Shown here one piece after another: positions 1 to 64,000 of a DNA stretch of 64,000 nucleotides; the first letter of the stretch is position 1, and each line of letters opens with the position of its first letter. Under the pieces are notes generated by a model. It searched no databases. It was not told where the DNA came from and was given only the letters and a program-made list of their open reading frames with translations. The position numbers and the translations under genes were made by a program. The DNA is from an uncultured Planctomycetota bacterium. GTDB taxonomy: Bacteria; Planctomycetota; PLA2; JAEUHO01. The stretch spans positions 64,001 to 128,000 of the forward strand of contig CAVVXN010000005.1 of NCBI GenBank assembly GCA_963752285.1. Direction: 5' to 3'.

Positions 1-1151
1 TGCGCCTCGAGCACGGAGCGGTCGTCGCCGGTGAACCGGATCGCGGGCGCGGTCCGGAGGTCGTCGGCCGCGGACACGGCCGCGGACGGCACGGCGGCCG
101 TCATCGCACGGACGAGATCCCCCGTCGCCGTGGGGTCCGCGGGCCCAAGGAGCACGCGGGCGAAGGTGCCGGCCAGGGGCTCCTCGTCCTTCCCGTCCTC
201 GACGATCACGATCGGCTGCGCGCGGTCCGAAGCCGTCTCCGCGACGGCGCGCCGTGCCGCCTCCAGGGCTCGTTCCTTCGACGTGCCGGCAGGGAACGCG
301 AGGCGGACCTCGTCCCACCGGTCGAGTAGCGCGAGGTCCACACCCGGCACCGGGGACGACCTCCGGAACGCGTCGAGCGCGCGGGCGACGCCCACCCGCG
401 CGACGCGGACGGCCTCCGACACGTGCACCGCGAACAGCACCGCGGGGCCGTTCGCGAGGCGGACCCAGCCGTCGTCGGTCGCGAGCGCTGTCCGGACCTC
501 CGCGACGTCTCGCACGCGCACGTCGGGCGCCACGACGACGTCGCCGAGGGCCTCCGGCGACGCGAGCGGCTCCGTGGGGCCGGTCGGGACCAAGGAGAGC
601 GCGTCGAGGACGCGCGCCCACGCGAGACCGCGCGCCGCGAGCCGCTCCGGCGAGACCACCACCTCGACCTCCGGCGTCGGGGCGCCGATCGGATCGACGC
701 GTCGGACGCCGGCAACGCGCGCGAGCGCCTCGCCGACCGCCTCGGTCGGCGCGACGAGGTCGGCAATCGTCCCGTCGCGCCGGAGGACGACGTAGAGCGT
801 CGCGGTCGGCCCCGCGTCGAGGAAGACCTCGACCTGGACGTTCGGGGGCAGGGCCGCGGCCGCCACCCGGTCGCGCACGGCGGCGAGGAGATCGGACGGG
901 CTCGCGGGGAAGGAGAGACGGAGGAACGCCGCGCCGTCGCGCGTGACGTCGTCGAGCGAGGCGAGCCCCGGGAGGTCCTTCAGCGCGGACTCGAGGGGGA
1001 GCACGCCCTGCATCTCGAGCGCCTCCGCCGTCGCCCCGGGCGCGCGGAGGCGGAGGACCACGCTCTCGGCCGCCGGTCCCGCTCGCGCCCGGCCGGCGGC
1101 GAGCGCGACGCCGAGGAGACTCGTTCCGAGGAGCAAGGCCTTCCGCCGCAT
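1..1151 (-). CDS. Secreted protein made of RND (AcrB/CusA-type) periplasmic porter/docking-like subdomains, no TM block in the visible part; 3' end runs off the window
   Basis: Not in the ORF track (no stop in window). My translation from ATG 1151: signal peptide MRRKALLLGTSLLGVALAAGRARA, then PGATAEALEMQGVLPLESALKDLPGL (PN1-like), RVAGVRRVDPIG..EVEVVVSPERLAARGL (PN2/DN-like), VRVRDVAEV, and LAFPAGTSKERA (PC1-like). Confidence 0.65.
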   Translation of the reverse strand, partial: MRRKALLLGTSLLGVALAAGRARAGPAAESVVLRLRAPGATAEALEMQGVLPLESALKDLPGLASLDDVTRDGAAFLRLSFPASPSDLLAAVRDRVAAAALPPNVQVEVFLDAGPTATLYVVLRRDGTIADLVAPTEAVGEALARVAGVRRVDPIGAPTPEVEVVVSPERLAARGLAWARVLDALSLVPTGPTEPLASPEALGDVVVAPDVRVRDVAEVRTALATDDGWVRLANGPAVLFAVHVSEAVRVARVGVARALDAFRRSSPVPGVDLALLDRWDEVRLAFPAGTSKERALEAARRAVAETASDRAQPIVIVEDGKDEEPLAGTFARVLLGPADPTATGDLVRAMTAAVPSAAVSAADDLRTAPAIRFTGDDRSVLEA

Positions 1152-1158
1152 CTCGCGG

Positions 1159-1197
1159 ATGCTACGGTCGCCCGCCGGGGCGACCCCGGGGTACGCT
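1159..1197. promoter_or_regulatory. Back-to-back -10 boxes for divergent leaderless genes
   Basis: TAGCAT (minus, 1164-1159) lies 7 nt before ATG 1151; TACGCT (plus, 1192-1197) lies 6 nt before ATG 1204. No Shine-Dalgarno on either side. Confidence 0.55.
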
Positions 1198-1203
1198 CTT
1201 CGC

Positions 1204-2061
1204 ATGAAGCCCGGCGGCCTCGTCGTGCCGATCCTCCTCGCGGCGACCCTCGCCTTCGCCGTGCCCGAGGGCTGGCACACTTCGAGAAAGGACGGCCTCG
1301 CGGCCGCCACCACCAGCGGGAAGCCGCTCTTCCTCGTGACGCTCTGGCCCCCGAACGTGTGAGGGTCCTGCGACGCCTGGCGGAGCCGGGTGGAGACGGA
1401 CGAAGGGGTGGGGAAGGCCCTCTCGCGGTTCGAGTGCGTGGAGGAGGTCTACGACGGGCTTGGAGGGAACGTGATCGCCTGGACGAAGGCGCACGGAGGC
1501 ACGAGCGACGATCCCTCGGCGCAGGTCTTCGTGCTGGGCCGGGACGGCGCCTTCGTCGCGCGGGCGTCCGACGCGACCGCGCACGACCCGAAGGCCCTCG
1601 CGACCTGGCTCGGCGAGCAGTCGAAGGCGTACGAGCGGGCCCATCCGAAGACCGCGCTCCCCCTCGTTCGCGCCGAGGTCGCGATCGAGGGCCAGGGCGA
1701 GGACGAGAAGGCGGTGTGCGCGGCCCTCGACGACGCGAAGCGGCGGGGCGCGCCGGCCCTCCTCTACTTCGGGCGCGACGCGGCGCCCGCGGGCGACAGG
1801 AAGCTCGGGAAGGAGGTCGAGGCGTCGCAGAAGCTCGAGCGGGGCGCGCTCGACGCGAAGTCGGCGGCCCAGGCCGCGAAGGGCTGGGTGCTCCTGCGCT
1901 TCGACCTCGCGGACCCGACGCACGCGCGGCTCGCGAAGTCGTTCGGGGTCGGGGCGGCGCCGGACGTGGTGCTGGTGGTGCCGGGCGGGGACGCGCCGAT
2001 CGACCTCGGCGTCCCGAGCGCGGCGACGCTGTGCTACCGGTTGAAGAAGCACGCGCCCTGA
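1204..2061 (+). CDS. Secreted tandem thioredoxin-fold protein, probable selenoprotein (Sec at in-frame UGA 1360-1362, UxxC motif)
   Basis: ORFs 943-1362 and 1390-2061 share a frame. Read-through gives signal peptide + W..AAATTSGKPLFLVTLWPPNV-U-GSCDAW, the thioredoxin CxxC position. A second, Cys-motif-free Trx-like domain follows (GAPALLYF..WVLLRFD..FGVGAAPDVVLV). Confidence 0.75.
1363..1401 (+). promoter_or_regulatory. Putative bacterial SECIS element
   Basis: Hairpin CGCCTGGC-GGA-GCCGGGTG (1374-1392) with a G-first loop starting about 19 nt after the UGA; possible lower stem GTCC(1365-68)/GGAC(1398-1401). Confidence 0.55.
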
Positions 2062-2192
2062 ACGGCGCGGCGTCGGCCGAGACGGTCGGGCGTGCTCGGC
2101 TCCGGCGGGACCGCACGGCCGCCGGATCCCGGATTCGGGACGTCCCCTCGTGGCGTGGGAGAACAAAGCCCCGGACAGGAGACCCCGTCCCC

Positions 2193-2681
2193 ATGCACGA
2201 GCACGAGCCGCTCCCGGACTCCGTACGCGAGACCATCGACCTCTGGGTCTCGGACTTCGCCGAGCGTCCGGCCGCGGTGGAGCCCCTCGCGCGCGTGGGG
2301 ACGCACGGGCTCGAGGTCCTGGCCAGCTTCCTCGGGGCCGCGTGCCACGGCGGCGTGGAGCCGCCCGACATCGAGGGGGGAGAGGTCGCCCACGCGCTCC
2401 TCGACCACGTCGCGACCCTGGCGCTGCCGCCCGCGTCGCGCGACGCGGTGCCCGATCTCGTCGCGGCCTTCCTCGCCGACCTGGAGGAGGTCGGCCGGCT
2501 CTCGGGCGGGCGCGCGCTCGCGGCCCAGGTGCGCGCGACGGCGCCGGCCTACCGCGAACGTGCGTCCGGGCGTACCCACGTCGAGAAGCGGGTCGCGCCC
2601 AAGGTCGGCCGGAACGACCCCTGTCCCTGCGGGTCCGGGAAGAAGTACAAGCGCTGCTGCATGAACGCGCTGGACCGCTGA
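2193..2681 (+). CDS. SEC-C metal-binding motif protein
   Basis: C-terminal KVGRNDPCPCGSGKKYKRCC; AGGAG upstream of ATG 2193. Confidence 0.85.
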   Translation: MHEHEPLPDSVRETIDLWVSDFAERPAAVEPLARVGTHGLEVLASFLGAACHGGVEPPDIEGGEVAHALLDHVATLALPPASRDAVPDLVAAFLADLEEVGRLSGGRALAAQVRATAPAYRERASGRTHVEKRVAPKVGRNDPCPCGSGKKYKRCCMNALDR

Positions 2682-2709
2682 GCCGTTCGGCTCGCACGGG
2701 GAGGGCCCC

Positions 2710-3258
2710 ATCTCCGCACCCGACGCATCCTCCGCGCGAGCGGCCGCCATCCGGGGCTACGTCTCGACGACCCTCGCGCTCCTCGGAGACGAGGATGCCG
2801 TCGAGGTCCTCGCGCGGACCCCCGTCCGCGTCGCCGCGCTGGTCGCGGACACGGAGCGCGCCGTCCTCGACCAGCCGGAGGCGCCGGGCAGGTGGTCGGT
2901 ACGCGAGGTCGTCGCGCACCTGGCGGACGTCGAGATCGCGTGGGCCTGGCGGCTCCGGCGCGTGCTGGCCGAGGACCGGCCGGCGCTGTCGGGCTTCGAC
3001 CAGGACCTCTGGTCCGCGCGCTTCCGCTACGCCGAAGCGCCGCTGGAGCCGAGCGTCCGGCTGCTCGTCACGCTCCGAGAGTCGAACGTCGCCTTGCTCC
3101 GGGATCTCCGGCCCGGCGACCTCGAACGGGTGGGCGTGCACGAGGAGCGCGGCCCCGAGAGCCTCGTGCGGATGATCGGCCTCTACGCGGGGCACGACCT
3201 CGTCCACCTGCGCCAGATCGACCGCATCCTGGCCGCCGCGGCGACCGGGAGCGCGTGA
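2710..3258 (+). CDS. DinB/YfiT-like metal-binding protein, probable ATC start
   Basis: Frame open upstream of ORF 2962, encoding PGRWSVREVVAHLADVE..RLRRVLAED.P.L.GFDQD.W..YAGHDLVHLRQI. GGAGG (2700-2704) lies 5 nt before ATC 2710. Confidence 0.8.
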   Translation: MSAPDASSARAAAIRGYVSTTLALLGDEDAVEVLARTPVRVAALVADTERAVLDQPEAPGRWSVREVVAHLADVEIAWAWRLRRVLAEDRPALSGFDQDLWSARFRYAEAPLEPSVRLLVTLRESNVALLRDLRPGDLERVGVHEERGPESLVRMIGLYAGHDLVHLRQIDRILAAAATGSA

Positions 3259-3430
3259 GCGAGGCGAGGCGCGCGCTTCGCTCCGGCTCGTCGCGTCCGC
3301 GGACCCGAGGAGCTCTTGCACCGAGGTCCGGGCGCGCGACGGCGGGTCTGCCGCGACGCCCAGCACGCGTCTCGTCGGGTGGCGCGGCCCCGGGTTGCGC
3401 GCCGGCGGGCCCCCGCGGACACTCGGTCGC

Positions 3431-5770
3431 GTGACCGCATCGACCGTCTCCGTCGGGGCGTGGCGGGTGGGGGTGGCCCTCGCGCTGGCCGTCCTCGTCT
3501 CGGCGTCCGCCGCCGGGGACGACGCGCCGCGCCGCGCCGCGGGCTGGCGCCTTCCCGACGCCTCGCCCGACGCGATCCTCTTCTGGGCGGGCTCCGCAGC
3601 GCGGAAGATCCGACCCGACGAGGAGGTGCCCGAAGCGCGGTCCGAGGCCATGACGGTTCGGGCCGCGCGAAACGAGGTGGACGCCGTAGAGCTCGTGGTG
3701 CGGCCGGCGCGGGCGATCGACGGGTTCGTCGTGCGGGTGTCGGAGCTCGCACCGCCGACGGGGTCGCGCGCTTCTCCCGCACCCACCGTGGAGGTGCTCC
3801 GGGTCGCGACCGTGATCGTGACCACGCCGACCGACGAGAGCGCGTCGCCGGGCCCGTGGCCCGACCCGCTCCTCCCGATCGAGGGAGCGCTCTCGCTCCC
3901 GGCGGGCGGGAACCAGGCGTTCTGGCTGCGGGTGCACGTCCCGAAGTACGCGGCGGCCGGCACGTGGAGGGGCACGGTCGATCTCACGGCCCCGGGACTC
4001 GCGGCGCGCGTGCCCCTCCTCGTCACCGTCTACGACTTCACGCTGCCCGACCGTACGACGCTCCGCACGGCCTTCGGGTTCTCGGCCGGGGAGGTGATCC
4101 GGTACCACCGGCTGCGGACCCCCGAGGACCGGCGGCGCGTGGTGGACCTCTATCTCGACGACCTCGCGGCGCACCATCTCTCCCCGTACGACCCAGCTCC
4201 CCTCGACCCGATCCGCGTGACGTGGCCGAGCGTTTCCCCGCCGCGCTCCCCGTACGCCGACTGGACGAACGCGCGCATCGTCGGGAACGAGGTGCACACG
4301 GGGCATGGCGCCCTCCTCCTGTACGACGACCGTCCCGACGAGAACATGTCGGTCGGCTACGCGCCGCTCGTCACGATCCCGCCGGGCGGGTTTTACGTTT
4401 CCTTCTGGTACCGGACGGCCGTTCCGGGCGCGCGCTTCCTGCTCGCGATGGAGCACTTCGACGAGGCGAAGCGGTGGCTCTCGGGGCGGAACCTCGACAC
4501 CCTCGTCGAGGGCGACGGGACCTGGCAGCACTTCGAGGCCCGTGTCATCGAGTTCCCTCCGGGTGCGCGCTTCGTCCGCTTCCGCGCGTACGCGGCCCCG
4601 TGGACCGAGAAGGGGGAGGGCATCGGCCTCGTGTGGCTGGACGACGTGTCCGTCGAGGACCCCGACACCGGCGCCTCGCTCGTCCCGGGAGGCGACTTCG
4701 AGCCCGTCCGTCGGACGGAGACCGTCCTGCCGCCCGACCAGCTCGTGCCGCACTTCGACTTCGAAGCGTGGGACCGCGCGATGATGCGCGCCTTCCAGGC
4801 GCGCCACGTGAGCTCGTTTCGGGTGGACGTTCCCGGGCTCGGAAGCGGGACGTTCTTCGGCGCCCAGGCGCCCGGCCTGCTCGGGTTCGGTGAGGACACG
4901 CCCGAGTACCCTCTCCTCTTCGACGCGTACGTGAAGGGGGTCGAGGCCCACCTGCGCGAGAAAGGGTGGCTCGACGACGCCTATGTCTACTGGTTCGACG
5001 AGCCGGACCCTGCCCAGTACGAGCACGTGCGCAAGGGCTTCCTCAGGCTCCGGGGCGCGGCGCCGGGCCTTGCCGGCATGCTGACCGAGCAGGTCGAGGA
5101 CGCCCTCGTCGGCGGCCCGTCGATCTGGTGCTGCCTCACGCCGCGCTTCGACGCGACACGGGTCGCCGAACGCCAGCGGGCCGGCGAGCACGCCTGGTGG
5201 TACGTCTGCACGGCGCCCAAGGCCCCGTACGCGGGTCTGTTCCTCGACCACGCGGCGCCCGAGATGCGGGTCCTGCTCTGGCAGACGTGGAAGCGCCAGG
5301 TCGAGGGCCTCCTCGTCTGGCAAACGGACTACTGGACCAGCCCGACCGCGTACCCGGATCCCGGCGCGCCGCAGGACCCCTACGCGGACCCGATGAGCTG
5401 GACGACCGGCTACGGCGTGCCCGTGGGCACGCGACACCCGTGGGGGAACGGCGACGGCCGGTTCCTCTACCCGGCGCCCGGCGCGCGGCCCGACGCCTCC
5501 CAGCCGCCCGTGCTCGCCGGCCCCGTGGACTCGATCCGGATCGAGCAGCTCCGCGACGGCATCGAGGACTACGAGTACCTCGCCCTGCTCCGCCGGCGCC
5601 TCGCGGCGCGCGGCGCGTCGCTCTCCCCCGAAGACCGGGCGCGGTACGAGGCGCTCCTCGAGGTCCCGGCGTCGATCACCGAGTCGCTCACGCGCTTCAC
5701 GGACGACGGCGAGCCGATCGAACGCCGCCGCGACGAGATCGCGCGGGCCATCGAGGCCCTCTCCGACTGA
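3431..5770 (+). CDS. Secreted DUF4091 / GH123-like glycoside hydrolase with inserted CBM-like domain
   Basis: Signal peptide; AARNE N-domain; YWFDEP, WWYVC..P, WGNGDGRFLYP, GPVDSIRIEQLRDGIEDYEYL; inserted jelly-roll-like segment (WQHFEARV..VWLDDVSV..LVPGGDFE). Start could be 3395 or 3431. Confidence 0.7.
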   Translation: MTASTVSVGAWRVGVALALAVLVSASAAGDDAPRRAAGWRLPDASPDAILFWAGSAARKIRPDEEVPEARSEAMTVRAARNEVDAVELVVRPARAIDGFVVRVSELAPPTGSRASPAPTVEVLRVATVIVTTPTDESASPGPWPDPLLPIEGALSLPAGGNQAFWLRVHVPKYAAAGTWRGTVDLTAPGLAARVPLLVTVYDFTLPDRTTLRTAFGFSAGEVIRYHRLRTPEDRRRVVDLYLDDLAAHHLSPYDPAPLDPIRVTWPSVSPPRSPYADWTNARIVGNEVHTGHGALLLYDDRPDENMSVGYAPLVTIPPGGFYVSFWYRTAVPGARFLLAMEHFDEAKRWLSGRNLDTLVEGDGTWQHFEARVIEFPPGARFVRFRAYAAPWTEKGEGIGLVWLDDVSVEDPDTGASLVPGGDFEPVRRTETVLPPDQLVPHFDFEAWDRAMMRAFQARHVSSFRVDVPGLGSGTFFGAQAPGLLGFGEDTPEYPLLFDAYVKGVEAHLREKGWLDDAYVYWFDEPDPAQYEHVRKGFLRLRGAAPGLAGMLTEQVEDALVGGPSIWCCLTPRFDATRVAERQRAGEHAWWYVCTAPKAPYAGLFLDHAAPEMRVLLWQTWKRQVEGLLVWQTDYWTSPTAYPDPGAPQDPYADPMSWTTGYGVPVGTRHPWGNGDGRFLYPAPGARPDASQPPVLAGPVDSIRIEQLRDGIEDYEYLALLRRRLAARGASLSPEDRARYEALLEVPASITESLTRFTDDGEPIERRRDEIARAIEALSD

Positions 5771-5831
5771 ACCTCCGAGGGGACCCGCGTGCACGGCCTC
5801 CACGCCGGCACGATGCACGGCGGAAGGCGCC

Positions 5832-6285
5832 ATGGAGCTCCGGGCGTGGGACCCCGATCGGGACCGGGCCGCCGTGGTCCGCGTGTTCCGCGCGTGCGGC
5901 TGGGCCGGCGACGCCGACGACGACCGGCGCGCTCGCCCGGACGCACCTCGACGGCGAGAGCGTCGCGTTCCGGCTGTCGCTCACGGATCCCCGGCCGGAC
6001 CTCCTCTCCCCGGAGACGCGGCGGAGGTATCCGGGCCTCGGCGGCCCGTGGGTCGTCACCCTGGGTCCCGAGTCGGGGGCCGTACGGGGACGAGGCGACG
6101 CGACGCGGCCCGAGCTCTCTGCCGCCGTGGGCACGTTCACGCGCCTCTGGCTCGGCGTGAGGCGGCGCTCGGACCTCGCGTTCTCGTGTCCCGACCTCGC
6201 GGCGCCGCCCGCTCTCCTCGCACGTCTCGACGCCCTGCTCCGTCTGCCGCCCCCGCTCTCGGATTGCGACTACGGACCCGCGTAG
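5832..6285 (+). pseudogene. Internally deleted, frameshifted remnant of an Eis-like GNAT acetyltransferase with SCP2-like C-terminus
   Basis: N-terminal MELRAWDPDRDRAAVVRVFRACGW joins out of frame near 5930 to HLDGESVAFRLSLTDP..WVVTLGPES..LSAAVGTFTRLWLGV..LDALLRLPPP; the central GNAT core is absent. Confidence 0.5.
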
Positions 6286-6327
6286 GATGCCGCACGTGCG
6301 ACGAGTAGCGACCTCGCGGAGGTGGAG

Positions 6328-7131
6328 ATGGACCGGCGCGCTCTTCTCGTCCCGTTGTGTCTCGTCGTCGCGTGGGTTCCCGCTCGCGCGCGTGCCGAGG
6401 AGCCGGCTGGCGACGCGGTCCTCGCCAGGGTGAGGGACATCCTGGAGTCGAAGGACGCGTACGCGGCGGCCGAGTACGTGCAGCGGCTCGGCCCCCCGCC
6501 GGAGGTGGCGAAGGCCTACGCGCAGCTCGTGATGGACCTGTACGGGAAGGCGAAGGACGCCGCGGCGGTGGTCGAGGTGGGGCGCGCCGGCATCCTCTAC
6601 GTCCTGACGAGGGCCGAGGACCTCGCGGCGACCGATCCCGAGAAGGCGTCCGCGTGGCGGGCGCACGCGAAGTCGATAGCGTACAACGTCGGCTCGTTCA
6701 CGTGGCCCGGGTGGGGCGAGGAGGGCATCCGGCTCACCGACGACCTCGTCCGGGCGGGCCGCGAGGCCGCGGACCTGGACCTCCGGCTGGCGGAGGAGCT
6801 CGACGAGCCCGCGGGCGCGCGCGCGGCCGCCCACTGGCTCGTGGGCGCCCACCGCCTCGCGCGGGGCGACTTCGACGGCGCCTCCGAGGCGTTCGGGTCG
6901 GCGCGCGACATGTCGCACAAGGCCAACGACGTGGACGGCGAGCGCATGGCGGTGGGGTACACCGCGCTCGCGCACGCGCTCGACGGCGAGGCCGACGGCG
7001 CCGATCAGCTGGCGGCCGCGCTCTACGACCTCCGTAGGCGCACGACCGAGAACGCGACCTTCTACGCCGACCAGATCGAGAAGGCGAAGCCCGCGCTCTC
7101 GGCGTGGCTCGGGCAGAAGTCCCATCGCTGA
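6328..7131 (+). CDS. Secreted helical (TPR-like) hypothetical protein
   Basis: GGAGG SD, signal peptide ending ARA, YNVGSFTWPGW motif, TPR-like AHWLVGAHRLARGDFDGASEAF; good codon usage. Confidence 0.75.
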   Translation: MDRRALLVPLCLVVAWVPARARAEEPAGDAVLARVRDILESKDAYAAAEYVQRLGPPPEVAKAYAQLVMDLYGKAKDAAAVVEVGRAGILYVLTRAEDLAATDPEKASAWRAHAKSIAYNVGSFTWPGWGEEGIRLTDDLVRAGREAADLDLRLAEELDEPAGARAAAHWLVGAHRLARGDFDGASEAFGSARDMSHKANDVDGERMAVGYTALAHALDGEADGADQLAAALYDLRRRTTENATFYADQIEKAKPALSAWLGQKSHR

Positions 7132-7343
7132 CCTCGCCGCGGTCCGACCGTCGTCCGAGCGCCGCGTCCCGGTGTCGGGCGCGCGCGCGTGGGGAGCGCG
7201 ACGACCCGTCCGGACTCCGCGCGGCGGCGCTCGAGAACCGGTTGGGGGGGGCGTGTGCGGGGGAGTACGCTCCGGGCCTCCCATCGGCCCCGGGGAGGGG
7301 CATGGGAGGCCGCCGGCGCGTCGCGGCGCGAGGGAGGCCCGTC

Positions 7344-8591
7344 ATGCCGAACATCGACACGGGGAACACCGCGTTCATGCTGCTCTGCTGCAGCCTCGTC
7401 ATGCTCATGACGCCGGGACTCGCGTTCTTCTACGGCGGGCTCGTCGGGCGCAAGAACGTCCTCTCGATCATGATGCAGAGCTTCGTCTCGATGGGGTGGA
7501 CGACGGTGCTCTGGTGGGCCTGCGGGTTCTCCCTCTGCTTCTCGGGAACCCACGCGGCCGGGACCGACGTCGGGGGCGTGATCGGGAACTTCGACTGGGC
7601 GTTCCTCCACGGCATCACGCTCGCGACCCCCTCTCCCAACCCGTCGATCCCCATGCTCGTGTTCTGCGCCTACCAGATGATGTTCGCGATCATCACCCCC
7701 GCCCTGATCACGGGCGCCTTCGCGAATCGCATCACGTTCAAGGCCTACATGCTGTTCCTCACGGGTTGGCTGCTTCTCGTCTACTTCCCGTTCGTGCACA
7801 TGGTGTGGGGCGGCGGCCTCCTGGCGGAGTGGGGGGTCAAGGACTTCGCGGGCGGCATCGTGGTGCACAACATCGCCGGCATCGCCGCGCTCGCCTCCGT
7901 CCTCTACGTCGGCCGCAGGAAGGTCGAGGACCGCGGCCCGCACAGCATCCCGCTCGTGGCCCTCGGCACGGGGCTCCTGTGGTTCGGATGGTACGGGTTC
8001 AACGCCGGCTCCGAGTTCCGCGTGGACTCGGTCACGGCCGTCGCGTTCCTGAACACCGACATCGCGGCGTCGTTCGCGGCGATCTCGTGGCTCGTCGTCG
8101 CCTGGACGCTGCAGCGGAAGCCCAAGTTCCTCGGCCTGCTCACCGGCGCCGTCGCGGGGCTCGCGACGATCACGCCCGCGGCCGGCTACGTGTCGCCCGC
8201 CGCGGCCGCCGCCATCGGCGCGATGGCGGGCTGCGTGTGCTACGGCGCCGTGGCCCTCAAGAACCGGTGGAAGTGGGACGACGCCTTGGACGTCTGGGGC
8301 GTCCACGGCGTGGGCGGTTTCCTGGGGATCGTGCTCCTCGGCGTGTTCGCGACCACGGCGTGGAACCCCGTAAGCAGCGGCGGCGTGGACGGATTGCTCG
8401 CGGGCAACGCCGGCTTCTTCGTGAAGCAGCTCGGCGCGGTCCTCGTCTCGTCCGGCTGGGCGTTCGTCTTCACGCTCGGCATGCTGTGGGGCATCGACCG
8501 GCTGACGCCCGTGCACGTCGCCGAGGGACACGAGGAGCGTGGCCTCGACGACGCGCTCCACGGGGAGACGGCGTATCTCGAAGGGGCGTGA
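7344..8591 (+). CDS. amtB: Ammonium transporter (Amt family)
   Basis: LMTPGLAFFYGG, YQMMFAIITPALI, DFAGGIVVH, WFGWYGFNAGS, DDALDVWGVHGVGG (twin His); GGGAGG SD. Confidence 0.95.
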   Translation: MPNIDTGNTAFMLLCCSLVMLMTPGLAFFYGGLVGRKNVLSIMMQSFVSMGWTTVLWWACGFSLCFSGTHAAGTDVGGVIGNFDWAFLHGITLATPSPNPSIPMLVFCAYQMMFAIITPALITGAFANRITFKAYMLFLTGWLLLVYFPFVHMVWGGGLLAEWGVKDFAGGIVVHNIAGIAALASVLYVGRRKVEDRGPHSIPLVALGTGLLWFGWYGFNAGSEFRVDSVTAVAFLNTDIAASFAAISWLVVAWTLQRKPKFLGLLTGAVAGLATITPAAGYVSPAAAAAIGAMAGCVCYGAVALKNRWKWDDALDVWGVHGVGGFLGIVLLGVFATTAWNPVSSGGVDGLLAGNAGFFVKQLGAVLVSSGWAFVFTLGMLWGIDRLTPVHVAEGHEERGLDDALHGETAYLEGA

Positions 8592-8674
8592 GGAGCCGTC
8601 CCGCAGGGCGACGGATCGCGACGCGGAGACGACGTTCGCGCGCTCCCGGTTCCCGGGGTATCCATGGCCTGCCG

Positions 8675-11600
8675 ATGGGCACCGAAGTCTCTCGCCCGAT
8701 GCCGCCGCCCGAGCCCCGTCCCGGGGACGACGGTTCGGGGGGGGACGCACCGTGGCCCCGCCCGGACGACCGGGTGGGGGGCTACCGCGTCCTTCGGTCC
8801 GTCGGCCAGGGCGGGATGGGACGCGTGTTCCTCGCGGAGCGCGACGGGCGTCGCGTCGCGCTGAAGGTCATGCGGATCGGCCTGGCGTCGGAGACCACGA
8901 CGCGCCGTAGGTTCGAGCGCGAGGCGCGCCTCGGGCTCGCCGTGCGCCACGAGTACGTCGTCTCCGCGTACGACGCGGGTACCCTCGACCGCGAGGGCGA
9001 GACGTACGGCTATCTCGCGATGGAGTACGTCGAGGGCCAGACGCTCCGCGCGCTCGCCGTCGAGCTGTCGCGTGTGCCGGAGGAGCTCTGCCGTCACGTG
9101 GGCCGCGCCATCGCGAGCGGGCTCGCCGCGATCCACGCGGCCGGCGCGGTGCACCGAGACCTCAAGCCGAGCAACGTGATCATCACGCCCGAGCAGATCG
9201 TGAAGATCATGGACCTCGGCGTCGCCCACGTGGTGGACGACGCCTCCCGGCTCTCGCGCACGGGGGAGTTCCTGGGGTCCGTCCTCTACGCCGCGCCCGA
9301 GCAGTTCGGCTCGGAGCCCGTGGTGGACGCGCGTACGGACCTGTATGCGCTCGGTCTCGTCCTCTACGAGCTCCGGACCGGTCACAACCCGTTCGAGCAC
9401 CCCGAGCTCGTGGGCGTCGTGCGAAACGTGCTGGAGCTCGCCCCGCCCCGACTGGGCGATCTCGAGCCCCAGACCTCACCGTTCCTCGAGGAGGTCGTGC
9501 ATACCCTCCTCGAGAAGGAGCCCGGGCGGCGCTTCGCGAGCGCACGCGCCCTCCTCCAGGTCCTGGAGGAAGGCGAGGACTCCGACTGGTGGCGCCGGCG
9601 CGAGCACGAGAGGAGGGTCCGGGGCACGCGACCGCTCCGACGTCTCGCGCGCCGCGCCGAGGTAACGCTCTGCGGCCGGGAGGAGGAGCTCGGGGCGCTC
9701 GTCGCGGCGTTCGAGCGGGCGCGGTCGGGCGAGGGCCAGGTGGTCGTCGTGGAGGGCGAGGCCGGCATCGGCAAGAGCCGCCTCGTGGACGAGCTGGTGG
9801 CGCGGCTCGCGGAGCGCGGCGCGTCGGTGCAGTTCCTCCTCGGCGCGCACCCGCCCGGAGGCGCGCCCGCGCGGACGGACGCCTTCCTCGCGCTCGTCCG
9901 CGACCACATCGGTACGGAGGGCGTGGAGGAGGCGATCGCTCCCTCGCTTCGCGAGACGCCCTATCTCGTCCCCGGCTTCGCCGCGCTGCTGCGGGGCGAG
10001 ATGGCGCCGCCCGGCGCCGTGACCCTCGGGGAGGAGGCGCGGCAGACCGCGTTGGCCGCCGTCCTCTCGGGCCTGGCCGCGGAACGGCCGACGATCGTGG
10101 CCGTCGAGGACCTCCAGCTCGCCAGCGCGGAGGAGCGACGCACCTTCCTCGCGGTCGCGGGCGCCGTCCGGGGCCACCGTCTGCTCCTCGTCGGCACGAC
10201 GCGCCCCGGGCTTCCGGCGACCTGGCATGCGGCGCTGGAGGGCGCGGTCGAGACCACGAGGATCCGCCTCGCCCGACTCGGCGCGAAGGACCTCGCGCGC
10301 CTCCTGGAGGACGGCGTCGGGTCGCGGGTGGCCGCCGAGCTCGGCTGGAAGATCGCGCAGAAGTCCGACGGCAACCCCTATTTCGCGCTGGAGATCCTGA
10401 AGAGCCTCAAGGACGCCAACCGGATCCTGCAGGGCGCCGACGGCGCGTGGCGGATCACGGGGACCCTCCGGGACGTCGAGATCCCGTCGTCGGTCGTGGA
10501 CCTGGTCGCGGCGCGGCTCGACGCCCTCGACGACGACGAGCGCGAAATCCTGGAGGTCGCCGCCTGCTGCGGGCACGAGTTCGACGCCGCGCTCGTCGCG
10601 ACGGCTCTGGGGCGCGAGCGGATCCCCCTGCTCCGCGCGCTGGGTCGCATCGAGCGGGGACCCGGGCTCGTGCGCTCGACGGGAGCGCGGTTCCGCTTCG
10701 ACCATCACCAGGTGCAGGAGACGCTCTACGCCCGTCTCTCGCCGCCCCTGCGCTCGGAGTACCACGTGCTCCTCGCCAAGGCGATCGAAGCGTCGTCTTC
10801 TCCGGCCGACGAGGACCCGCGCCGCGCCGTCGAGCTCTGCCACCACTTCCTCCACGGCGGCCGGCACGCCGACGCCTCCCCGTACCTGGCGCCCGCGCTC
10901 GCCTGGCTCTACCAGACCGCGCAGTACGAGGCCGTCGTGGACCTCGCCGAGCGCGCGCTCGCCGGACCCGCGGAACGCCGCCGGCGCCTCGAGATCCTCC
11001 TCTCCCTGGGCTCCGCGCTCCAGCCGCTCGGCCGGTGGGCGCGGTGGGAGGAGATCCTCGCCGAGATGGTCCGTCTCGCCGACGAGGAGGGCGACCTCGC
11101 GCTCCGCGCACAGAGTCGTTCGGCGCTCGGCTGGTTCTACTGCGAGGTGGGACGTCACGGGGAGGGCCAGGCGGCGTTCGAGGAGCAGCTCCAGCTGGCG
11201 ATTCGACTCGGCGACCGGGCCCTCGAGGCCGTCGCGCTCGGGAACGCCCGCGGCTACGGCATCGACACCGGCCACTTCGAGGAGGCCAAGGACGCGTACC
11301 TCCGCCAGGTCGCGATCGCACGGGAGATCGGGAACCGGAAGATCGAGCAGCAGGGGCTCGGCAACCTCGGGCTCTCGCTCGAGTACCTCGGGCGCTGGGC
11401 GGGGGCGCTCGACGCGTTCCGCGGCTCGCTGGCGCTCTCCGAGGTGAGCGGCGACCGCGTGAACTCCGGTCTGTGCCACGTCGCGCTCGGGCGGATGCTG
11501 CCCCTGCTCGGCGAGCCGGAGCGCGGGCACGCGCACCTCGAGGTCGCGCTCTCGACGTTTCGTGCGCTCGGGCCGCGGCGCGCCGAGACCTACGCGCTCC

Positions 11601-12115
11601 ACCGCCTGGGCATCGTGGCGGAGCAGGCAGGCGACCTCGCGCGCGCCGAGGCGTTGTACGAAGCGGGCCTCTCCATGCGCCGCGAGCTCGGGTACCGCGG
11701 CGGCGTCGCGCGAAGCCTTCGCACGCTCGGCGCGCTCCAGGTGGCTCGCGGGCGCACGGAGGAGGGAGCCGCGCGGCTCGAGGAGGCGGAGGCCGTCGCG
11801 CGGGCCGTGGAGGACCACGGCGACTGGGTCCTCGCCGCCGCGTACCTCGCCCTGCTCGGGCGGCGGGACGCTTCGGCCGCCGAGTCCCTCTTCGCCGAGC
11901 TCGAACCGCGACTCCGTGCGGCGGACCGCCTGGAGGCCCTCTACGTGCTCTGGCGGACGACGGGCGGGGACGGGCACCTCGCGGCCGCGCGGCGTCTCCT
12001 CGACGACCTGGTCCTCTACGCGCCGCCGGACCACCGGAAGGGAATGGTCGAGCGCGTGCCGCTCCACCGCGCGGTTCGCGAGGGGAGGGGCAGGGGACCG
12101 GTCCCCACCCCTTGA
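8675..12115 (+). CDS. Ser/Thr protein kinase - AAA ATPase - TPR multidomain protein
   Basis: GQGGMGRV, VALK, HRDLKPSN, DLG, YAAPEQ; Walker A GEAGIGKS; VAVEDLQ; SDGNPYF; FDHHQVQETLY; C-terminal TPRs. Start 8675 or 8699. Confidence 0.9.
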   Translation: MGTEVSRPMPPPEPRPGDDGSGGDAPWPRPDDRVGGYRVLRSVGQGGMGRVFLAERDGRRVALKVMRIGLASETTTRRRFEREARLGLAVRHEYVVSAYDAGTLDREGETYGYLAMEYVEGQTLRALAVELSRVPEELCRHVGRAIASGLAAIHAAGAVHRDLKPSNVIITPEQIVKIMDLGVAHVVDDASRLSRTGEFLGSVLYAAPEQFGSEPVVDARTDLYALGLVLYELRTGHNPFEHPELVGVVRNVLELAPPRLGDLEPQTSPFLEEVVHTLLEKEPGRRFASARALLQVLEEGEDSDWWRRREHERRVRGTRPLRRLARRAEVTLCGREEELGALVAAFERARSGEGQVVVVEGEAGIGKSRLVDELVARLAERGASVQFLLGAHPPGGAPARTDAFLALVRDHIGTEGVEEAIAPSLRETPYLVPGFAALLRGEMAPPGAVTLGEEARQTALAAVLSGLAAERPTIVAVEDLQLASAEERRTFLAVAGAVRGHRLLLVGTTRPGLPATWHAALEGAVETTRIRLARLGAKDLARLLEDGVGSRVAAELGWKIAQKSDGNPYFALEILKSLKDANRILQGADGAWRITGTLRDVEIPSSVVDLVAARLDALDDDEREILEVAACCGHEFDAALVATALGRERIPLLRALGRIERGPGLVRSTGARFRFDHHQVQETLYARLSPPLRSEYHVLLAKAIEASSSPADEDPRRAVELCHHFLHGGRHADASPYLAPALAWLYQTAQYEAVVDLAERALAGPAERRRRLEILLSLGSALQPLGRWARWEEILAEMVRLADEEGDLALRAQSRSALGWFYCEVGRHGEGQAAFEEQLQLAIRLGDRALEAVALGNARGYGIDTGHFEEAKDAYLRQVAIAREIGNRKIEQQGLGNLGLSLEYLGRWAGALDAFRGSLALSEVSGDRVNSGLCHVALGRMLPLLGEPERGHAHLEVALSTFRALGPRRAETYALHRLGIVAEQAGDLARAEALYEAGLSMRRELGYRGGVARSLRTLGALQVARGRTEEGAARLEEAEAVARAVEDHGDWVLAAAYLALLGRRDASAAESLFAELEPRLRAADRLEALYVLWRTTGGDGHLAAARRLLDDLVLYAPPDHRKGMVERVPLHRAVREGRGRGPVPTP

Positions 12116-12121
12116 CGAGGG

Positions 12122-12868
12122 TCAAGACCGAACGGCGCTCAGGAGCGCGGCCACCTCGGCGTCGCCGAGCCGGCGCGCGGCCCCGGGAGCGAGGTCGCCG
12201 AGCGGGATCGGACCGAACGCGACGCGCACGAGCACCTCCACCTCGTGCCCGTCCGCCTCGAGCCGACGACGGATCTGCCGGTTCTTCCCCTCGCGGAGCA
12301 CGATCCGGAGCCAGGTCGAACGCGGTCCCTCGCGCTCGACCTCGACCTCCATCGGCCCGAGCACGAGATCGTCAACCTCGCGCGGCTCCGTCCGCCACGC
12401 CGCGAGCACGTCCGCCGTGGGATGGCCCCGGACCTTCACGCGGTAGACCTTCTCGGCGTGGGACGACGGGTCGAGGAGGCGCGCAGCGAGCAGGTGGTCG
12501 TTCGTGAGGAGGAGCAGGCCGGCGCTCGCGCGGTCCAGCCTCCCGACGGGCGCGAGACCCGGTGCGCGCGGCGCAGGGACCAGGCCCATCACGGTGGGCC
12601 GACCCTCGGGGTCCGCCGTCGTCGCGACGACGCCGCGCGGCTTGTTGACCGCCCACCACTCGATCTCCGCCGCCGTGGGCGGGGTGACGGGCGCGTCGTC
12701 GAGCGTCACCCGGTCGCGGTCCGGGTCCACGCGGCGCGCGCCGTCCGTGCACACGCGGCCGTTCAGCCGGACGCGCCCGGCACGGACGATCGCGCGGGCC
12801 GCGACACGCGTGGCGGCGTGGCAGCGGGAGAGGTAGCGGACGAGCGGAAGTCCCGGCACGTCCGCCAT
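12122..12868 (-). CDS. rRNA pseudouridine synthase (RsuA/RluB/RluF family)
   Basis: S4-like N-terminus, NKPRGVV, PVGRLDRASAGLLLLTND, EGKNRQIRR. Confidence 0.93.
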   Translation of the reverse strand: MADVPGLPLVRYLSRCHAATRVAARAIVRAGRVRLNGRVCTDGARRVDPDRDRVTLDDAPVTPPTAAEIEWWAVNKPRGVVATTADPEGRPTVMGLVPAPRAPGLAPVGRLDRASAGLLLLTNDHLLAARLLDPSSHAEKVYRVKVRGHPTADVLAAWRTEPREVDDLVLGPMEVEVEREGPRSTWLRIVLREGKNRQIRRRLEADGHEVEVLVRVAFGPIPLGDLAPGAARRLGDAEVAALLSAVRS

Positions 12869-13100
12869 CCTGCACCGGAGGGGCCCCCGGGCCACCGTCG
12901 GGGACCGAGCGTCGGACCGGTCGCCGAGACCGATAGGACCTCAGGGGCCGTGGGGACGCGGGCTGTGATCGCGTCGGGTCGTTCGGACCGGAACGTGCTC
13001 GCCGACGCCGGGGCGGGCCACCAGGCGTCGGGCCGGGCGTAGGTTCGGACCGGCGTGGCCCCGGCGATGCGCCCCGGCGCGCGCCGAAGGGAGACGAGCC

Positions 13101-13568
13101 ATGACGAAGGGCAGGTTCGACGCGGCGGCCCTCGCCCCGGGCGCGTTCCACGCCATGCTGGGGCTCGAGAGGTACCTCGCCGGGTGCGGCCTCGAAGCGA
13201 AGCTGCTGCACCTCGTGAAGCTCCGGGCGTCGCAGGTCAACGGCTGCGCGTACTGCATCGACATGCACTGGAAGGACGCCCGAGCGCTCGGCGAGACGGA
13301 GCAGCGTCTGTACGGGCTCGACGCCTGGCGGGAGGCGCCCTACTACACGGACCGCGAGCGCGCCGCGCTCGCGTGGACGGAGGCCGTGACCCTCGTTCAC
13401 GTCGGTCAGGTTCCGGACGAGGTCTACGACGCGGTGCGCGCGCACCTGAGCGAGCAGGAGGTCGCCGACCTCACCGTCGCGGCCGCGACGATCAACGCCT
13501 GGAACCGCATCGCGATCGCGAGTCGCGCTCCGGCGGGCTCGTACCGGCCGTCCCACGCGCGGGTCTGA
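13101..13568 (+). CDS. Carboxymuconolactone decarboxylase / AhpD-like protein
   Basis: LVKLRASQVNGCAYCIDMH, WREAPYYTDRERAALAWTEAVT, INAWNR; GGGAG SD. Confidence 0.93.
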   Translation: MTKGRFDAAALAPGAFHAMLGLERYLAGCGLEAKLLHLVKLRASQVNGCAYCIDMHWKDARALGETEQRLYGLDAWREAPYYTDRERAALAWTEAVTLVHVGQVPDEVYDAVRAHLSEQEVADLTVAAATINAWNRIAIASRAPAGSYRPSHARV

Positions 13569-13865
13569 CGCTCTCGACCGGGCGTCGCGGCGCCGGGTCT
13601 CGGCCGGAGACCCGGCGCGGCGTGCGTGCGGAGGGTGCGTCGCCCCGCGGGCGAAGCCCGTGCCCGCCACGGCCTCCCGGTCGGGAACGACCACCATGGC
13701 CGGATGCCGCCGGTCCCCGCCGGACGCGGCTCTTCCGTTCGGCGCGCCACGCGTCGGCGCGCGGCCCTGCCGCCCCGTGGGCGCGCGAAGGTCTCGAACC
13801 GAGGGACGCTCGGCGGCGGCCCCTCGCGGCGCTCGCGTCCCCCGAACCCGAGCTACCGTCGCGCG

Positions 13866-15650
13866 ATGGCGCTGCTCGGACTCACCGGGGTCACCGTCAC
13901 GCACGGCGGGCCGCCGGTCCTCGACGACGTCTCGCTCGTCGTGGACGAGGGGGAGCGGATCGCGCTCCTCGGGCGGAACGCCTCCGGGAAGTCCACCCTC
14001 CTGTCCGTGATCGCGGGCGAGCTCGAGCCCGACGCGGGCGAGCGCACGCTCCGGCAGGGGCTGCGGATCGCGCGTCTCCCCCAGGAGGTGCCGCGCGGCC
14101 TTCGCGGGACGGTGGCGGAGGTGGTCGGAGCGGGCCTCCCGACGGAGGAGGCGTGGCGCTCGAGGGAACGACTCGACCGGCTCTTCGCGGGACTGCGGCT
14201 CGACCCGGCAAGCGAGACCTCGAGGCTGAGCGCGGGCCTCTCCCGTCGGGTCCTCCTGGCGCGGGCGCTGGCCGCCTCGCCCGACCTGATGCTCCTCGAC
14301 GAGCCGACCAACCACCTCGACATCGCCGCGATCCGGTGGCTGGAGGCGCAGCTGACCGCCCGCGGCGGCGCGACGTTGTTCGTGACGCACGATCGAGCGT
14401 TCCTGCGGGGCCTCGCGACGCGCATCCTGGAGCTCGATCGTGGGCGGTTGACGTCGTGGCCGGGCGACCACGCGACCTACCTCCTCCGGCGGGAGGAGCG
14501 CGCGGCCGAGGAGACGCGCCGAAACGAGCGGGCCGACCGCAAGCTGGCGAAAGAGGAGGCGTGGCGGCGGAAAGGCGTCAAGGCGCAGCGCACGAGAGGC
14601 GAGGCCCGCGTCGTCGCGCTCGAGCAGATGCGCCGCGAGCGCCGGGCGCGTCGCGAAGCCACGGGCACGGCGGCGATCGCGATCGCCGAGGCGGAGCGCT
14701 CGGGGCGGCTCGTCCTGGACGGGAGAGGGCTCGTCGCGGGATACGGCGAGGTCGCGCTCCTTCGGCCGATGGATCTCCTGGTGATTCGAGGGGACAGGAT
14801 CGGGCTCGTCGGTCCGAACGGGAGCGGGAAGACGACGCTCGCCCGGACGTTGGTCGGGGACCTGCCGCCCGTGTCGGGGCGCGTGAAGCGCGGGACCGGT
14901 CTCGAGCCCGTCTGGTTCGATCCGCTCCACGCCGCCCTCGATCCCGCGAGCACCGTGGGGGAGTGCGTCTCCGGCGGGGTCCCGTTCGTCGAGGTCGGGG
15001 GGAAGCAGCGACACGTGACCTCCTACCTCGCCGACTTCCTCTTCGAGGCGGACGCCGCGCGCCAACCCGTGTCACGGCTCTCGGGGGGTGAGCGCGCCCG
15101 CCTCCTCCTCGCGCGTCTCTTCGCGCGTCCGAGCAACCTGCTGGTGCTGGACGAGCCGACCAACGACCTCGACGTCGAGACGCTCGACGTCCTGGAGGAC
15201 GCGTTGCTCGCCTACGGCGGGACGGTCCTCCTCGTGAGCCACGACCGCGACTTCCTCGACCAGACCGTGACGAGCCTCCTCGTCTTCGACGGCGCGGGCG
15301 GCGTCCGGGAGGTGGTGGGGGGGTGGAGCGAGTGGGCGAGGATCGAGGACCGCGAGCGAGCGGCCGAGTGCGCGGCGTCGCCCGCCCCGCCGGTCCGTCG
15401 CCCGCGGGCCGAGGCCGAGCGGGACGCCGCCCGTCGGGCGGCGAGGGCCCGGCGGGCGCTCGAGGAGCTGGAGCGCGAGGTCGAACGCCTGGAGGCCGAG
15501 CGCCGCGCGCTCCACGACCGGATGGGCGACCCGGCGTTCTGGAGCGGCCCTTCCGAGGACGTCGAGGCGACGAAGCGCCGGCTCGAGGCGCTCGAGGGGG
15601 ACCTCGTGGACGCCTACGAGCGGTGGACGAGCGCGGCCGAGGACGAGTGA
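13866..15650 (+). CDS. uup: ABC-F family ATPase, Uup-like
   Basis: Two ABC domains (GRNASGKST, LDEPTNHLD, GPNGSGKTT, LSGGE, LDEPTNDLD), linker EEAWRRKGVKAQRTR, C-terminal coiled coil ending YERW. Confidence 0.88.
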   Translation: MALLGLTGVTVTHGGPPVLDDVSLVVDEGERIALLGRNASGKSTLLSVIAGELEPDAGERTLRQGLRIARLPQEVPRGLRGTVAEVVGAGLPTEEAWRSRERLDRLFAGLRLDPASETSRLSAGLSRRVLLARALAASPDLMLLDEPTNHLDIAAIRWLEAQLTARGGATLFVTHDRAFLRGLATRILELDRGRLTSWPGDHATYLLRREERAAEETRRNERADRKLAKEEAWRRKGVKAQRTRGEARVVALEQMRRERRARREATGTAAIAIAEAERSGRLVLDGRGLVAGYGEVALLRPMDLLVIRGDRIGLVGPNGSGKTTLARTLVGDLPPVSGRVKRGTGLEPVWFDPLHAALDPASTVGECVSGGVPFVEVGGKQRHVTSYLADFLFEADAARQPVSRLSGGERARLLLARLFARPSNLLVLDEPTNDLDVETLDVLEDALLAYGGTVLLVSHDRDFLDQTVTSLLVFDGAGGVREVVGGWSEWARIEDRERAAECAASPAPPVRRPRAEAERDAARRAARARRALEELEREVERLEAERRALHDRMGDPAFWSGPSEDVEATKRRLEALEGDLVDAYERWTSAAEDE

Positions 15651-15833
15651 ACGACGGGCCCGAGTCCGTCACGGGCTCCCGTCGCCCGGGTCACGGGCCG
15701 CGGCGATCTCGCTCCGGTTCGTGCCCTCGGCGCTGGGCGGCGGTCGCCTCCGAGACGCCTCGTCGCTTCGCGCGACGGTCCACGCGCGGTGTCGAAGGGA
15801 TCCGCGAACGCGCCCAGCCCGCGCGCGCGGGAC

Positions 15834-16772
15834 TCAGCTGCGCTCGGGCGTCGTTCTCTTCGGCCTCGGGGCCGGCGCGTCGAACGAGACCGAGCGGCGC
15901 GAGAGGCTCCCGTGCTCGAAGCCCGTGACCGGGAAGCGGACGACGTCGTCGTCGAAGGACGCGGCGACGGCGAGGAGCAGCGGGACCAGGTGCTCGACCG
16001 TCGGGTGGTTCGTCCGTGCGGCCGGCGCGCGCCGTTCCCAGTCGAGGAGGGCGTCCACGTCGCGGCGGCGCAGCGCCTCCGTGGCCCACGCGTCGAACTC
16101 GGACGCCCACGCGACGACGGGCGCGTCCGGGCGCGGGTCGATCTGCCGCAGGTTGTGCGTGAGGTTGCCGCTCCCGAGGAACCACACGCCCTCGTCGCGC
16201 AGCGGTCTGAGCGCGCGACCGATGCGCCAGAGCGCCTTCGGGTCGTGCGAGGGCAGCGAGAGGAGGAGCACCGGCACGTCGGCCTGGGGCGCCATCCACC
16301 GGAGCGGGACCCACGCGCCGTGGTCGAGGCCGCGCGTCGGGTCCTCGTACACGGTACCGAGCGGCGCGAGCCGCTTCGCCACGTCCTTCGCGAGCGCGGG
16401 CGCCCCCGGGGCGGGGTAGCGGACCTGGTACAGCTCGCGCGGGAAGCCGCGAAAGTCGTAGACGAGCGGCCGCGTCCGCGTCGCCCCGATCGTCACCGGC
16501 GCGCGTTCGTAGTGCGCCGAGACGACGAGGATCGCGTCGGGTCGCGCGACCGCCTCGCCCCACCGGACGAGCGGCGCGCCCTTCTCCCGGTCGAGCGCGG
16601 TCATCGGCGAGCCGTGGCCGACGTAGGAGGACGGCGCGCGCCGAGGCGCCGCGCCGTCCGCCCACGCGCGCCGATCCGGCCACGCGAGGGCCACGCCCGC
16701 CGCCGCGAGGCCGGCGAGCACGCCGCGGCGCGAGAGAGGGGGTCCGGACGGCGAGGAGGACGCTCGACTCAC
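15834..16772 (-). CDS. DODA/YgiD-type (LigB family) extradiol dioxygenase with Tat-like signal peptide
   Basis: GHGSPM, VSAHY, YDFRGFP..LY..YPAPG, RGLDHGAWVPL, GSGNLTHNL, HPTVEHLVPL; N-terminal SRRGVLAGLAAAGVALA..AWA. Confidence 0.9.
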   Translation of the reverse strand: MSRASSSPSGPPLSRRGVLAGLAAAGVALAWPDRRAWADGAAPRRAPSSYVGHGSPMTALDREKGAPLVRWGEAVARPDAILVVSAHYERAPVTIGATRTRPLVYDFRGFPRELYQVRYPAPGAPALAKDVAKRLAPLGTVYEDPTRGLDHGAWVPLRWMAPQADVPVLLLSLPSHDPKALWRIGRALRPLRDEGVWFLGSGNLTHNLRQIDPRPDAPVVAWASEFDAWATEALRRRDVDALLDWERRAPAARTNHPTVEHLVPLLLAVAASFDDDVVRFPVTGFEHGSLSRRSVSFDAPAPRPKRTTPERS

Positions 16773-16823
16773 GGTCGGGCCAGCGTAGGACCCGCGGCAG
16801 GGGAGGGGGCGGTCGGCGGGTTC

Positions 16824-17471
16824 CTACCCCGTACAGGTGAACACGCTCGACACGCGACCCTCGGCGTCGAAGCGGATCACGAGGAACGCAAGATCGAGCT
16901 CCAGCTCCATGAAGCCGGGAGGGAGGCCCATGTCGTACGACCACTCGCCCGGAGACCGGGAGCCGTCCGGAGGACCGAGCAGCGCCGCCACCTCCTGCGT
17001 GGTGAGCCCCCGGAGACGACCCGAGTCCACGAGGTCGTCGACCATGCGCTGGCGCTCCTCCGTGCGCTCGCCCGTCGATGCGCGCCACCTCGCGGCGTCG
17101 AAGTCGGTGCGTCGGACGTACGCGACGACCTTCGGAGCGAAGGCCAAGCCGGCGAAGAGCAGGTACGGGCTCGAGACGCCGAGCCCGAACGCGGCCCACC
17201 GGGCCCGGACCGCGCCGCGCGCGCGGAGGACGGCGAGCGCCCCGACGGCGAGGAAGGGAACGGCGAGGGCCAGGGCCCCCAGAACCGTCGGGAGACGAGA
17301 CGACGGCGCGGGCGCGGTCGCGCGCAGGAGGAGGGAGTGGACGTACCACACGACGATCGTGCACCCGAGCCCGCCCACGAAGCCGGTGAGCGACATCGTC
17401 CATCGGGAGGGTCGGAGACGCTCCCACGCCGTCCCGGCGAGGAGGTCGGGTTCCCTGTCGCCCGTATCCAC
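16824..17471 (-). CDS. Membrane protein with C-terminal SmpA/BamE-like domain
   Basis: Three hydrophobic helices, then FDAARW..RQRMVDDL..GLTTQEVAALLGPPD..WSY..LVIRFDAEGRV. Confidence 0.65.
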   Translation of the reverse strand: MDTGDREPDLLAGTAWERLRPSRWTMSLTGFVGGLGCTIVVWYVHSLLLRATAPAPSSRLPTVLGALALAVPFLAVGALAVLRARGAVRARWAAFGLGVSSPYLLFAGLAFAPKVVAYVRRTDFDAARWRASTGERTEERQRMVDDLVDSGRLRGLTTQEVAALLGPPDGSRSPGEWSYDMGLPPGFMELELDLAFLVIRFDAEGRVSSVFTCTG

Positions 17472-17527
17472 GCCCCGATGCTACACGACCGCCCCGTCGC
17501 GTCGGGGCACGCGCGGCCGGCGCCGGG

Positions 17528-18370
17528 TCAGGCAGCCGGGGCCGGTTCGAGCGAGGTGCGGCGAATCGTGCCCTTCCCCTCGCGCTTCGCCGCGTACATG
17601 AGGCGGTCGGCGGCGCGCACGATTTCGTCGGCCGGAGGCAGCGGCGGCGCCGCCGTGACCAAGCCCACGCTCACGCCCATCGGCCAGCCGTGGGCCCGTA
17701 CGGCCTCCTGGATCGCGGAGAGCATCCGGGCGAGCGCGGTCGAGGCCGCCTCGGCGCCCGTCTCGGGGAGGAGGAGCGCGAACTCGTCCCCCCCGAGCCG
17801 CGCGAGGAGATCGCCCCGACGGAGCGTCGCCTGCCCCTCGCGCGCGACGACCTGGAGGGCCAGGTCGCCCGCCGCGTGCCCCGCCGCGTCGTTCACCTGC
17901 TTGAAGTCGTCGAGATCCAGGTAGGCGAGACTCAACGTGCGACCATGCCGATTGCTCCGCGCCACCTCGAGCTCGAGCCCCTCGCGGAAGGACCGGGCGT
18001 TCGCGACGCCGGTCAGCGCGTCGATCGTCGCGGAGGCCTGGAGCCGTCCCTGGAGGACACGCAGGCGTCCGAGGAGCGACGCGGTGACGACGAAGAAACC
18101 CAGGCGGATCGCGGCGTTCCAGTATGCGATCGCGGCGTGCGAGTACCCGTGGCCGCCCGCGACGTCCGCCGCGTGCCAGGCGCCGGCGGAGACGAGGCTC
18201 GCCAACCCGCCGAGTCGCGTCCCCCCGGACCACGTCACGAGCGCGACCGGGACCAGGTAGAAGAGCGAAACGCCGATCTCGGATCCCGTCGCCAGGTCGA
18301 GGTACCCGATCATCGGGATCAGGGCGAAGCCCGCGAACACGGGTAGACGGGCGTCCGTGCGGGCACGCAT
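17528..18370 (-). CDS. Membrane-anchored diguanylate cyclase (GGDEF)
   Basis: DALTGVANAR, DLDDFKQVND..GH..GD, RRGD I-site, ARLGGDEF; N-terminal TM helices; start at ATG 18370 behind a TATGCT box. Confidence 0.93.
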   Translation of the reverse strand: MRARTDARLPVFAGFALIPMIGYLDLATGSEIGVSLFYLVPVALVTWSGGTRLGGLASLVSAGAWHAADVAGGHGYSHAAIAYWNAAIRLGFFVVTASLLGRLRVLQGRLQASATIDALTGVANARSFREGLELEVARSNRHGRTLSLAYLDLDDFKQVNDAAGHAAGDLALQVVAREGQATLRRGDLLARLGGDEFALLLPETGAEAASTALARMLSAIQEAVRAHGWPMGVSVGLVTAAPPLPPADEIVRAADRLMYAAKREGKGTIRRTSLEPAPAA

Positions 18371-18720
18371 GCGAGGAGCATACGCCGCGGGCTCGGCGGC
18401 CCGCGCGGTCGATTCCCTGGGGCCAGAGGCCCGGGGCCGGCCGGATCGGCCCGCTCGGGTCGCGCTCCGCCGACCCGGAGGGACACCAGCCCGCGGGGTC
18501 GCACCGCGAGAGCCCCGTGCGAGTCGGGGCGCCGTGGCGTCGGGGTAACGCCACGCCTCCGGGGACGCGCGCGACCGCAAAGCGCCACCGCCCCGGGGCC
18601 GGCTCCCGGCTCTCGCGGGAATCGTGCGGGCGCGGGCGATACCCTGGAGAGCGGTTTGCCGGGACCCCGGGTTCCCCCGAGCCCCGAGGCCCGAACCGGG
18701 AACCATCGCGAGGCCCACCC

Positions 18721-21063
18721 ATGTCCCGATCCCGCGCACCTGGACGGAGCGCCGACGCCGTTCGGCGGTGGCTCCGTCTGTTCCCCGTCGCCCTGCTGCT
18801 GCTGCTCCCCTTCGCCCCGTCGTCCCGCGCCGGGGACGACGACCCGTCGGCGAAGCCCCAGCCGCCGTCGGGGTCCACGCCCGCGCCTGCCCCTGCGCCC
18901 GCGCCGGGCGCGGAGACGTCGCCCAAGTCCACCCCGGGGGGGCCGCCGTCGGACAGCCCGGACATGCCGACCGAGCCGACCGCCCGCCGCCAGTGGCGGG
19001 AGTCCACCTGGCCGGCGCCGACCGCGGCCGACTGGGCCAAGCCCGTCCTGATCCCCTTCCAGCGGACCTGGGACGACGCCGTCGCCGTCTCGAAGGAGAC
19101 CGGCAAGCCGATCCTCGTCTGCATCAACATGGACGGCGAGATCGCGAGCGAGAACTGGGCCGGCATCCGCTACCGTTCGCCCGAGATCGCCGAGCTGTTC
19201 AAGAACTACGTGTGCGTGATCGCGTCGGTCTACCGACACAACCCGCGCGACTACGACGACCAGGGCCACCGGATCCTCTGCCCGCGCTTCGGCAGCGTGA
19301 CGTGCGGTGAGCACATCGCGATGGAACCGGTCATCTACAAGAAGTACTGCGACGGCAAACGCATCTCCCCCCGTCACATCGCGGTGGACCTCCAGAAGAA
19401 CGAGGTCTTCGACGTCTACTACGCCAACGACACGGCGTCGATCGTGCGGGCGATCCGGGACGGACTGAACGGGCTCCCGCCGCCGAACCCGCCGATCGTC
19501 CGCGGGGACCGGCCGATCGTGGACCGCGTGGCGAGCCGCGCGCTCGCCGACCGGCAAGCCGTGGAGGCCGCGTACGTGGCCGGCGACGCGGAGACGAGGA
19601 AGAAGCTCCTCGAGGCCGCGATGAAACACCCCGAGGCCGACCCCCTCGACCTGCTCCGCCTGGCCGTGTTCGGTCTCGACGTGAACCAGAGCAAGCTCGC
19701 GCGCGAGGCCCTCGCCGAGACGAGGTCGCCCCAGGCGACGACGCTGATCTCGGAGAGCCTCCAGGTCTCCATGGACCCCGGGGAGCGCGACGCCCTGATC
19801 GGGGCGCTCAAGCGGCTGGGCGAGACCTCGCCCCTGGCCCGCTGGCTCGCGGGCGTACACGAGGGTCTCACGGCGCACACCACCGTGGACGTCGCGGGCT
19901 GGTCGGAGGCGCTCGCGGGCGGCACGTACCCCGCCCCAGGGCCGGACGCCGAGACCGACACCTGGCACACCGAGGAGATGGCGCGCGCCGCCGACGAGCA
20001 CCCCGACGATCCCGCGCCCCGGCTCCAGCTCGCCGAGGCGAGCCTCGCGCTCGCGGGCGACACGGAGAAGGCGTTCCCCGAGAGCTCCAAGCTGGCGCGG
20101 AGCATGGCCCGCGCGGCGTACGAGGACGCGAAGACGGCCGCGCTCGAGGCGGAGAAGCTCGGTGCGACCGGTTGGGGCGTCGACTCGACGGTGGCCCTCG
20201 CGTCGTACTACCTCGGGGACCTCGACACGGCGTACGCCCGTTCCGAGAAGGCGATGAAGGAGATTCCGGCCGGCGACGCGACCTGGCAGTCCATGGCGCT
20301 CGTGACCATCTTCGCCGAGTCGCGTTGGAAGGGGATCAAGGCCGCCGTCCACGAGAAGAAGCCCTGGCCGCCGACGTGGCTGGCGGACGTCGATGCGGCG
20401 TACGCGGTGCTCCGCAAGCACCCGCTGGGCACGGACAGCCAGGTTCTCTGGCACTACGACTTCCTCGTCTGGCTCGGCGCGGATCACCATGCGGACCAGG
20501 TCCTCGCGGAGGGCATCGAGCGGTTCACCGACTCGGTCCCCCTCCACCAGCGGTTCCGCAACCGTCTCCTGGCCCGGGAGGGCGCCGAGAAGATGCAGGA
20601 CGCGTACGACGCGCTGTTGAAGGAGCACGGGCCCTCGGCCACGCTCGCCTCGTTCGCGGGCCTCGGTTCCGTGGCCGCGGCGGAGGACTACCGCCGCCAC
20701 CGGAAGTGGGACGACGCCGTAGAGGCCTATGGCCGCGCCGTCGCCCACTACGAGGAGGCCGCGAAGGCCGAACCCGCGTTCCAGGCCGCCTCGGACCGCG
20801 CCATCGCGCTGGCCCTCGCCGGCGAGGCGCGCGTGTTGTTCGAGATCGGCAAGGACGCCGAGGCCACGGACGTCTCGCTCACGGGCATCGCGCGGGACCC
20901 GCAGGCCACCGCCACGCAGGACGGCATGGGGATGACCCCCGGCGAGACCGCGCAGGCGATCCTCTCGCAGTGCCGCCGGAACGGCGAGGACGACCTCGCG
21001 GACCGCATCGAGAAGGTGTTCTCGACGCTCGACCCCGACCTCCTCCCGACGGAGCGGGACTGA
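18721..21063 (+). CDS. Secreted thioredoxin-like + HEAT/TPR protein heading the MoxR-vWA operon
   Basis: Signal peptide; Pro-rich linker; FQRTWDDAVAVSKETGKPILVCINMDGE (Trx-like) with CPRFGSVTCGEH; helical repeats after. Confidence 0.75.
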   Translation: MSRSRAPGRSADAVRRWLRLFPVALLLLLPFAPSSRAGDDDPSAKPQPPSGSTPAPAPAPAPGAETSPKSTPGGPPSDSPDMPTEPTARRQWRESTWPAPTAADWAKPVLIPFQRTWDDAVAVSKETGKPILVCINMDGEIASENWAGIRYRSPEIAELFKNYVCVIASVYRHNPRDYDDQGHRILCPRFGSVTCGEHIAMEPVIYKKYCDGKRISPRHIAVDLQKNEVFDVYYANDTASIVRAIRDGLNGLPPPNPPIVRGDRPIVDRVASRALADRQAVEAAYVAGDAETRKKLLEAAMKHPEADPLDLLRLAVFGLDVNQSKLAREALAETRSPQATTLISESLQVSMDPGERDALIGALKRLGETSPLARWLAGVHEGLTAHTTVDVAGWSEALAGGTYPAPGPDAETDTWHTEEMARAADEHPDDPAPRLQLAEASLALAGDTEKAFPESSKLARSMARAAYEDAKTAALEAEKLGATGWGVDSTVALASYYLGDLDTAYARSEKAMKEIPAGDATWQSMALVTIFAESRWKGIKAAVHEKKPWPPTWLADVDAAYAVLRKHPLGTDSQVLWHYDFLVWLGADHHADQVLAEGIERFTDSVPLHQRFRNRLLAREGAEKMQDAYDALLKEHGPSATLASFAGLGSVAAAEDYRRHRKWDDAVEAYGRAVAHYEEAAKAEPAFQAASDRAIALALAGEARVLFEIGKDAEATDVSLTGIARDPQATATQDGMGMTPGETAQAILSQCRRNGEDDLADRIEKVFSTLDPDLLPTERD

Positions 21064-21106
21064 CGGTGAACGAGACTCTCGACCGCCACGGAAGGAGCCG
21101 CGGCCC

Positions 21107-22096
21107 TTGACCGACGTACGCGCCCTCGGGCCCGAGATCGAGAAGGACAGCGCCTTCCTCCGGGACGTGATCCGGGAGGTCGAACGCGTGATCGTCGGTC
21201 AGAAGGCCCTGATCCGGAGCCTCTTGATCGGGCTCCTGGCCGACGGCCACGTCCTGCTGGAGGGTCTGCCCGGCCTCGCGAAGTCGCTCGCCGCGCAGTC
21301 GGTGGCGAACGCGCTCGGCGGCACGTACCGGCGCATCCAGTTCACGCCGGACCTCCTTCCGTCCGACCTCCTCGGAACGCAGGTCTACAACCCGCGGACG
21401 AGTGAGTGGTCGATTCGCGAGGGTCCGATCTTCGCGAACTTCGTGCTCGCCGACGAGATCAACCGCGCGCCGGCCAAGGTGCAGTCGGCGCTCATGGAGT
21501 CGATGCAGGAACGTCAGGTGACCCTCGCGGGCGAGACCCGTGCGTTGCCCCGGCCGTTCCTCGTGCTCGCCACGCAGAACCCCGTGGAGCTCGAGGGCAC
21601 GTACCCGCTGCCGGAGGCGCAGATCGACCGGTTCATGCTGAAGGTGGTCGTCGATTACCCGACCCAGGAGGAGGAGCCCGAGATCATCCTCCGGATGGTC
21701 GGCACCGGGGCGCAACCGACCGCCCGGCAGGTCGCCACGCCGGAGCACGTGCTCGCCGCCCGGGCGCGGCTCGACGAGGTGTACGTGGACGAGAAGCTCC
21801 TCCGGTACGTCGTAGACCTCGTCTTCGCGACACGGCGCCCCCGTGAGGCCGGCCTCGCGAGCCTCCAGCCGCTGATCCTCTACGGCGCCTCGCCCCGCGC
21901 GTCGATCGCGCTCGTGAGGGCGGGCCGCGCGCGCGCGTTCCTCGAGGGCCGGGGGTACGTGACGCCGCACGACGTGAAGGCGGTGGCCCTCGAGGTGCTC
22001 CGGCACCGGGTGATCACCACGTACGAGGCGGAGGCCGAGGGGATCGGCTCGGAAAGCGTGATCCAGACGGTGCTGGACGCCGTGAAGGTCCCGTGA
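21107..22096 (+). CDS. moxR: MoxR family AAA+ ATPase
   Basis: GHVLLEGLPGLAKS, RIQFTPDLLPSD, LADEINRAPAKVQSAL, ATQNPVELEGTYPLPEAQIDRF, YGASPRA; AAGGAG SD with TTG start. Confidence 0.95.
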   Translation: MTDVRALGPEIEKDSAFLRDVIREVERVIVGQKALIRSLLIGLLADGHVLLEGLPGLAKSLAAQSVANALGGTYRRIQFTPDLLPSDLLGTQVYNPRTSEWSIREGPIFANFVLADEINRAPAKVQSALMESMQERQVTLAGETRALPRPFLVLATQNPVELEGTYPLPEAQIDRFMLKVVVDYPTQEEEPEIILRMVGTGAQPTARQVATPEHVLAARARLDEVYVDEKLLRYVVDLVFATRRPREAGLASLQPLILYGASPRASIALVRAGRARAFLEGRGYVTPHDVKAVALEVLRHRVITTYEAEAEGIGSESVIQTVLDAVKVP

Positions 22097-22102
22097 GCCC
22101 GC

Positions 22103-23032
22103 ATGTCCGGGACGAGGCTCTCGCGCGACGACCCGACCCTCGCCGAGGTGCTGAAGGAGGTCCGGCGCATCGACGTACAGACCCGGCGCCTCGTCACGGG
22201 CACGATGGCGGGGGGCTACCTCTCCGTGTTCCGGGGTTCGGGCATCGAGTTCGACACCGTGCGCGAGTACGACGACGGCGACGACCCGCGTTCGATCGAC
22301 TGGAACGTCACGGCCCGCATGGGCCGGCCGTTCGTCAAGACGTACGTGGACGAGCGCGAGCTCACGATCCTCTTCCTCCTCGACCTCTCCGCGTCGATGG
22401 GGGGCGGTTTCGCGCTCCGGTCCGCGCGCCAGACGGCCGCGCGCGTCGCCGCGTGCCTGGCGTTCTCCGCGGTCCGGAACGGCGACAAGGTCGGGCTCGT
22501 GGCCTTCAGCGAGGGCGTCGACACGTGGGTGCCGCCTCGCAAGGGCGTCGCGCATGCGCTCCGGATCGTCCGGGACTGCCTCGCCCACCCCGCGGCGAGC
22601 GCCACGACCCGCCTCGCGCCGGCGCTGGACTTCGCGACCCACGCCGTGCGCCGTCACGCCGTGCTGTTCGTGCTGTCCGACTTCCTCACGACCGGTTGGG
22701 AACGGCCTCTCGCCCTCTGCGCGAAGCGTCACGACGTGATCGCGGTCCGCCTCCTCCTGCCGGAGCTCGAGGCCCCCCCGGGCCGCGGTCTGCTCCGGCT
22801 CGAAGACCCGGAGACGAAGGCGCGGCTCCTCTTCGACGGCTCGAGCCGCCGCGCCCGCGAGGCCTGGCGCCGGCGCGTCGAGGCCTGGCGCGCCGACACG
22901 GATCGAAGCCTTCGCCGCGCGCGGGTGGACGTGATGGACGTCCGCGTCCCGACGAAGGTGGAGGCGAACGGCGTGGCGGAGCCGATCCTCGCCTTCTTCC
23001 GCATGCGGGAGCAGCGGGGAGCCAAGCGATGA
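22103..23032 (+). CDS. DUF58 protein (MoxR-associated)
   Basis: SVFRGSGIEFDTVREY..GDDPRSIDWNVTAR..FVKTY..EREL, DLSASM, LSDF. Confidence 0.93.
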   Translation: MSGTRLSRDDPTLAEVLKEVRRIDVQTRRLVTGTMAGGYLSVFRGSGIEFDTVREYDDGDDPRSIDWNVTARMGRPFVKTYVDERELTILFLLDLSASMGGGFALRSARQTAARVAACLAFSAVRNGDKVGLVAFSEGVDTWVPPRKGVAHALRIVRDCLAHPAASATTRLAPALDFATHAVRRHAVLFVLSDFLTTGWERPLALCAKRHDVIAVRLLLPELEAPPGRGLLRLEDPETKARLLFDGSSRRAREAWRRRVEAWRADTDRSLRRARVDVMDVRVPTKVEANGVAEPILAFFRMREQRGAKR

Positions 23033-23964
23033 GGCCGCGCGTCCTCCTCGTCCTCCTCGTCCTCCTCGTCCCGCTCGCGGTCGGGGCGTGCGATCGCCCG
23101 GCGCCCATCCCCGACGTGGACCTCGCGCTCCGCGTCTCGACCTCCACGAGGGAGACCGAGCTCGGCAAGGCCTTCCCCCTCGAGATCGTGCGCGTGTGGT
23201 CGAAGCGGCTCGATCCCGAGGCGTTCGACGAGGCCGTCCTCTCGCCGCTCGTCGTGAGGCTCGAGACGACGGACCGCCGCGAGAACGCGACCCACGTCGA
23301 GGAGATCCGGCGCTACCGCGCGTACGCCTTCGCGGCGAAGGACGTCGTGGTGCCGGCCGCGTCCTTCCACGCGGCCCCGAAGGGCGGAGGCGAGGCGCGC
23401 GTCGCGAAGTCCGAGCCGCTCCACCTCCACGTCCTCCCCGCGATCGACCCGAGGACGCCCGGCCCCGTGGAGCTTCCGGACGGTCCGCTCCCCGAGCGGA
23501 GTCCCGTCGTGCCCGTCGCCGTGGCGCTCGGCGTCCTCGCCACGTTCGTCCTGGCCCGCGCGCTCGCGCGGCGCCGCCGCGTCCCGTCTCCGGTGGTCGC
23601 GCCGGTCCCGCGCACGCCGGCGGACCGCGCGCTCGACGCCCTCGCTCGTCTCGAGGCGGACGGCGTCGCGAGCGAGGCGGCGCGGCTCGCGGTCGCGTCG
23701 GGCGTCGCGGGCGTGCTCCGGGACTACCTCGCCGAGCACCTGGACCTCCCCGCCTGGGTTCGGACCCGCGAGGAGATCCTCGCGCGCGCCGCCTCGACGC
23801 CGGGCGTGACGCCGGCCGTGCTCCACGAGCTCGCGTCCCCGCTGGAGACGGCCGAGCTCGCGAAGTTCGCGCGGCACGTGCCCACGGCCGGCGAGATCCC
23901 GGACGCCCTCGGGCACGCACGCGCGTTCGTGCGCGCGACCGCGGCCCGGAGGGCGTCGTCGTGA
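23029..23964 (+). CDS. MoxR-operon lipoprotein / membrane-anchored protein
   Basis: ATGA overlap; lipobox AVGAC; TM segment; LRDYL..TREE..LAKFA C-terminus typical of the gene between DUF58 and batA. Confidence 0.75.
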   Translation: MRPRVLLVLLVLLVPLAVGACDRPAPIPDVDLALRVSTSTRETELGKAFPLEIVRVWSKRLDPEAFDEAVLSPLVVRLETTDRRENATHVEEIRRYRAYAFAAKDVVVPAASFHAAPKGGGEARVAKSEPLHLHVLPAIDPRTPGPVELPDGPLPERSPVVPVAVALGVLATFVLARALARRRRVPSPVVAPVPRTPADRALDALARLEADGVASEAARLAVASGVAGVLRDYLAEHLDLPAWVRTREEILARAASTPGVTPAVLHELASPLETAELAKFARHVPTAGEIPDALGHARAFVRATAARRASS

Positions 23965-24968
23965 GCGCGCTCTTCGAACGCCTCACCGGCCTCTCGCTCC
24001 TCCTCCCGGGGCTGCTCCTCCTCGCCGTCCTCGTGCCCCTCGCCTGGGCCTGGCGTCGGCGGCGCGGGACGCCGGCCGTCCTCTTCGCGCCCGGCGCGCT
24101 CCTCGGCGGGAACGGCGGCGTTCCCCGTTCCTGGCGCGCGCGGCTCCTGCCGGTGCCCCGCGTGCTCCAGCTCGGGGGGCTCGTCCTGCTCGTCGTGGCC
24201 CTCGCCCGGCCGGTCGCGAAGATCCTGCTTCCGGCCCGCTCCGTGGGCCTGGACGTCGTGCTGTGCCTCGACGTGTCGTCGTCCATGGCGTCGAACGACA
24301 TGGACCGTCGGGCCACGCGCCTCGAGGTGGCCCGCGCCGCGGCGTCCGAGTTCGTCCGGGAGCGGAAGGACGACCGGATCGGGCTCGTCACGTTCGCGCG
24401 CTACCCGGACCTCGTTGGCCCCCCGACCCGCGACCACGACGCGCTGGCCCGCCTCCTCGCCGACGTGCGGACGGTGGGGGACGACGGCCCCGAGGACGCC
24501 ACCGGCATCGGGACGGCCCTCGCGCGGGCCGCGGACGTCTTGAGCCGGACGAGCCACCGCTCACGCGTCGTGATCCTCCTGACCGACGGCGAGGAGAACG
24601 TGGCCCTGGTGGGGAAGCCCGGCGAGATCGCGCCGGCGCACGCCGCCCAGCTCTGCCAGAAGCTCGGGATCAAGGTGTACGCCATCGCCGCCGGGACGGG
24701 GAAGCGGGACGCGAAGGGCGCTTGGGTTCCCCTCGACACGCGCGCCCTCTCCACCGTGGCCGCGCGGACGGGCGGCGGGTTCTTCGAGGCGCGCGACGCC
24801 GCGTCCGTTCGTCGGGTGTACGCCGACATCGACCGTCTCGCGAAGGCTCCGCTCGAGGCGCCGACCGCGGTCGTCGAAGACCGGTTCCTCGGATTCCTCC
24901 TGGCCGGCGTCGCGCTCCTCTTCGTGGCCCGACTTCTGCAGGCGACGCTCTGGGACGTGTTGCCTTGA
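23961..24968 (+). CDS. batA: vWA domain protein, BatA-like
   Basis: VALARP, MIDAS DVSSSM, DRIGLVTFA, TGIGTAL, ILLTDGEEN; GTGA overlap. Confidence 0.85.
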   Translation: MSALFERLTGLSLLLPGLLLLAVLVPLAWAWRRRRGTPAVLFAPGALLGGNGGVPRSWRARLLPVPRVLQLGGLVLLVVALARPVAKILLPARSVGLDVVLCLDVSSSMASNDMDRRATRLEVARAAASEFVRERKDDRIGLVTFARYPDLVGPPTRDHDALARLLADVRTVGDDGPEDATGIGTALARAADVLSRTSHRSRVVILLTDGEENVALVGKPGEIAPAHAAQLCQKLGIKVYAIAAGTGKRDAKGAWVPLDTRALSTVAARTGGGFFEARDAASVRRVYADIDRLAKAPLEAPTAVVEDRFLGFLLAGVALLFVARLLQATLWDVLP

Positions 24969-26803
24969 CGTTCGCCCAGGTCTTCCTCCGACCGGAGCTC
25001 TGGCCGGTGCTCCTCGTGGCGCCGGCCGTGGGAACCCTGCTCTGGGCGCTCGACCGCCGGCGCCACGTCCGGCTCGTCGAGCGGATCGGCCCGCGCGTCC
25101 AGGCGCTCGCGGAGGAGCGGAGCGTCGGCCGGCGCACGTTCCGGCGCCGGGCGTTCACGGGGTCGCTCTTCTTCGCGGGCCTCGCGGTGCTCGGCGTGGA
25201 CCTCGGCAGCGCCCACGCCGCGGCCTCCTGGTCGGGGCCGGACCTCGTGCTCTGCCTCGACGTCTCGCGGTCGATGGAGGCGCAGGACGTCGTGCCGAGC
25301 CGCCTCGCCCGCGCGAAGGCGGAGATCTCGGCCTTCGGACAGGTCGCAGCGGGCGCGCGCGTGGGGCTCGTCGAGTTCGCCGGCGCGCCGCGACTTCGCG
25401 CGCCCCTGACCGAGGACCTCGCGTCGCTCGCCCTCCTCGCCGAGGAGGCGGACCCCACCGACGTGTCGCGCGGGGGGACCGACCTCGGCGCCGCGATCGA
25501 CGAGGCCGCGGCGCTCCTCGAGAGCGGCCGCGTCGATGACAGGCGCGCGTCCGCCGTCGTGCTCCTGACCGACGGCGAGGACCACGGGGGCCGGGGCTTC
25601 GCCGCGGCGCAGCGCGCCCTCGCGCGGGGCCACCGGGTCGAGGTCCTGGGCCTCGGGACGGCGCTCGGCGCGAAGATCCCGCTCGCCGACACCGGAGGTC
25701 GCGGGTTCCTCCTCGACGCGCACGGCACGGAGGTGGTCTCGCGCCTCGACCCGCAAAGCCTCGAAGCCCTCGCGCGCGCGGGCGGCGGCACGTTCACGCC
25801 GGCGGATCGCGAACCGGGCACCCTCGCGCGTCTCTACGCCTCCGAGCTTCGAAGTCTCGCGTCCACGGCCGCGAACGACCCCGCCGCCGCGCGACGGCAG
25901 GAGGGCTTCCCGTGGCCCATCGGCGTCGCGTTCCTCCTCGCGCTCGTGGACCTCGCGGTCGCCGATCGACGCGTCGTCCGAACGCGGGTCCCCACGGCCC
26001 CCGCGCGTCCCGTCCGTGCGCGCGCGAGCGGACGGCGCCCGCGGAGCGCGCCGCGCGCGGCCTCCACCGCGGTCTCGCTCGCGCTCGTGCCGCTGCTCCT
26101 CCTCCTCGCCGGCTGCGACCGCACGGCAGCGGGACGCCGGGCGTGGGCCGCGGGTCGCGTCGACGAGGCCGGCCGCGCGTTCGCCGCGTCGGCCGTGGCC
26201 GCGGGCGACGGCGCGAGCGCGGAGCTCCTCTACGACCGCGCGCTCGCGGCGCTGGCGCTCCATCACGGCGACGAGGCGCTCGCGGCCGCGAAGGCCGCCG
26301 CGGCGCGGGGCGGTCCCGCCTTTCGGGCGCGCTACGCGTTCGTGGAGGGGAGCGTCGCATATCGGGACTCGCACGACGCCGACGCGGAGGCGACGCGTCT
26401 CGGCGGGAACCAGCAGGCCGCCCTCCACGCGCTGACGCGCGCGGAGGACGCGGTGGCGTTCTGGCAGGCGGCGGCCGCGTCGCGTGCCGACTGGCCGGAG
26501 GCCCGGCGGAACGTCGAGCGGGGAACGCTCTGGCTCGAACACCTGAGGACCACGAAGGGCGGGAAGCCGAAGCCGAAGCCGAGCCCGAAGCCGCCGCCGG
26601 GTCGGGGCCCGAAGCCGAAGCCCCCCGAGCCGACGAAGCCGCCCCCAAGCGAGCCGGCGATCGACGCGCGGACCGAGACGAGGGAGCTCTCGCCGGCGGG
26701 CGTGCTGCGCGTCCTCGAGACGCTCCGCGTGCGCGAGCAGGAGAAGCTCCGCCTCCGCCGGGCGGAGGCGAAGGCGCACCCGTCGGGCGGGAGGGACTGG
26801 TGA
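24965..26803 (+). CDS. vWA domain protein (BatB-like) with C-terminal TPR (BatC-like) region
   Basis: DVSRSM.A.DV.PSRL, GGTDLGAAI, LLTDGEDH, VVSRLD; then LLYDRALA..ARRNVE, a Pro/Lys linker and terminal RDW. Confidence 0.85.
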   Translation: MTFAQVFLRPELWPVLLVAPAVGTLLWALDRRRHVRLVERIGPRVQALAEERSVGRRTFRRRAFTGSLFFAGLAVLGVDLGSAHAAASWSGPDLVLCLDVSRSMEAQDVVPSRLARAKAEISAFGQVAAGARVGLVEFAGAPRLRAPLTEDLASLALLAEEADPTDVSRGGTDLGAAIDEAAALLESGRVDDRRASAVVLLTDGEDHGGRGFAAAQRALARGHRVEVLGLGTALGAKIPLADTGGRGFLLDAHGTEVVSRLDPQSLEALARAGGGTFTPADREPGTLARLYASELRSLASTAANDPAAARRQEGFPWPIGVAFLLALVDLAVADRRVVRTRVPTAPARPVRARASGRRPRSAPRAASTAVSLALVPLLLLLAGCDRTAAGRRAWAAGRVDEAGRAFAASAVAAGDGASAELLYDRALAALALHHGDEALAAAKAAAARGGPAFRARYAFVEGSVAYRDSHDADAEATRLGGNQQAALHALTRAEDAVAFWQAAAASRADWPEARRNVERGTLWLEHLRTTKGGKPKPKPSPKPPPGRGPKPKPPEPTKPPPSEPAIDARTETRELSPAGVLRVLETLRVREQEKLRLRRAEAKAHPSGGRDW

Positions 26804-28209
26804 TGCGCCGGGTCCCGCTCCTCGTGCTGTCGCTCCTCCTCGTCCCCCTCGCGAACGGGCGGGCTCAAGCGGGCGACGCGGACGAGACCGCGCGCGCGAC
26901 GATCGAGGTCGTCGGCCCGTCGCGCCCCCTCTACGTACACGAGCGGTTCCGCCTCGTCCTCCGCGTGACGATCGACCGGGACTTCTTCGAGAAGAACGCG
27001 GTCCCGCTCTTCCGCCAGCGGCTGGACGTCCCGATCCAGGCCGAGGCGCCGTGGGCCGGGAAGCTCCAGGGCGCGCGGGTCCTTGTGCCCGAGCCCGGCG
27101 CGACGGCACGGGCCGACGGCGACCTGCGGCGCCTCTCGCTGAACGGGGACGTCGCGCGCGCGCGTCTCGTGGGGACCCGCGAGGTCGAGGGCCGGAGCTT
27201 CTCCGTGCTCGAGATCGAGCGACGCTACGTCGCCGAGGTTCCGGGGCGGATCCACGTCGCTCGTCCCTCGCTCCTCTACGCGTACGCGACGCGCTTCCAG
27301 GAGGACTTCGCCGGCGACCGCATCGCCCTCGATCGCCGGGACGTGACGGTCGAGGGCGCGCCGCTCGAGCTCGACGTCCTGCCGCTCCCGGTCGCGGGGC
27401 GGCCAAAGGGGTTCGTGGACGCCGTCGGGAGCCTTCGTCTCTCCGCGTCGATCGCGGGCGGCTCGGGCGACGGCGGCCGCGAGCCGCTCGCGCTCCGCCT
27501 CGAGATCTCCGGCGACGGCGACCTCGAGACGCTGACGCCTCCCACGGTCGACGCGATCGAGGGCTTCCACGTCTTCGGCGTGTCGGACCGGATGGAGGAC
27601 GGCGTGCGCGTCGTGACCTACGAGATCGCCTCGGAGTCCGGCGCGACCCACGTTCCTCCGATCGAGCTCGCGACGTTCGATCCCGGTCCGCCCGCGCGCT
27701 ACGCCGTGCTCCAAAGCGACCCCCTGTCGCTCCCGGGCGTCGTCGCCCCGTCGCGCACACCCTCGTCCGCGGGCTCGTCCGGGCCGGCGGCCAGGTCGCC
27801 GAGGGACGCCGGTCGGCCCGGGCTCGCGGCGTTGGCCCTCGCGCTGCTCGTCCTGGTCGGTCTGGGCGTCGTCGCCGCGCGGAAGCGACGGGGTCGGGCC
27901 GCCGTTTTGCGGGCCGCCGCCGCTCCCGCCCGGGTTCCGGTTGCGCCCGCGTCGGACGATCCCGTGGACGGCCTCGCCGCGGCCCTCGCGTCGCGCCTCG
28001 GCGTGTCGCCGACCGCGGTGATCGCGCCCGACCTCGCGTCGCGACTCGTCCGGGCCGACGTCGATCCCCGCCTCGCGGCCGAGGCCGCGGCGCTCCTCGA
28101 GGCGCTGGTCGGCGCGCGCTACGGCGGGCAGCCGGTTCCGGACGCCGCCACGCGGGTCGCCGCCCTCGCCGCCTGCCTCGCCCGAGGGGACGGACCTACT
28201 CGTACGTGA
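26803..28209 (+). CDS. BatD-like protein
   Basis: TGATG coupling; signal peptide; LDVLPLP..GRPKGFVDAVG; ISGDGDL; FDP..Y; C-terminal TM. Confidence 0.75.
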   Translation: MRRVPLLVLSLLLVPLANGRAQAGDADETARATIEVVGPSRPLYVHERFRLVLRVTIDRDFFEKNAVPLFRQRLDVPIQAEAPWAGKLQGARVLVPEPGATARADGDLRRLSLNGDVARARLVGTREVEGRSFSVLEIERRYVAEVPGRIHVARPSLLYAYATRFQEDFAGDRIALDRRDVTVEGAPLELDVLPLPVAGRPKGFVDAVGSLRLSASIAGGSGDGGREPLALRLEISGDGDLETLTPPTVDAIEGFHVFGVSDRMEDGVRVVTYEIASESGATHVPPIELATFDPGPPARYAVLQSDPLSLPGVVAPSRTPSSAGSSGPAARSPRDAGRPGLAALALALLVLVGLGVVAARKRRGRAAVLRAAAAPARVPVAPASDDPVDGLAAALASRLGVSPTAVIAPDLASRLVRADVDPRLAAEAAALLEALVGARYGGQPVPDAATRVAALAACLARGDGPTRT

Positions 28210-29461
28210 GCGAGAGGTACACGCGCTGGACCTCGTTCCCCACGAGCACCTTCCCGAGCGGGACGAGGCGGGAGGCGCCGAGGGGGAACGTCCCGGTCAA
28301 CACCTGCGTCTCCGGCAGGTCGATCACGACGCGGGGACCGTTCGGGAGCTCCGTGGTGAACGGCTGCGTGTCGCGCGTGTGGCGCCACGACACGGAGAGC
28401 TCCGGGCCGGACGCGCCCAGCACCACCTCGGCGCGCGCGCCCGTCACGAGCGTGGCCACGACCGGCACGTAGACGCGCGGCGCGCCCTTCGACGGCTCCT
28501 TGGACTCTTTGTCCACCGCGTCGTAGTCCTGCAGGTACGCGCGCTCGAGGAGCTCGGCCCTCCGCGTCCCGACGACGGGCGACGGCGGGAGATCGAGGGT
28601 CGCCACGACGACCGGCGCCGCGGCACGATGCTCCGGCGCGCGGACGATCCGGAGCCGCGGGTGCGTTCCCGCGCCGGGCGCGTCGGAGAGTGCCGCGGCC
28701 ATCGCCGCGAGGTCCGGCACGCGCAAGGGATCCCATCCCAGCGCGTCGGGACGACTCTCCGGGCCCGCCGCCTCCGGCTCGGTGGAGGGCTCGGGCTCCT
28801 CGCTCGGCAGGGGTTTCGGGGCGGGCGCGCGGACGTCCCCGACCTCGTGGACCGTCACCCGGACGCGGCAGGCCGGTTCGCGGCCGCGCGCGGGGAGGAC
28901 TCCGAGATCGATCTCGCGATCGAGCGGGACGCGCGTCGCCCCGACGAGGTCCGAGACGTCGATCCGGGGGAGCTGGATCCTCCCCGGAGCGCTCTCCGCG
29001 ACGAGCCGCACCTCGCGCTCGGGGATCGGCGTGTTCAGCTTCGTGCGGAGGACGTGGAAGGCGAGGCGCGCGTGACCGTCCGGCGTCGCGGTCGGCATCA
29101 CGAGCGACTCGATCTCGACGCCCTCCGCGAGGGTGCCGATCACCGGGTCCGCGATCAGGGCGCCTTCGGTGACCTCGGCGTCGAACGTCTGGATGAACGA
29201 CGTCTCGTCCCCGACGCTCGCCGTGGCCAGGTCCGAAGGTCGGACGAGCACGCGGGGCGCCTGGATGACACGGGCATCGACACCCTCCGCGACGAGCTTC
29301 CAGTCGAGGAAGTAGGCCCCTTCGGTTCCGAGCGCCGCCGCCATGGGCAGCGGAGCAGGTTGCGCCTCCGCGCGCGGCGCGGGCGCCCTCGCGACGGGTG
29401 ACGTCCGACAGCCGGTCGCGGTGAGGACGAGGAGAACGGAGACGAGGGGGGTGACGCGCAT
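28196..29461 (-). CDS. Lipoprotein with two secretin-C-terminal-like segments
   Basis: Lipobox TATGC; APRVLV..ATASVGDETSFIQTFDAEV..IADPVIGTLAEG..IQLPRI, and a second copy AYLQDYDAV..VPVVATLVTG..IDLPE; GGAGG SD. Confidence 0.55.
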   Translation of the reverse strand: MRVTPLVSVLLVLTATGCRTSPVARAPAPRAEAQPAPLPMAAALGTEGAYFLDWKLVAEGVDARVIQAPRVLVRPSDLATASVGDETSFIQTFDAEVTEGALIADPVIGTLAEGVEIESLVMPTATPDGHARLAFHVLRTKLNTPIPEREVRLVAESAPGRIQLPRIDVSDLVGATRVPLDREIDLGVLPARGREPACRVRVTVHEVGDVRAPAPKPLPSEEPEPSTEPEAAGPESRPDALGWDPLRVPDLAAMAAALSDAPGAGTHPRLRIVRAPEHRAAAPVVVATLDLPPSPVVGTRRAELLERAYLQDYDAVDKESKEPSKGAPRVYVPVVATLVTGARAEVVLGASGPELSVSWRHTRDTQPFTTELPNGPRVVIDLPETQVLTGTFPLGASRLVPLGKVLVGNEVQRVYLSLTYE

Positions 29462-29659
29462 GCCGATCCTCCGCCTCGATCCTCGCTCTACCCCGATCAT
29501 CGAGGGGTCACTCGCGGGTCACGTCTCCGTGCGCGCCTCGCTTCGACCCCGGGCGAGCCTGTGGGCCGGACGGCGGGCGTGGGCGACCTCGACCGCGCCC
29601 GTTCGCGCGGCTACGGTGCTCCCCCCGCTTCCTCGGAAGCCCGACCTGGAGGACCGCCC

Positions 29660-30853
29660 CTGCGACGTGCCCTCGACTGGATCCGCGACTTCCTGCGCCT
29701 GGAAGCCGCCGGCGGCCTGCTCCTCCTCGGCGCCGCGGCGCTGGCGCTCCTGGCGGCGAACTCGCCCCTCGCCCACCTCTACGAACGGCTCCTCGACACG
29801 CCGTTCGAGATCCGGCTCGGCTCGCTCGCGCTCGCGAAGCCGCTGCTGCTCTGGATCGACGACGGCTTGATGGCGGTGTTCTTCCTGCTGGTGGGCCTCG
29901 AGATCAAGCGGGAGATCCTGGAGGGCGAGCTCTCTTCGTGGAACCAGGCGTCGCTCCCGCTCTTCGCCGCGATCGGAGGGATGCTCGCGCCGGCGCTCGT
30001 CTACTCGCTCGTGAACGCGGGCCACCCCGAGACCGCCGGCGGGTGGGCGATCCCCGCGGCGACGGACATCGCGTTCGCCCTCGGCATCCTCTCCCTGGCC
30101 GGCAAGGGAGTTTCGTCCTCGCTCAAGGTCTTCCTCCTCGCGCTCGCGATCATCGACGACCTCGGCGCGATCGTGATCATCGCCGTCCTGTACACGTCGG
30201 ACCTGTCGCTCGTCTCGCTGGTCCTCGCGGGCGTCGGTCTCGGGGGCCTGTTCGTCCTCAACCGGCGCGGAGTCGTCCGGATCGCTCCGTACATGCTCGT
30301 CGGCGTGTTCATCTGGGTGTGCGTCCTCGAGTCGGGCGTGCACGCGACGCTCGCGGGCGTCGCCGTCGCGTTCTTCATCCCTCTCCGCACGAAGGGCGAC
30401 GCTCCGTCCCCGCTCCGGCACCTCGAGCGCGCGCTCCATCCCTGGGTGGCGTTCGGCATCATGCCTCTCTTCGCGTTCGCGAACGCGGGCGTCTCGTTCG
30501 CCGGGATGTCGCTCTCGAGCTTCGCGGCGCCGCTTCCGCTCGGCATCGCCGCGGGTCTCTTCGTCGGGAAGCAGCTCGGCGTGTTCGGCGCCTCGTTCCT
30601 CGTCGTGAAGATCGGGCTCTGCCGACTGCCCGAGGCCGTGCGCTGGCGCCAGCTCTACGGCGTGGCGCTCCTGACCGGCATCGGGTTCACGATGAGCCTC
30701 TTCATCGGGAGCCTCGCGTTCGAGTCCGCCCACCTCGAGGGCCCGGTCCGGGTGGGCGTCCTCTCGGGCACGCTCCTCTCCGCGCTCGCGGGCTCCGGCG
30801 TCCTGTGGCTCGTCACCCGCCGAGGCGGCGACGCCGACCCCGCTCCGGCGTAG
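29660..30853 (+). CDS. nhaA: Na+/H+ antiporter NhaA (probable CTG start)
   Basis: FLRLEAAGG, GLEIKRE, GWAIPAATDIAFALG, AIIDDLG, SGVHAT, FAFANAG, GKQLG, GIGFTMSLFI; GGAGG (29648-52) 7 nt before CTG 29660. Alternative start GTG 29561. Confidence 0.93.
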   Translation: MRRALDWIRDFLRLEAAGGLLLLGAAALALLAANSPLAHLYERLLDTPFEIRLGSLALAKPLLLWIDDGLMAVFFLLVGLEIKREILEGELSSWNQASLPLFAAIGGMLAPALVYSLVNAGHPETAGGWAIPAATDIAFALGILSLAGKGVSSSLKVFLLALAIIDDLGAIVIIAVLYTSDLSLVSLVLAGVGLGGLFVLNRRGVVRIAPYMLVGVFIWVCVLESGVHATLAGVAVAFFIPLRTKGDAPSPLRHLERALHPWVAFGIMPLFAFANAGVSFAGMSLSSFAAPLPLGIAAGLFVGKQLGVFGASFLVVKIGLCRLPEAVRWRQLYGVALLTGIGFTMSLFIGSLAFESAHLEGPVRVGVLSGTLLSALAGSGVLWLVTRRGGDADPAPA

Positions 30854-30860
30854 GCCGTCC

Positions 30861-32852
30861 TCACCGCCCGGGCTCGTCCCGCCACACCGGGTCGTCGGGC
30901 TTCCCGTGTCGATCGAGCCAGCGAAAGACCGCGTCGAGCTCGTCCCGGGGCACCGCGAGGCTCGGCGAGGGGAAGTCGGAGCCCCGCCCGGGCCGGACGA
31001 TCCGCGTCAGCGCGACGCAGGCGTCCTTCAGACAGTCGTCGACGGTCGACGTGCGGGTCCCCAGGCTCTGGAGCGGGGCGAGCGCCGTGCGGAGACGCGC
31101 CGCGGTCGCGAGGCGCGCAGCGCCGTCGAGGTCGTTCATCGCGCCGAGGGTCGTGAGCGCCGCGGAGATCCGGGGCCACTCGCTCGCCGCTCCCGCCACG
31201 CCGCGCGTGGCGAGCCACGCCTCGAGCGCCGGCGCCCCGAGCCGCCGGAGCGTCTCCATCGCCTCCGAGCACCACGCGAACTGGAAGGCGTCGGGCGACG
31301 AGGGCGTGTCCTCGAGGGCGAGGATCCGCTCCATGAGGGCCGCCGAGACGCGGCGATCCGTCGCCGCGAGCACGCGGAGGCACGACAGCGCGATCGCCCG
31401 ACGTAGCTCGCGGTCGCGCAGCGTGGAGCCGAGGTGGAGCGTGCACCCCCGGAGGAGGAGCTCTTCCGCGCGGAGGCACCAGGCGTCGTGCTCCGCGGAG
31501 AGGGGCGCGCCCTTCGGACGGTACGTCGGGTACGTTCGCTCCACGAACCGGAGCGCGTCGAGCGTGGCGTCGAGCGCCGCGACGGCGGGCTTCTCGAGCT
31601 GGACCTCGATCCGGTCGAGGAACGGGTTCGCCGACGCGAGGGGGAGGGCCGCCGGCGGGGGCACCTCCTCCGGCGCCGGAGGCGGCCCCGTCGTGTCGCG
31701 CGGCGTGACGGTGGGGGGACCGTCCGGGTCGCGCGGGGTGATCGGCCGGTACACGGACGCCGCGCGCAGGAGGAACAGGAGGGCGAACGACGAGTCGAGC
31801 GTGTCCGTGACCACGATCGCGCCCGGGGGGACGTCGCGTCCGCCCGCCCCCGCGGCGCTCCAGAGGCCGTCCTTCGCCTGCGCCGCCAGGAGCCACCGGG
31901 CTCCGTCCCGGTACCACGCCACGCCGCCGACCTCCTCTTCCCCCAGGAACACGCACGCCTTCTCGAGCGCGAAGAGCCGGTAGTACGCGTAGACCGCGCC
32001 CATGGGGTGGGCGCCGCCCGGCACCGCGAGCGTCCACTGGACGTGACGCCGGAGCGCGGCCTCGCCCCGCGCCCGCGCGACGAGAACCCGCGCGCGGGCC
32101 TCGGGCGACCCACGGAGCGGCTCGGCCAGCGCCTGCTCGGCGAGGAGCACGTCCGCGAGACCCATGAACGTGCCCGTCGGGTATGCGTCGAGCTGGGCGG
32201 CCGCCGGCGCGCCCGGCAGGTAGTAGCCCCAGGAGCCGTCCTCGTTCTGCGCGCGCAAGAGCGTCTCGAGGTGACGGTCCCAGGCGTCGCGCGCGAGCGG
32301 CGTGTCGAACCGCTCCGCCGCCCAGAGGCCCAGGGCGGCGAACTGGGAGGTCGAGAGGTTCGCCGGGGGCGTCCCGCCCTTGGGCTCGTAGTCCCAGTAG
32401 CCGCCGCTCCGTCGCGGACCGAAGGCGAGCTGGTCGTGGATCTGCCGCAGGACCTTCGGGTGGCTCCGGTCCGCGGCGAGGAGCATCGCGGTGATCCCCG
32501 CCTCGTACGTGCGGCGGAGCACGTCGGCGCCGTGCCAGCGCAGGATCCAGTTCAGTGCGCGGTGCGAAGCCTCGGTGCCGTCCGGCGTCCCGGTGTGGCG
32601 GAGCGCGAGCGCCGCGAGCGCGGTGTATCCGAGGTTCTCCGCGAAGCTCCCGTCCTTCGACTGCCGGGCCCGGAGCGCGAAGATCCCCCGGCGGATCGCC
32701 TGGTGGATCTGCTCTCGGAGCGCCGGGTCCACGCCCGCGGTCTTGAGGCGGATCTCGGTCTCGTCGTAGCCGTCGGCGCGGGCGCCGGGCATCCGGGTCC
32801 AGCCGATCCCGAGGAGGACGACGCACCCGAGCCAGGCTGCGGATCGACGCAT
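30861..32852 (-). CDS. Secreted prenyltransferase/squalene-oxidase-repeat (alpha/alpha toroid) protein
   Basis: Signal peptide; AIRRGIFALRARQSKDGSF, WDY..NLSTSQFAALGL, AQNEDGSWGY, WYRDGARWLLAAQAKDGLW, SFALLFL. Confidence 0.8.
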   Translation of the reverse strand: MRRSAAWLGCVVLLGIGWTRMPGARADGYDETEIRLKTAGVDPALREQIHQAIRRGIFALRARQSKDGSFAENLGYTALAALALRHTGTPDGTEASHRALNWILRWHGADVLRRTYEAGITAMLLAADRSHPKVLRQIHDQLAFGPRRSGGYWDYEPKGGTPPANLSTSQFAALGLWAAERFDTPLARDAWDRHLETLLRAQNEDGSWGYYLPGAPAAAQLDAYPTGTFMGLADVLLAEQALAEPLRGSPEARARVLVARARGEAALRRHVQWTLAVPGGAHPMGAVYAYYRLFALEKACVFLGEEEVGGVAWYRDGARWLLAAQAKDGLWSAAGAGGRDVPPGAIVVTDTLDSSFALLFLLRAASVYRPITPRDPDGPPTVTPRDTTGPPPAPEEVPPPAALPLASANPFLDRIEVQLEKPAVAALDATLDALRFVERTYPTYRPKGAPLSAEHDAWCLRAEELLLRGCTLHLGSTLRDRELRRAIALSCLRVLAATDRRVSAALMERILALEDTPSSPDAFQFAWCSEAMETLRRLGAPALEAWLATRGVAGAASEWPRISAALTTLGAMNDLDGAARLATAARLRTALAPLQSLGTRTSTVDDCLKDACVALTRIVRPGRGSDFPSPSLAVPRDELDAVFRWLDRHGKPDDPVWRDEPGR

Positions 32853-32974
32853 CCGCCCTCCCGACGCCGGCCGGCTCCGGCGGGGGAGCGGCGAGGCGTC
32901 GAGGCTGGGAACGCAGGGCCTTCGCCGTCGCCACCGCCGCGTCGCGAACGCCCGGATCCGCCGCGCGGGTCCGG

Positions 32975-34255
32975 TCACGCGACCTCGAGGCCGGAGGGGA
33001 CGCCCCGCGCGAGGTAGAGCGCGGGCGCCAGGCGGTCCCGGACGCGGGGTCCCGAGACCGCCCGTCCGGCCAGCGCGACTCCCCGGTCGCCGAGGCGCGC
33101 GGCGATCGCGGCGAGGCGGGCGCGGCGACCGGGGACGGGCGGATGGAGGTCCGCGCCCCGCCGGACCGTCGCCTCGCGCGGCCGGACGGGTCGGCCGATC
33201 GCGCGCGAGAGGTCCGCGATCGCGGCCTCCTTCCAGATCGGCGACGCGAGGTCCACCGCCGGCCGATCGGGGTCGCCGCCGTAGTGCAGGTCCACGACCG
33301 CCTCGTCGGGCGCGGTCGCCGCGGCGTCGAGGTTGGAGCGGACGACCGCGACGTTGGCGCGAGCGCGCGCGTCGGTCGCGAAGAGGAGACCGCGCACGGG
33401 GGGGAGACGCCTCGCGTCGGGGGGGCCGAGGCGGAGCGTGACCCAGAGGGTCGGTGCGGTCTCGATCGCGCGGAGCTCCTGGGCGGCGAGCGGGTCCAGG
33501 TCGTCGAGGAGTCGCGCCGCGTCGCGCGGGCCGAGCGCGAGGACCACCCGGCGCGCGACGAGGACCGAGTCGTCGGCGAAGTGAACGCGGGGGCAACCCG
33601 GCTCGGCCTCCGGCGCGGCCGAGAGGGAGCGCGCCGACACGTCGATCACCACGTCCACCCGAGGGACCGCCGCGCGGAGCGCCGACCCGAGCGCCGCCTC
33701 TCCGCCTTGGACGAGGCGCACGGCCGGGTCCTCGAGCGGGTGCACGAGGAGCGCGTTCGCCGCGCGGACGCCGCCCCGCGCGTGCGCGGCGACGACGTCG
33801 GGGAGCGCGTCGGCCGCGCCCAGCGCCGCCGCGCGCGGTCCGTAGATCGCGCGTGCGAGCGGGTGGAGCCACGCGCGCGCGTACGCGGGCCGGAAGGCGC
33901 GGTCCGCGAACGTCCCGAGCGTCTCGGGACGCCCGGCGCGGTCGCGACGTGCCCGCGCGAGGGGCACGCCGACCGGTTCCGCCAGCGGGGCGAGGCCCCG
34001 TCGGCGCACGACGAGCACGGGCCCGATCCCCTCGCGAGGGGTGGCGAACGGTGGGGGGCTCGGAAGCCCCGCGAGGAGGGCCTGGACCCTCGGGTCGCCC
34101 GTCTCGAGGAGGCAGGGGCAGTCGGCGCCGTCCCCGGTCGAGAGCGCGTCGTCTCCCGGAACGGAGACCAGACGGTCGGGACGCGCGGCGAGCGCCGCGG
34201 CCCAGCCGGCGAGGTCGTCGCCGATCACGACCCGGTCGGGGATCTCGTCCTCCAT
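32975..34255 (-). CDS. Divergent protoporphyrinogen oxidase (HemY)-like flavoprotein with degenerate FAD motif
   Basis: ETLGTFADRAF..WLHPLARAIYG..L.A..ALP, GG..L..AL, ARRVVLALG..AARLL, YGG.PD; N-terminal VIGDDLAG where GxGxxG is expected. Confidence 0.55.
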   Translation of the reverse strand: MEDEIPDRVVIGDDLAGWAAALAARPDRLVSVPGDDALSTGDGADCPCLLETGDPRVQALLAGLPSPPPFATPREGIGPVLVVRRRGLAPLAEPVGVPLARARRDRAGRPETLGTFADRAFRPAYARAWLHPLARAIYGPRAAALGAADALPDVVAAHARGGVRAANALLVHPLEDPAVRLVQGGEAALGSALRAAVPRVDVVIDVSARSLSAAPEAEPGCPRVHFADDSVLVARRVVLALGPRDAARLLDDLDPLAAQELRAIETAPTLWVTLRLGPPDARRLPPVRGLLFATDARARANVAVVRSNLDAAATAPDEAVVDLHYGGDPDRPAVDLASPIWKEAAIADLSRAIGRPVRPREATVRRGADLHPPVPGRRARLAAIAARLGDRGVALAGRAVSGPRVRDRLAPALYLARGVPSGLEVA

Positions 34256-34314
34256 GTCGCGAGCGTAACCGCCCGGCGGCTACACTGGTCGCGGAAGCAC
34301 CTCGGGAGAAGGTG

Positions 34315-36258
34315 ATGACGGGTACGTCGGGGATGACGGCTCTCGTGGGCGGTCTCGTGCTCGTGGGGGTGGGGTTCGGCGTGGGGTACGTCGTCGGAGG
34401 AGGCGGCCCGGCGGTCCCCGTGACGGGCACGGCGCTCGATCGACCCGCGGCCTCGGGGCCGTCGGTCCCGCCGCTCGCGAAGCTCGAGGGGGCGCCGGTT
34501 CCCGCAGCGCGCCTGGAGAGCGAGCGCGCCGCAGCGGTCGAGAGCCTCCGCCACGTGCTCGACGCGCTGCCTTTGCCCGAGGTCGAGAGAGGAACCGGGG
34601 TCATCACGGGGACGATCCTCACCGACGAGGGCGCACCCCTCGCGGGCGTCGAGGTCTCCGCGGTCCCCTCGTCGATGCCCGACGACCTCCAGCGGGGGCG
34701 TCCTCCGAACGACGGCGACGACCCGGACGTCGCGACGTCGGTTCGGTGGTACGTGGAGATGCTCCGCTGGCGGAAGCTCGCGCGCGTCGCGACGAGCACC
34801 GGCGCGGACGGTCGCTATCGTGTCGAGGGACTCCTCGACGCGCCCCAGGGCGTGCGGGCGAAGCTCGAAGGCTGGACCTTCCGGGCCAACACGCAGAACA
34901 CCTGGAAGGTCCGCCCGGGCGAGACCGTGGACTTCGTCGCGTCGCGGAGCTGGAGCCTGCGACTGGACCTCCGGCTGCCGAACGGGACGCAGCCGAGGTC
35001 CGCGACCGTGACGTATCGGACCGGCTCGGGGAGCAGCGGCATGGGATGGAGCCCCGAGCGTCCGACCTGGGACGTGGCGCCGGGGTCGTACGAGATCACG
35101 GCCGCGGCCGGAGACGCCCAGGAGTTCCAGTCGAAACCCGTCACGGTGACGGTGCCCCCCGAGGGCCCGGCCCCCGAGGTCCGGATCGACCTCGAGGGCC
35201 ATCCGGTGCTCCAGGGCCGGATCGTCTGGCCGCCGGGAGAGCGCGTTTCGAGCGCCCGCGTGCGGATCGTCCGGATCCCCGCCGGGAAGGCCGCCGATCC
35301 CGCGCTCCTCGCCTCGAGCGGGCAGGACCGCACGGTGTACAACGGCGACGCCTTCACCTTCGCGGACCTCCCGCCCGGAAGGTATCTCGTCGGGGTCACT
35401 CGGGGCTGGTCCGGCCCGCCGGCGGCGACGCAGGAGGTGGAGGTCGGGAACGGGATCACCGATGTCGACGTGAAGGTCCCTTCCCTCGCACCGGGCGAGT
35501 ACGTCCCCGTCCGAATCCTCGATCCGGACGGAAAGCCCGTCTCGAACGTGCAGATCACCGCGGGCTACCGCTCGAAGAACCGGAGCGGGTCGAGTGGCGC
35601 CATCGCGATCGATCGGCCGGGTGGGGAGAAGTGGGTGCTCACGGGCGTGGACGACCCGGACGTCGAGAAGGACGCGCGGTACTGGATCGCGGTGTCCAGT
35701 CCGGCCTACGGCACGAAGACCGTAGAGTACCAACCGGGCGCGACGGCTGCCGCCGAGGTGCGGTTCGAGGAGCCGGGGAAGGTGGACGTGGAGATCACGG
35801 GGCTTGCGGGGACGTCCTACGACGGCCGCGCGCGTGCGCACCTGGGACCGGCGCCCGGGGGTGACGTGCAGCGCGTCATGTCCATCTCGATCCCCGATCC
35901 CGGGCCGGACGGTCGGGTGACGCTCTCCGGAATCCAGCCCGGCGACTACGAACTCGTGCTCTCGCTGAGCTACGGTCGTGGGTCGTCTTCGACGATCGCG
36001 TCCAAGCCCCTGACCGTCCACTCCGGGCCGAATCGGGTCTCCATCGCGATGCCCGCGCTCTACGAGGTCACGATCGACGGCCTGGACCGGAACGCCTACG
36101 TCCGCCCGAAGGAGGGAAACCAGGGCGCGTTCCGGTCCCTCGAGGGGATGGACGGCCGCGCGGTCGTCGATGGTCTCCCGGCCGGCACGTACACGGTGCA
36201 GTCCGGAGCGAAGAAGTCGGACTTCACGGTGCCCGGCACGAGCACCGTCCATCTCTGA
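34315..36258 (+). CDS. Membrane-anchored protein with repeated carboxypeptidase-regulatory-like (beta-sandwich) domains
   Basis: N-terminal TM; ITGTILTDEGAPLAGVEV, TGADGRYRVEGL, FTFADLPPGRY, IQPGDYEL, GLPAGTYTV; SD GGGAG. Confidence 0.8.
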   Translation: MTGTSGMTALVGGLVLVGVGFGVGYVVGGGGPAVPVTGTALDRPAASGPSVPPLAKLEGAPVPAARLESERAAAVESLRHVLDALPLPEVERGTGVITGTILTDEGAPLAGVEVSAVPSSMPDDLQRGRPPNDGDDPDVATSVRWYVEMLRWRKLARVATSTGADGRYRVEGLLDAPQGVRAKLEGWTFRANTQNTWKVRPGETVDFVASRSWSLRLDLRLPNGTQPRSATVTYRTGSGSSGMGWSPERPTWDVAPGSYEITAAAGDAQEFQSKPVTVTVPPEGPAPEVRIDLEGHPVLQGRIVWPPGERVSSARVRIVRIPAGKAADPALLASSGQDRTVYNGDAFTFADLPPGRYLVGVTRGWSGPPAATQEVEVGNGITDVDVKVPSLAPGEYVPVRILDPDGKPVSNVQITAGYRSKNRSGSSGAIAIDRPGGEKWVLTGVDDPDVEKDARYWIAVSSPAYGTKTVEYQPGATAAAEVRFEEPGKVDVEITGLAGTSYDGRARAHLGPAPGGDVQRVMSISIPDPGPDGRVTLSGIQPGDYELVLSLSYGRGSSSTIASKPLTVHSGPNRVSIAMPALYEVTIDGLDRNAYVRPKEGNQGAFRSLEGMDGRAVVDGLPAGTYTVQSGAKKSDFTVPGTSTVHL

Positions 36259-36315
36259 GCCGTGCGGAGTCACGCGTTCTTCGTCCGCGGCCGTGGCACG
36301 CGACCGCGGCGCGGC

Positions 36316-37662
36316 TCACCCGTAGCGCGCCAGCTTGTTGTAGAGGGTCTTCAGCGCGATGCCGAGCTCGGCCGCCGCGGCGCGCTTGTCTCCGCCGTGC
36401 GCGTTCATGGCCTGGAGGACCGCGAGGCGCTCGAGGTCGTCGAGGCACAGGGTGGGGAGGCTCTCTCCTCGCATCTTCCGCCGCCGCGCGACCAGGTCGT
36501 GCACGTCCTGCGCGCTGATGCGGGGCGCGCGCGCGAGCGTCCGCAGTCGGATCAGCGCGTTCTCGAGCTCGCGGACGTTTCCGGGCCAGTCCAGCGCGCA
36601 AAGGGCGGCCTCCGCGTCGGGCGTCAGCTCGTGCGGATCGTCGGGCGCGTCCTGCTTCAGGAAGTGCTGCGCGAGGAGAGGGATGTCGTCCCGTCGCTCG
36701 CGCAAGGGCGGGACCTGCAGGATGATCGGAGACAGCCGGTAGTAGAGGTCCTCCCGAAACCGCTCCTCCTCGATCTCGTGCTCGAGGTCGCGGTGCGTCG
36801 CCGAGAGGATCCGCACGTCCACGTGCCGGGTGCGTTCCGATCCGACGGGACGGATCTCGCCGAACTGGAGCACGCGAAGGAGCGCCGGTTGGACCGGGAG
36901 CGGCAGCTCGCCGACCTCGTCCAGGAACAGCGTCCCTCCAGCGGCGGCCTCCAGGAGCCCCGGCCGCCGTCGGTGCGCGCCGGTGAACGCGCCGCGCTCG
37001 TGACCGAAGAGCTCGCTCTCGACCAGGCCGTCGGGGATCGCGCCGCAGTGGATCACCACGAACGCCTGCTGGGCGCGGGAGCTCTCCGCGTGGATCGCGC
37101 GGGCGACCAGCTCCTTCCCGGTTCCGCTCTCGCCCTGGACGAGGACCGAGGCCTCCGCCGGCGCCACGCGACGGATCTGCTCCCGCAGCGCCTCGATCTG
37201 GGGGCTCGAGCCCAGGATGCGCCGCACACCCTCGGGCCCGCCGCCGTCGTCCACGGCCGCGAGCCGCTCGAGGCCGCGCACGCGCGTGGCCAGCTCGTGT
37301 CGCTCGCACGCCCGGCCGAGGACCTGCTCGATCTGGTCGAGGGAGGCCGGCTTGGCGAGGAAGTCGTACGCACCCAGGCGGATCGCCTGCACCGCCTCCG
37401 GCACCGACCCGTGTCCCGTGAGCATCACGACCGGAAGGTCCTCGTCGAGCGCCCGCAGGCGGGCCAGCAGCTCCATGCCGCCCATCCCGGGCAGCCGAAG
37501 GTCCACGAGCGCGACGTCGGGCGCCCATTCGCGGAGCGCGTCCTCCACTCCGTTCGCGTCGGGCAGGGAGCAGACCTTGTAGCCGAACCCTTCGATCTCC
37601 TTGTGGAGGACCCGGCGGAGCGTGTCGTCGTCGTCCACCAGCAGGACCAGTCGTTTCGTCAT
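36316..37662 (-). CDS. Sigma54-dependent response regulator (NtrC/ZraR family)
   Basis: Receiver (LLVDDD, DLRLPGMGG, LTGHG, AKP), GESGTGKE, GAFTGA, LFLDEVGEL, WPGNVRELEN, Fis-type HTH. Confidence 0.95.
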   Translation of the reverse strand: MTKRLVLLVDDDDTLRRVLHKEIEGFGYKVCSLPDANGVEDALREWAPDVALVDLRLPGMGGMELLARLRALDEDLPVVMLTGHGSVPEAVQAIRLGAYDFLAKPASLDQIEQVLGRACERHELATRVRGLERLAAVDDGGGPEGVRRILGSSPQIEALREQIRRVAPAEASVLVQGESGTGKELVARAIHAESSRAQQAFVVIHCGAIPDGLVESELFGHERGAFTGAHRRRPGLLEAAAGGTLFLDEVGELPLPVQPALLRVLQFGEIRPVGSERTRHVDVRILSATHRDLEHEIEEERFREDLYYRLSPIILQVPPLRERRDDIPLLAQHFLKQDAPDDPHELTPDAEAALCALDWPGNVRELENALIRLRTLARAPRISAQDVHDLVARRRKMRGESLPTLCLDDLERLAVLQAMNAHGGDKRAAAAELGIALKTLYNKLARYG

Positions 37663-39203
37663 GACGTCGCAACCCGTAGCGGCGCGGGGTAGACCACGAA
37701 CCGACAGCCGCCCTCCTCCCGGTCTCCCACCTCGATGCGTCCGCCCATCGCCTCGATCAGGCTCGACACGACGGCGAGCCCGAGTCCGGTTCCCTTTCCG
37801 GGGGCCTTCGTCGTGTAGAACGGATCGAAGATCCGGTCTCGCTGCGACGAGGGGACTCCGAGGCCCTCGTCCAAGACCTCGACGCGACACTCGGCCGCCG
37901 TCGTCGAGCACCGCACGACGATCTCGCCGCCCGGCGGGCTCGCGTCCTCCGCGTTTCGAAGCAGGTTGCTGAACACCTGCACGAAGGACTCCGAGTTGCC
38001 GTGGACCCACGGCGAGCTCTCGCAGCCCTCGAAGCGGAGCTTCAACCCGCGCTCTTCGATGTGGTGCCGAAACATGACCTCCAGGTGGCCCAGGACCAGA
38101 CGGAGGTCCACCATGCCCTGCTTCTCGTCCCCCGGCCTCGACATGGCGAGGAGCCGTTCGGTGATGCCCTTCGCGCGATAGGCTTCCGCCGCGATCGTCT
38201 GGAGGTACTCGCGCGCCTCCTTCGCGTCGAGCTCCCCCCGCCCGAGACGGCGCTCCAGACCCTCGGCCGAGCTGGCGATCGACGCGAGGGGGTTGTTGAT
38301 CTCGTGCGCCAGGCCGGCGGCGAGGACCCCGAGGTCCGCGAAGCGGGCGGCGCGGATGAAGTCCTGCGTCCGCTCGGCAAGACTCGCCTTCAGCTCGCCC
38401 TGGGTCTCTCCGATCCTCGCGGCCATGACGTTGAAGCTCGCGGCCAGCTCTCCGATCTCGTCGTGACGGACGACGGCCAGCCGGTGGCCCAGCTCGCCGC
38501 GGCCGAGCCGCTCGGCGCCGTCGCGCAGCTCGGTGATGGGCGTCGCGACGTGGCGGACGAAGTAGCGACTGATCCACACGAAACCGGCGACGGCGAGGCC
38601 GAGGGAGATCCAGAGCATCCAACGTGCGCCCTCGGCTCGGACGGTGAGGTCGGAGTCGTCGAGACCGGCCTCGTCCCGCGTCACGCGGTCGAGGACCATC
38701 GCGTAGCGGAGCGCGTCGTCCAGGTCGCCGGAGACCGACGCCCGCTCGGTCCGCTCGCCCTCGCTCGTCGTTCCGTCCGCCGCCGTCTGGGCGGTCGCGA
38801 GCGTCGTGTCGATCGAGTGCAGGTCGGTGAGGATCCGCCCGACGATCTGGTCCTCGGCGGCCTGGTGCTCGCCCCGGGAGGGGTCGCGGCCGGCGGAGCC
38901 GCCGCTGAAGTCGAGCAGGGAGCGTCGGAACCCGCGCAGCGAGGCGCGGAGCGCCACGATCTCGGGCGAGCCGCGCGCGAAGCCGTTCGGGTTGCGCGTC
39001 ACCTGCGCGTCGAGCTCGCGGATCCTCGAGCGGAGCTCGTTCGAGAGCAGCGACTCCCGCGTCTCCTCGACGAGCCGGCTCGCGTCCACCTCGATCGCGC
39101 GGAGCTCGAGCGCCGCCGTCGTCGCCGTGAGCGCCAGCAGGAGTCCGAGACAACAGAACAGGAGCCGGGTCTTGCCCTTCAGGCTGAGGAGGGGTCGTCG
39201 CAC
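37659..39203 (-). CDS. HAMP-domain sensor histidine kinase
   Basis: Two TMs flanking a periplasmic domain, HAMP (DEIGELAASFN), AHEINNPL, QVFSNLLRNA, D.G.G, FDPFYTTK..GTGLGL. Confidence 0.92.
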   Translation of the reverse strand: MRRPLLSLKGKTRLLFCCLGLLLALTATTAALELRAIEVDASRLVEETRESLLSNELRSRIRELDAQVTRNPNGFARGSPEIVALRASLRGFRRSLLDFSGGSAGRDPSRGEHQAAEDQIVGRILTDLHSIDTTLATAQTAADGTTSEGERTERASVSGDLDDALRYAMVLDRVTRDEAGLDDSDLTVRAEGARWMLWISLGLAVAGFVWISRYFVRHVATPITELRDGAERLGRGELGHRLAVVRHDEIGELAASFNVMAARIGETQGELKASLAERTQDFIRAARFADLGVLAAGLAHEINNPLASIASSAEGLERRLGRGELDAKEAREYLQTIAAEAYRAKGITERLLAMSRPGDEKQGMVDLRLVLGHLEVMFRHHIEERGLKLRFEGCESSPWVHGNSESFVQVFSNLLRNAEDASPPGGEIVVRCSTTAAECRVEVLDEGLGVPSSQRDRIFDPFYTTKAPGKGTGLGLAVVSSLIEAMGGRIEVGDREEGGCRFVVYPAPLRVATS

Positions 39204-40522
39204 GTCGAGTCGTCCCGATCGCAGGGTGGCCGAGGCCGGCAAACGGTCGCCCAGGGTATCCGCGGCCCTGGCGAGGGACCGGCGCGGCGCCGGAGCGCGG
39301 GGAGCAGGACGCGCGGTTCGAGCGCGCGAAGCGGAGAGATCGAGTCCCCCGTCACCGTCAGGAGCACGTCCATGAGGCCGGGGCGGGCGGAGAGGAGGTG
39401 GAGCACCCGGCGGGCCAGCCGCGGCCGCCGGACGCATCCTTGCAGAGCGCGCGCCATCCAGTTCCGCGGCCCGAGCTCTCGTCGGCGTGCGCGGGCGTAC
39501 GCTTCGAGAGCGCCCCGGTCTCGCCGGCCCGCGGCGAGGGCGCGGTCCAACACGGGCGCGAGCATCTGGGCGCCGCGCATCGCGAAGTAGAGCCCCTCTC
39601 CCGTCAGGGGATCGACGAAGCCGCACGCGTCGCCCACGAGGGCGGCGCCGTCGAACACCTGCTCGTGCGTGGCGGCGGCGAGGGGGCCGGTCGCGAGGAC
39701 CTCCCCGACCACCCGCGCGGACCCGAGCTTCGCCTCGAGGAGGGGCGCTTCCCGGATCCTCGCCCGCACGTAGGCGAGCCGGTCGGTGCCGCCGGTCCAG
39801 CGGTCCCGTTCGACGATGAGGTTCAGCGTCATCAGCCCGTGGTCGACCGGCGCGGCGATCAGGTAGCCGTGGTCGAGGAAGTGGACCTCGGCGAAGGGCT
39901 GCGACGGGACGCCCGCGAACCGGCAGACGAACGCGAGCTTGCGGGCGCGCGTGTCTTCGGCCCGCTGGGCGTGGAGCGCGCGGGCCACGACGCTTCGCAG
40001 GCCGTCCGCGCCGACGGTGAACGCCGCGCGAAGATCGAGCGTCGCCCCGCCGTGCGGGGAGAGCCGCACGCCCTCCACCGGCCCCGTGCCTTCGCGGAGG
40101 ATCCCGGCGACACGGCGCCCTTCGAAGAGCGTGACGCCCGGGTGCCGCGCCGCGGCGCGAAACGAGATCTCGTCCAACACCTCTCGGCGCAGCGCGAGAC
40201 CGTGGACGGAGCGACCCCCACGGAGGCTCGCGTCGAGGTAGCGCCCCCGCGCCGACCGTCCGAGACCGTGGAACTCCATGCGGGAGATCGAACAGGCGCC
40301 GGCGTCGAGGACGGGGCGGAGCAGACCCAGCTCCTCCAGCAGCCCGAGGCACGCCGGGCTCATGAACTCTCCACAGGGCTTCGGCCGGGGAAAGGTTCGC
40401 GCCTCGATCAGCGCCACCCGCCGCCCCAGGCGACCGAGGCGGAGCGCGAGGTGACTTCCGGCCGGGCCGCCGCCGACCACGGCCACGTCGTAGCGCTCGT
40501 CCGGGGGCGGGTGGGGGCTCAC
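39179..40522 (-). CDS. FAD-dependent oxidoreductase (geranylgeranyl reductase / aromatic monooxygenase-like)
   Basis: VVGGGPAGS, FPRPKPCGE, LRREVLD, VGADGLRS, LVGDACGFVDPLTGEG. Confidence 0.88.
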   Translation of the reverse strand: MSPHPPPDERYDVAVVGGGPAGSHLALRLGRLGRRVALIEARTFPRPKPCGEFMSPACLGLLEELGLLRPVLDAGACSISRMEFHGLGRSARGRYLDASLRGGRSVHGLALRREVLDEISFRAAARHPGVTLFEGRRVAGILREGTGPVEGVRLSPHGGATLDLRAAFTVGADGLRSVVARALHAQRAEDTRARKLAFVCRFAGVPSQPFAEVHFLDHGYLIAAPVDHGLMTLNLIVERDRWTGGTDRLAYVRARIREAPLLEAKLGSARVVGEVLATGPLAAATHEQVFDGAALVGDACGFVDPLTGEGLYFAMRGAQMLAPVLDRALAAGRRDRGALEAYARARRRELGPRNWMARALQGCVRRPRLARRVLHLLSARPGLMDVLLTVTGDSISPLRALEPRVLLPALRRRAGPSPGPRIPWATVCRPRPPCDRDDSTCDDPSSA

Positions 40523-42486
40523 GGGCGTGCGGTCCCGGCGGCGGGACGGAGGAGCAGCGACGGGAGGAAGAGCACGTCGGCCAGGAGCGCGACCACCATC
40601 GTGCTCGACGAGAGCACGGCGAACTCACGGCTCGACTCGAGGGACCCCACGATGCAGACGAGGAAGCCGAGCGCCTCGACGAGCGTCGTGACGAGCACGG
40701 CCCGGCCTGCGACGCGAAAGCTCCGGGCGGTGGACACGAGCCGGCTCGAGCCGCGGCGCCGCGCCTCGCGGTAGCGGTAGAGCAGGTGGATCGAGTCGTC
40801 GACCGTGAGGCCGAGGAGAACCGACCCGATCATGGCCGACCCGACGGAGAGCGGGCGCCCGACGAGCGCGAGGCCGCCGTAGAGCACGACGGCGGGGACC
40901 AGGTTCGGGATGAGCCCGAGCAGGCCGAGGCGCGCGGAGCGAAGGCCGATCGCCATCGCGAGCCACAGGAACAGGAGCGTCAACCCCATGCTCCGAAGCT
41001 GCGAGGCGACGAGGTCGTTCGAGTCCTTCGCCTCGATCACCGGCGCGCCGGCGGTCACGGCCCCGGCCCACCCGAGCGCGCGCGCGCGGGTCTCGACCCG
41101 CGAGAACAGTCGCGCGCGGTCTCCCGTACCCGAGGGGCGCAAAAGGACGCGTTGCCGCTCGAGGCCCGAAGGCGAGCGCTCGAGGGGGCCGAGGACCTGC
41201 GCGACCAACGGTTCGTCGGCAAGGGCGCGTCGGAGCTCCCGGTACGCCGTCTCCTCGCCCGCGGGGGCGGCGCCCGGGAGCAGCACGTCGAAGCTCGCGA
41301 CGCCGCCGAGCGAGCGCGCGACGCTCTCCGTCTCGCGACGGAACGGGCTGTGGTCCGGCAGGAGGCGGAGGGGCTCGGTGTCGATCGAGAGGCCGGCCCA
41401 TTCCCAGGCGAAGAACGCGACGAGGAGCGTGCTGCCCGCCACGACGACGCGCGCCCGGCGGTCGAGCCAGATCGCGAGCCCGCCGGCCAGGTGGGCCCCG
41501 GCCGCGTTCGGGAGCCGGAGCCGCGCGATGCTCGACCCGCGCGCGAAGACCCGCAGGAAGGCGGGGAGCCACAAGAGCGTCAGACCGAACGTGAGGACCA
41601 CGCCCAGGCCGGCGAGAAGACCGAACTCGCGTACCGCGGGAATGCTGTTCCACACGAGCGCGAGGAACCCCGCGACGGTGGTGCTGATCGTGAGCGCCGC
41701 GGGCCGTACGAGCTCCCGAACGGCGTTTCGGACCGCGGCGTCCGCGTCGAGGCCCCGTGCGCGGTGCTTCAAGAAGGCCTCGACCAGGTGGACGGACCCC
41801 GCCACGCCCACGGTCAGGAGCACGGGCGGGAGCAGCGAGGAGATCGGGTCGACCTGGAGGGAGAGCAGCCACTGGATGCCTCCGAGCACCAGGATGCCGA
41901 GCAACGCGGACGCCAGGATGCCGACGCCGAGGGCCACGTGGCGGTACGTGACCAGGAGCAGGAGGAACAACGCGCCGAGAAGGATCGGGACGATGTGTCC
42001 CAGCTCGTCGGCCATGGCGCTCGAGATCGCGATCTCGCCGAGAGGCTGACCGGTCGCGTCGAATCGGTAGCCCGGAGGCCGGCGCTTCCACGCGAAGTCG
42101 ACGGTGGCCTGCACGCGGTCGAAGAACCGGCCGCTCTCGTCGTTCTCGATCGTGACGACGAGGTACAGGGCCTTGGGGCTGCTCTGGGGCAGCACGCTCG
42201 CCTGCGCCACCCAGCCGAGCCCGCGGATCTCCTCCGCCCACCTCGGCACGGACGCATCGTGGATCGGATCGAGGAGGCCGCCCGGCAGGGGCTCCAACAT
42301 GAAGAGGAGGGTGCTCTCGGGACCGAACGCCTTCTCCCGGAGCTCCTCCGCCGCCGCCTGGGCGGTGTGCCGGGAGATCATGCTGCGGTTCTCGCGATCG
42401 AGCTGCAGCGACTCGAAGCCGACGCCCGCGACCCCCGCCAGGAGGACGAGGCCCAGCAGCAGCGGGATGTCCACAGCGCGTCGCAC
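40519..42486 (-). CDS. MMPL/RND-family lipid exporter
   Basis: Two TM bundles with periplasmic loops; TTVAGFLAL, PAVREFG, GLIPNLVP, GLTVDDSIH, GRAVLVTT, LADVLFLP. Start uncertain (42474/42486/42606). Confidence 0.88.
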   Translation of the reverse strand: MRRAVDIPLLLGLVLLAGVAGVGFESLQLDRENRSMISRHTAQAAAEELREKAFGPESTLLFMLEPLPGGLLDPIHDASVPRWAEEIRGLGWVAQASVLPQSSPKALYLVVTIENDESGRFFDRVQATVDFAWKRRPPGYRFDATGQPLGEIAISSAMADELGHIVPILLGALFLLLLVTYRHVALGVGILASALLGILVLGGIQWLLSLQVDPISSLLPPVLLTVGVAGSVHLVEAFLKHRARGLDADAAVRNAVRELVRPAALTISTTVAGFLALVWNSIPAVREFGLLAGLGVVLTFGLTLLWLPAFLRVFARGSSIARLRLPNAAGAHLAGGLAIWLDRRARVVVAGSTLLVAFFAWEWAGLSIDTEPLRLLPDHSPFRRETESVARSLGGVASFDVLLPGAAPAGEETAYRELRRALADEPLVAQVLGPLERSPSGLERQRVLLRPSGTGDRARLFSRVETRARALGWAGAVTAGAPVIEAKDSNDLVASQLRSMGLTLLFLWLAMAIGLRSARLGLLGLIPNLVPAVVLYGGLALVGRPLSVGSAMIGSVLLGLTVDDSIHLLYRYREARRRGSSRLVSTARSFRVAGRAVLVTTLVEALGFLVCIVGSLESSREFAVLSSSTMVVALLADVLFLPSLLLRPAAGTARP

Positions 42487-42601
42487 GAGGCCGGCGCTCC
42501 TCGCCCCGGGTACCGCAGATGTCGTGCCTCGTGACGACGCGGGGGTCGCGGCGTCGAACGGCCGTCCCCGCGGGCCTCGCCCGGCGCGTTCGGCCGCGAA
42601 G

Positions 42602-42629
42602 TACAAGAAGGCTTGAAAGTCCTACAAGG
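42602..42629 (+). promoter_or_regulatory. Candidate enhancer (UAS) for the sigma54 activator
   Basis: AT-rich island TACAAG-AAGG-CTTGAAAG-T-CCTACAAGG about 115-140 nt upstream of the predicted +1; matches the motif at 47037-47055. Confidence 0.55.
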
Positions 42630-42716
42630 GACGCGCGCCGCCGTCCCCGGGCGTGCGGATCGACGCTACGGCCATTCTCCGGACTCTGGGCGCCCCGCGC
42701 GGGGCGCCCCGCCGCG

Positions 42717-42732
42717 TGGCCCGAGCCTTGCA
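42717..42732 (+). promoter_or_regulatory. Sigma54 (-24/-12) promoter
   Basis: TGGCCCGAGCCTTGCA = GG-N10-GC with TGGC and TTGCA, 12 nt before ATG 42745. Confidence 0.75.
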
Positions 42733-42744
42733 CTCGGCCGCGCC

Positions 42745-44043
42745 ATGAACCGGAGAATCCTCACCATCGTCGGCGCCCTGTCCCTGCTGGTCTGGACCGT
42801 GGGCGGTCTGGTCGCCTGGGGGCTCACGAAGGAGGGCGTCAGCGTGACCGTGCGCGAGGGGAGCGCCCGCGACGCGGCGGACGACGGCCTTCACCTCCTC
42901 GAGGACCGCGTGGGCGCGCTCGAGAACGACCTGCGCGCGCTGGCCTCGACGCTCGAGACGAACTTCTCGGTCCTGCAGGCCAACGAGAAGCAGGACCTGG
43001 GCGCCCGCGCCGCCGAGATCGAGGCGCACGTGGAGGCGAGGCTCGGACAGAGCGTCGCCGCCCTCCAGACGTCCCTCGGCGCGGACCGCCAGGAGCGACG
43101 GGAGCAGGTCGAGGCGGCGACGGCGCGCGCCGACGAGACCGCGTCGCGCCTGCTGGCGGCGCTCCACGAGGTCGAGGCCGCCCGACGGCGGGAGACGCCT
43201 TCCGTCGTGGCGACCGCCGCGCGCGAGGCGCCCCGCGCGGACGCTCCGGCCCCCTCGGCGACCCAAGAGGCGCCGGTCGTCGCGGCTTCCCCGCCCCCTG
43301 CGGCCCTTCCGCCGCGCCCCGCCGCGACGCCGGCACCTCTTCCGCCGCCCGCCGTGGCGCCGGTCGCGGGCGCACCGGGGCCCGCGTCGCCGCCGGCCCT
43401 CGCCGCGGCGCGGTCCGCGCGGGCGCCGACGCCCGCGGCGACGCCCGCGGCGCCGGAGCCGCCTGCGCACGGCTTCCTCTCGTTCCAGCTCCCGAGCGAC
43501 GCGGTCCGGTTCGACCGGCGGCAGCGCTTCACGGTCGTCCCCTCCCTCTCGCGCGTCGGGTTCGACGGGAGCAGCACGCTGCACGGATTCACCGGCGTGA
43601 CCTCGACGCTGACCGGAACGGTGGAGGTGGACCTTTCGCACGCCGACCGCGACCCGCGGGCCGAGATCCACGTAGACGCCGCCACGCTCGACACGGGCGA
43701 GGCCTCGCGCGACGCGGAGATGCGCACGTCGCTCGGCACGGCCCAGCAGCCCGAGATGACCTTCCGTCTGCTCTCGTTCAGGCCCGAGCGCGTGGACGCC
43801 CGCGCGGAGCGGGTCGTCGGCGTCACCCACGGCCAGATGACGATCCACGGCGTGACCCGGGAGGTGGACATGCCGACCTCCCTCAGCCTCGACGCCTCGC
43901 GGCGCCTGCACGTGGACGGCGAGATGCCCCTCGACATGACGGCCTACGGCGTGACGCCGCCCAGCAAGCTCGGCGTGATCAACGTGGACCGCATGGTCAA
44001 GGTATGGATCCGCCTCCGGGCCCGGATCCAGGCGGGGTCGTAG
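42745..44043 (+). CDS. Membrane-anchored coiled-coil + YceI (lipid-binding) domain protein
   Basis: N-terminal TM, coiled coil, Pro/Ala linker, YceI motifs SRVGF..STLHGFTG, LDTGEASRD..MR, GQMTIHGVTR, YGVTPPS. Confidence 0.85.
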   Translation: MNRRILTIVGALSLLVWTVGGLVAWGLTKEGVSVTVREGSARDAADDGLHLLEDRVGALENDLRALASTLETNFSVLQANEKQDLGARAAEIEAHVEARLGQSVAALQTSLGADRQERREQVEAATARADETASRLLAALHEVEAARRRETPSVVATAAREAPRADAPAPSATQEAPVVAASPPPAALPPRPAATPAPLPPPAVAPVAGAPGPASPPALAAARSARAPTPAATPAAPEPPAHGFLSFQLPSDAVRFDRRQRFTVVPSLSRVGFDGSSTLHGFTGVTSTLTGTVEVDLSHADRDPRAEIHVDAATLDTGEASRDAEMRTSLGTAQQPEMTFRLLSFRPERVDARAERVVGVTHGQMTIHGVTREVDMPTSLSLDASRRLHVDGEMPLDMTAYGVTPPSKLGVINVDRMVKVWIRLRARIQAGS

Positions 44044-44045
44044 CG

Positions 44046-44507
44046 ATGCTCCGTGCCGTGTCCGTGACCCGTGGGCCTCGGCGTCGCGGATTCGCCGGCG
44101 TGCTGGTGCTCGCCCTCTCGTCGGCGCTCTTTGCCTGCGCATCCGCCTCGCCCCTCGCGCCCGCGGCGCGCGCGGTCGAGACGACCGCCGCCAACGTGCG
44201 CTGGCAGCCGGCCCACGCGACGAGCATTCCCGGTACCTACCGGTCGGAGACGATCGAGGGCGCGGCGGCGCCCTCGGTGATCGGGCTCTACTACCACTTC
44301 GAAGCCGACCGCTCGTACGCCGCCGCAGCCCTCCTGGCTTCGCATCCCCCGGCCTTCCAGGTCCGAAACGGCACGTGGAGCCTCGACCAGGGCAAGCTGT
44401 CGCTCGGGGACGGCTCGGAGCCGGCCGTGATCGAGGAGGCGGAGGGGCGCCTGCGTCTCACGACGAGCCAGGGCCGCGTCGTGCTCCATCGCGACGAGAT
44501 CCGCTGA
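44046..44507 (+). CDS. Small lipoprotein (possible lipocalin-like beta barrel)
   Basis: Lipobox LFAC; beta-rich IPGTY..YHFEADRSY..GTWSL..LRL..VVLHR; TGATG-coupled to the PKS. Confidence 0.7.
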   Translation: MLRAVSVTRGPRRRGFAGVLVLALSSALFACASASPLAPAARAVETTAANVRWQPAHATSIPGTYRSETIEGAAAPSVIGLYYHFEADRSYAAAALLASHPPAFQVRNGTWSLDQGKLSLGDGSEPAVIEEAEGRLRLTTSQGRVVLHRDEIR

Positions 44508-45568
44508 TGCGCATCGCCGCGGTGGGGACGGCGCTGCCGTCGAACGCCTACTCCCAGGAGGAGATCTTCGGCGCGCTCTCGGCCATCTGGCATCGGAGCG
44601 CGACGTTCAACTCGCGCGCGCGATCGCTCTTCGAGAACGTGCGCGTGCGTCGGCGTCACCTGGCGAGACCGCTCGAGTCGTACCTGCGGCGCTCCCGGTT
44701 CGGCGACACGAACGACCGCTGGATCGAGGACTCCCTGGACCTCGGCGAGCGGGCCATCTCGGACGCGCTGACCCGCGCCGGGCTGGGTCCGAAGGACGTG
44801 GACGCGCTGTTCGTCACCTCGGTCACCGGCATCTGCTCGCCGTCCCTGGACGCGCGCCTGTTCAACCGCATGGGGCTCCGGCCCGACCTGAAGCGGCTGC
44901 CTCTGTTCGGCCTGGGCTGCGTGGCCGGCGTGTCGGGTCTCGCGCGGGCCGCGGAGTACGTACGTGCGTTCCCCGACCAGGTCGCGGTCCTCCTCTCTGT
45001 CGAGCTCTGCTCCCTGACCTTCCAGTACGAGGACCTCTCCGTCGCCAACCTCATCGCGACGGGGCTCTTCGGGGACGGCGCCGCCGCGGTCGTCGTGGTG
45101 GGCGCGGACCGCGCGCAAACCCTCGCCTGCGAGGGGCCGAGCGTCGTAGACTCGCGCTCCAACATCTACCCCGACACCGAGGACGTCATGGGGTGGCACG
45201 TGAGCGAGCAGGGCTTCGAGCTCGTTCTGAGCGAAGGCGTCCCGCGGATGGCGCGGGAGGGACTCGGCCCCGACGTGGACCGCTTCCTCCGCGAGCGGGG
45301 CCTCGGGCGAAGCGACATCGACCACTGGGTCTGCCACCCGGGCGGTCCGGCCGTCCTCGCCGCGGTGCAGGAGGCGCTGGGCCTCGGCGACGAGCAGGTC
45401 GAAGCCTCGTGGCACGTGTTGGCGGAGCAGGGGAACCTCTCGTCCGTGTCCGTCCTCATGGTGCTGAGGCGCACCCTGGACGCGTGCCGCCCGGTCGCCG
45501 GGAGCCGCGGCCTCTTGCTCGCGATGGGGCCCGCCTTCTGCTCCGAGATCGTGCTCGTGAGGTGGTAG
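44507..45568 (+). CDS. Type III polyketide synthase (SrsA/alkylresorcinol-synthase-like)
   Basis: Catalytic triad GLGCVAG (Cys), CHPGG (His), GNLSS (Asn); ELCSLT; LFGDGAAA; MGPAFCSE. Confidence 0.93.
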   Translation: MRIAAVGTALPSNAYSQEEIFGALSAIWHRSATFNSRARSLFENVRVRRRHLARPLESYLRRSRFGDTNDRWIEDSLDLGERAISDALTRAGLGPKDVDALFVTSVTGICSPSLDARLFNRMGLRPDLKRLPLFGLGCVAGVSGLARAAEYVRAFPDQVAVLLSVELCSLTFQYEDLSVANLIATGLFGDGAAAVVVVGADRAQTLACEGPSVVDSRSNIYPDTEDVMGWHVSEQGFELVLSEGVPRMAREGLGPDVDRFLRERGLGRSDIDHWVCHPGGPAVLAAVQEALGLGDEQVEASWHVLAEQGNLSSVSVLMVLRRTLDACRPVAGSRGLLLAMGPAFCSEIVLVRW

Positions 45569-45589
45569 CGCCGCCCCGAGCCGCGAGGC

Positions 45590-46948
45590 TCACAGCCCCA
45601 TCACGGACCGCGCGATCTTCAGGCCCTCGAGGAAGCCGCCGCCCGAGTGGAACGCCCGCAAGGTCGCCTCGAGGGCGTCCACGAACCGATCCACGTCTTC
45701 CTCGGTCGCCGTGAGCGGGGGGCAGGCCTTGAGCACCATGTGGTTGTTGCCGCTCACCTGGGTGAGAACCCCGTTCTTGAACATCGTCCGGACGAGCATC
45801 TGCCCGAACAGGCCCGGATGGGCCATGCGGAACGTGTGATAGAGCATCTTGAGCTTCAGTGAGCGCGGCGGGCGGAACTCGATCCCGTTCATCAGGCCGA
45901 GACCGCGTACCTCCGCGAGCATCTCGTACGAGGGCGCGAGCGCGCGCACCCTCGCGCGCAGGATCTCGCCCAGCTCGACGGCGCGGTTCGCGAGGCCGTC
46001 GCGCTCGATGATGTCGAGGGTCGTGAGGGCTGCGCGCATCGACAGCGCGTTCTCGCCGAACGTGGAGGAGTTGACGAACGCGCGGTCCAACGAGTGGTGG
46101 ACCGAGTCCTCGATGTCCTCCGTCATGAGCACGGCGCCGACCGGCATCACGCCGCCGCTGAGCGCCTTGGCGAGGATCACCATGTCCGGCTCGATCCCCA
46201 GCTGCGCGGAGGCGAGAAACGTTCCGGTCCGGAAGACGCCCGTCTGGACCTCGTCCACCACGAACAGCGTCCCGTACCGCCGGCAGAGCTCCTGCGCGCG
46301 GACGAGCGTCTCGGGCGGGACCAGCTTGACGCCGCTCTCGCCCTGGATGGGCTCCGTGACGAAGGCCGCGTACGAGCGCGTCGAGAGGTGCTTCTCCAGC
46401 TCCGCGAGGTCGAGGAACGGCACGTCCTGCGTGTCGGGGAGGAACGGCCCGAACCCCGCCGCCCAGTCGGTGTGCTGCATGAGCGACATCGCGCCGCAGC
46501 TGATGCCGTGGAAGGCGCCCTGGCTGTAGAGGATCCCGCTGCGCTTCGTGTGCAGCCGCGCGTACTTGATCGCGGTCTCGACCCCCTCGCTCCCGGTGTT
46601 CGCGAACCAGACGCGCCTCAGTCGGCCGCCGGCGAGGTCCACGAGGCGTTGGGCGAGCCGTCCGGCCAGGCCGGGCACGTGGCTCTGCACGATCACCGGG
46701 CCCCGCCGGTCGAGCTCCTCGTGGAGCGCGCGGAGCACGTCCGGGTGGTTGTGTCCCACGTTGTGGACGCAGTACCCCGACAGGAAGTCGGTGTAGCAGT
46801 CGCCGCCTTCGACCCAGAGCTTCGTTCCCTCGCACCGGGTGTACGACACGTTCATCCCCAGCGAGTCCATGAGTCGGACCCACTGCCGGTTCACGTGCTC
46901 GGCGTAGAGCGCCGTGTCGGACATGGTCTCGGGGGCGCTGGTGGGCAT
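45590..46948 (-). CDS. Class III PLP aminotransferase, HpnO-like
   Basis: HVN..WVR..LG, DFLSGYCVHNVGHNHP, NTGSEGVE, FHG, EPIQGESG, DEVQTG..RTG, AKALSGG, STFGEN. Confidence 0.9.
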   Translation of the reverse strand: MPTSAPETMSDTALYAEHVNRQWVRLMDSLGMNVSYTRCEGTKLWVEGGDCYTDFLSGYCVHNVGHNHPDVLRALHEELDRRGPVIVQSHVPGLAGRLAQRLVDLAGGRLRRVWFANTGSEGVETAIKYARLHTKRSGILYSQGAFHGISCGAMSLMQHTDWAAGFGPFLPDTQDVPFLDLAELEKHLSTRSYAAFVTEPIQGESGVKLVPPETLVRAQELCRRYGTLFVVDEVQTGVFRTGTFLASAQLGIEPDMVILAKALSGGVMPVGAVLMTEDIEDSVHHSLDRAFVNSSTFGENALSMRAALTTLDIIERDGLANRAVELGEILRARVRALAPSYEMLAEVRGLGLMNGIEFRPPRSLKLKMLYHTFRMAHPGLFGQMLVRTMFKNGVLTQVSGNNHMVLKACPPLTATEEDVDRFVDALEATLRAFHSGGGFLEGLKIARSVMGL

Positions 46949-46959
46949 GGAGCGGCCCG

Positions 46960-46975
46960 AGCACACGCCATGCCA
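46960..46975 (-). promoter_or_regulatory. Sigma54 (-24/-12) promoter
   Basis: Minus strand TGGCATGGCGTGTGCT = GG-N10-GC, 11 nt before ATG 46948. Confidence 0.65.
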
Positions 46976-47036
46976 TCCTCGTCGCCGCCCCGCGGGCGCC
47001 ACGGATCGCCGTCCCTCGGGCCGCGCCGCGGACCTT

Positions 47037-47055
47037 CTTTCAAGATCCTTGTAGG
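47037..47055 (-). promoter_or_regulatory. Candidate enhancer (UAS), second copy
   Basis: Minus strand CCTACAAG-GAT-CTTGAAAG about 90-105 nt upstream of the predicted +1. Confidence 0.55.
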
Positions 47056-47124
47056 AATGACAGCGGGGCGCGACCGTCGGCGATTCGGGGGCGACCGCCC
47101 CCAAACCCCGGCCAGGCGGCGCCC

Positions 47125-49416
47125 TCAGCGGTCGAGGAAGAGGCCGTAGAGCGGGGACCCGGCGGGGTTCTTCTCGTCGAACGCGCCCGTGCCCACCGTC
47201 GTGTCGTCCTTCCGACCCGACGAGTAGACGTCCCGGCCGCCGCCGAGGTCCAGCAGCGCCGAGAACGAGAAGACCTTGTCGGCGTCGTAGTGGTACTCGT
47301 TCCCGCCGCCCTGGCCCTGGGCCGACGCGGCGGCCGCCGCGTAGCGGTCGTCGCCGCCCTGGTCTGCGAGGATGGCGATCGCCTGCATCGCCGCACTGCC
47401 CTGTCCCAGGCCGTCGCAGCGGTAAGCGTCGTTCCCCGCGCGGTCGAGCAGGAGGCCGATCGACTGGTCCCACGTGCCCGCCTGGCTCGCGGCGGTCATC
47501 GACCAGTACGTGTCGCTGCCCTGATCGTCCACGAGGATCCCGATGGCCTCGTGGGCCGCGAAGGCCTGACCGTAGCGGTTGCCGTGGTAGAGGTCGTCGC
47601 CCGAGACGTCGTGGAGGAGGCCGAGGCCGAAGTAGTACCCGCCGGCCTGCGCGAACTCGCCCGCGTCGTAGCGGTCGTTCCCGCCGAGGTCCTCGATCGC
47701 GCCGAGGCCGCCGGCGGCGTAGCCCCGCACGCCGAAGCCGAACGCCTGGCTCATCGCCGCGTACACCGCGGGGGTCCCGTACGCCGAGGGCACGTCGGGC
47801 CCGTCCGCGACGTAGAGGTCGTTGCCGCGGCGGTCCACGATCGCGCCGATGCCGCGCGGTCCGCCCACGCCCTCGACGTAGCGCTCGCCGCGGTACACGT
47901 CGGCCCCGTCCTGGTCGATCAGGAGCCCCACGCCCCAGAACCCCGCGCCGAGGCCCCAGCCGGAGTCCTTGCCCATCGACTCGTACACGTCGTTCCCGCC
48001 GCGGTCGAGAAGCACGCCGACGCCCATGAGCCCCGCCCCGACGCCGAAGGGGGACTCGGTCCGGTACACGTCGTTCCCCGCCCGGTCGTCGAGCCACGAC
48101 AGGCCGAGCACCGTCGTCGCGGGGCCCTCGAAGGCCGCCTTCGCGAGGTGGCGGTCGTTTCCCGCGAGGTCGATCACGACGCGGAGGGCGAAGGGCGGGG
48201 ACGCCCCGTAGTCGTACTCGTCGTCTCCGCCGACGTCGTACACGGCGCCCAGCTTCGACATCTCGTACCGGTTCGGCCCCGGGCCGCCGACGACGGCGAG
48301 GTGGCCGAGCGGGTCCTTCCCGGCCCAGAGCACGTCGCCCTCCACCGCCGCGCGGACGTCGGGAGGCACCTCGGCGAGCGCCGTTGGGTCTGCGTGGGTC
48401 CGGGCCTCGGCCTCCCAGGCCGCCGGCGCGTGGCGCAGCAGGACGAGCGCGAGGGCCATCACCTCCCTCGCGTGGGGGCCGCCGATCCGGTTGATCGTCT
48501 CGACGTGCTGGTCGGCGTGCTCGTCGTAGACGTAGACGTCGTTCGTCAGCGTGCGGAGGAGCGTCTCGAGCGGCGAACGCCAGTCCTTGGCCCAGGTCTC
48601 GAGTCGGGCGCCCGCCTCGCGGACGAGCGCGTCGTCGTCGGGGTTCTCTCCCTCGCCGGCCGGGGGCGAAGGCTGGTCGAGCACCGCGCGAACCAGCGCC
48701 TCCACGTGCGCGGGGTCGCCGTCCTGGACGGCCTGGAGCGGAGGGTCGAGCCCGCGCGCGACCGCGTCGGCGCTGAGCGGCCGCCGGAAGCACTGCACGA
48801 CGGCGGAGAGCGAGTCCGGGTCGAGCGCGTCCTCCTGGACCTTCGCGAGGTAGGGGAGGAGCGCTTCGAGGCCTCCGCCCACGCCTTCCTTCCCGGTCCA
48901 CGCCCCGACGGCCTTCGCGCCCTCGATCAGGGTCTTCTCGAGTTCGCCCTCCGGCGTCGGGGGGACGACACGGCCTCCGAGCCCGCGGCCCACGCGTCCG
49001 GCCCAGCGGTCGCGCGAGCCGAGCGTCGCCTTCACGGTGAAGGGCTCGCCGCCCTCGCCGCCGTGGGGGACCGCGCTCTCGGGATTCGCCTCGCTCGAGC
49101 GACGCAGCACGAGCGTCACCTCGTCGCCCGGCTTCTTGGACCGGACGTAGGCCTTCAGTGCCTCGGCGTCCCGGGGCTCGCCGTCCACCGACACGAGGTT
49201 GTCGTCGCGCCGGACGCCCAAGGTGGACTCGGTGCCGCGTCCTCCCAAGGGCCCCGGCACGATCCACGAGACGACGGGACCGTGCGCGCCGTCGCGCACG
49301 TAGAGCCCGAGGAAGGGCTGCTCCGCCCACGGCCGCGGGTCGTCGTCGGCCGCACGGGCCATGCCGCCCGCGAGCAGAACCCCGAGCCCCACGACACCGA
49401 CGATCGCGCTCTGCAT
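47125..49416 (-). CDS. Secreted PDZ-domain protein with C-terminal D-x-x-G-(N/D)-D-x-Y repeats
   Basis: Signal peptide; PFLGL..GP..LGVRRDD.LVSVDG (PDZ); about 10 repeats such as DRAGNDVY, DRGGNDVY, DLGGNDRY, DQGGDDRY. Confidence 0.8.
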   Translation of the reverse strand: MQSAIVGVVGLGVLLAGGMARAADDDPRPWAEQPFLGLYVRDGAHGPVVSWIVPGPLGGRGTESTLGVRRDDNLVSVDGEPRDAEALKAYVRSKKPGDEVTLVLRRSSEANPESAVPHGGEGGEPFTVKATLGSRDRWAGRVGRGLGGRVVPPTPEGELEKTLIEGAKAVGAWTGKEGVGGGLEALLPYLAKVQEDALDPDSLSAVVQCFRRPLSADAVARGLDPPLQAVQDGDPAHVEALVRAVLDQPSPPAGEGENPDDDALVREAGARLETWAKDWRSPLETLLRTLTNDVYVYDEHADQHVETINRIGGPHAREVMALALVLLRHAPAAWEAEARTHADPTALAEVPPDVRAAVEGDVLWAGKDPLGHLAVVGGPGPNRYEMSKLGAVYDVGGDDEYDYGASPPFALRVVIDLAGNDRHLAKAAFEGPATTVLGLSWLDDRAGNDVYRTESPFGVGAGLMGVGVLLDRGGNDVYESMGKDSGWGLGAGFWGVGLLIDQDGADVYRGERYVEGVGGPRGIGAIVDRRGNDLYVADGPDVPSAYGTPAVYAAMSQAFGFGVRGYAAGGLGAIEDLGGNDRYDAGEFAQAGGYYFGLGLLHDVSGDDLYHGNRYGQAFAAHEAIGILVDDQGSDTYWSMTAASQAGTWDQSIGLLLDRAGNDAYRCDGLGQGSAAMQAIAILADQGGDDRYAAAAASAQGQGGGNEYHYDADKVFSFSALLDLGGGRDVYSSGRKDDTTVGTGAFDEKNPAGSPLYGLFLDR

Positions 49417-49850
49417 GCGCGGAGCATACGCGGGCGAGACGACCCGTTCGCACCCGGAACGGAGCGGTGCCAACGGCGCGCGAGCGCGCCCGTCTGGGTC
49501 GGTGCCGTCCGGGACGTAGAGGGCCACGGGGGACGGAGCCGCTGCGTCGTCGTGGGGGGCGGCGCGGGTGCTCGGGCCCGACCGCGCGGACGCGGCGAGG
49601 GCGGGGTCTCGGCTCCCGGCGGATCCGTGGTGCGCGTCCCGCCCGCCGCCGACGACGCGTACGACGCGAGCGGGCGGCGCGACCTCGCGGCACCGTCGAG
49701 ACGACGGTGCGGTACGGGGCCGCGCGGCACACCGTGTCGGCGCCGGTCGTGGACGGGCGCGCCGAGCTCGTGCCGGGTCCCGACGGATCTCCCGGCTTGG
49801 GTCGTCGGGCCGCCGCGTGACCAAGACCCGGGCTCGTGCGATGTAGGCGT

Positions 49851-50072
49851 ATGCCGCTGTACCGGGAGGACCTCCAGGAACGTCGTCGCGACCCGCCCGA
49901 GCGTCAGAGCGCTCCCCCCGCCTCGAAGCTCTACCTCCATCCCCTGTGCCACCCCACGTCCCCGACATGGGTCTACTTCCGCCGCGATCTACTCACGGTC
50001 CTCTGCTCCGTTTGCCGGCGAAGGATCTGCTCGGTCGCGATCGCCTCGCGTCGGCGAGACGTGCCGACCTGA
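49851..50072 (+). CDS. Small His/Cys-rich (putative zinc-binding) protein
   Basis: 73 aa with LYLHPLCHP..TWVYF..LLTVLCSVC..IC; protein-like composition, unlike shadow ORFs. Confidence 0.55.
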   Translation: MPLYREDLQERRRDPPERQSAPPASKLYLHPLCHPTSPTWVYFRRDLLTVLCSVCRRRICSVAIASRRRDVPT

Positions 50073-50118
50073 GGTCCGACCCGCGGGCTCGGGAACCGCG
50101 GGTCCGACCGCCGCCGTG

Positions 50119-53100
50119 TCAGGGGGACTCGAGCTCGAACGACGCGATCGCGAGGTCGGGGCCGAACGTCGCGAAGCCGATCCGGTGCCGGTCGGGCACC
50201 CTCGCGATCCAGACGTGGTCGAAGAGCACGACCTCGCCGAGCGACACCGTCAGCCGGTCGCCCAGGAGCTCGAGGCGGAGCTTGCGGGACTCGGCGTCCG
50301 AGAGCTTCACCGGCACCGTCTGGTACTGGAGGTCCTCGTGGCGCTCGAGGCGCGCCTGGACCTCGTCCTTGCCCGTGGGGTGGAGGATCAGCGCCCAGCC
50401 CGCCAGCACGTCGGTCCCGCCCTCGGCCTGGAACGCGACGACGATCTTCGGGACGCCCCCGCTCTTCGGTACGAGATCGAGGGACAGCCGGAAGTCGGGC
50501 TCCTTCGCGGTCGCCTTCTCCTTCAGCCACGCGAGGTTCGAGGGCGCGTCGCGCGGGAACCCGGGCCGGACCGTGTACTTCCGCCACGGGACCTTCTGGT
50601 CGGTAGCCTGCCCCCGCAGGTGCTGGTTCTGCACCTGGAACGAGCCGACCGTGACCTCGAGCTTCGGCCCGAACGCCTTCACGCGAAAGTCGTGGCGCAG
50701 CCGGGCGTGCCACGTCGGGGGCTTCGAGGCCGGCTCCGGGTCGGCCGGGAGCAGGTCGGCGTGGAGGCCCGCGATCGGGGCGCCGTCGCGGCCACAGATC
50801 GCGAGCACGAACCCCGCGTCGCCCCAGCGGTTCTTGACCTTCACGAGCACGCGGTTCCGGCCCTCGCGCAGGTGGACGGGAAACCGCATCGCGTCGGGCG
50901 CCAGCGCGGCGGGCCCGCGCCAGGGGACGAGGCTGCTCGGGCTCGGGCCGAGGGGCGCGTAGCTCTCGACGCGCTCGCCGTTCAGGAACACCGTTACGTC
51001 GTCGTCCGCGCGCACGTGGACGAAGGCGTCCTCTGCGTGGTCCACGGTCACGTGGGTCAGGGCGTACGTGGCGGTGTCGTCCTGGTAGGCGTAGTGGATC
51101 CCGACCCACCCGATCGGGTCCACGGTCACCGCGGGCGCCTCGCCCGCCTTTCGCCACTGGCAGGCGTTGTTGCCGCTCACGTACTCGGCCTTCAGGTCGA
51201 TCGTCTGCTCCGGGGCGAACACGACGACGCGCGGGTCCGCGCGCGGGCTTCGAAACGGGCCGATCACCCACCAGTCGTGGACGATTCCCAGCTCCTCTTC
51301 GGCGAACTTCCTCACCTCGGCGGGGTCGTCGCTCCGGCGCGCGAGCCCGAGCAGCGCCCTCTCCACGAGGTCTCGGCGCAGGGGCGAGGACGGATGCGCG
51401 AGGAGCCTCTCGGCCTGTTGGAGGATGCTCCACTCGCCCCTCGCGAAGCCCTCGACCTCCGTGGCGAGGATGTCGCGGTCCGTCTCGACGAGGGGGAATC
51501 GAAACCTCACGAGGTCGTCGAACGCGCCCGGCCCGAACGCGCGAACGAGGTGATAGGCCAGCGCACGGACCACGTCCGGCTCCCGTCCGTCCTTGACGGG
51601 CATCGCGCGGTAGGCGCGGAAGAACCGCCGGTAGGGCTTCCAGTCGTGGCCGGTCGCCGTCTTCGCGTACTTCTCCTCGAACCACAGGAAGAACCCCGCG
51701 CTCGGCCCGTAGTCCTGGATGCGCCAGTACGGGATGTCGCGACCGACGTAGTCCTTCTCGAACGCCTCCAGGTTCGACTGGAACGCGTGGATCTCGTCCG
51801 CCTTCTGGCCGAGCGCCTCGAACGCGTACGCCGCGCCGAAGTTGGCCAGGCCCTCGCGGAAGCCGTGGTAGATGGGCGCGGTGTCGTCGATGCAGTGGGT
51901 GAGCTCGTGGTAGAGGAGGCCCGTGTCCACGCGTGTCCCTCGCACGTGCGGATCTGCGCGTCCGATGTCGATCCGCTTGCCGCCGCCCTGGCCGCCGCCG
52001 AAGTCCCAGAGCTCCTTGAAGAAGACCGTCACGCGGTCGCCCGCGGGATTCGGAAGTCGTCCGAAGAGATCGGTCAGGAACACGTACGCGAGGTCGTAGC
52101 GGAGCCGCGAGACCTCGGGGATCGACTCCACGAGCGTCTGGGGTCCGATGAACAGGAACGACTGCGACGGGACGACGGCGAGCCGGTTGAACGCCGGGTT
52201 TCCCACGGCGTCGTCCACCATCTGCTGTTCGTCCGGCGGCGTGTCGGCGAGCCAGGCCGCTTCGGTCTCGTCGAGCTTCGCGCGGGCTGCGGCCGCGAGG
52301 TCGTGGTCGCCGCTCGTGGCGATGCTGCGGAGCACGATCCGGGCACGCGCGTACGCCTTCGCCTGGAGCCAGGCCACGCCCTTCTCGAGGAGCTTTCTCG
52401 AGGTGCCGAGCGCGTCGATGGCCTGCTCGGCGGCGGCGCGGTCCTCGTCGGTCACGCGGGCGAGGATCCTCACCCTCAGGTCCTGGATGTCCTTCTCGGT
52501 CCGCTTGGCCTCCGCGAGCGCGCCGATCACCGCGCGATCGGCGTCCTCCTCGAGGGTCCCGCCGACCGCCTCGAGGAGACGGAGCGCGGCGAAGAGGTGG
52601 CCCTGGTCGAAGTACCGGCCCGACATCTGGCGGAGGTATCGGCGTTTCTCCTCGGCGATCCTCTCCCTGACGACGTCGTCTTCGATGAGGCTCGGCGGCG
52701 GGGCGGGCAGCGGGCCCGCCTGGAGGAGCGCGTCGCGAAACCGGCGCTTCGTCTCGTCCTCGGACGCGCGTCGGATCGCGCGGACGAGGAGTCGCCACGC
52801 GCCCGATCTGTCGCCGCTCTTCACGCGCTCGGCCGCGCCGAGGAGGACCCGCTCCACCGCCGCGGGGCCGTCCGCCTCGGCCTGCGGGGGCACGACGAGC
52901 TGGGCCGCGAGGAAACGGCCGACGCCGAGGCCCTCGCCGCCCGCCGGCGGTACGAGGTCGCCCGTGGCGGGGTCCACGAACGCGAGTCGCAGGTCGAGCG
53001 TCGTGCCCGGGGCGACGGCCTCGTCGAGCGGGACCGGGACGTCGATCGTCTCGGTGACCGCCCGGCCCTTCCTCCACGTGGTGGTCGGCGGCTCGGGCGC

Positions 53101-53397
53101 GTGGTCGAGCGACAGGACCTCGCGACCCACGTCTTCGAGGCGCAGGTAGAGGCCGTACGCCGGGTGGACGTCCTCCGACGGGAGGAACGTCAGTGTGACG
53201 CGCCAGCGTCCGAGGGCCGCGGCGTCGGTCGCGTCCACCTTCGCCGAGACGGCGACCGGGACGGTCCGGGGGCCCTCGTCGTCGTGGTCCTCGGCGCGGC
53301 CCGCGGGCGGCCGAACCGCGAGGACGAGGAGGGCGAAGGCCGCGCCGAGGAGGAGCCGGCGCGGGCTCGGGGTCGTGGGGGCGGCCGAAGATCGCAC
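50119..53397 (-). CDS. Large secreted gluzincin-type metallopeptidase with beta-sandwich accessory domains
   Basis: Signal peptide; LYHELTH..FREGLANF (HExxH + E); WWVIGPF..ADDDVTVFLNG..LREGRNRVLVKV (PA14/jelly-roll-like); C-terminal ConA/DUF1080-like domain. Confidence 0.75.
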   Translation of the reverse strand: MRSSAAPTTPSPRRLLLGAAFALLVLAVRPPAGRAEDHDDEGPRTVPVAVSAKVDATDAAALGRWRVTLTFLPSEDVHPAYGLYLRLEDVGREVLSLDHAPEPPTTTWRKGRAVTETIDVPVPLDEAVAPGTTLDLRLAFVDPATGDLVPPAGGEGLGVGRFLAAQLVVPPQAEADGPAAVERVLLGAAERVKSGDRSGAWRLLVRAIRRASEDETKRRFRDALLQAGPLPAPPPSLIEDDVVRERIAEEKRRYLRQMSGRYFDQGHLFAALRLLEAVGGTLEEDADRAVIGALAEAKRTEKDIQDLRVRILARVTDEDRAAAEQAIDALGTSRKLLEKGVAWLQAKAYARARIVLRSIATSGDHDLAAAARAKLDETEAAWLADTPPDEQQMVDDAVGNPAFNRLAVVPSQSFLFIGPQTLVESIPEVSRLRYDLAYVFLTDLFGRLPNPAGDRVTVFFKELWDFGGGQGGGKRIDIGRADPHVRGTRVDTGLLYHELTHCIDDTAPIYHGFREGLANFGAAYAFEALGQKADEIHAFQSNLEAFEKDYVGRDIPYWRIQDYGPSAGFFLWFEEKYAKTATGHDWKPYRRFFRAYRAMPVKDGREPDVVRALAYHLVRAFGPGAFDDLVRFRFPLVETDRDILATEVEGFARGEWSILQQAERLLAHPSSPLRRDLVERALLGLARRSDDPAEVRKFAEEELGIVHDWWVIGPFRSPRADPRVVVFAPEQTIDLKAEYVSGNNACQWRKAGEAPAVTVDPIGWVGIHYAYQDDTATYALTHVTVDHAEDAFVHVRADDDVTVFLNGERVESYAPLGPSPSSLVPWRGPAALAPDAMRFPVHLREGRNRVLVKVKNRWGDAGFVLAICGRDGAPIAGLHADLLPADPEPASKPPTWHARLRHDFRVKAFGPKLEVTVGSFQVQNQHLRGQATDQKVPWRKYTVRPGFPRDAPSNLAWLKEKATAKEPDFRLSLDLVPKSGGVPKIVVAFQAEGGTDVLAGWALILHPTGKDEVQARLERHEDLQYQTVPVKLSDAESRKLRLELLGDRLTVSLGEVVLFDHVWIARVPDRHRIGFATFGPDLAIASFELESP

Positions 53398-53455
53398 GCG
53401 GCCGGGATTATGCCCGACGCGCGGGACCTCCGGCTCGGGCGTCTGCCCGGGGCCT

Positions 53456-54529
53456 TCACTTCGGGGCGGCGGACTTCGCGAGCTGTAGCGCCAGCTCGTA
53501 CGCGCCGCGCCGCCCGAGGGCGGCCAGCGCCTTCTTGGCCGCGAAGATCTCCGAGAGGTCGGCGCCCGCGCCCGTTCCGACCCAGGTCGCCACGACCTCC
53601 CCGGTCGTCGTCCGGTACGCGCGGACCTCGACGCGCGCGCGGCACGACACGAACCGACCCACGCGGCCGCCGTACTCGCTGAACGCCTCGCCGACGACCG
53701 CCAGGTCCGCCGGGAGCGACTTCGGGGCGGGGAAGCTCGCCTTCTGCTTGCCGGCGTCGTCGAGCCACGTCCGCTCCCGCTCGCTCGTGACGGGCGCGAT
53801 CTCGAAGTCGAGCCGGCGGAACGCCGCGAGCATCTCCGTCTCGGCGGCGGGGTCCGCGACGCGAGGCGCCTGGACGTGACGCTCCGGCACCGCGAGCGCG
53901 ATGCGCGGCCGCGTGACGCCGAGCTTCTCGATTGCCTCCCTCAGCGCCTTCTCCCGCGCCGCGTCCTCGGGCGTGGCCGCCGGGAGGATCTCGCCACCCC
54001 GCTCGACGAGGAGGTCCAGGACCCGAGCCGCGAGCTGCGCCGCGAGCTCGGTGCCGGGCGCGTCGGCGCCGCCGCGCACGAGCGCCGGGAGGTACGCGCC
54101 GGTCTCCGCGCCGATGGCTTTCGCAGAGAGGAGCACCTCGCCCTCCACGGAGGAGACGCGGCCGACGACGAGCACCTCCGCGCCGACGAGCTTCCCCACG
54201 TCCGCGCCCTTCCCCTCCTCGACCAGCCCTGCGAAGCTGAGCGCCTGCTCCTCCTGGATGCGGTCGAGGTCCGCGCGCGTGACGAGCCGGAGCTTCTTCG
54301 ACTCGGCGAGCTTCGCTTCGAGGAGGCGCGGCAGCGCCTGGGTCAGCTCCCGGAGGGTGTCCTTCGGGCCCTGGAAGTCCAGCACGGCCACGACGAGAGG
54401 CGCCGGTACGTTCGCCGGTGCGGCGGCGGGCGGCGGGGGCGCGGGCTCGTCGGCCCGCGCGAGGCCCGTTCCCGCCAAGAGCACGAGGGCCGCGAGCCCG
54501 CCGAGGGAGGTGGGGTGGAAGGTCTTCAT
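53456..54529 (-). CDS. Secreted CsgG/FlgO/TolB-N-like domain protein
   Basis: Signal peptide; VAVLDF..LVTRADLDRIQEEQALSFAGLV..VGKLVGAEVLVVG; second alpha/beta domain. Confidence 0.8.
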   Translation of the reverse strand: MKTFHPTSLGGLAALVLLAGTGLARADEPAPPPPAAAPANVPAPLVVAVLDFQGPKDTLRELTQALPRLLEAKLAESKKLRLVTRADLDRIQEEQALSFAGLVEEGKGADVGKLVGAEVLVVGRVSSVEGEVLLSAKAIGAETGAYLPALVRGGADAPGTELAAQLAARVLDLLVERGGEILPAATPEDAAREKALREAIEKLGVTRPRIALAVPERHVQAPRVADPAAETEMLAAFRRLDFEIAPVTSERERTWLDDAGKQKASFPAPKSLPADLAVVGEAFSEYGGRVGRFVSCRARVEVRAYRTTTGEVVATWVGTGAGADLSEIFAAKKALAALGRRGAYELALQLAKSAAPK

Positions 54530-55475
54530 CGTTCTCTCCAGAAGGCGCCGTCCGACGCGTCGGGCGCGCGGGCGGCGAAGTCGTGAAGCCACGGGGCGCA
54601 CGCGACGACCGCGCGAAGCCGCGCGACGAGGAGCGCCGCGAGGGGTTCGTCCGCGAGGGCCCCGACGAGGCGCAGACGCGCGACGAGCACGCAGCCCTCT
54701 CCGACGAAGGCGAGGCGGACGAGACCCGGCACGAGCTCCAGGTGCGCGCCCGCGGGCGGCCGGAGCGGCCGTTTCGCGATGCCGTCCGAGGCGCCCCACC
54801 GGACGAGCGCGCCCGGAGGGAGGTCGTAAAGGAGGAGCCCGGCGGGCGGCGGGGAGGGCGGGCGCCCCTCCGAGACCCATGGCGCCGCATCGGCGCCCAG
54901 CGCGAGCACGGTCCCGCCCCCGCGCGCGAAGCCGAGGAGCGCGGGGACGAGGGGCGTCACGTCGCCCGCGCCGGGGGCGAGCACGATCGTGCGTCCCCGA
55001 AAGCGGGAGATCGCGGTCGCCGTCCCGAGGGACACGCGCTCGATCTCGATCGGCGTCGCGCCCGCGCGACCGGGCGGGGGCGCGCCGACCCAGCCGACGC
55101 GCGCGCGGCCGAAGGGCGCCGCGGGCGGCGCCGCGTAGACGAGGACGTCGGTGACGCTGCATTCGCCGTCCCTCGCGCAAAGCTCGAGGCGGGCCGGGAT
55201 CGTCCGGCGGACCGCCGGCACCTCGACACGGAGCCCGAAGCGTCTTCGAGCGCGTCACCGCGCCCCTCCGCGATCACCGCGCCGAACGCGACGAGGCGCC
55301 ACGACGGCCCGCCCGCGTCCGACCCGTCGGCGACCGCGAGGCGCCGGACGACCGTCGTGCCGCCGTACCAGCGCGCGCCGCCGACGAGCGCGGTCCCGGC
55401 GGCGTCGTCCGCCGCGACGGGCGCCGCGACGATCGCGCTAGCGAGCAGCAGCGTAGAGGGCCAGCGCACGGCCAC
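54526..55475 (-). pseudogene. Secreted hypothetical protein interrupted by a frameshift near 55240 (or sequencing error)
   Basis: The signal-peptide ORF from 55475/55469 turns to low-complexity sequence after ..AEGRGDALE; protein-like sequence continues in another frame (LRVEVPAVRRTIPARLEL..) to the stop overlapping ATG 54529. Confidence 0.55.
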
Positions 55476-56145
55476 CGGTTCGGACCTCGCCGACGAGGAC
55501 TCGTTCGCCGCTCGCCACGGTCGGGAGCGTGGCGGCGATCTTCGCGCCGTCCTCGAACGTGGCGGCGCAGGCGATCTCGACGCGATTCGAGGAGGGCTTC
55601 GTCGCCCGGACAGAGAGGCTCGGCATCGACGGGAGGTCCACCGCGACCTCCGCTCCGTCGGGCACGACGAGGCGGGGCGCTTCGAGGACGTGTCCCTCGG
55701 CGTCGCGCAATTCGAGGAACACGACGCGTCGCTCGTCGTCGGAGGCGCGCGGAGTGAAGCCGATCACGACCTCGCCGCCGGAGGACGCGATCCACGACAC
55801 GCGCTCGCCGAGGCCCTGGTCGATCGCCTCGAGGACCTTCCGTTCGTGCTCGGCCCACGCGAGGGGCACCGGCGACTCCGCCGTCGCGGCCCGGGGACGG
55901 AGCGCGAGCCCCGCGCCGACGCCGACGCCCACGAGCACGACGGCGGCGGCGGCGAGGACCGCGACGCGACGTCGCGTCCCGAGCGCGCGGCGGGCCAGGA
56001 GCGCACCGAGGAGGGCGTCCTCGGCGCCGGCGCGCGGTTCGGGCGCGCGGTCTCGGTCGCGCTGGTCCCAGCGATCGAACGCCAGGACGGCGTGGTCGGG
56101 CGGCGCGTCGTCGTGCGGCTGGGGTCGGGGATCAGACGTGGTCAC
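55438..56145 (-). CDS. Putative anti-sigma factor (single TM)
   Basis: Directly overlaps the sigma gene 3' end; short cytoplasmic part, TM VAVLAAAAVVLVGVGVGAGL, periplasmic domain. Confidence 0.65.
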   Translation of the reverse strand: MTTSDPRPQPHDDAPPDHAVLAFDRWDQRDRDRAPEPRAGAEDALLGALLARRALGTRRRVAVLAAAAVVLVGVGVGAGLALRPRAATAESPVPLAWAEHERKVLEAIDQGLGERVSWIASSGGEVVIGFTPRASDDERRVVFLELRDAEGHVLEAPRLVVPDGAEVAVDLPSMPSLSVRATKPSSNRVEIACAATFEDGAKIAATLPTVASGERVLVGEVRTGGRALALYAAAR

Positions 56146-56671
56146 GGAGCACCTCTCCGAGGCGGCGCTTCGCCTCGTGGACGCGCCAGGAGACGGTCCC
56201 CTCCGCGCACGAGAGGCAGCGTGCGGCCTCGGCGTGCGAGTAGCCCGCGAAGGTGGTCAGGACGATCGCGGTGCGGAGGTCGTCGGGCAGGCCGCGCATC
56301 GCCTCGTGGACGAGGCGGGAGCGCTCCTCGTGCTGGACGTCCTGGACCAGACTTCGCGGACCGGGGCGGGCGTCGCCGTCGAGCCCCGTCGTCGGACGGC
56401 GGCGACGGCGGTCGTTGAGGTACAGGTGGATCCCGATCTTCGTGATCCAGCTCCCGAGCGCGGCCTCGCCGCGGTACGTGCCGAGACGCTCGAGCGCCCG
56501 CCCGAACGTCTCCTGGCAGAGGTCGTCCGTCTGGTCGGGGTCGCGGGTGAAGCGCCAGAGCGTCTTCCAGACGGGTCGGTAGTGGCGCTTCACGATCTCG
56601 CTCCGGGCCAGGGGGTCTCCTCGCCGCGCGCGTCCGAGCAGGACCGCGAGATCCAGGTCGTCCGGCGTCAT
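56132..56671 (-). CDS. ECF sigma factor (sigma70 group 4)
   Basis: ARRGD..IVKRH, DDLCQETF, WITKIG; region 4 LPDDLRTAIVL..GYSHAEAA..EGTVSWRVHEAKRRL. Confidence 0.92.
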   Translation of the reverse strand: MTPDDLDLAVLLGRARRGDPLARSEIVKRHYRPVWKTLWRFTRDPDQTDDLCQETFGRALERLGTYRGEAALGSWITKIGIHLYLNDRRRRRPTTGLDGDARPGPRSLVQDVQHEERSRLVHEAMRGLPDDLRTAIVLTTFAGYSHAEAARCLSCAEGTVSWRVHEAKRRLGEVLRDHV

Positions 56672-56693
56672 CGGCGTCGAGGACCTCCGCTCC

Positions 56694-56723
56694 GTTCGAC
56701 ACGGGGTCGGCGCGGTTCCTTGG
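56694..56723 (-). promoter_or_regulatory. Candidate ECF promoter upstream of the sigma gene
   Basis: CCAAG-N16-GTGTCGAAC; near-identical motif at 61641-61669. Confidence 0.55.
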
Positions 56724-56732
56724 CGCTGGCCG

Positions 56733-59072
56733 TCAGCGCCCACCCGTCGCCTCCTTCCCGAGCCACGGCTTCGTCGCGCGCTGCCGGGCCTGGACCGTCT
56801 GCTCGAAGGTCGTCCACGTGTCCGGGCGGGCCTCCGGCTTCGGGACCTCGTCCTCCGGGATGCCCAGTCGGGCGGCCAGGCGCGTCAGCCCGTCCTGGAA
56901 GCCCCGGACGACCGTCGGGTCGCGCCACCCCGCGACGGCGCGGTCCCAGAACGGGAAGACGTCCGGGAGGTCCATCTCGCCGAGGTCCGAGAGCACGCGC
57001 GCACGCCCGTCCGACGGGAGGCCGTCGTACCCGCGGACGACGTCGTCGAAGCGCGCCTTCCGCCGCGCCAGCTCGTGGATCCACCGGGCCGCGAGGTCGG
57101 GCGCGGGACCCTGTCCCCAGGTCCATCCGACCGAGCTGGGCGACACGCGTCGCACGAGCTCCCGGAACGGGTCCAGGCGCCCCGGCGCGAGGTACAGGCG
57201 GTAGACCTCGGCCTGCTCGCCCGAGAGGGTGCGTTCCTGCTTCGCGTACCACGCGGCCAGCCGGTCGGCGGTCGCCCCCGGGTCGGGCCCGCCGCCCGCC
57301 ACCGCCAGGAGCGCGTACTGGAGGAGCTCGGCGTCCTCGTCGAACGCGTCGAGGAGCGCCCACGCCTCCTTCGCGGCGGCCTCGGGGTCGGCGGCGCCGA
57401 GGAGCAGGAGCCCCGCCGTGCGCTCGCTGGAGCGGGAGGACGCGAGGAGGTCTCGGCCGAGGTCGGCGGCGCCGGGCGGCCGGGCGTCCAGGTACCGGAC
57501 CAGCTCGAGCGCGTCGTCGGGGAACCGGCGCGAGGCAACGATCTCACCGGCGCGCTCCGTGGCGCGTCGATGGAGCTCGGCCTCCCGATCGTAGGTCTCC
57601 TTCGTGGTGGCCCCGGTGGTGAGTCCCGCGCCCGAGCAGAACGCGAACCGGGCGGCCTTGCGGAGCTCCGCCGACGGGTCGTCGAGCAGCGCGAGGAGCG
57701 CGTCGGCGACGGGAGGGACCTTCGTGGCCCACGGCGCGAGCTTCGAGACGAGCTGGGCGCGGTACCGGGCGGTGAAGGCGCCGTCCCCGAGACGAGACGC
57801 GAGCCGGGCGACGAGGGCCGCGTCGAGCGGGACCTGCGACACGCCCTCGAGCGAGACGGTCTCGTCGGGACTCGCGGCCGCCTCGGACTCCGCGTCCCGG
57901 ATCGCCGCGAGGACCTCGGAGGAACGGAGGTGGGGCCCGACGGCGTCGAGGAAGCGGGCCACCGGGTCGCGCTCCTCCGGACGCGCGGCGAGGAGGCCCC
58001 GCGCGAACCGGGCCGCGCGCTCGGGGGTGAACAGCTCGCGGAAGCGATCCAGGGCGCCGTGCTCGAAGAGCCACAAGGACGTGGGCTCGTGGGCGAAGAC
58101 GTAGACGAATCGGTCCGGATCGCGGTCGGCGATCGCGAGGAGGATCCGGGAGGCCAGCTCGGACTCGATCGCGTAGGGGAGCGCCGCCTCGAGCTCGGGG
58201 AGCGACGTCTTCGGGTCGTCCGTCGCGCGGGTCACGGCGCGGACCCGCTCGTCGTCGTCCGCGCCCGAGACGAGCACCTCCGCGAGCGAGGGCGGGGACG
58301 CCGTCGGGACCGATCGGCCTGCCTCGTCGCCCGCGATCCGGGAGAGCGCCTTCTCGGCGGACGCACGAAGGGCCCCGTCGGGCGCCGCGGCCAGATAGGA
58401 GCGAAACGAGATCTCCGCGTGTCCCGGCTGCCCGAGCGCGAGGTACGCCTCGCCGGTCCAGTACGAGGTCTCGGGGAAGCGGACGGCGAGGTGCGCGGCC
58501 TGGAGCAGCTCGCCGATCGCCTCGGCGGCGCGGCCCGTCCGGAGGTGCGCCAGGCCGCGCAGGTAGTGGAGCGAGGCGGCCGCGGTCCGGTCCGCGGCGG
58601 GCCGCGTGGCGGGAGCGGGTCGGCCGAGGCGCTCCGCGACCGCCGCCGCGGCCGTTCGCGCCGCGCCTTCGAGGTCGCCGGTCGCGTCCACGGTGCCGAC
58701 GAGCGCTCCGTCCGGGACGGAGAGGACGCGGAGCACGTAGCGCCAGCGACCCTCCTCGAGCGCGACGGTGCCCGTCACCGCGCGGGTGGCGGCGAGGAGG
58801 TGGCCGATCCGCACCGCGTCGGTCGCGCCGGCCGCCGTGGCGAGCCCCTGTTCGGCGAGCGCGCGGTCCACGTCCGCGCGGTCCACGAGCGTGACGCCCT
58901 CGATCGTGCCGAGCGAGGCGGAGAGCACGTCCGTCGCGGCAGGGCCCAGGTCCGACGACGTGGATCCTCCGGCGGCCTCGAGCGGCCACACGAGCAGGGT
59001 CGCGGCGTCGTCCGCCGCCGCCGGTCGCGCGAGGCCCAGGATCGCGACGAGTAGGAGGAGCCGGCGCCTCAC
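56733..59072 (-). CDS. Secreted CsgG-like + TPR + HEAT-repeat protein
   Basis: Own GGAGA SD, GTG 59072 and signal peptide (VRRRLLLLVAILGLARPAAA); LVDRADVDRALAEQGL..IGHLLAA; TPRs; HEAT-like LLALLDDPSAELRKAA. Confidence 0.7.
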   Translation of the reverse strand: MRRRLLLLVAILGLARPAAADDAATLLVWPLEAAGGSTSSDLGPAATDVLSASLGTIEGVTLVDRADVDRALAEQGLATAAGATDAVRIGHLLAATRAVTGTVALEEGRWRYVLRVLSVPDGALVGTVDATGDLEGAARTAAAAVAERLGRPAPATRPAADRTAAASLHYLRGLAHLRTGRAAEAIGELLQAAHLAVRFPETSYWTGEAYLALGQPGHAEISFRSYLAAAPDGALRASAEKALSRIAGDEAGRSVPTASPPSLAEVLVSGADDDERVRAVTRATDDPKTSLPELEAALPYAIESELASRILLAIADRDPDRFVYVFAHEPTSLWLFEHGALDRFRELFTPERAARFARGLLAARPEERDPVARFLDAVGPHLRSSEVLAAIRDAESEAAASPDETVSLEGVSQVPLDAALVARLASRLGDGAFTARYRAQLVSKLAPWATKVPPVADALLALLDDPSAELRKAARFAFCSGAGLTTGATTKETYDREAELHRRATERAGEIVASRRFPDDALELVRYLDARPPGAADLGRDLLASSRSSERTAGLLLLGAADPEAAAKEAWALLDAFDEDAELLQYALLAVAGGGPDPGATADRLAAWYAKQERTLSGEQAEVYRLYLAPGRLDPFRELVRRVSPSSVGWTWGQGPAPDLAARWIHELARRKARFDDVVRGYDGLPSDGRARVLSDLGEMDLPDVFPFWDRAVAGWRDPTVVRGFQDGLTRLAARLGIPEDEVPKPEARPDTWTTFEQTVQARQRATKPWLGKEATGGR

Positions 59073-61634
59073 CGCGGGATCTCCGTGGTGAGCACCCACG
59101 TGCCCGTGCCCCAGGAGGTCGTGACCAGCGTGCTGCACGGTGTCGTCGGGGCCGACCCACACGTCCTTCGGCATCGACTCGGCCTCCGTGAGGTGCGGAC
59201 CCGTCCACGCCGCGCCGTCCCGGGACGTGAACAGCCCGAACGCGCCGTCGGCCGTGCGATCCCAGAGGACCAGCGTTCCGTCGGGGGCACGGCCGAGGAC
59301 GGGACCCCAGAGGTAGCGAGAGAGGACGCCGGCCGTTCCCGTAACGGCGAGCTCCTGTGGCGCGCCGGCGCGGGGCCACCGCGTCACTCGGATCTCCCGG
59401 CCCATCGCGCGCGACGCGACGAGGACGGCTCCGTCCGGCAACGCGACGGCGGTGCCTCGCGCATCTTCGCCCACGAGCAGACGGGGTGCGCTCCAGGTCA
59501 TGCCGTCGGACGTGTCGATCTCGTAGATGCCGGCGCCGTCCGGCCCCTGGGCCGAGCGGAGGATCACCCGGCTCTCGCCGAGGTCACCCTCGAGGATCTG
59601 CACGTCCCCCTCGGCGAGGAACACCTGGGTCCCCGCCGCGGGTCCCAGGTAGGTGCGTTCCGCGTCGTGACCACGAATCGGGAACGCGATCCGCCGTGGC
59701 CACGACCATTCGACGAGATCGTCCGAGGTGGAGGCGTAGAGGCACGCCCACGTCGGGTTCCCCCGATTGGAGATCCAGACCAGGAGCCACCGTCCGTCGG
59801 CCATTCGCCCCAGGGCCGGGTGATCGTCGTACGCCGAGGACGACACCGAGAGCCGCCTCGGCGCGCCGAACGTCCGGCCGCCGTCGCTCGACGAGACGAG
59901 CCAGAGGTCGGGGTCCACCCACGGGTCGAGATGGGCCGGCGGGTCGTCCGGCTCGCCCCACCAGCTACCCCGTGCCGCCGCCAGCACGACGTGGACCGCG
60001 CCCTGCGGCCCCGTGGCGACGCGCAGGTGCTCGATCGGGCGGCCGAGCTCCGGCGCGAGCGGTGCCGCCCCGCCGATCGAGGGCGCGGGCCCGTCGCGCG
60101 CGTGGGCTCCCTCGGGGACGAGCTCGGCTCGCGTCTCGATCGAGTCGAGTCGGACACCCCGGGGCTCGGCCGAGACCCACACCTGGGCCACCGGAGGAGA
60201 GAACCGCATCGTCCGATCGACCGGCTCGGCGTCCCCGGCGGGAACGGTGATCTCCGTGACGACGTGCTGCGGACCGTTTACGCCGCCCCATCCGGACAAG
60301 AGGAGCGTCCCGGAGGATGCGTCGTCGTCTCGATGCGCCCCGACGTGCCAGTCGAGTCGCGAGATTCGCAGCCCGCGCGCGGCGAGGATCTGGAGCCCGG
60401 CGGGGAGGGAGGGGCCGCCCGGTTGGGGCGCCGGATCGACGGAAAGCGAACACCGCGGTGCGCTCGCGGACAGGACGACGCAGCCCGGAGGCACGGGTGT
60501 CGTCGGATCGACGGCGCGGACCGCGCGCGCGTACAGGGCGGCGTAGAGTCCGCCCAGGCCCGCGGCGACGCCGTGGAGCTCCTCCCAGGCATGGGTGGAC
60601 CAGAGGGCCTTCATGCGCTCGACGCTGGCGCTCCTCGCGAGGTCGGGCTGGAAGTGCACGTCGCGGGCCTGGCAGAGCTTCCATCGCGCGTAGACGAAGG
60701 CGAGGGCGTCGCTCCAGCGACCCTTCCGAGCGAGATCGAGCGCCAGGCGGCCGACGAGCGCGGAGGTCTCGGGGTGGTAGGGGAAGCGCTCGATGGCTCG
60801 CGCGAGGGTCTCCTCCGCGCCGTCAGCACGGCCGGGCTCTCCTTCGATCGCATCGGCGGCGAGCCGGGCCGCGCGCACGACCGCGTTCGGGTCGCGCGAG
60901 GTCCGGACGAGCTCCTCCCACGTGAGGGCGGCGTGCGCGTGCTGACCGAGATCCTGGTAGAGCCGCCCGAGCGCGAGCGCGGCGTCGGTGAAGGCCGGCT
61001 CCGCCTCCAGCGCGTGCGTCAGCCCGACGAACGCGCGGGGGTAGTCCGCGTCGTCCTCGGCGGCCAGTGCCCGGTAGTACGCGGCCATCGCCTCGACCGA
61101 GACCGGCGGCAGCAGGACGGCCGGCTCGAGCCCCTCGGCGCCGAAGACGGCCTGCGTCATGTCCGCGACGAGCCGGCCGAGCGTCGGGACCGTGCCGTGG
61201 AGCCGCCGGCTCCGAAGCGGCGTCCCCGCGTGCGCGTCCACGACCGCGAGGTCCACGTCCACGTCGTCGCCGTTCGCCGCGAAGGTGCCGAACACCGCCC
61301 AGTCGGCGTCGGCGACCCGCGCGAGGCTCGTCGCGTCCTCGGGTCGGAGGAGGCCCACGGCCGCGAGGTCGCGCTCTCGCAGCAGCTCGGCGACGCCCTC
61401 GCGCTCGACCACGACGACGCCGGGCTTCCCGGCGAGCGCGCCCGAGAGGAGCGTCCCGAGCGCCGAGCCGAGCCAGTCGTGCGCGGGGTCCTCGGCCCGG
61501 GGCGCGAAGCGGAGCACGGCGACCTGCAGGGTCTGGGGCCGGGCCGCGGGTTCGCCGTCGGCCCGGGCCCGCGCGGTCGAGACGAGGAGCGCGAGCACGA
61601 GACCGGCCCCGGCCCACAGCGCGCCCTTCGCCAT
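59069..61634 (-). CDS. Secreted CsgG/TolB-N-like + TPR + sialidase-like (BNR/Asp-box) protein; frameshift near 59135
   Basis: Signal peptide; VAVLRF..VVEREGVAELLRE; TPRs; Asp-boxes SSDGGRTF, TSDDLVEW, TSDGMTW, TSRDGAAW. The natural C-terminus appears to be in another frame (TLVTTSWGTGTWVLTTEIPR, stop 59069). Confidence 0.7.
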
Positions 61635-61640
61635 CGAGGA

Positions 61641-61669
61641 GTTGGACACCCTCCCGGGCCGATTCTTGG
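61641..61669 (-). promoter_or_regulatory. Candidate ECF promoter at operon head (leaderless)
   Basis: CCAAG-N15-GTGTCCAAC ending 6 nt before ATG 61634. Confidence 0.55.
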
Positions 61670-62043
61670 CCGGCCCCATTCTGGCGTCGCTCGTCCCGGG
61701 CCCATCGGAGCAGCCCGTTCGTCCGTGCGCAACGACGCTTCGGGGTGGGGGAGGTCGAACGCGAGGCCCCCGGATCCACGTGCCGGCCCGCGAGGGCGCG
61801 GGCCGCGTGAACGGACGAGCCGGGGCCGCAGGGAGCCGCATGGGCCGAGCCGCGGCGCGGAGACCTCCGGCGCTGGCAAGCGTGGCGACGGGGCGCGGCG
61901 CCGGCCGCGAACGGGGTTCGGCATGCCCTCCCGAGCCCGGATTCAGGGGCTCTGGGGGCCGACCGGCGGGGCCCCCGGGACTGTCGGTGGTTCGTTTTAT
62001 GTTAGGTGGATCGGACCGCGCTACCACCTTGGGGGATCTCCTC

Positions 62044-64000
62044 ATGCAAGCCGTCGAAGACGTCCGCCGCGCCCTCTCGTCGATCGACCTCGTCCAGGGC
62101 CTCTCCATCCACCACGTCGAGACCCACCTCGAGATGGGGCTCCGCCTCGGGGACGTGGGGCAACGCGTCCTCGCCTTCTACCTCCTGGAGATGGAGACGC
62201 GGGGGCTCCACCAGGCGCTCGGCTACGCCACGACCGCCTACTACGCCGAGGACCGGCTCGGTCTCGACCGCCGCCGAACGGCGGAGCTGCTGCGGGTCGG
62301 GCGACGGCTCCTGGAGCTCCCGGAGATCGACCAGGCCTTCTGCGAGGACCGGCTCCCGTGGTCCAAGGTGCTCCTCCTCTCGCGGGTCGTCGAGCCCGCG
62401 CACGAGGCGGCCTGGCTCGCGCGCGCGCTCGCGCTCACGAAACGGGACCTGGAGCAGGAGGTCCGCGTCGTCAGGCCCGGCGCGCCGCCGCCCGCGTCCG
62501 GGGAGCGGATGGGACTTCCGCAGGTCCGCTTCACGGTCGAGATGAAGGTCTCGCCGCTCGTCCAGGCGAAGCTCGAGCAGGCGAAGGCGCGGGTCGAGTC
62601 GGAGCGCGAGACCCCGATCGGCGACGCGGAGCTCCTGGACGTCGTCCTCGACACGTTCCTCTCCTTCGAGGACGACGGGACGATCCCCGGGAAGAAGCGC
62701 GTCGCGCGTTCGCTCTACCAGATCGTGCTCCGCGAGGAGGCGTGGCCCGACGAAGGCACGCCGGGGGGAGTACCTGGAGAGCAGGGCCGAGACGAAAGTG
62801 ACGAAAGCGACGGAGGCGGCGGCGCGGCGCCGGACGACCGGACCCGCGAGTCGCTGGGGGACGCGAGGCCGCCGGGGGACGCGAGGCCGCCGGGCGACGC
62901 GAGGCTGCCGGGCGACGCGAGGCTGCCGGGCGACGCGAGGCTGCCGCCGATGCCGCGACTCCTCCTCGAGAGCGGCATCCCGCTCGCCGAGGCGTGGAGC
63001 GCGGCGGTGCGCTGCGACGCCGAGGTCTCGGGCTGCCGGCAGGACGTGCCCCACGAAGAACGCGACCCGAAGACGCCGCGCTGGATGCGGAGGCGGGCGC
63101 TCGCGCTCGACGGCCACCGGTGTCGATCGTGCGGCTCGCGCTACCGGCTGATGGTCCACCACGTCGCCTTCCGGCGCCGAGGCGGGAAGACGAGGCTCCA
63201 GAATGTCGTGACCCTCTGCGTTCGCTGTCACGCGCTGGTCCACGAGGGGCTCCTCGAGGTCGAGGGACGAAGCGGAGGGGAGGTCCGGCTCGCGGGGATC
63301 GACGGGCGGTCGATCCGGACGCCCCTCGCGCCCGCCGACCGGAGGGCGGTGATCGGGATCCCGTCCACCCGCAACGGGTCGGAGTCCGACGGACGGGCGC
63401 GCGCCTCGCCCGCGCCTTCGCTCCCGCCGCGCGTGGCCCTCGCGGACGTGCCCCTGGAGATCGACGCCGCGTGGTGGCACCGGCACCGGGACCTCGTCCG
63501 GTTCCGGAGCGAGACGGAGGTCGAGCTCGAACCGGGACGGCCCAAGGCCGAAGCGACGAACGAGGCGCGTGGCGAGGCGGGCCCGCCATCGCAAGCGGGC
63601 GTGTCCTTCGAGGAGGCGTTCGAGGGTCTCGTCGGGCAGGAGGACCTGCTCCGGCGGATCGAGGTGGCCTTCGAGGGATCCAAGGCGCGGGGCCGCGCGG
63701 TCCCGCACCTCCTCCTGGTCGGTCCCCCGGGGACCGGCAAGACCACGATCGCCCGGCGTCTCTCCACGCTCGAAGGCGCGCGGCTCGTGGAGGCGAATGG
63801 CGCGTTCCTGGACGCGCCGGGTTCGCTCGTGCGGATCCTCGCGGGACTCCGGGACGGCGACGTCCTCTTCGTGGACGAGGTCCACGCGCTCGCGCCGGCG
63901 GCGCAGGAGGTCCTCTACCCGGCGATGGCCGAGGGGCGGCTCGGGCTCGTGTTCGGACGGGGATCCGAGACCCGGACGGTCTCGTTTTGGCTCCCGCGCT
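62044..64000 (+). CDS. DUF222-like + HNH endonuclease + RuvB-like AAA+ ATPase fusion (3' truncated by window)
   Basis: Open frame from ATG 62044 to the window end, absent from the ORF track. LG..YAEDRLGL..ELLRVGRRLLELP..F..LPWSKV (DUF222-like); DGHRCRSCG..VHHV..GG..NVVTLCVRCHALVH (HNH); VGQE..HLLLVGPPGTGKTT..GDVLFVDEVH..EVLYPAM (RuvB-like). Confidence 0.85.
   Translation, partial: MQAVEDVRRALSSIDLVQGLSIHHVETHLEMGLRLGDVGQRVLAFYLLEMETRGLHQALGYATTAYYAEDRLGLDRRRTAELLRVGRRLLELPEIDQAFCEDRLPWSKVLLLSRVVEPAHEAAWLARALALTKRDLEQEVRVVRPGAPPPASGERMGLPQVRFTVEMKVSPLVQAKLEQAKARVESERETPIGDAELLDVVLDTFLSFEDDGTIPGKKRVARSLYQIVLREEAWPDEGTPGGVPGEQGRDESDESDGGGGAAPDDRTRESLGDARPPGDARPPGDARLPGDARLPGDARLPPMPRLLLESGIPLAEAWSAAVRCDAEVSGCRQDVPHEERDPKTPRWMRRRALALDGHRCRSCGSRYRLMVHHVAFRRRGGKTRLQNVVTLCVRCHALVHEGLLEVEGRSGGEVRLAGIDGRSIRTPLAPADRRAVIGIPSTRNGSESDGRARASPAPSLPPRVALADVPLEIDAAWWHRHRDLVRFRSETEVELEPGRPKAEATNEARGEAGPPSQAGVSFEEAFEGLVGQEDLLRRIEVAFEGSKARGRAVPHLLLVGPPGTGKTTIARRLSTLEGARLVEANGAFLDAPGSLVRILAGLRDGDVLFVDEVHALAPAAQEVLYPAMAEGRLGLVFGRGSETRTVSFWLPR
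62857..62946 (+). repeat. Intragenic tandem repeat, 5 x 18 bp (GDAR[P/L]P)
   Basis: GGSGACGCGAGGCYGCCG repeated five times in frame. Confidence 0.9.

Follow-up and report, generated by a model that had tools for sequence, protein, structure and literature searches.

The 64,000-nucleotide stretch analyzed here, referred to as the window, comes from an uncultured Planctomycetota genome (G000) and carries near its start a single gene that two same-frame ORFs conceal. An ATG at 1204, a TGA at 1360–1362 and a TGA stop at 2059–2061 all share one frame, and reading through the internal UGA gives a 285-residue protein with KPLFLVTLWPPNV-U53-G-S-C56 around the UGA. The ORF list holds two pieces in this frame, one ending at 1362 and the other covering 1390–2061, and database entries carry the gene in the same divided form as P0116 (67 aa) and P0019 (223 aa), which bears out the first-pass annotation in its claims of a TGA-split ORF pair with a U-G-S-C motif and of a gene broken up by standard gene callers. 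The features of the locus and its neighborhood are as follows.

1204–2061, plus strand: full gene, 285 aa with UGA 1360–1362 as selenocysteine, supported by alignment over its whole length with 14 TGA homologs and 13 Cys proteins
1204–1260, plus strand: predicted signal peptide, residues 1–19 ending A-F-A, cleavage site placed by eye; a hydrophobic N terminus is common to 26 of 26 aligned members
1267–1644, plus strand: domain 1, residues 22–147, predicted thioredoxin fold with UxxC, from the AlphaFold model and structural and PF13899 matches
1360–1362, plus strand: in-frame UGA, putative selenocysteine 53, at the start of helix 54–62 (helix limits from the AlphaFold model); the codon is TGA in 57 of the 62 distinct loci and TGC/TGT in the other 5
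1369–1371, plus strand: Cys56, putative resolving cysteine, invariant in family alignments
1374–1392, plus strand: SECIS-type hairpin of the bacterial kind with 8 pairs, its apical GGA loop 19 nt past the UGA, from folding, the consensus model, wobble constraint and pair counts
1513–1515, plus strand: Pro104 of D-P-S, putative cis-proline loop of domain 1, invariant and aligned with Pro253 of domain 2
1654–2055, plus strand: domain 2, residues 151–284, predicted thioredoxin fold without CxxC, from a 1vrs match, a domain-1 profile match and DsbD-gamma sequence matches
3–1151, minus strand: divergent AcrB-family protein (neighbor)
2193–2681, plus strand: SEC-C motif protein (neighbor)
2716–3258, plus strand: DinB-family protein (neighbor)
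3467–5770, plus strand: GH123 glycoside hydrolase (neighbor)

We infer the start at 1204 from the homologs and from the signal-peptide-like stretch that follows it; no clear ribosome-binding site was found before this ATG, and an alternative in-frame ATG lies 15 codons upstream. A search of the gene for promoter-like sites found none, and a single terminator-like hairpin lies on the opposite strand over the end of the gene (2052–2069, minus strand; 0.2 expected by chance). None of the neighbors in the window is conserved beside the gene in relatives. Two lineage-specific gene orders surround the family gene, with no neighbor common to families and no operon found, so gene context gives no support for a partner.

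The nucleotides of the internal codon recur in independent sequence. Metagenome contig L128, an independent assembly with 96% protein identity, is identical over the 75 nt around the UGA, and a contig of run X5 spans 1324–1556 with 0 differences to the window; run X1 also covers the codon (14 differences in all) and was left out of the support count. Because both contigs agree with the window here and TGA occupies the same codon in 57 distinct homologous loci, a sequencing error, which the first-pass annotation had proposed to recognize by TGC or TGT in reads, does not explain the codon. Searching with the single protein gave a match in 17 of 40 genomes of the class (the match in G001 being a domain-2 fusion only), and an alignment search matched 29 genomes, four of these weakly, in a phylum sample of 401; a first scan of genome contigs with the single protein as query had given no match. 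Among 20 titled records, 19 are labeled Planctomycetota or one of its groups and one is labeled uncultured bacterium. We pooled the 29 genome loci, 2 of the 20 titled-record loci (the rest seemed repeats), 40 metagenome loci and L061, removed 5 duplicates and 5 loci without the motif by pattern (four with domain 2 only, and L061, which has TGA), and excluded as members the weak matches in G040, G172 and G325 and the G001 domain-2 peptidase fusion.

Across the resulting 62 distinct family loci, the codon at the selenocysteine site is TGA in 57, TGC or TGT in 5 and any other codon in 0; the first-pass annotation had asked for conserved Cys or TGA here, with tryptophan or another non-Cys residue as the refuting case, and tryptophan is absent. 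The 57 TGA loci come from many genera and retain 40–50% protein identity on both sides of the TGA. At the protein level, 31 short library proteins stop exactly before the selenocysteine residue and many others begin approximately 12 residues further on, and CxxC occupies the site in 15 full-length relatives, whose codons are mostly unseen; the exceptions are SxxC in one distant relative and Arg in one chimeric-looking protein. Dozens of public proteins are N- or C-terminal halves of this family's gene, and joining them repairs a systematic annotation error. The gene of G317 (L060/L085) keeps its TGA and UxxC and is frameshifted shortly afterward, through either an assembly error or decay.

The source genome contains the full machinery for selenocysteine insertion, with selA (433 bits), selB (317), selD (356) and a tRNA-Sec with anticodon UCA all over cut-off, and its selD itself has an in-frame TGA. 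All components that the first-pass annotation had wanted checked are present, and its proposed objection that the genome might lack them failed. The gene selA is present in 38 of 40 genomes of the class, and 14 further genomes that carry the family have selA in 13 and tRNA-Sec in 13, with at least one of the two in each. TGA is also the main stop codon of G000 (995 of 1,328 seed genes) and so is not reassigned to tryptophan, and this together with homologs that lack tryptophan at the site ruled out TGA recoding as Trp. A reading of the locus as a pseudogene or two small genes, in which the TGA would be a genuine stop, an error of sequencing or a codon for Trp, could appeal to hairpins that commonly follow TGA by chance in G000, to two in-frame TGAs of the same genome (L098 and L099) in what look like broken genes, and to the one frameshifted homolog in G317. 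That reading is very improbable, as the TGA holds the same codon in 57 loci whose identity extends to both sides, the alternative residue at the site is Cys, the use of TGA as main stop excludes Trp reassignment, and in the predicted model the break would cut one fold in two. We consider it very likely that UGA 1360–1362 is read through as selenocysteine.

We next examined the hairpin behind the UGA. The stem CGCCUGGC-GGA-GCCGGGUG at 1374–1392 begins 11 nt after the UGA, where a SECIS-like element had been claimed. The bacterial SECIS consensus has a loop of 3–9 nt, a stem of 4–16 bp, a G in the first two loop positions, a spacing of 16–37 nt and an energy of −7.5 or lower (PMC13188914), and the hairpin falls within all five ranges with a loop of 3, a stem of 8 bp, GGA, a spacing of 19 and −13.6 to −22.7 kcal/mol. 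A 51-nt segment folds at −22.7 kcal/mol (z −2.5), an energy that 1 of 200 shuffles equaled; in an 81-nt segment the folding signal is gone (z −0.05), and an Rfam search with the hairpin gave no match. As a chance control we used all 58,961 TGA triplets of the 73%-GC genome, of which 10.1% have a hairpin of at least 6 pairs with a G loop 16–25 nt downstream and 1,101 (1.9%) have at least 8 pairs. Since 1.9% of genomic TGAs have a hairpin as long by chance, the hairpin taken alone is weak evidence and not decisive.

Comparison across the family indicates strong constraint on the wobble bases of the hairpin. Synonymous recoding of the source gene alone gave p 0.04 for energy and p 0.19 for stem length. 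Over the 57 selenocysteine loci, third codon positions compared to family usage have C at +5 in 53 (20.7 expected), T at +7 in 42 (3.8 expected), C at +8 in 57 (37.1 expected) and G at +9 in 51 (38.2 expected). For the Arg in the loop, CGT is used in 42 of 55 cases, compared to 47 of 731 elsewhere, and CGT or CGG in 51 of 55, compared to 31.5% elsewhere; these codons yield the G[G/U] of the SECIS consensus. Over 55 aligned sites, pairing holds in 85.7% of stem cells and both sides have changed in 4 of the 7 pairs, values reached by 1 and 3 of 500 shuffles respectively and inflated by related sequences, and covariation on the first 15 sequences was not above shuffles. At the hairpin register 41 of 57 selenocysteine loci reach −7.5 kcal/mol and some fold poorly. 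The wobble bases of the hairpin are fixed beyond what coding requires, which points to selection on the hairpin itself. The Cys genes failed as a negative control: a hairpin at −7.5 kcal/mol or lower occurs in 4 of 5, the Cys and Sec groups do not differ in folding (mean z −0.99 compared to −1.13, Mann–Whitney p 0.36), and the CGT loop codon occurs in 2 of 4 Cys and 42 of 55 Sec genes (Fisher p 0.27).

To describe the protein we modeled it in AlphaFold2 with Cys in place of Sec, giving a mean pLDDT of 89.2 and two alpha/beta domains behind a disordered segment (residues 1–21, pLDDT <50). The model places U53–C56 at the start of helix 54–62. Domain 1 superposes on 3f9u (VIA Z 14.3, rmsd 2.3, 119 aligned) and matches PF13899 (Thioredoxin_7) at E 5e-6 and 26.9 bits, next to a gathering cut-off of 27 that the Cys relatives P0021 (30.6) and P0052 (32.9) exceed, with 16 of 16 members matching at E up to 0.1. 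Its invariant residues are T46, W48, U/C53, C56, W59, Y83, G88, W93, G98 and P104. Domain 2 superposes on the E. coli DsbD C-terminal domain 1vrs (VIA Z 13.0, rmsd 2.3, 112 aligned), matches the domain 1 profile weakly (E 3e-4, probability 41%) and has weak sequence matches to DsbD-gamma. Further weak sequence matches are to TXNDC12 and AGR2, and the ESM Atlas returned only generic thioredoxin-like clusters (0.91–0.93). The AlphaFold model and VIA matches support the two-domain thioredoxin-like architecture that had been proposed, with UxxC in domain 1 only. Export, also claimed earlier, stands as a prediction from sequence features: the hydrophobic start in all 26 aligned members, none of which has a lipobox, suggests a protein exported through a signal-peptide-like N terminus.

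Both domains occur in other combinations. A second architecture joins the same TGA-containing domain to a helical lysine-rich C-terminal domain, often with CxxCR (L061/L087 of G104, L063 of G140, P0080, P0081, P0084, P0086, P0092, P0098 and P0099), and this helical domain weakly resembles the C-terminal part of a TlpA-like selenoprotein of G000 (33% over 51 aa, E 3e-4). The cysteine-less domain 2 is also fused behind a putative zinc metallopeptidase that is Peptidase_Mx1-like (L037/L064 of G001, P0089, P0094 and P0097). Domain 1 and domain 2 are mobile modules.

We favor, as reasonably probable, one gene with selenocysteine at the UGA whose exported product has two thioredoxin folds and likely acts as a periplasmic disulfide reductase or isomerase. 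The fold itself leaves the direction of electron flow unfixed. The residue preceding the putative cis-Pro is Asp or His, unlike the Val or Thr typical of DsbA proteins (PMC5193440), so the substrate may be special. The structural neighbors, the GPC-like dipeptides and the lack of a DsbB match in G000 favor a reducing role: the two residues between U and C are mostly x-Pro or x-Ser, resembling those of GPC-type thioredoxins (UAPC 13, UNPC 8, USPC 7 and UGSC 7 of 57 Sec loci), a DsbD-type gene is present in G000, and DsbB was not found in this genome, which is 89% complete and makes the absence weak evidence. The structural neighbor DsbH is described as contributing to a reducing periplasm (PMC5193440). 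That the enzyme is fed by DsbD in such a role is moderately probable. In the mechanism we propose, SelB with tRNA-Sec would recognize the hairpin 11 nt past the UGA to insert Sec53, and the predicted signal peptide would export the protein. The Sec53 selenolate would then attack a substrate disulfide and Cys56 would resolve the intermediate, leaving a selenenyl-sulfide as in the thioredoxin UxxC mechanism, and the DsbD-family membrane protein encoded in G000 could re-reduce the selenoprotein. By analogy with the non-catalytic domains of protein disulfide isomerase, the cysteine-less second fold may hold substrates.

An unlikely alternative to a general disulfide-repair enzyme is a selenoprotein dedicated to a single partner, to which it would donate electrons or for which it would act as redox sensor; exported Sec peroxiredoxins and a step of cytochrome c maturation are examples of such a partner. 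A long conserved aromatic loop, YDGLxGKIIxWT, and the unusual D/H-Pro motif suggest one fixed partner. G000 also encodes exported Sec peroxiredoxin-like proteins, the top structural match is one domain from a protein related to cytochrome c biogenesis, and one family has a cytochrome c gene, on the same strand, at a distance of two genes. Against these points, no neighbor is common to families, and the occurrence of domain 1 with the other helical C-terminal domain and of domain 2 in fusion with the putative metallopeptidase fits interchangeable modules better than one partner. Still less probable is a dithiol oxidase that introduces disulfides as a DsbA substitute. An exported thioredoxin fold without a conventional DsbB partner found makes an unusual oxidative route conceivable, but in structure the protein is closest to the DsbD C-terminal domain, DsbH and thioredoxins, and the predicted model lacks the DsbA-type helical insert. 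A selenenyl-sulfide is, in addition, generally more reducing than the corresponding disulfide. The disulfide reductase or isomerase remains our preferred assignment.

Scanning G000 with a simple, non-exhaustive coding score for other in-frame UGAs, as had been suggested, revealed eight further plausible selenoprotein genes with UGA and hairpin: SelD, a SelW/Rdx protein, an HMA protein, a TUGYCR-family protein (over the NCBIfam cut-off), two TlpA-like proteins, a Prx-like protein and a BCP-like protein. These candidates (L089–L095 and L018) lie on contigs C1, C2, C4 and C5, six look exported, and two are 2.5 kb apart on C4. With the family gene included, 7 of the 9 putative selenoproteins found in G000 have a signal or lipoprotein start by eye. 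Possible extra selenoproteins with an in-frame TGA after signal-like sequence are found at G000:C3:484621 (plus strand, G-U-C-G-G), C1:493442 (minus strand, G-G-C-U-G) and C3:40059 (minus strand, N-U-C). Four in-frame TGA candidates, L096–L099, were excluded as selenoproteins; among them L098 (G000:C2:87680) is a repeat protein with a PEP-CTERM-like end and L099 (G000:C5:2170535) a terminase-like ORF, and both have no redox motif and look broken. A Sec formate dehydrogenase was not seen in G000, where both molybdopterin matches are without internal stops, and the genome has three heme-copper oxidase subunit I matches. These findings suggest an exported selenoproteome in Planctomycetota, a phylum that a term search did not find in the main text of the 2026 review (PMC13188914).

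The family also has members with cysteine in place of selenocysteine. On a 39-row tree, in which 12 of 16 Cys rows are database proteins with Cys read at the protein level, the distribution of Sec and Cys requires 7 changes of state, of which well-supported branches impose at least 5, and the family has likely switched several times between the two residues. Six genomes of one family share the chromosomal position of the gene, which codes for Sec in three of them and for Cys in the other three. One genome, G125, has a Cys copy at this shared position and, at another location, a Sec copy whose grouping with a gene of the window's class (99/97) suggests transfer. Deep branches of the tree are unresolved, and the tree leaves the direction of change unset. 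Sec-to-Cys reversion fits the hairpins that Cys genes retain and the rare CGT codon seen in 2 of 4 of them; repeated gain of Sec from Cys, on a hairpin already formed by the T-W-R-x-Q/R-V codons, fits as well. More tentatively, planctomycetes with heme-copper oxidases might run an extracytoplasmic selenium redox network that includes a PDI-like protein, with several Sec-to-Cys reversions leaving fossil SECIS hairpins. If true, this network and these reversions would contrast with the 2026 review, where Sec-to-Cys changes are described as rare among bacteria and selenoproteins as rare among aerobes (PMC13188914). With Sec and Cys versions that are syntenic, both present in one genome, and a hairpin kept in some Cys genes, the family forms a compact natural test of the benefit of Sec to a thioredoxin-fold enzyme and of the direction of bacterial Sec/Cys swaps.

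Finally, we compared the family to known systems. Thioredoxin_7 is the only Pfam match, at about its cut-off, and NCBIfam 20.0 has no model at cut-off for the source protein, 15 other members or further Cys relatives. The nearest selenoprotein family is Trx7/PDZ (NF041199), which shares a Thioredoxin_7-type first domain starting W...G...A..SGKP, an active-site Sec and a signal-like N terminus, and which exceeds its cut-off in 28 of 40 genomes of the class. Yet the two are distinct genes of the same genomes: the source protein scores 12.5 bits compared to a cut-off of 300 for the 390-position model and matches positions 2–58 only, similarity is confined to approximately 57 residues (best family member E 1.3e-5), no PDZ match was found in 16 members, the second domain of the source protein is a predicted thioredoxin fold, the motif is UxxC and not CxxU or UxxU, and genomes such as G008 and G019 have both families as separate genes. 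The NF041199 family is listed as CxxU with one Sec (PMC13188914). Its matches in G019 (L124) and G008 (L126) read U-E-P-U, two Sec codons three codons apart with apparently one hairpin, and many genomes of the class have two TGAs within the NF041199 match.

Other UxxC thioredoxin-fold selenoproteins in the 119-family table of PMC13188914 likewise have Sec first in UxxC, a SECIS right after the UGA and Cys homologs. Such classes are thioredoxin (PF00085), thiol:disulfide interchange protein (PF13098), thiol-disulfide isomerase-like (cd02966), Redoxin, SaoT, HUIPC and VPGUxxT (PMC13188914). The present family differs in having no model at cut-off among those tested, with PF13098 weak in 5 of 16 members (best E 0.004) and the VPGUxxT types matching 3 and 1 of 16 and TsoB 2 of 16, all below cut-off, and its tandem of a catalytic and a cysteine-less fold is unnamed in that table. 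Structural neighbors share the fold, with Z 14.3 for 3f9u, 13.0 for 1vrs, 12.2 for Chlamydia DsbH (2ju5), 12.1 for UAS and 11.6 for AGR3, but identity is 11–21% and these proteins are Cys-based and either single domains or parts of membrane proteins; a fold shared with the DsbD C-terminal domain, DsbH, ERp19/AGR2 and UAS establishes no function. The a–b pair of protein disulfide isomerase offers the same order of a catalytic and then a non-catalytic thioredoxin fold in an exported protein, but whole-model superposition is poor (rmsd 11–12 Å against ERdj5 and PDI fragments), making this likeness an analogy and not a homology of arrangement. As to DsbA-type oxidases, the model lacks their helical insert and DsbB, their partner, is unmatched in the 89% complete genome, while the list of fold matches does not serve to exclude a family.

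A literature search found no description of this tandem-thioredoxin selenoprotein family. Two "thiol-disulfide isomerase-like thioredoxin" candidates without SECIS were given, without sequence, for another planctomycete (PMC4807772); BSepDB was built from previously reported families (PMC13326102), and deep-Sep corresponds to PMC12013277. The suggestion that the family is undescribed holds for Pfam, NCBIfam 20.0 and the 119-family table, and a broad class in CDD, the BSepDB table or the lists of Haft and Tolstoy 2025 or Deng et al. 2026 could include it. The chemistry itself is commonplace, which limits the surprise. UxxC thioredoxin folds are the commonest kind of selenoprotein, and within this kind the sequences point to a new architecture without a curated model that adds a family to the bacterial selenoprotein catalogue.

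Follow-up and report, generated by a model that had tools for sequence, protein, structure and literature searches.

Does the reading frame that runs off the end of this locus encode a genuine protein in which a putative DNA-binding head, a nuclease and a RuvB-type motor are joined in one chain, and what might such a protein do? The window, i.e. the whole 64,000-nucleotide stretch of DNA analysed here, ends within the gene. We conclude that the gene is real and that it encodes one polypeptide, made of a helical DUF222-like head, a zinc-finger HNH domain, a connector and a RuvB-family AAA+ motor. What this protein does can be argued from its upstream region, its domains and its relatives.

The gene and its upstream region

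Translation of positions 62044-64000 of the forward strand yields 652 residues with no stop codon, and the same frame is already open from 61159. In a GC3 frame plot the coding phase is unchanged from ~62000 to 63900 (GC3 of 0.86-0.97, GC2 of 0.40-0.64), which argues that there is no frame change between the HNH and ATPase parts. Both results agree with a preliminary description of this DNA, which had proposed a single uninterrupted frame from the ATG at 62044 to the window end. All the motifs that it had quoted were found as well, namely CRSC..VHH..N..CVRCH..H, GPPGTGKT, VLFVDEVH, QEVLYPAM and the start of the presensor-1 hairpin. The number of residues missing beyond the window was estimated from the lengths of homologues (720-840 aa). 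The features of the locus are as follows.

61982..62003, forward strand: promoter-like element TGTCGG-N10-TATGTT, 41 nt upstream of the ATG
62031..62036, forward strand: probable ribosome-binding site GGGGGA, 7 nt before the ATG, read from the sequence
62044..64000, forward strand: coding sequence of the fusion, residues 1-652; 3' end cut by the window, ~190-210 residues missing
62044..62739, forward strand: N-terminal all-helical domain, DUF222-like, residues 1-232; pLDDT 93-98 for residues 30-150
62740..62958, forward strand: disordered acidic proline-rich insert, residues 233-305; pLDDT <50 for residues 248-298
63079..63243, forward strand: zinc-finger HNH nuclease domain, residues 346-400
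63244..63615, forward strand: post-HNH connector, residues 401-524; short strands and a variable proline-rich tail
63616..63999, forward strand: RuvB-type AAA+ large domain, first 127 residues (Pfam RuvB_N)

The ATG at 62044 is likely to be the true start, since the start is aligned in four homologues and both the promoter-like motif and the GGGGGA ribosome-binding site lie just upstream. In homologous loci, GGAG is found at an equal distance from the start.

The promoter-like element, which the preliminary description had not noticed, consists of a -26-type part (61982-61987) and a -10 part (61998-62003), with no -35 element. Its sequence, TGTCGGTGGTTCGTTTTATGTT at 61982-62003, fits the PafBC-type consensus, given as tGTCgg(N10)tA(N3)T in PMC8635444. 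The promoters that depend on PafBC (RecA-NDp promoters, sigma adaptation) are described for Actinobacteria in PMC8635444 and PMC6789036. The element shares with them the 22-nt bipartite layout (TGTCGG, 10 nt, TAnnnT), the lack of a -35 element and the position ~40 nt upstream of the start codon. A promoter scan of 61500-62150 detected no sigma-70 -35/-10 promoter, no known RNA families were found upstream of the gene, and none of the window ORFs scanned harbours a WYL domain.

The motif is closely tied to this gene family. Nowhere else in the 64 kb window is TGTC-N12-TAnnnT matched, and a strict form, TGTCRGWG-N8-TAnnnT, has 11 matches in 347,845 bp, all of them on the gene's strand and just upstream of a family gene. 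Of 23 related loci, 14 have a relaxed form of the motif upstream of the gene and nine do not, and the only three matches away from the gene all lie in the single locus with 51% GC. In contrast with the actinobacterial promoters, those found here belong to MAGs labelled Planctomycetota, occur so far solely before the fusion family (348 kb) and are accompanied by an extra ACGAAC/GTTCGT box beside the motif, counted 12 times in 10 x 100 nt for 0.64 expected. By its sequence, the element thus matches a PafBC (RecA-NDp) DNA-damage promoter, the consensus being actinobacterial or mycobacterial and the relatives here Planctomycetota. The mycobacterial 13E12 genes, according to PMC3381160, are induced by DNA damage and carry RecA_NDp. 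The presence of such a promoter favours a DNA-damage context for the fusion gene.

The N-terminal and nuclease regions

The nuclease domain is the best defined part of the region that precedes the motor. Residues 360-400 (nt 63121-63243) match Pfam HNH (PF01844) with an E value of 1.3e-8 and 35.3 bits, above the cut-off of 21.4, and the same family is matched in 15 of 15 N-terminal regions of the family. The predicted zinc ligands are C360, C363, C392 and C395, and the predicted catalytic residues are H372/H373, N387 and H396/H400. The zinc-finger HNH assignment of the preliminary description thus holds, with both CxxC pairs and the His...Asn...His residues in place. C360, C363, H372, H373, N387, C392, C395, H396 and H400 are all invariant among 25 relatives. 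Across 70 full-length fusions, four of these residues (C360, C363, H373, H396) never vary, and the other five (H372, N387, C392, C395, H400) show conservation of at least 90%. In a sequence search of the PDB, the HNH part matched the HNH domains of IscB, Cas5-HNH and McrA.

The identity of the N-terminal domain is harder to pin down. A DUF222/13E12-type N-terminus had been proposed. The N-terminus of the window protein gave no match to Pfam DUF222 (PF02720) even at E<=10; indirect indications are that one of 15 family N-termini, that of P0030, matches DUF222 (24.7 bits for a cut-off of 24.4), and that DUF222 is found on 15% of the members of the nearest ESM-Atlas cluster (score 0.96). The DUF222 assignment can thus be taken as a lead from sequence relatives, below the level of a Pfam match. 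The PDB sequence search revealed no relative of this domain among solved structures, the HNH part alone being matched. Foldseek found no match in the PDB at E<=0.001, and the best ones, ParB/Noc DNA-binding domains, are weak (E of 0.014-0.07, target-normalised TM <=0.65). From its predicted fold, the N-terminal domain is probably a DNA-binding helix-turn-helix module. In an alignment of 142 sequences, conservation reaches at least 90% at W106, W124, G146 and P149.

The disordered insert that follows is unique to the window copy and absent from all 24 other aligned proteins. Tandem Repeats Finder detected within it an 18-nt repeat at 62852-62946 (5.3 copies, 96% matches) whose units encode GDARPP or GDARLP. 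On the other side of the HNH domain, the connector matched no known family. It carries a conserved VD..WW.RH motif (family consensus, around residues 472-484), and in the model of the homologue P0002 this segment has pLDDT values of 88-96 and runs directly into the RuvB part.

The motor and its relation to canonical RuvB

The C-terminal part of the fragment was assigned to RuvB with high scores. Residues 525-651 (nt 63616-63996) match Pfam RuvB_N (PF05496) with an E value of 6.5e-29 and 101 bits (cut-off 27), over profile positions 5-131 of 159, the match ending at the window edge. The Walker A motif GPPGTGKT, with K566, is at 63721-63744, the Walker B residues D611-E612 are at 63874-63879, and after Walker B comes the beginning of the presensor-1 beta-hairpin. 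The window copy itself shows Walker A and Walker B, and the other catalytic residues lie past the window end. The lid and winged helix of this copy, which is without its last ~200 residues, are accordingly predicted from full-length homologues. Two such relatives, P0002 and P0011, harbour RuvB_N, the AAA lid of RuvB and the winged helix RuvB_C in this order, each with a score above its Pfam cut-off. The ATPase part of a homologue aligns end to end with the solved RuvB 9dx3_A, and its identity to solved RuvB is 35-41%. The AlphaFold model of P0002 (pLDDT 86.1) superimposes on RuvB chains with target-normalised TM scores of 0.82-0.87 and E values down to 6e-30, compared with 0.48 for the next-best family, the clamp loader. 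These data confirm that the ATPase resembles RuvB specifically, as had been proposed.

The catalytic core is well preserved. K566 and E612 do not vary among the 70 fusions, and conservation is at least 90% for the Walker B aspartate, sensor 1, the arginine finger and sensor 2 (D, TT, R and R); when 69 fusions were compared with 111 canonical RuvBs, the catalytic positions were at 0.94-1.0 in the fusions. The fusions thus share with RuvB, in addition to the fold and the three domains of full-length relatives, the Walker A and B motifs, sensor 1, the arginine finger, sensor 2 and the presensor-1 hairpin.

RuvB is a stand-alone motor and relies on RuvA for locating DNA and on RuvC for cleaving it. 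It is ~330-350 aa long and encoded with ruvA. In contrast, the motor of the fusion sits behind a 520-residue predicted DNA-binding and nuclease region, and the fusion genes are multicopy and without adjoining ruvA. The sequences of the motors differ as well. The 111 canonical RuvBs share 111 columns with conservation of at least 90%; in the fusions, 51 of these columns stay at >=80% and 23 fall below 30%. The positions lost or changed include the N-terminal LRP arginine, HRL, EE, the acidic MED ('ED') signature and ATTR, and the window copy reads HAL, QE and AMAEG at sites of this set. The LRP arginine and the 'ED' signature are described in PMC9477746 as part of the trans-signalling driven by domain III of RuvA.

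We built a tree of 34 of the 69 fusions, eight locus copies, the window protein and 40 of the 111 canonical RuvBs (quick search, no outgroup). All 40 canonical RuvBs are on one side of a branch with 98% SH-aLRT support and all 43 fusion rows on the other, the fusion branches being long. The NCBIfam equivalog models for RuvB, with cut-offs of 282 bits (NF000868) and 299 bits (TIGR00635), gave 111.5 and 103.6 bits for the window fragment. The closest relatives also stay below 282 bits (P0002 245, P0003 237, P0011 235); P0183 (291), P0209 (308) and P0283 (327) pass NF000868, and among these P0283 alone passes TIGR00635. For comparison, the canonical RuvB P0046 scores 510. Given their place outside the sampled canonical group and the loss of 23 of the 111 invariant positions, the motor is, as judged from its sequence, a RuvB-family paralogue with an intact catalytic core rather than RuvB proper. 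The RuvB identity given in the preliminary description thus stands for the fold and domains and has to be narrowed for membership of the canonical group.

These comparisons also bear on the possibility that the gene is simply the housekeeping ruvB of this organism, extended at the N-terminus, whose product would work with RuvA and RuvC in branch migration of Holliday junctions. The retained catalytic core and presensor-1 hairpin are in its favour, as are the three proteins that exceed the 282-bit cut-off and the name that some sources give to relatives. This explanation nevertheless appears very improbable, considering the lost canonical positions, the sub-threshold scores of the closest relatives, the separation of the fusions from the 40 canonical RuvBs sampled, the presence of up to three intact copies in a MAG, and the fact that ruvA adjoins the gene in no locus examined. 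Ordinary RuvB is, moreover, known from planctomycetes.

Whether the fusion makes use of RuvA can be argued from two sets of observations. The RuvA-binding hairpin is kept in length and shape, and the fusion may thus use RuvA. The loss of the LRP arginine and of the 'ED' signature, together with the lack of a conserved neighbour and of nearby ruvA, ruvC or second ruvB genes (see below), suggests that it is independent of RuvA and RuvC.

Family, genomic context and possible functions

The architecture is not peculiar to this window. Of 30 word-search matches, 24 (full-length proteins of 720-840 aa) combine an HNH domain with all three RuvB domains, and the best 150 matches include 69 representatives of at least 650 aa, 66 of which carry the HNH and RuvB architecture. 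No domains besides HNH and RuvB were detected in the long or the RuvB-less family members. Named members come mostly from Planctomycetota MAGs, as do the nearest named relatives of the window protein. Some sources label relatives 'Holliday junction DNA helicase RuvB'. Literature searches revealed no description of an HNH-RuvB architecture, in line with the earlier statement that no characterised protein has it, and two papers that hold both terms (PMC7736814 and PMC7824862) have no bearing on the fusion.

In the named MAGs, 12 loci code for full-length or contig-truncated fusions. Four loci are found in JANOFW01 and two each in JASJAY01, CAZJJQ01, JALTLO01 and JAYTCP01; paralogous copies, for which a check had been proposed, thus exist in these relatives, with up to three intact diverged paralogues in one MAG. 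The paralogues within a MAG are 48-74% identical. The 64 kb window contains a single copy. All regions of the gene have dN/dS values of 0.03-0.63, the overall values being relaxed (0.2-0.44), and in the syntenic orthologues L009/L010 and L014/L016 the motor has values of 0.09-0.20. Some copies are decayed, among them P0024, which has a frameshift. From these sequence comparisons, the HNH-RuvB fusion is a conserved family and not an accident.

The frame might still be considered an artefact, namely a chance frame in DNA of 75% GC, a misassembly or a pseudogene created by stop loss, in view of the many long spurious frames found at high GC and of the missing 3' end. This is hardly credible for the present gene. 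The artefact reading is contradicted by the coding-type GC pattern throughout, by HNH and RuvB_N scores that both exceed curated cut-offs, by the collinear architecture of the 24 near matches and 66 representative clusters, and by purifying selection. In particular, a recent stop-codon loss that would have no homologous fusions elsewhere is ruled out by the conserved fusions.

We compared the genomic surroundings of the family. An all-against-all BLAST of flanking ORFs from 14 loci and the window found no conserved partner genes, with the exception of two syntenic pairs and of generic sigma-factor and ABC families. The gene stands alone amid unrelated housekeeping genes. Neither ruvA, nor ruvC, nor a second ruvB was found in the window ORFs scanned or in 50 flanking ORFs of eight loci. 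The same 50 ORFs are devoid of integrase, transposase, phage or defence domains, and the window ORFs scanned are devoid of defence or mobile-element domains. In blastn comparisons, paralogous loci are similar only over the ORF and ~100 nt upstream, with no terminal repeats or target duplications seen between them.

This pattern calls to mind a selfish, multicopy and free-standing homing HNH endonuclease of the 13E12 kind, in which a captured RuvB would drive branch migration and gene conversion so that the element is copied into the cut sites, upon induction by damage. DNA-damage induction is common among mobile elements. Several diverged copies per MAG, similarity that ends at the ORF and promoter, varied genomic contexts, decayed copies and relaxed dN/dS would all fit such an element, and members of the 13E12 family are called insertion elements with phage attachment sites in PMC3381160. 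We nonetheless find this explanation unlikely. The low identity between paralogues of the same MAG indicates that there were no recent transposition or homing events, neither terminal repeats nor target duplications were seen, and none of the 50 neighbouring ORFs has a mobile-element domain. The two syntenic pairs, with low dN/dS of the motor, argue for stable vertical inheritance, and the window holds one copy.

A motor coupled to a nuclease is also the logic of some defence enzymes. McrBC is a restriction enzyme in which an AAA+ motor works with a nuclease, and T4 endonuclease VII is a junction resolvase of the HNH superfamily. The fusion might resemble McrBC in its mode of action, as a ring ATPase that moves along duplex DNA coupled to a nuclease, and T4 endonuclease VII as a beta-beta-alpha-metal nuclease able to resolve branched DNA. 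In contrast with them, it shows no sequence kinship beyond the generic P-loop and HNH folds, has motor and nuclease in one chain, and has no modification-reading domain that we could find.

An anti-phage or anti-plasmid role, with a McrBC-like ring translocase carrying a built-in nuclease and a WYL regulator sensing single-stranded DNA at infection, is in keeping with multiple copies and fast evolution. Phage defence systems, too, are under the control of WYL regulators, according to PMC9122601 and PMC10693628. PADLOC predicted no system model for the gene; its matches are domain-level hits of 12-29 bits to mad8, DpdF, IetA and TRIP13, DpdF corresponding to the HNH region and mad8 and IetA to the P-loop. 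Since these matches concern single domains, no defence domain is encoded by the 50 neighbouring ORFs or the window ORFs scanned and no conserved modification, sensor or immunity partner gene accompanies the fusion, we regard this role as improbable.

A close parallel is with the mycobacterial 13E12/DUF222-HNH proteins. Rv1148c and Rv1945 are listed as DUF222 plus HNH in a preprint (10.1101/2024.10.15.618387). Like the fusion, members of this group have a zinc-finger HNH behind a helical N-terminal domain, and they form a multicopy family with a RecA_NDp/PafBC-type promoter, damage induction being known in mycobacteria. The window protein differs in that it stays below the Pfam DUF222 threshold, its host is probably a member of Planctomycetota rather than an actinobacterium, no mycobacterial-type LexA box was identified and it adds a whole RuvB motor. 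To our knowledge, DUF222-HNH proteins normally have no ATPase motor.

We tentatively propose that the fusion is a nuclease-translocase which is induced by damage, loads itself on DNA and represents a RuvB-armed branch of the 13E12/DUF222-HNH family; we give this interpretation a probability of about 0.45. DNA damage would switch the gene on via a WYL-type activator like PafBC. The N-terminal domain would then bind DNA and tether subunits, so that a RuvB hexameric ring might assemble round the duplex without RuvA. ATP hydrolysis would pump DNA through the ring, past HNH heads mounted on it, and these heads would nick or cut when the motor runs into a branch, a stalled fork or a lesion. One chain would thus combine RuvA-like targeting, RuvB-like pumping and RuvC-like cutting. 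The multicopy state and fast divergence of the family are as compatible with a selfish or conflict gene as with a gene for repair.

A bolder form of the nuclease-translocase proposal, which we regard as doubtful, is that of a one-chain 'resolvasome', in which the protein's own DNA-binding head replaces RuvA and its HNH domain replaces RuvC, with damage induction by PafBC-like sigma adaptation in Planctomycetota. If true, it would extend the PafBC promoter logic beyond Actinobacteria and provide a first mechanistic handle on 13E12/DUF222-HNH proteins, as enzymes of branched or duplex DNA.

The conserved combination of a nuclease, a putative DNA-binding head and a RuvB paralogue suggests another way in which cleavage could be coupled to branch migration or DNA pumping. 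Through the promoter match, the family is tied to the DNA-damage response and also to the 13E12/DUF222-HNH genes of mycobacteria, which count among the damage-induced genes without an assigned function. It also hints that PafBC-type promoters, described so far in Actinobacteria, may be used in Planctomycetota.

The fusion gene and its family

The preliminary description had proposed one uninterrupted frame joining a DUF222-like head, an HNH nuclease and a RuvB motor. This architecture is confirmed, and every motif that it cited is present in the translation. From ATG 62044 to the window end, where the copy is cut off before its C-terminus, the frame codes for 652 stop-free residues. Long open frames alone are poor evidence at the ~75% G+C of the window, and the same frame is already open from 61159. 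Codon-position G+C keeps a single phase from ~62000 to 63900 (third positions 0.86-0.97, second 0.40-0.64), unbroken across the nuclease-to-ATPase boundary. The aligned starts of four homologues, a ribosome-binding site and a promoter-like element 41 nt upstream point to ATG 62044 as the start codon.

Features of the fusion gene and its surroundings
56135-56884, minus strand: ECF-type sigma-70 gene, following the giant ORF
56733-~61650, minus strand: giant ORF of at most 1,791-1,814 aa, upstream of and divergent from the fusion gene, with weak BNR_2 and CsgG-like matches
61982-62003: promoter-like element, TGTCGG-10 nt-TATGTT
61990-62003: ACGAAC/GTTCGT box, also upstream of the genes at loci L004, L005, L006, L009, L010, L014 and L016 of related MAGs
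7 nt upstream of ATG 62044, plus strand: probable ribosome-binding site GGGGGA
62852-62946: tandem repeat of 18 nt (5.3 copies, 96% matches), coding for GDARPP/GDARLP units of a disordered insert between head and HNH
Residues 360-400, plus strand: HNH (Pfam)
Residues 525-651, plus strand: RuvB_N (Pfam)

The RuvB_N match ends at residue 651 because the window ends there; the best NCBIfam matches of this stretch are the two RuvB models. A word-indexed search gave 30 relatives. Twenty-four are proteins of 652-839 aa with HNH and RuvB_N, nearly all of them also with the RuvB lid and RuvB_C, and the remaining six comprise fragments, a single frameshifted copy and proteins with HNH only. We also searched 1.84 billion representatives with a profile of the N-terminal half only, devoid of ATPase columns (alignment A3), which yielded 1,161 proteins (E<=1e-30). 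Of the 150 best, 69 have at least 650 aa, and in 66 of them a local HMM derived from 111 canonical RuvBs scored a RuvB-like region. Seven of the 81 shorter proteins contain a partial RuvB region, and many of the remainder may be contig-end fragments. One homologue, P0024 (535 aa), is normal through the HNH and connector, followed by Arg/Trp/Pro-rich sequence in place of the ATPase, which suggests a frameshifted copy that may be decaying.

A one-genome-per-species scan located relatives at 23 loci, 19 of them in MAGs with Planctomycetota, Planctomycetia or Planctomycetales in the title; two 'delta-proteobacterial' loci and one from Binatia are among the four weakest hits. Full-length or contig-truncated fusions occur at 12 loci. 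The window itself probably comes from a planctomycete: its ABC-F protein is 59-67% identical to Planctomycetota MAG proteins and 51% to the first named match from another phylum.

The HNH domain, whose sequence is similar to the HNH of IscB, Cas5-HNH and McrA, has both CxxC pairs, the His-His, the Asn and the His invariant among the 25 closest relatives; across 70 full-length fusions, four HNH residues are invariant and the others at least 90% conserved. Between paralogues and orthologues, dN/dS stays under 1 throughout the four regions (0.03-0.63, with dS possibly distorted by G+C-biased third positions), and orthologues have the lowest values in their HNH and motor. The fusion, in which a DNA-binding-like head is joined to an intact HNH and a RuvB-family motor, is conserved and selected. 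That it is an artefact, a concern raised by open frames at such G+C, is scarcely credible beside the unbroken coding phase and the recurrence of the architecture.

The N-terminal 230 residues are confidently predicted to form a helical domain (pLDDT 93-98 over residues 30-150) with no sequence relatives among solved structures. Its best structural matches are ParB/Noc DNA-binding domains (E 0.014-0.07), a lead towards a ParB/Noc-like head. The proposed DUF222-type N-terminus fared unevenly: Pfam DUF222 does not match the window protein, matches one of 15 relatives just over the cut-off, and is found on 15% of members of the nearest Atlas cluster. The repeat insert, exclusive to the window copy and absent from 24 other aligned proteins, may be a length-variable spacer between head and nuclease.

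A divergent RuvB-type motor

Solved RuvB, from its FxGQ to its TPRGR motif, aligns with the ATPase part of a relative (E 6e-50). This part shares 38-44% identity with canonical RuvBs from many phyla, none of them preferred. The AlphaFold model of the full-length homologue P0002 (pLDDT 86.1, pTM 0.61) superposes on RuvB chains with a target-normalised TM of 0.82-0.87; the next matches are clamp-loader subunits (0.48). All 70 full-length fusions have the Walker A lysine and the Walker B glutamate, and conservation is at least 90% at sensor 1, the arginine finger and sensor 2. The proposed likeness to RuvB is borne out by domain models and fold, but not as a grouping with the canonical RuvBs sampled. 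In a quick maximum-likelihood tree without outgroup, in which both sets were sub-sampled, a branch with 98% SH-aLRT support separates 40 canonical RuvBs from all 43 fusion rows, which have longer branches.

The closest homologues of the window protein, at 235-245 bits, fall short of the 282-bit equivalog cut-off for RuvB, although three more distant fusions exceed it. Canonical RuvB has 111 columns with conservation of 90% or more; the fusions keep 51 of these and have essentially lost 23. Among those lost are the arginine of the N-terminal LRP, the arginine that follows the histidine of Walker B, the first of the two glutamates in EE, the acidic signature MED and the ATTR arginine. Because of this tree separation, the scores under the cut-off and the lost positions, the motor is not an ordinary RuvB. 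A housekeeping RuvB, for which the intact ATPase residues might speak, is accordingly most improbable. A cryo-EM study of RuvAB assigns the acidic signature and N-terminal arginine to a trans-signalling network driven by RuvA domain III via the presensor-1 hairpin (PMC9477746). The loss of these positions, together with the lack of a nearby ruvA, suggests a RuvA-independent motor cycle. Neither ruvA, ruvC nor a second ruvB was seen among the window ORFs scanned.

Copy number and genomic setting

The gene is solitary, single-copy within the 64-kb window and multicopy in relatives. The paralogues sought there were found in five MAGs with two to four loci each; one has three intact copies (67-74% protein identity) and another two (48%). 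DNA similarity between paralogous loci is confined to the ORF and ~100 nt upstream. At L004 and L005, the ~100 nt upstream of one paralogue (L005 9739-9861) matches two sites upstream of the other (L004 123-234 and 938-1022; 76-77% identity), which may reflect a duplicated upstream segment.

Apart from two syntenic orthologue pairs, no neighbour genes are conserved across loci. The 50 flanking ORFs of eight loci code for ordinary metabolic and envelope proteins, with no integrase, transposase, phage or defence domains. A selfish homing-type gene would account for several copies per genome, yet in such surroundings we regard it as unlikely. More doubtful still is a defence enzyme. At the single locus L009, the region 121-5682 (minus strand), 4-9 kb upstream of the fusion gene, encodes a DEAD/Helicase_C/MZB (MrfA-type) helicase together with an RNase_H_2-superfamily protein, a combination that resembles a mitomycin-repair pair.

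Elsewhere in the window, four long frames (9479-12121, minus strand; 31407-33014, 36259-37689 and 53489-54583, plus strand) have an unusual codon-position pattern, with first-position G+C of 0.91-0.94 and third-position G+C of only ~0.8, and no Pfam matches; they may code for low-complexity proteins rich in Gly, Ala and Asp, or be non-coding. A MoxR (AAA_3)-DUF58-VWA gene run at 20936-26800 (plus strand) forms a Bat-like operon. A cluster at 39182-45565, perhaps a small polyketide or lipid locus, encodes a FAD-dependent halogenase-like oxidoreductase, an MMPL/sterol-sensing transporter, a YceI-domain protein and a type III polyketide synthase.

Upstream promoter and possible role

The coding signal of the giant ORF stops near 61650, leaving an intergenic region of ~390 nt. 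A promoter scan detected no -35/-10 promoter upstream of the fusion gene, and no Rfam families were found there. When the 100-nt stretches preceding ten start codons were aligned by eye, a shared element emerged. TGTC-N12-TAnnnT has one match in the 64 kb (0.35 expected), the element at 61982-62003, and TGTCRGWG-N8-TAnnnT has 11 in 347,845 bp, each just upstream of a family gene and on its strand. The relaxed motif precedes the gene at 14 of 23 loci; only three matches lie away from that position, all in a single locus of 51% G+C.

The ACGAAC/GTTCGT box occurs 12 times in the 10 x 100 nt upstream (0.64 expected, ~19-fold), often as two copies 7 nt apart. It either overlaps the -10 element or comes after it, and might be a repressor (LexA-like) site. 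An inverted repeat AGGTGG...CCACCT (62004-62029; 6-bp arms, 14-nt loop), not seen in other loci, lies in the presumed 5' UTR, after the -10 element and before the ribosome-binding site.

The window element is of PafBC type, corresponding to the consensus tGTCgg(N10)tA(N3)T described in Actinobacteria (PMC8635444). Promoters of this kind have no -35 element and are recognised through 'sigma adaptation' (PMC8635444, PMC6789036). The 13E12 genes of mycobacteria respond to DNA damage by induction and bear the RecA_NDp promoter (PMC3381160). A preprint (10.1101/2024.10.15.618387) gives the mycobacterial 13E12 genes Rv1148c and Rv1945 as DUF222 plus HNH. Given the PafBC-type element here and mycobacterial 13E12 genes of RecA_NDp type, including two with DUF222 and HNH, protein family and promoter type go together. 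The RecA-NDp motif was reportedly first described by Gamulin in 2004. Apart from a WYL survey, our literature search returned no papers tying PafBC promoters to Planctomycetes.

The component parts are already known, and databases list such proteins as 'RuvB' or 'AAA family ATPase'. Full-text literature searches located no description of the HNH-RuvB fusion architecture, in line with the initial view that no characterised protein of this kind was known. Among the functional options, the PafBC-type promoter favours a DNA-damage setting. DNA damage would induce expression of the gene, the head would self-load the hexameric ring onto duplex DNA, and ATP would drive the DNA past the HNH domains. 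We tentatively infer, with a probability of about 0.45, that these proteins may be damage-induced, self-loading nuclease-translocases that cut at branches or lesions.
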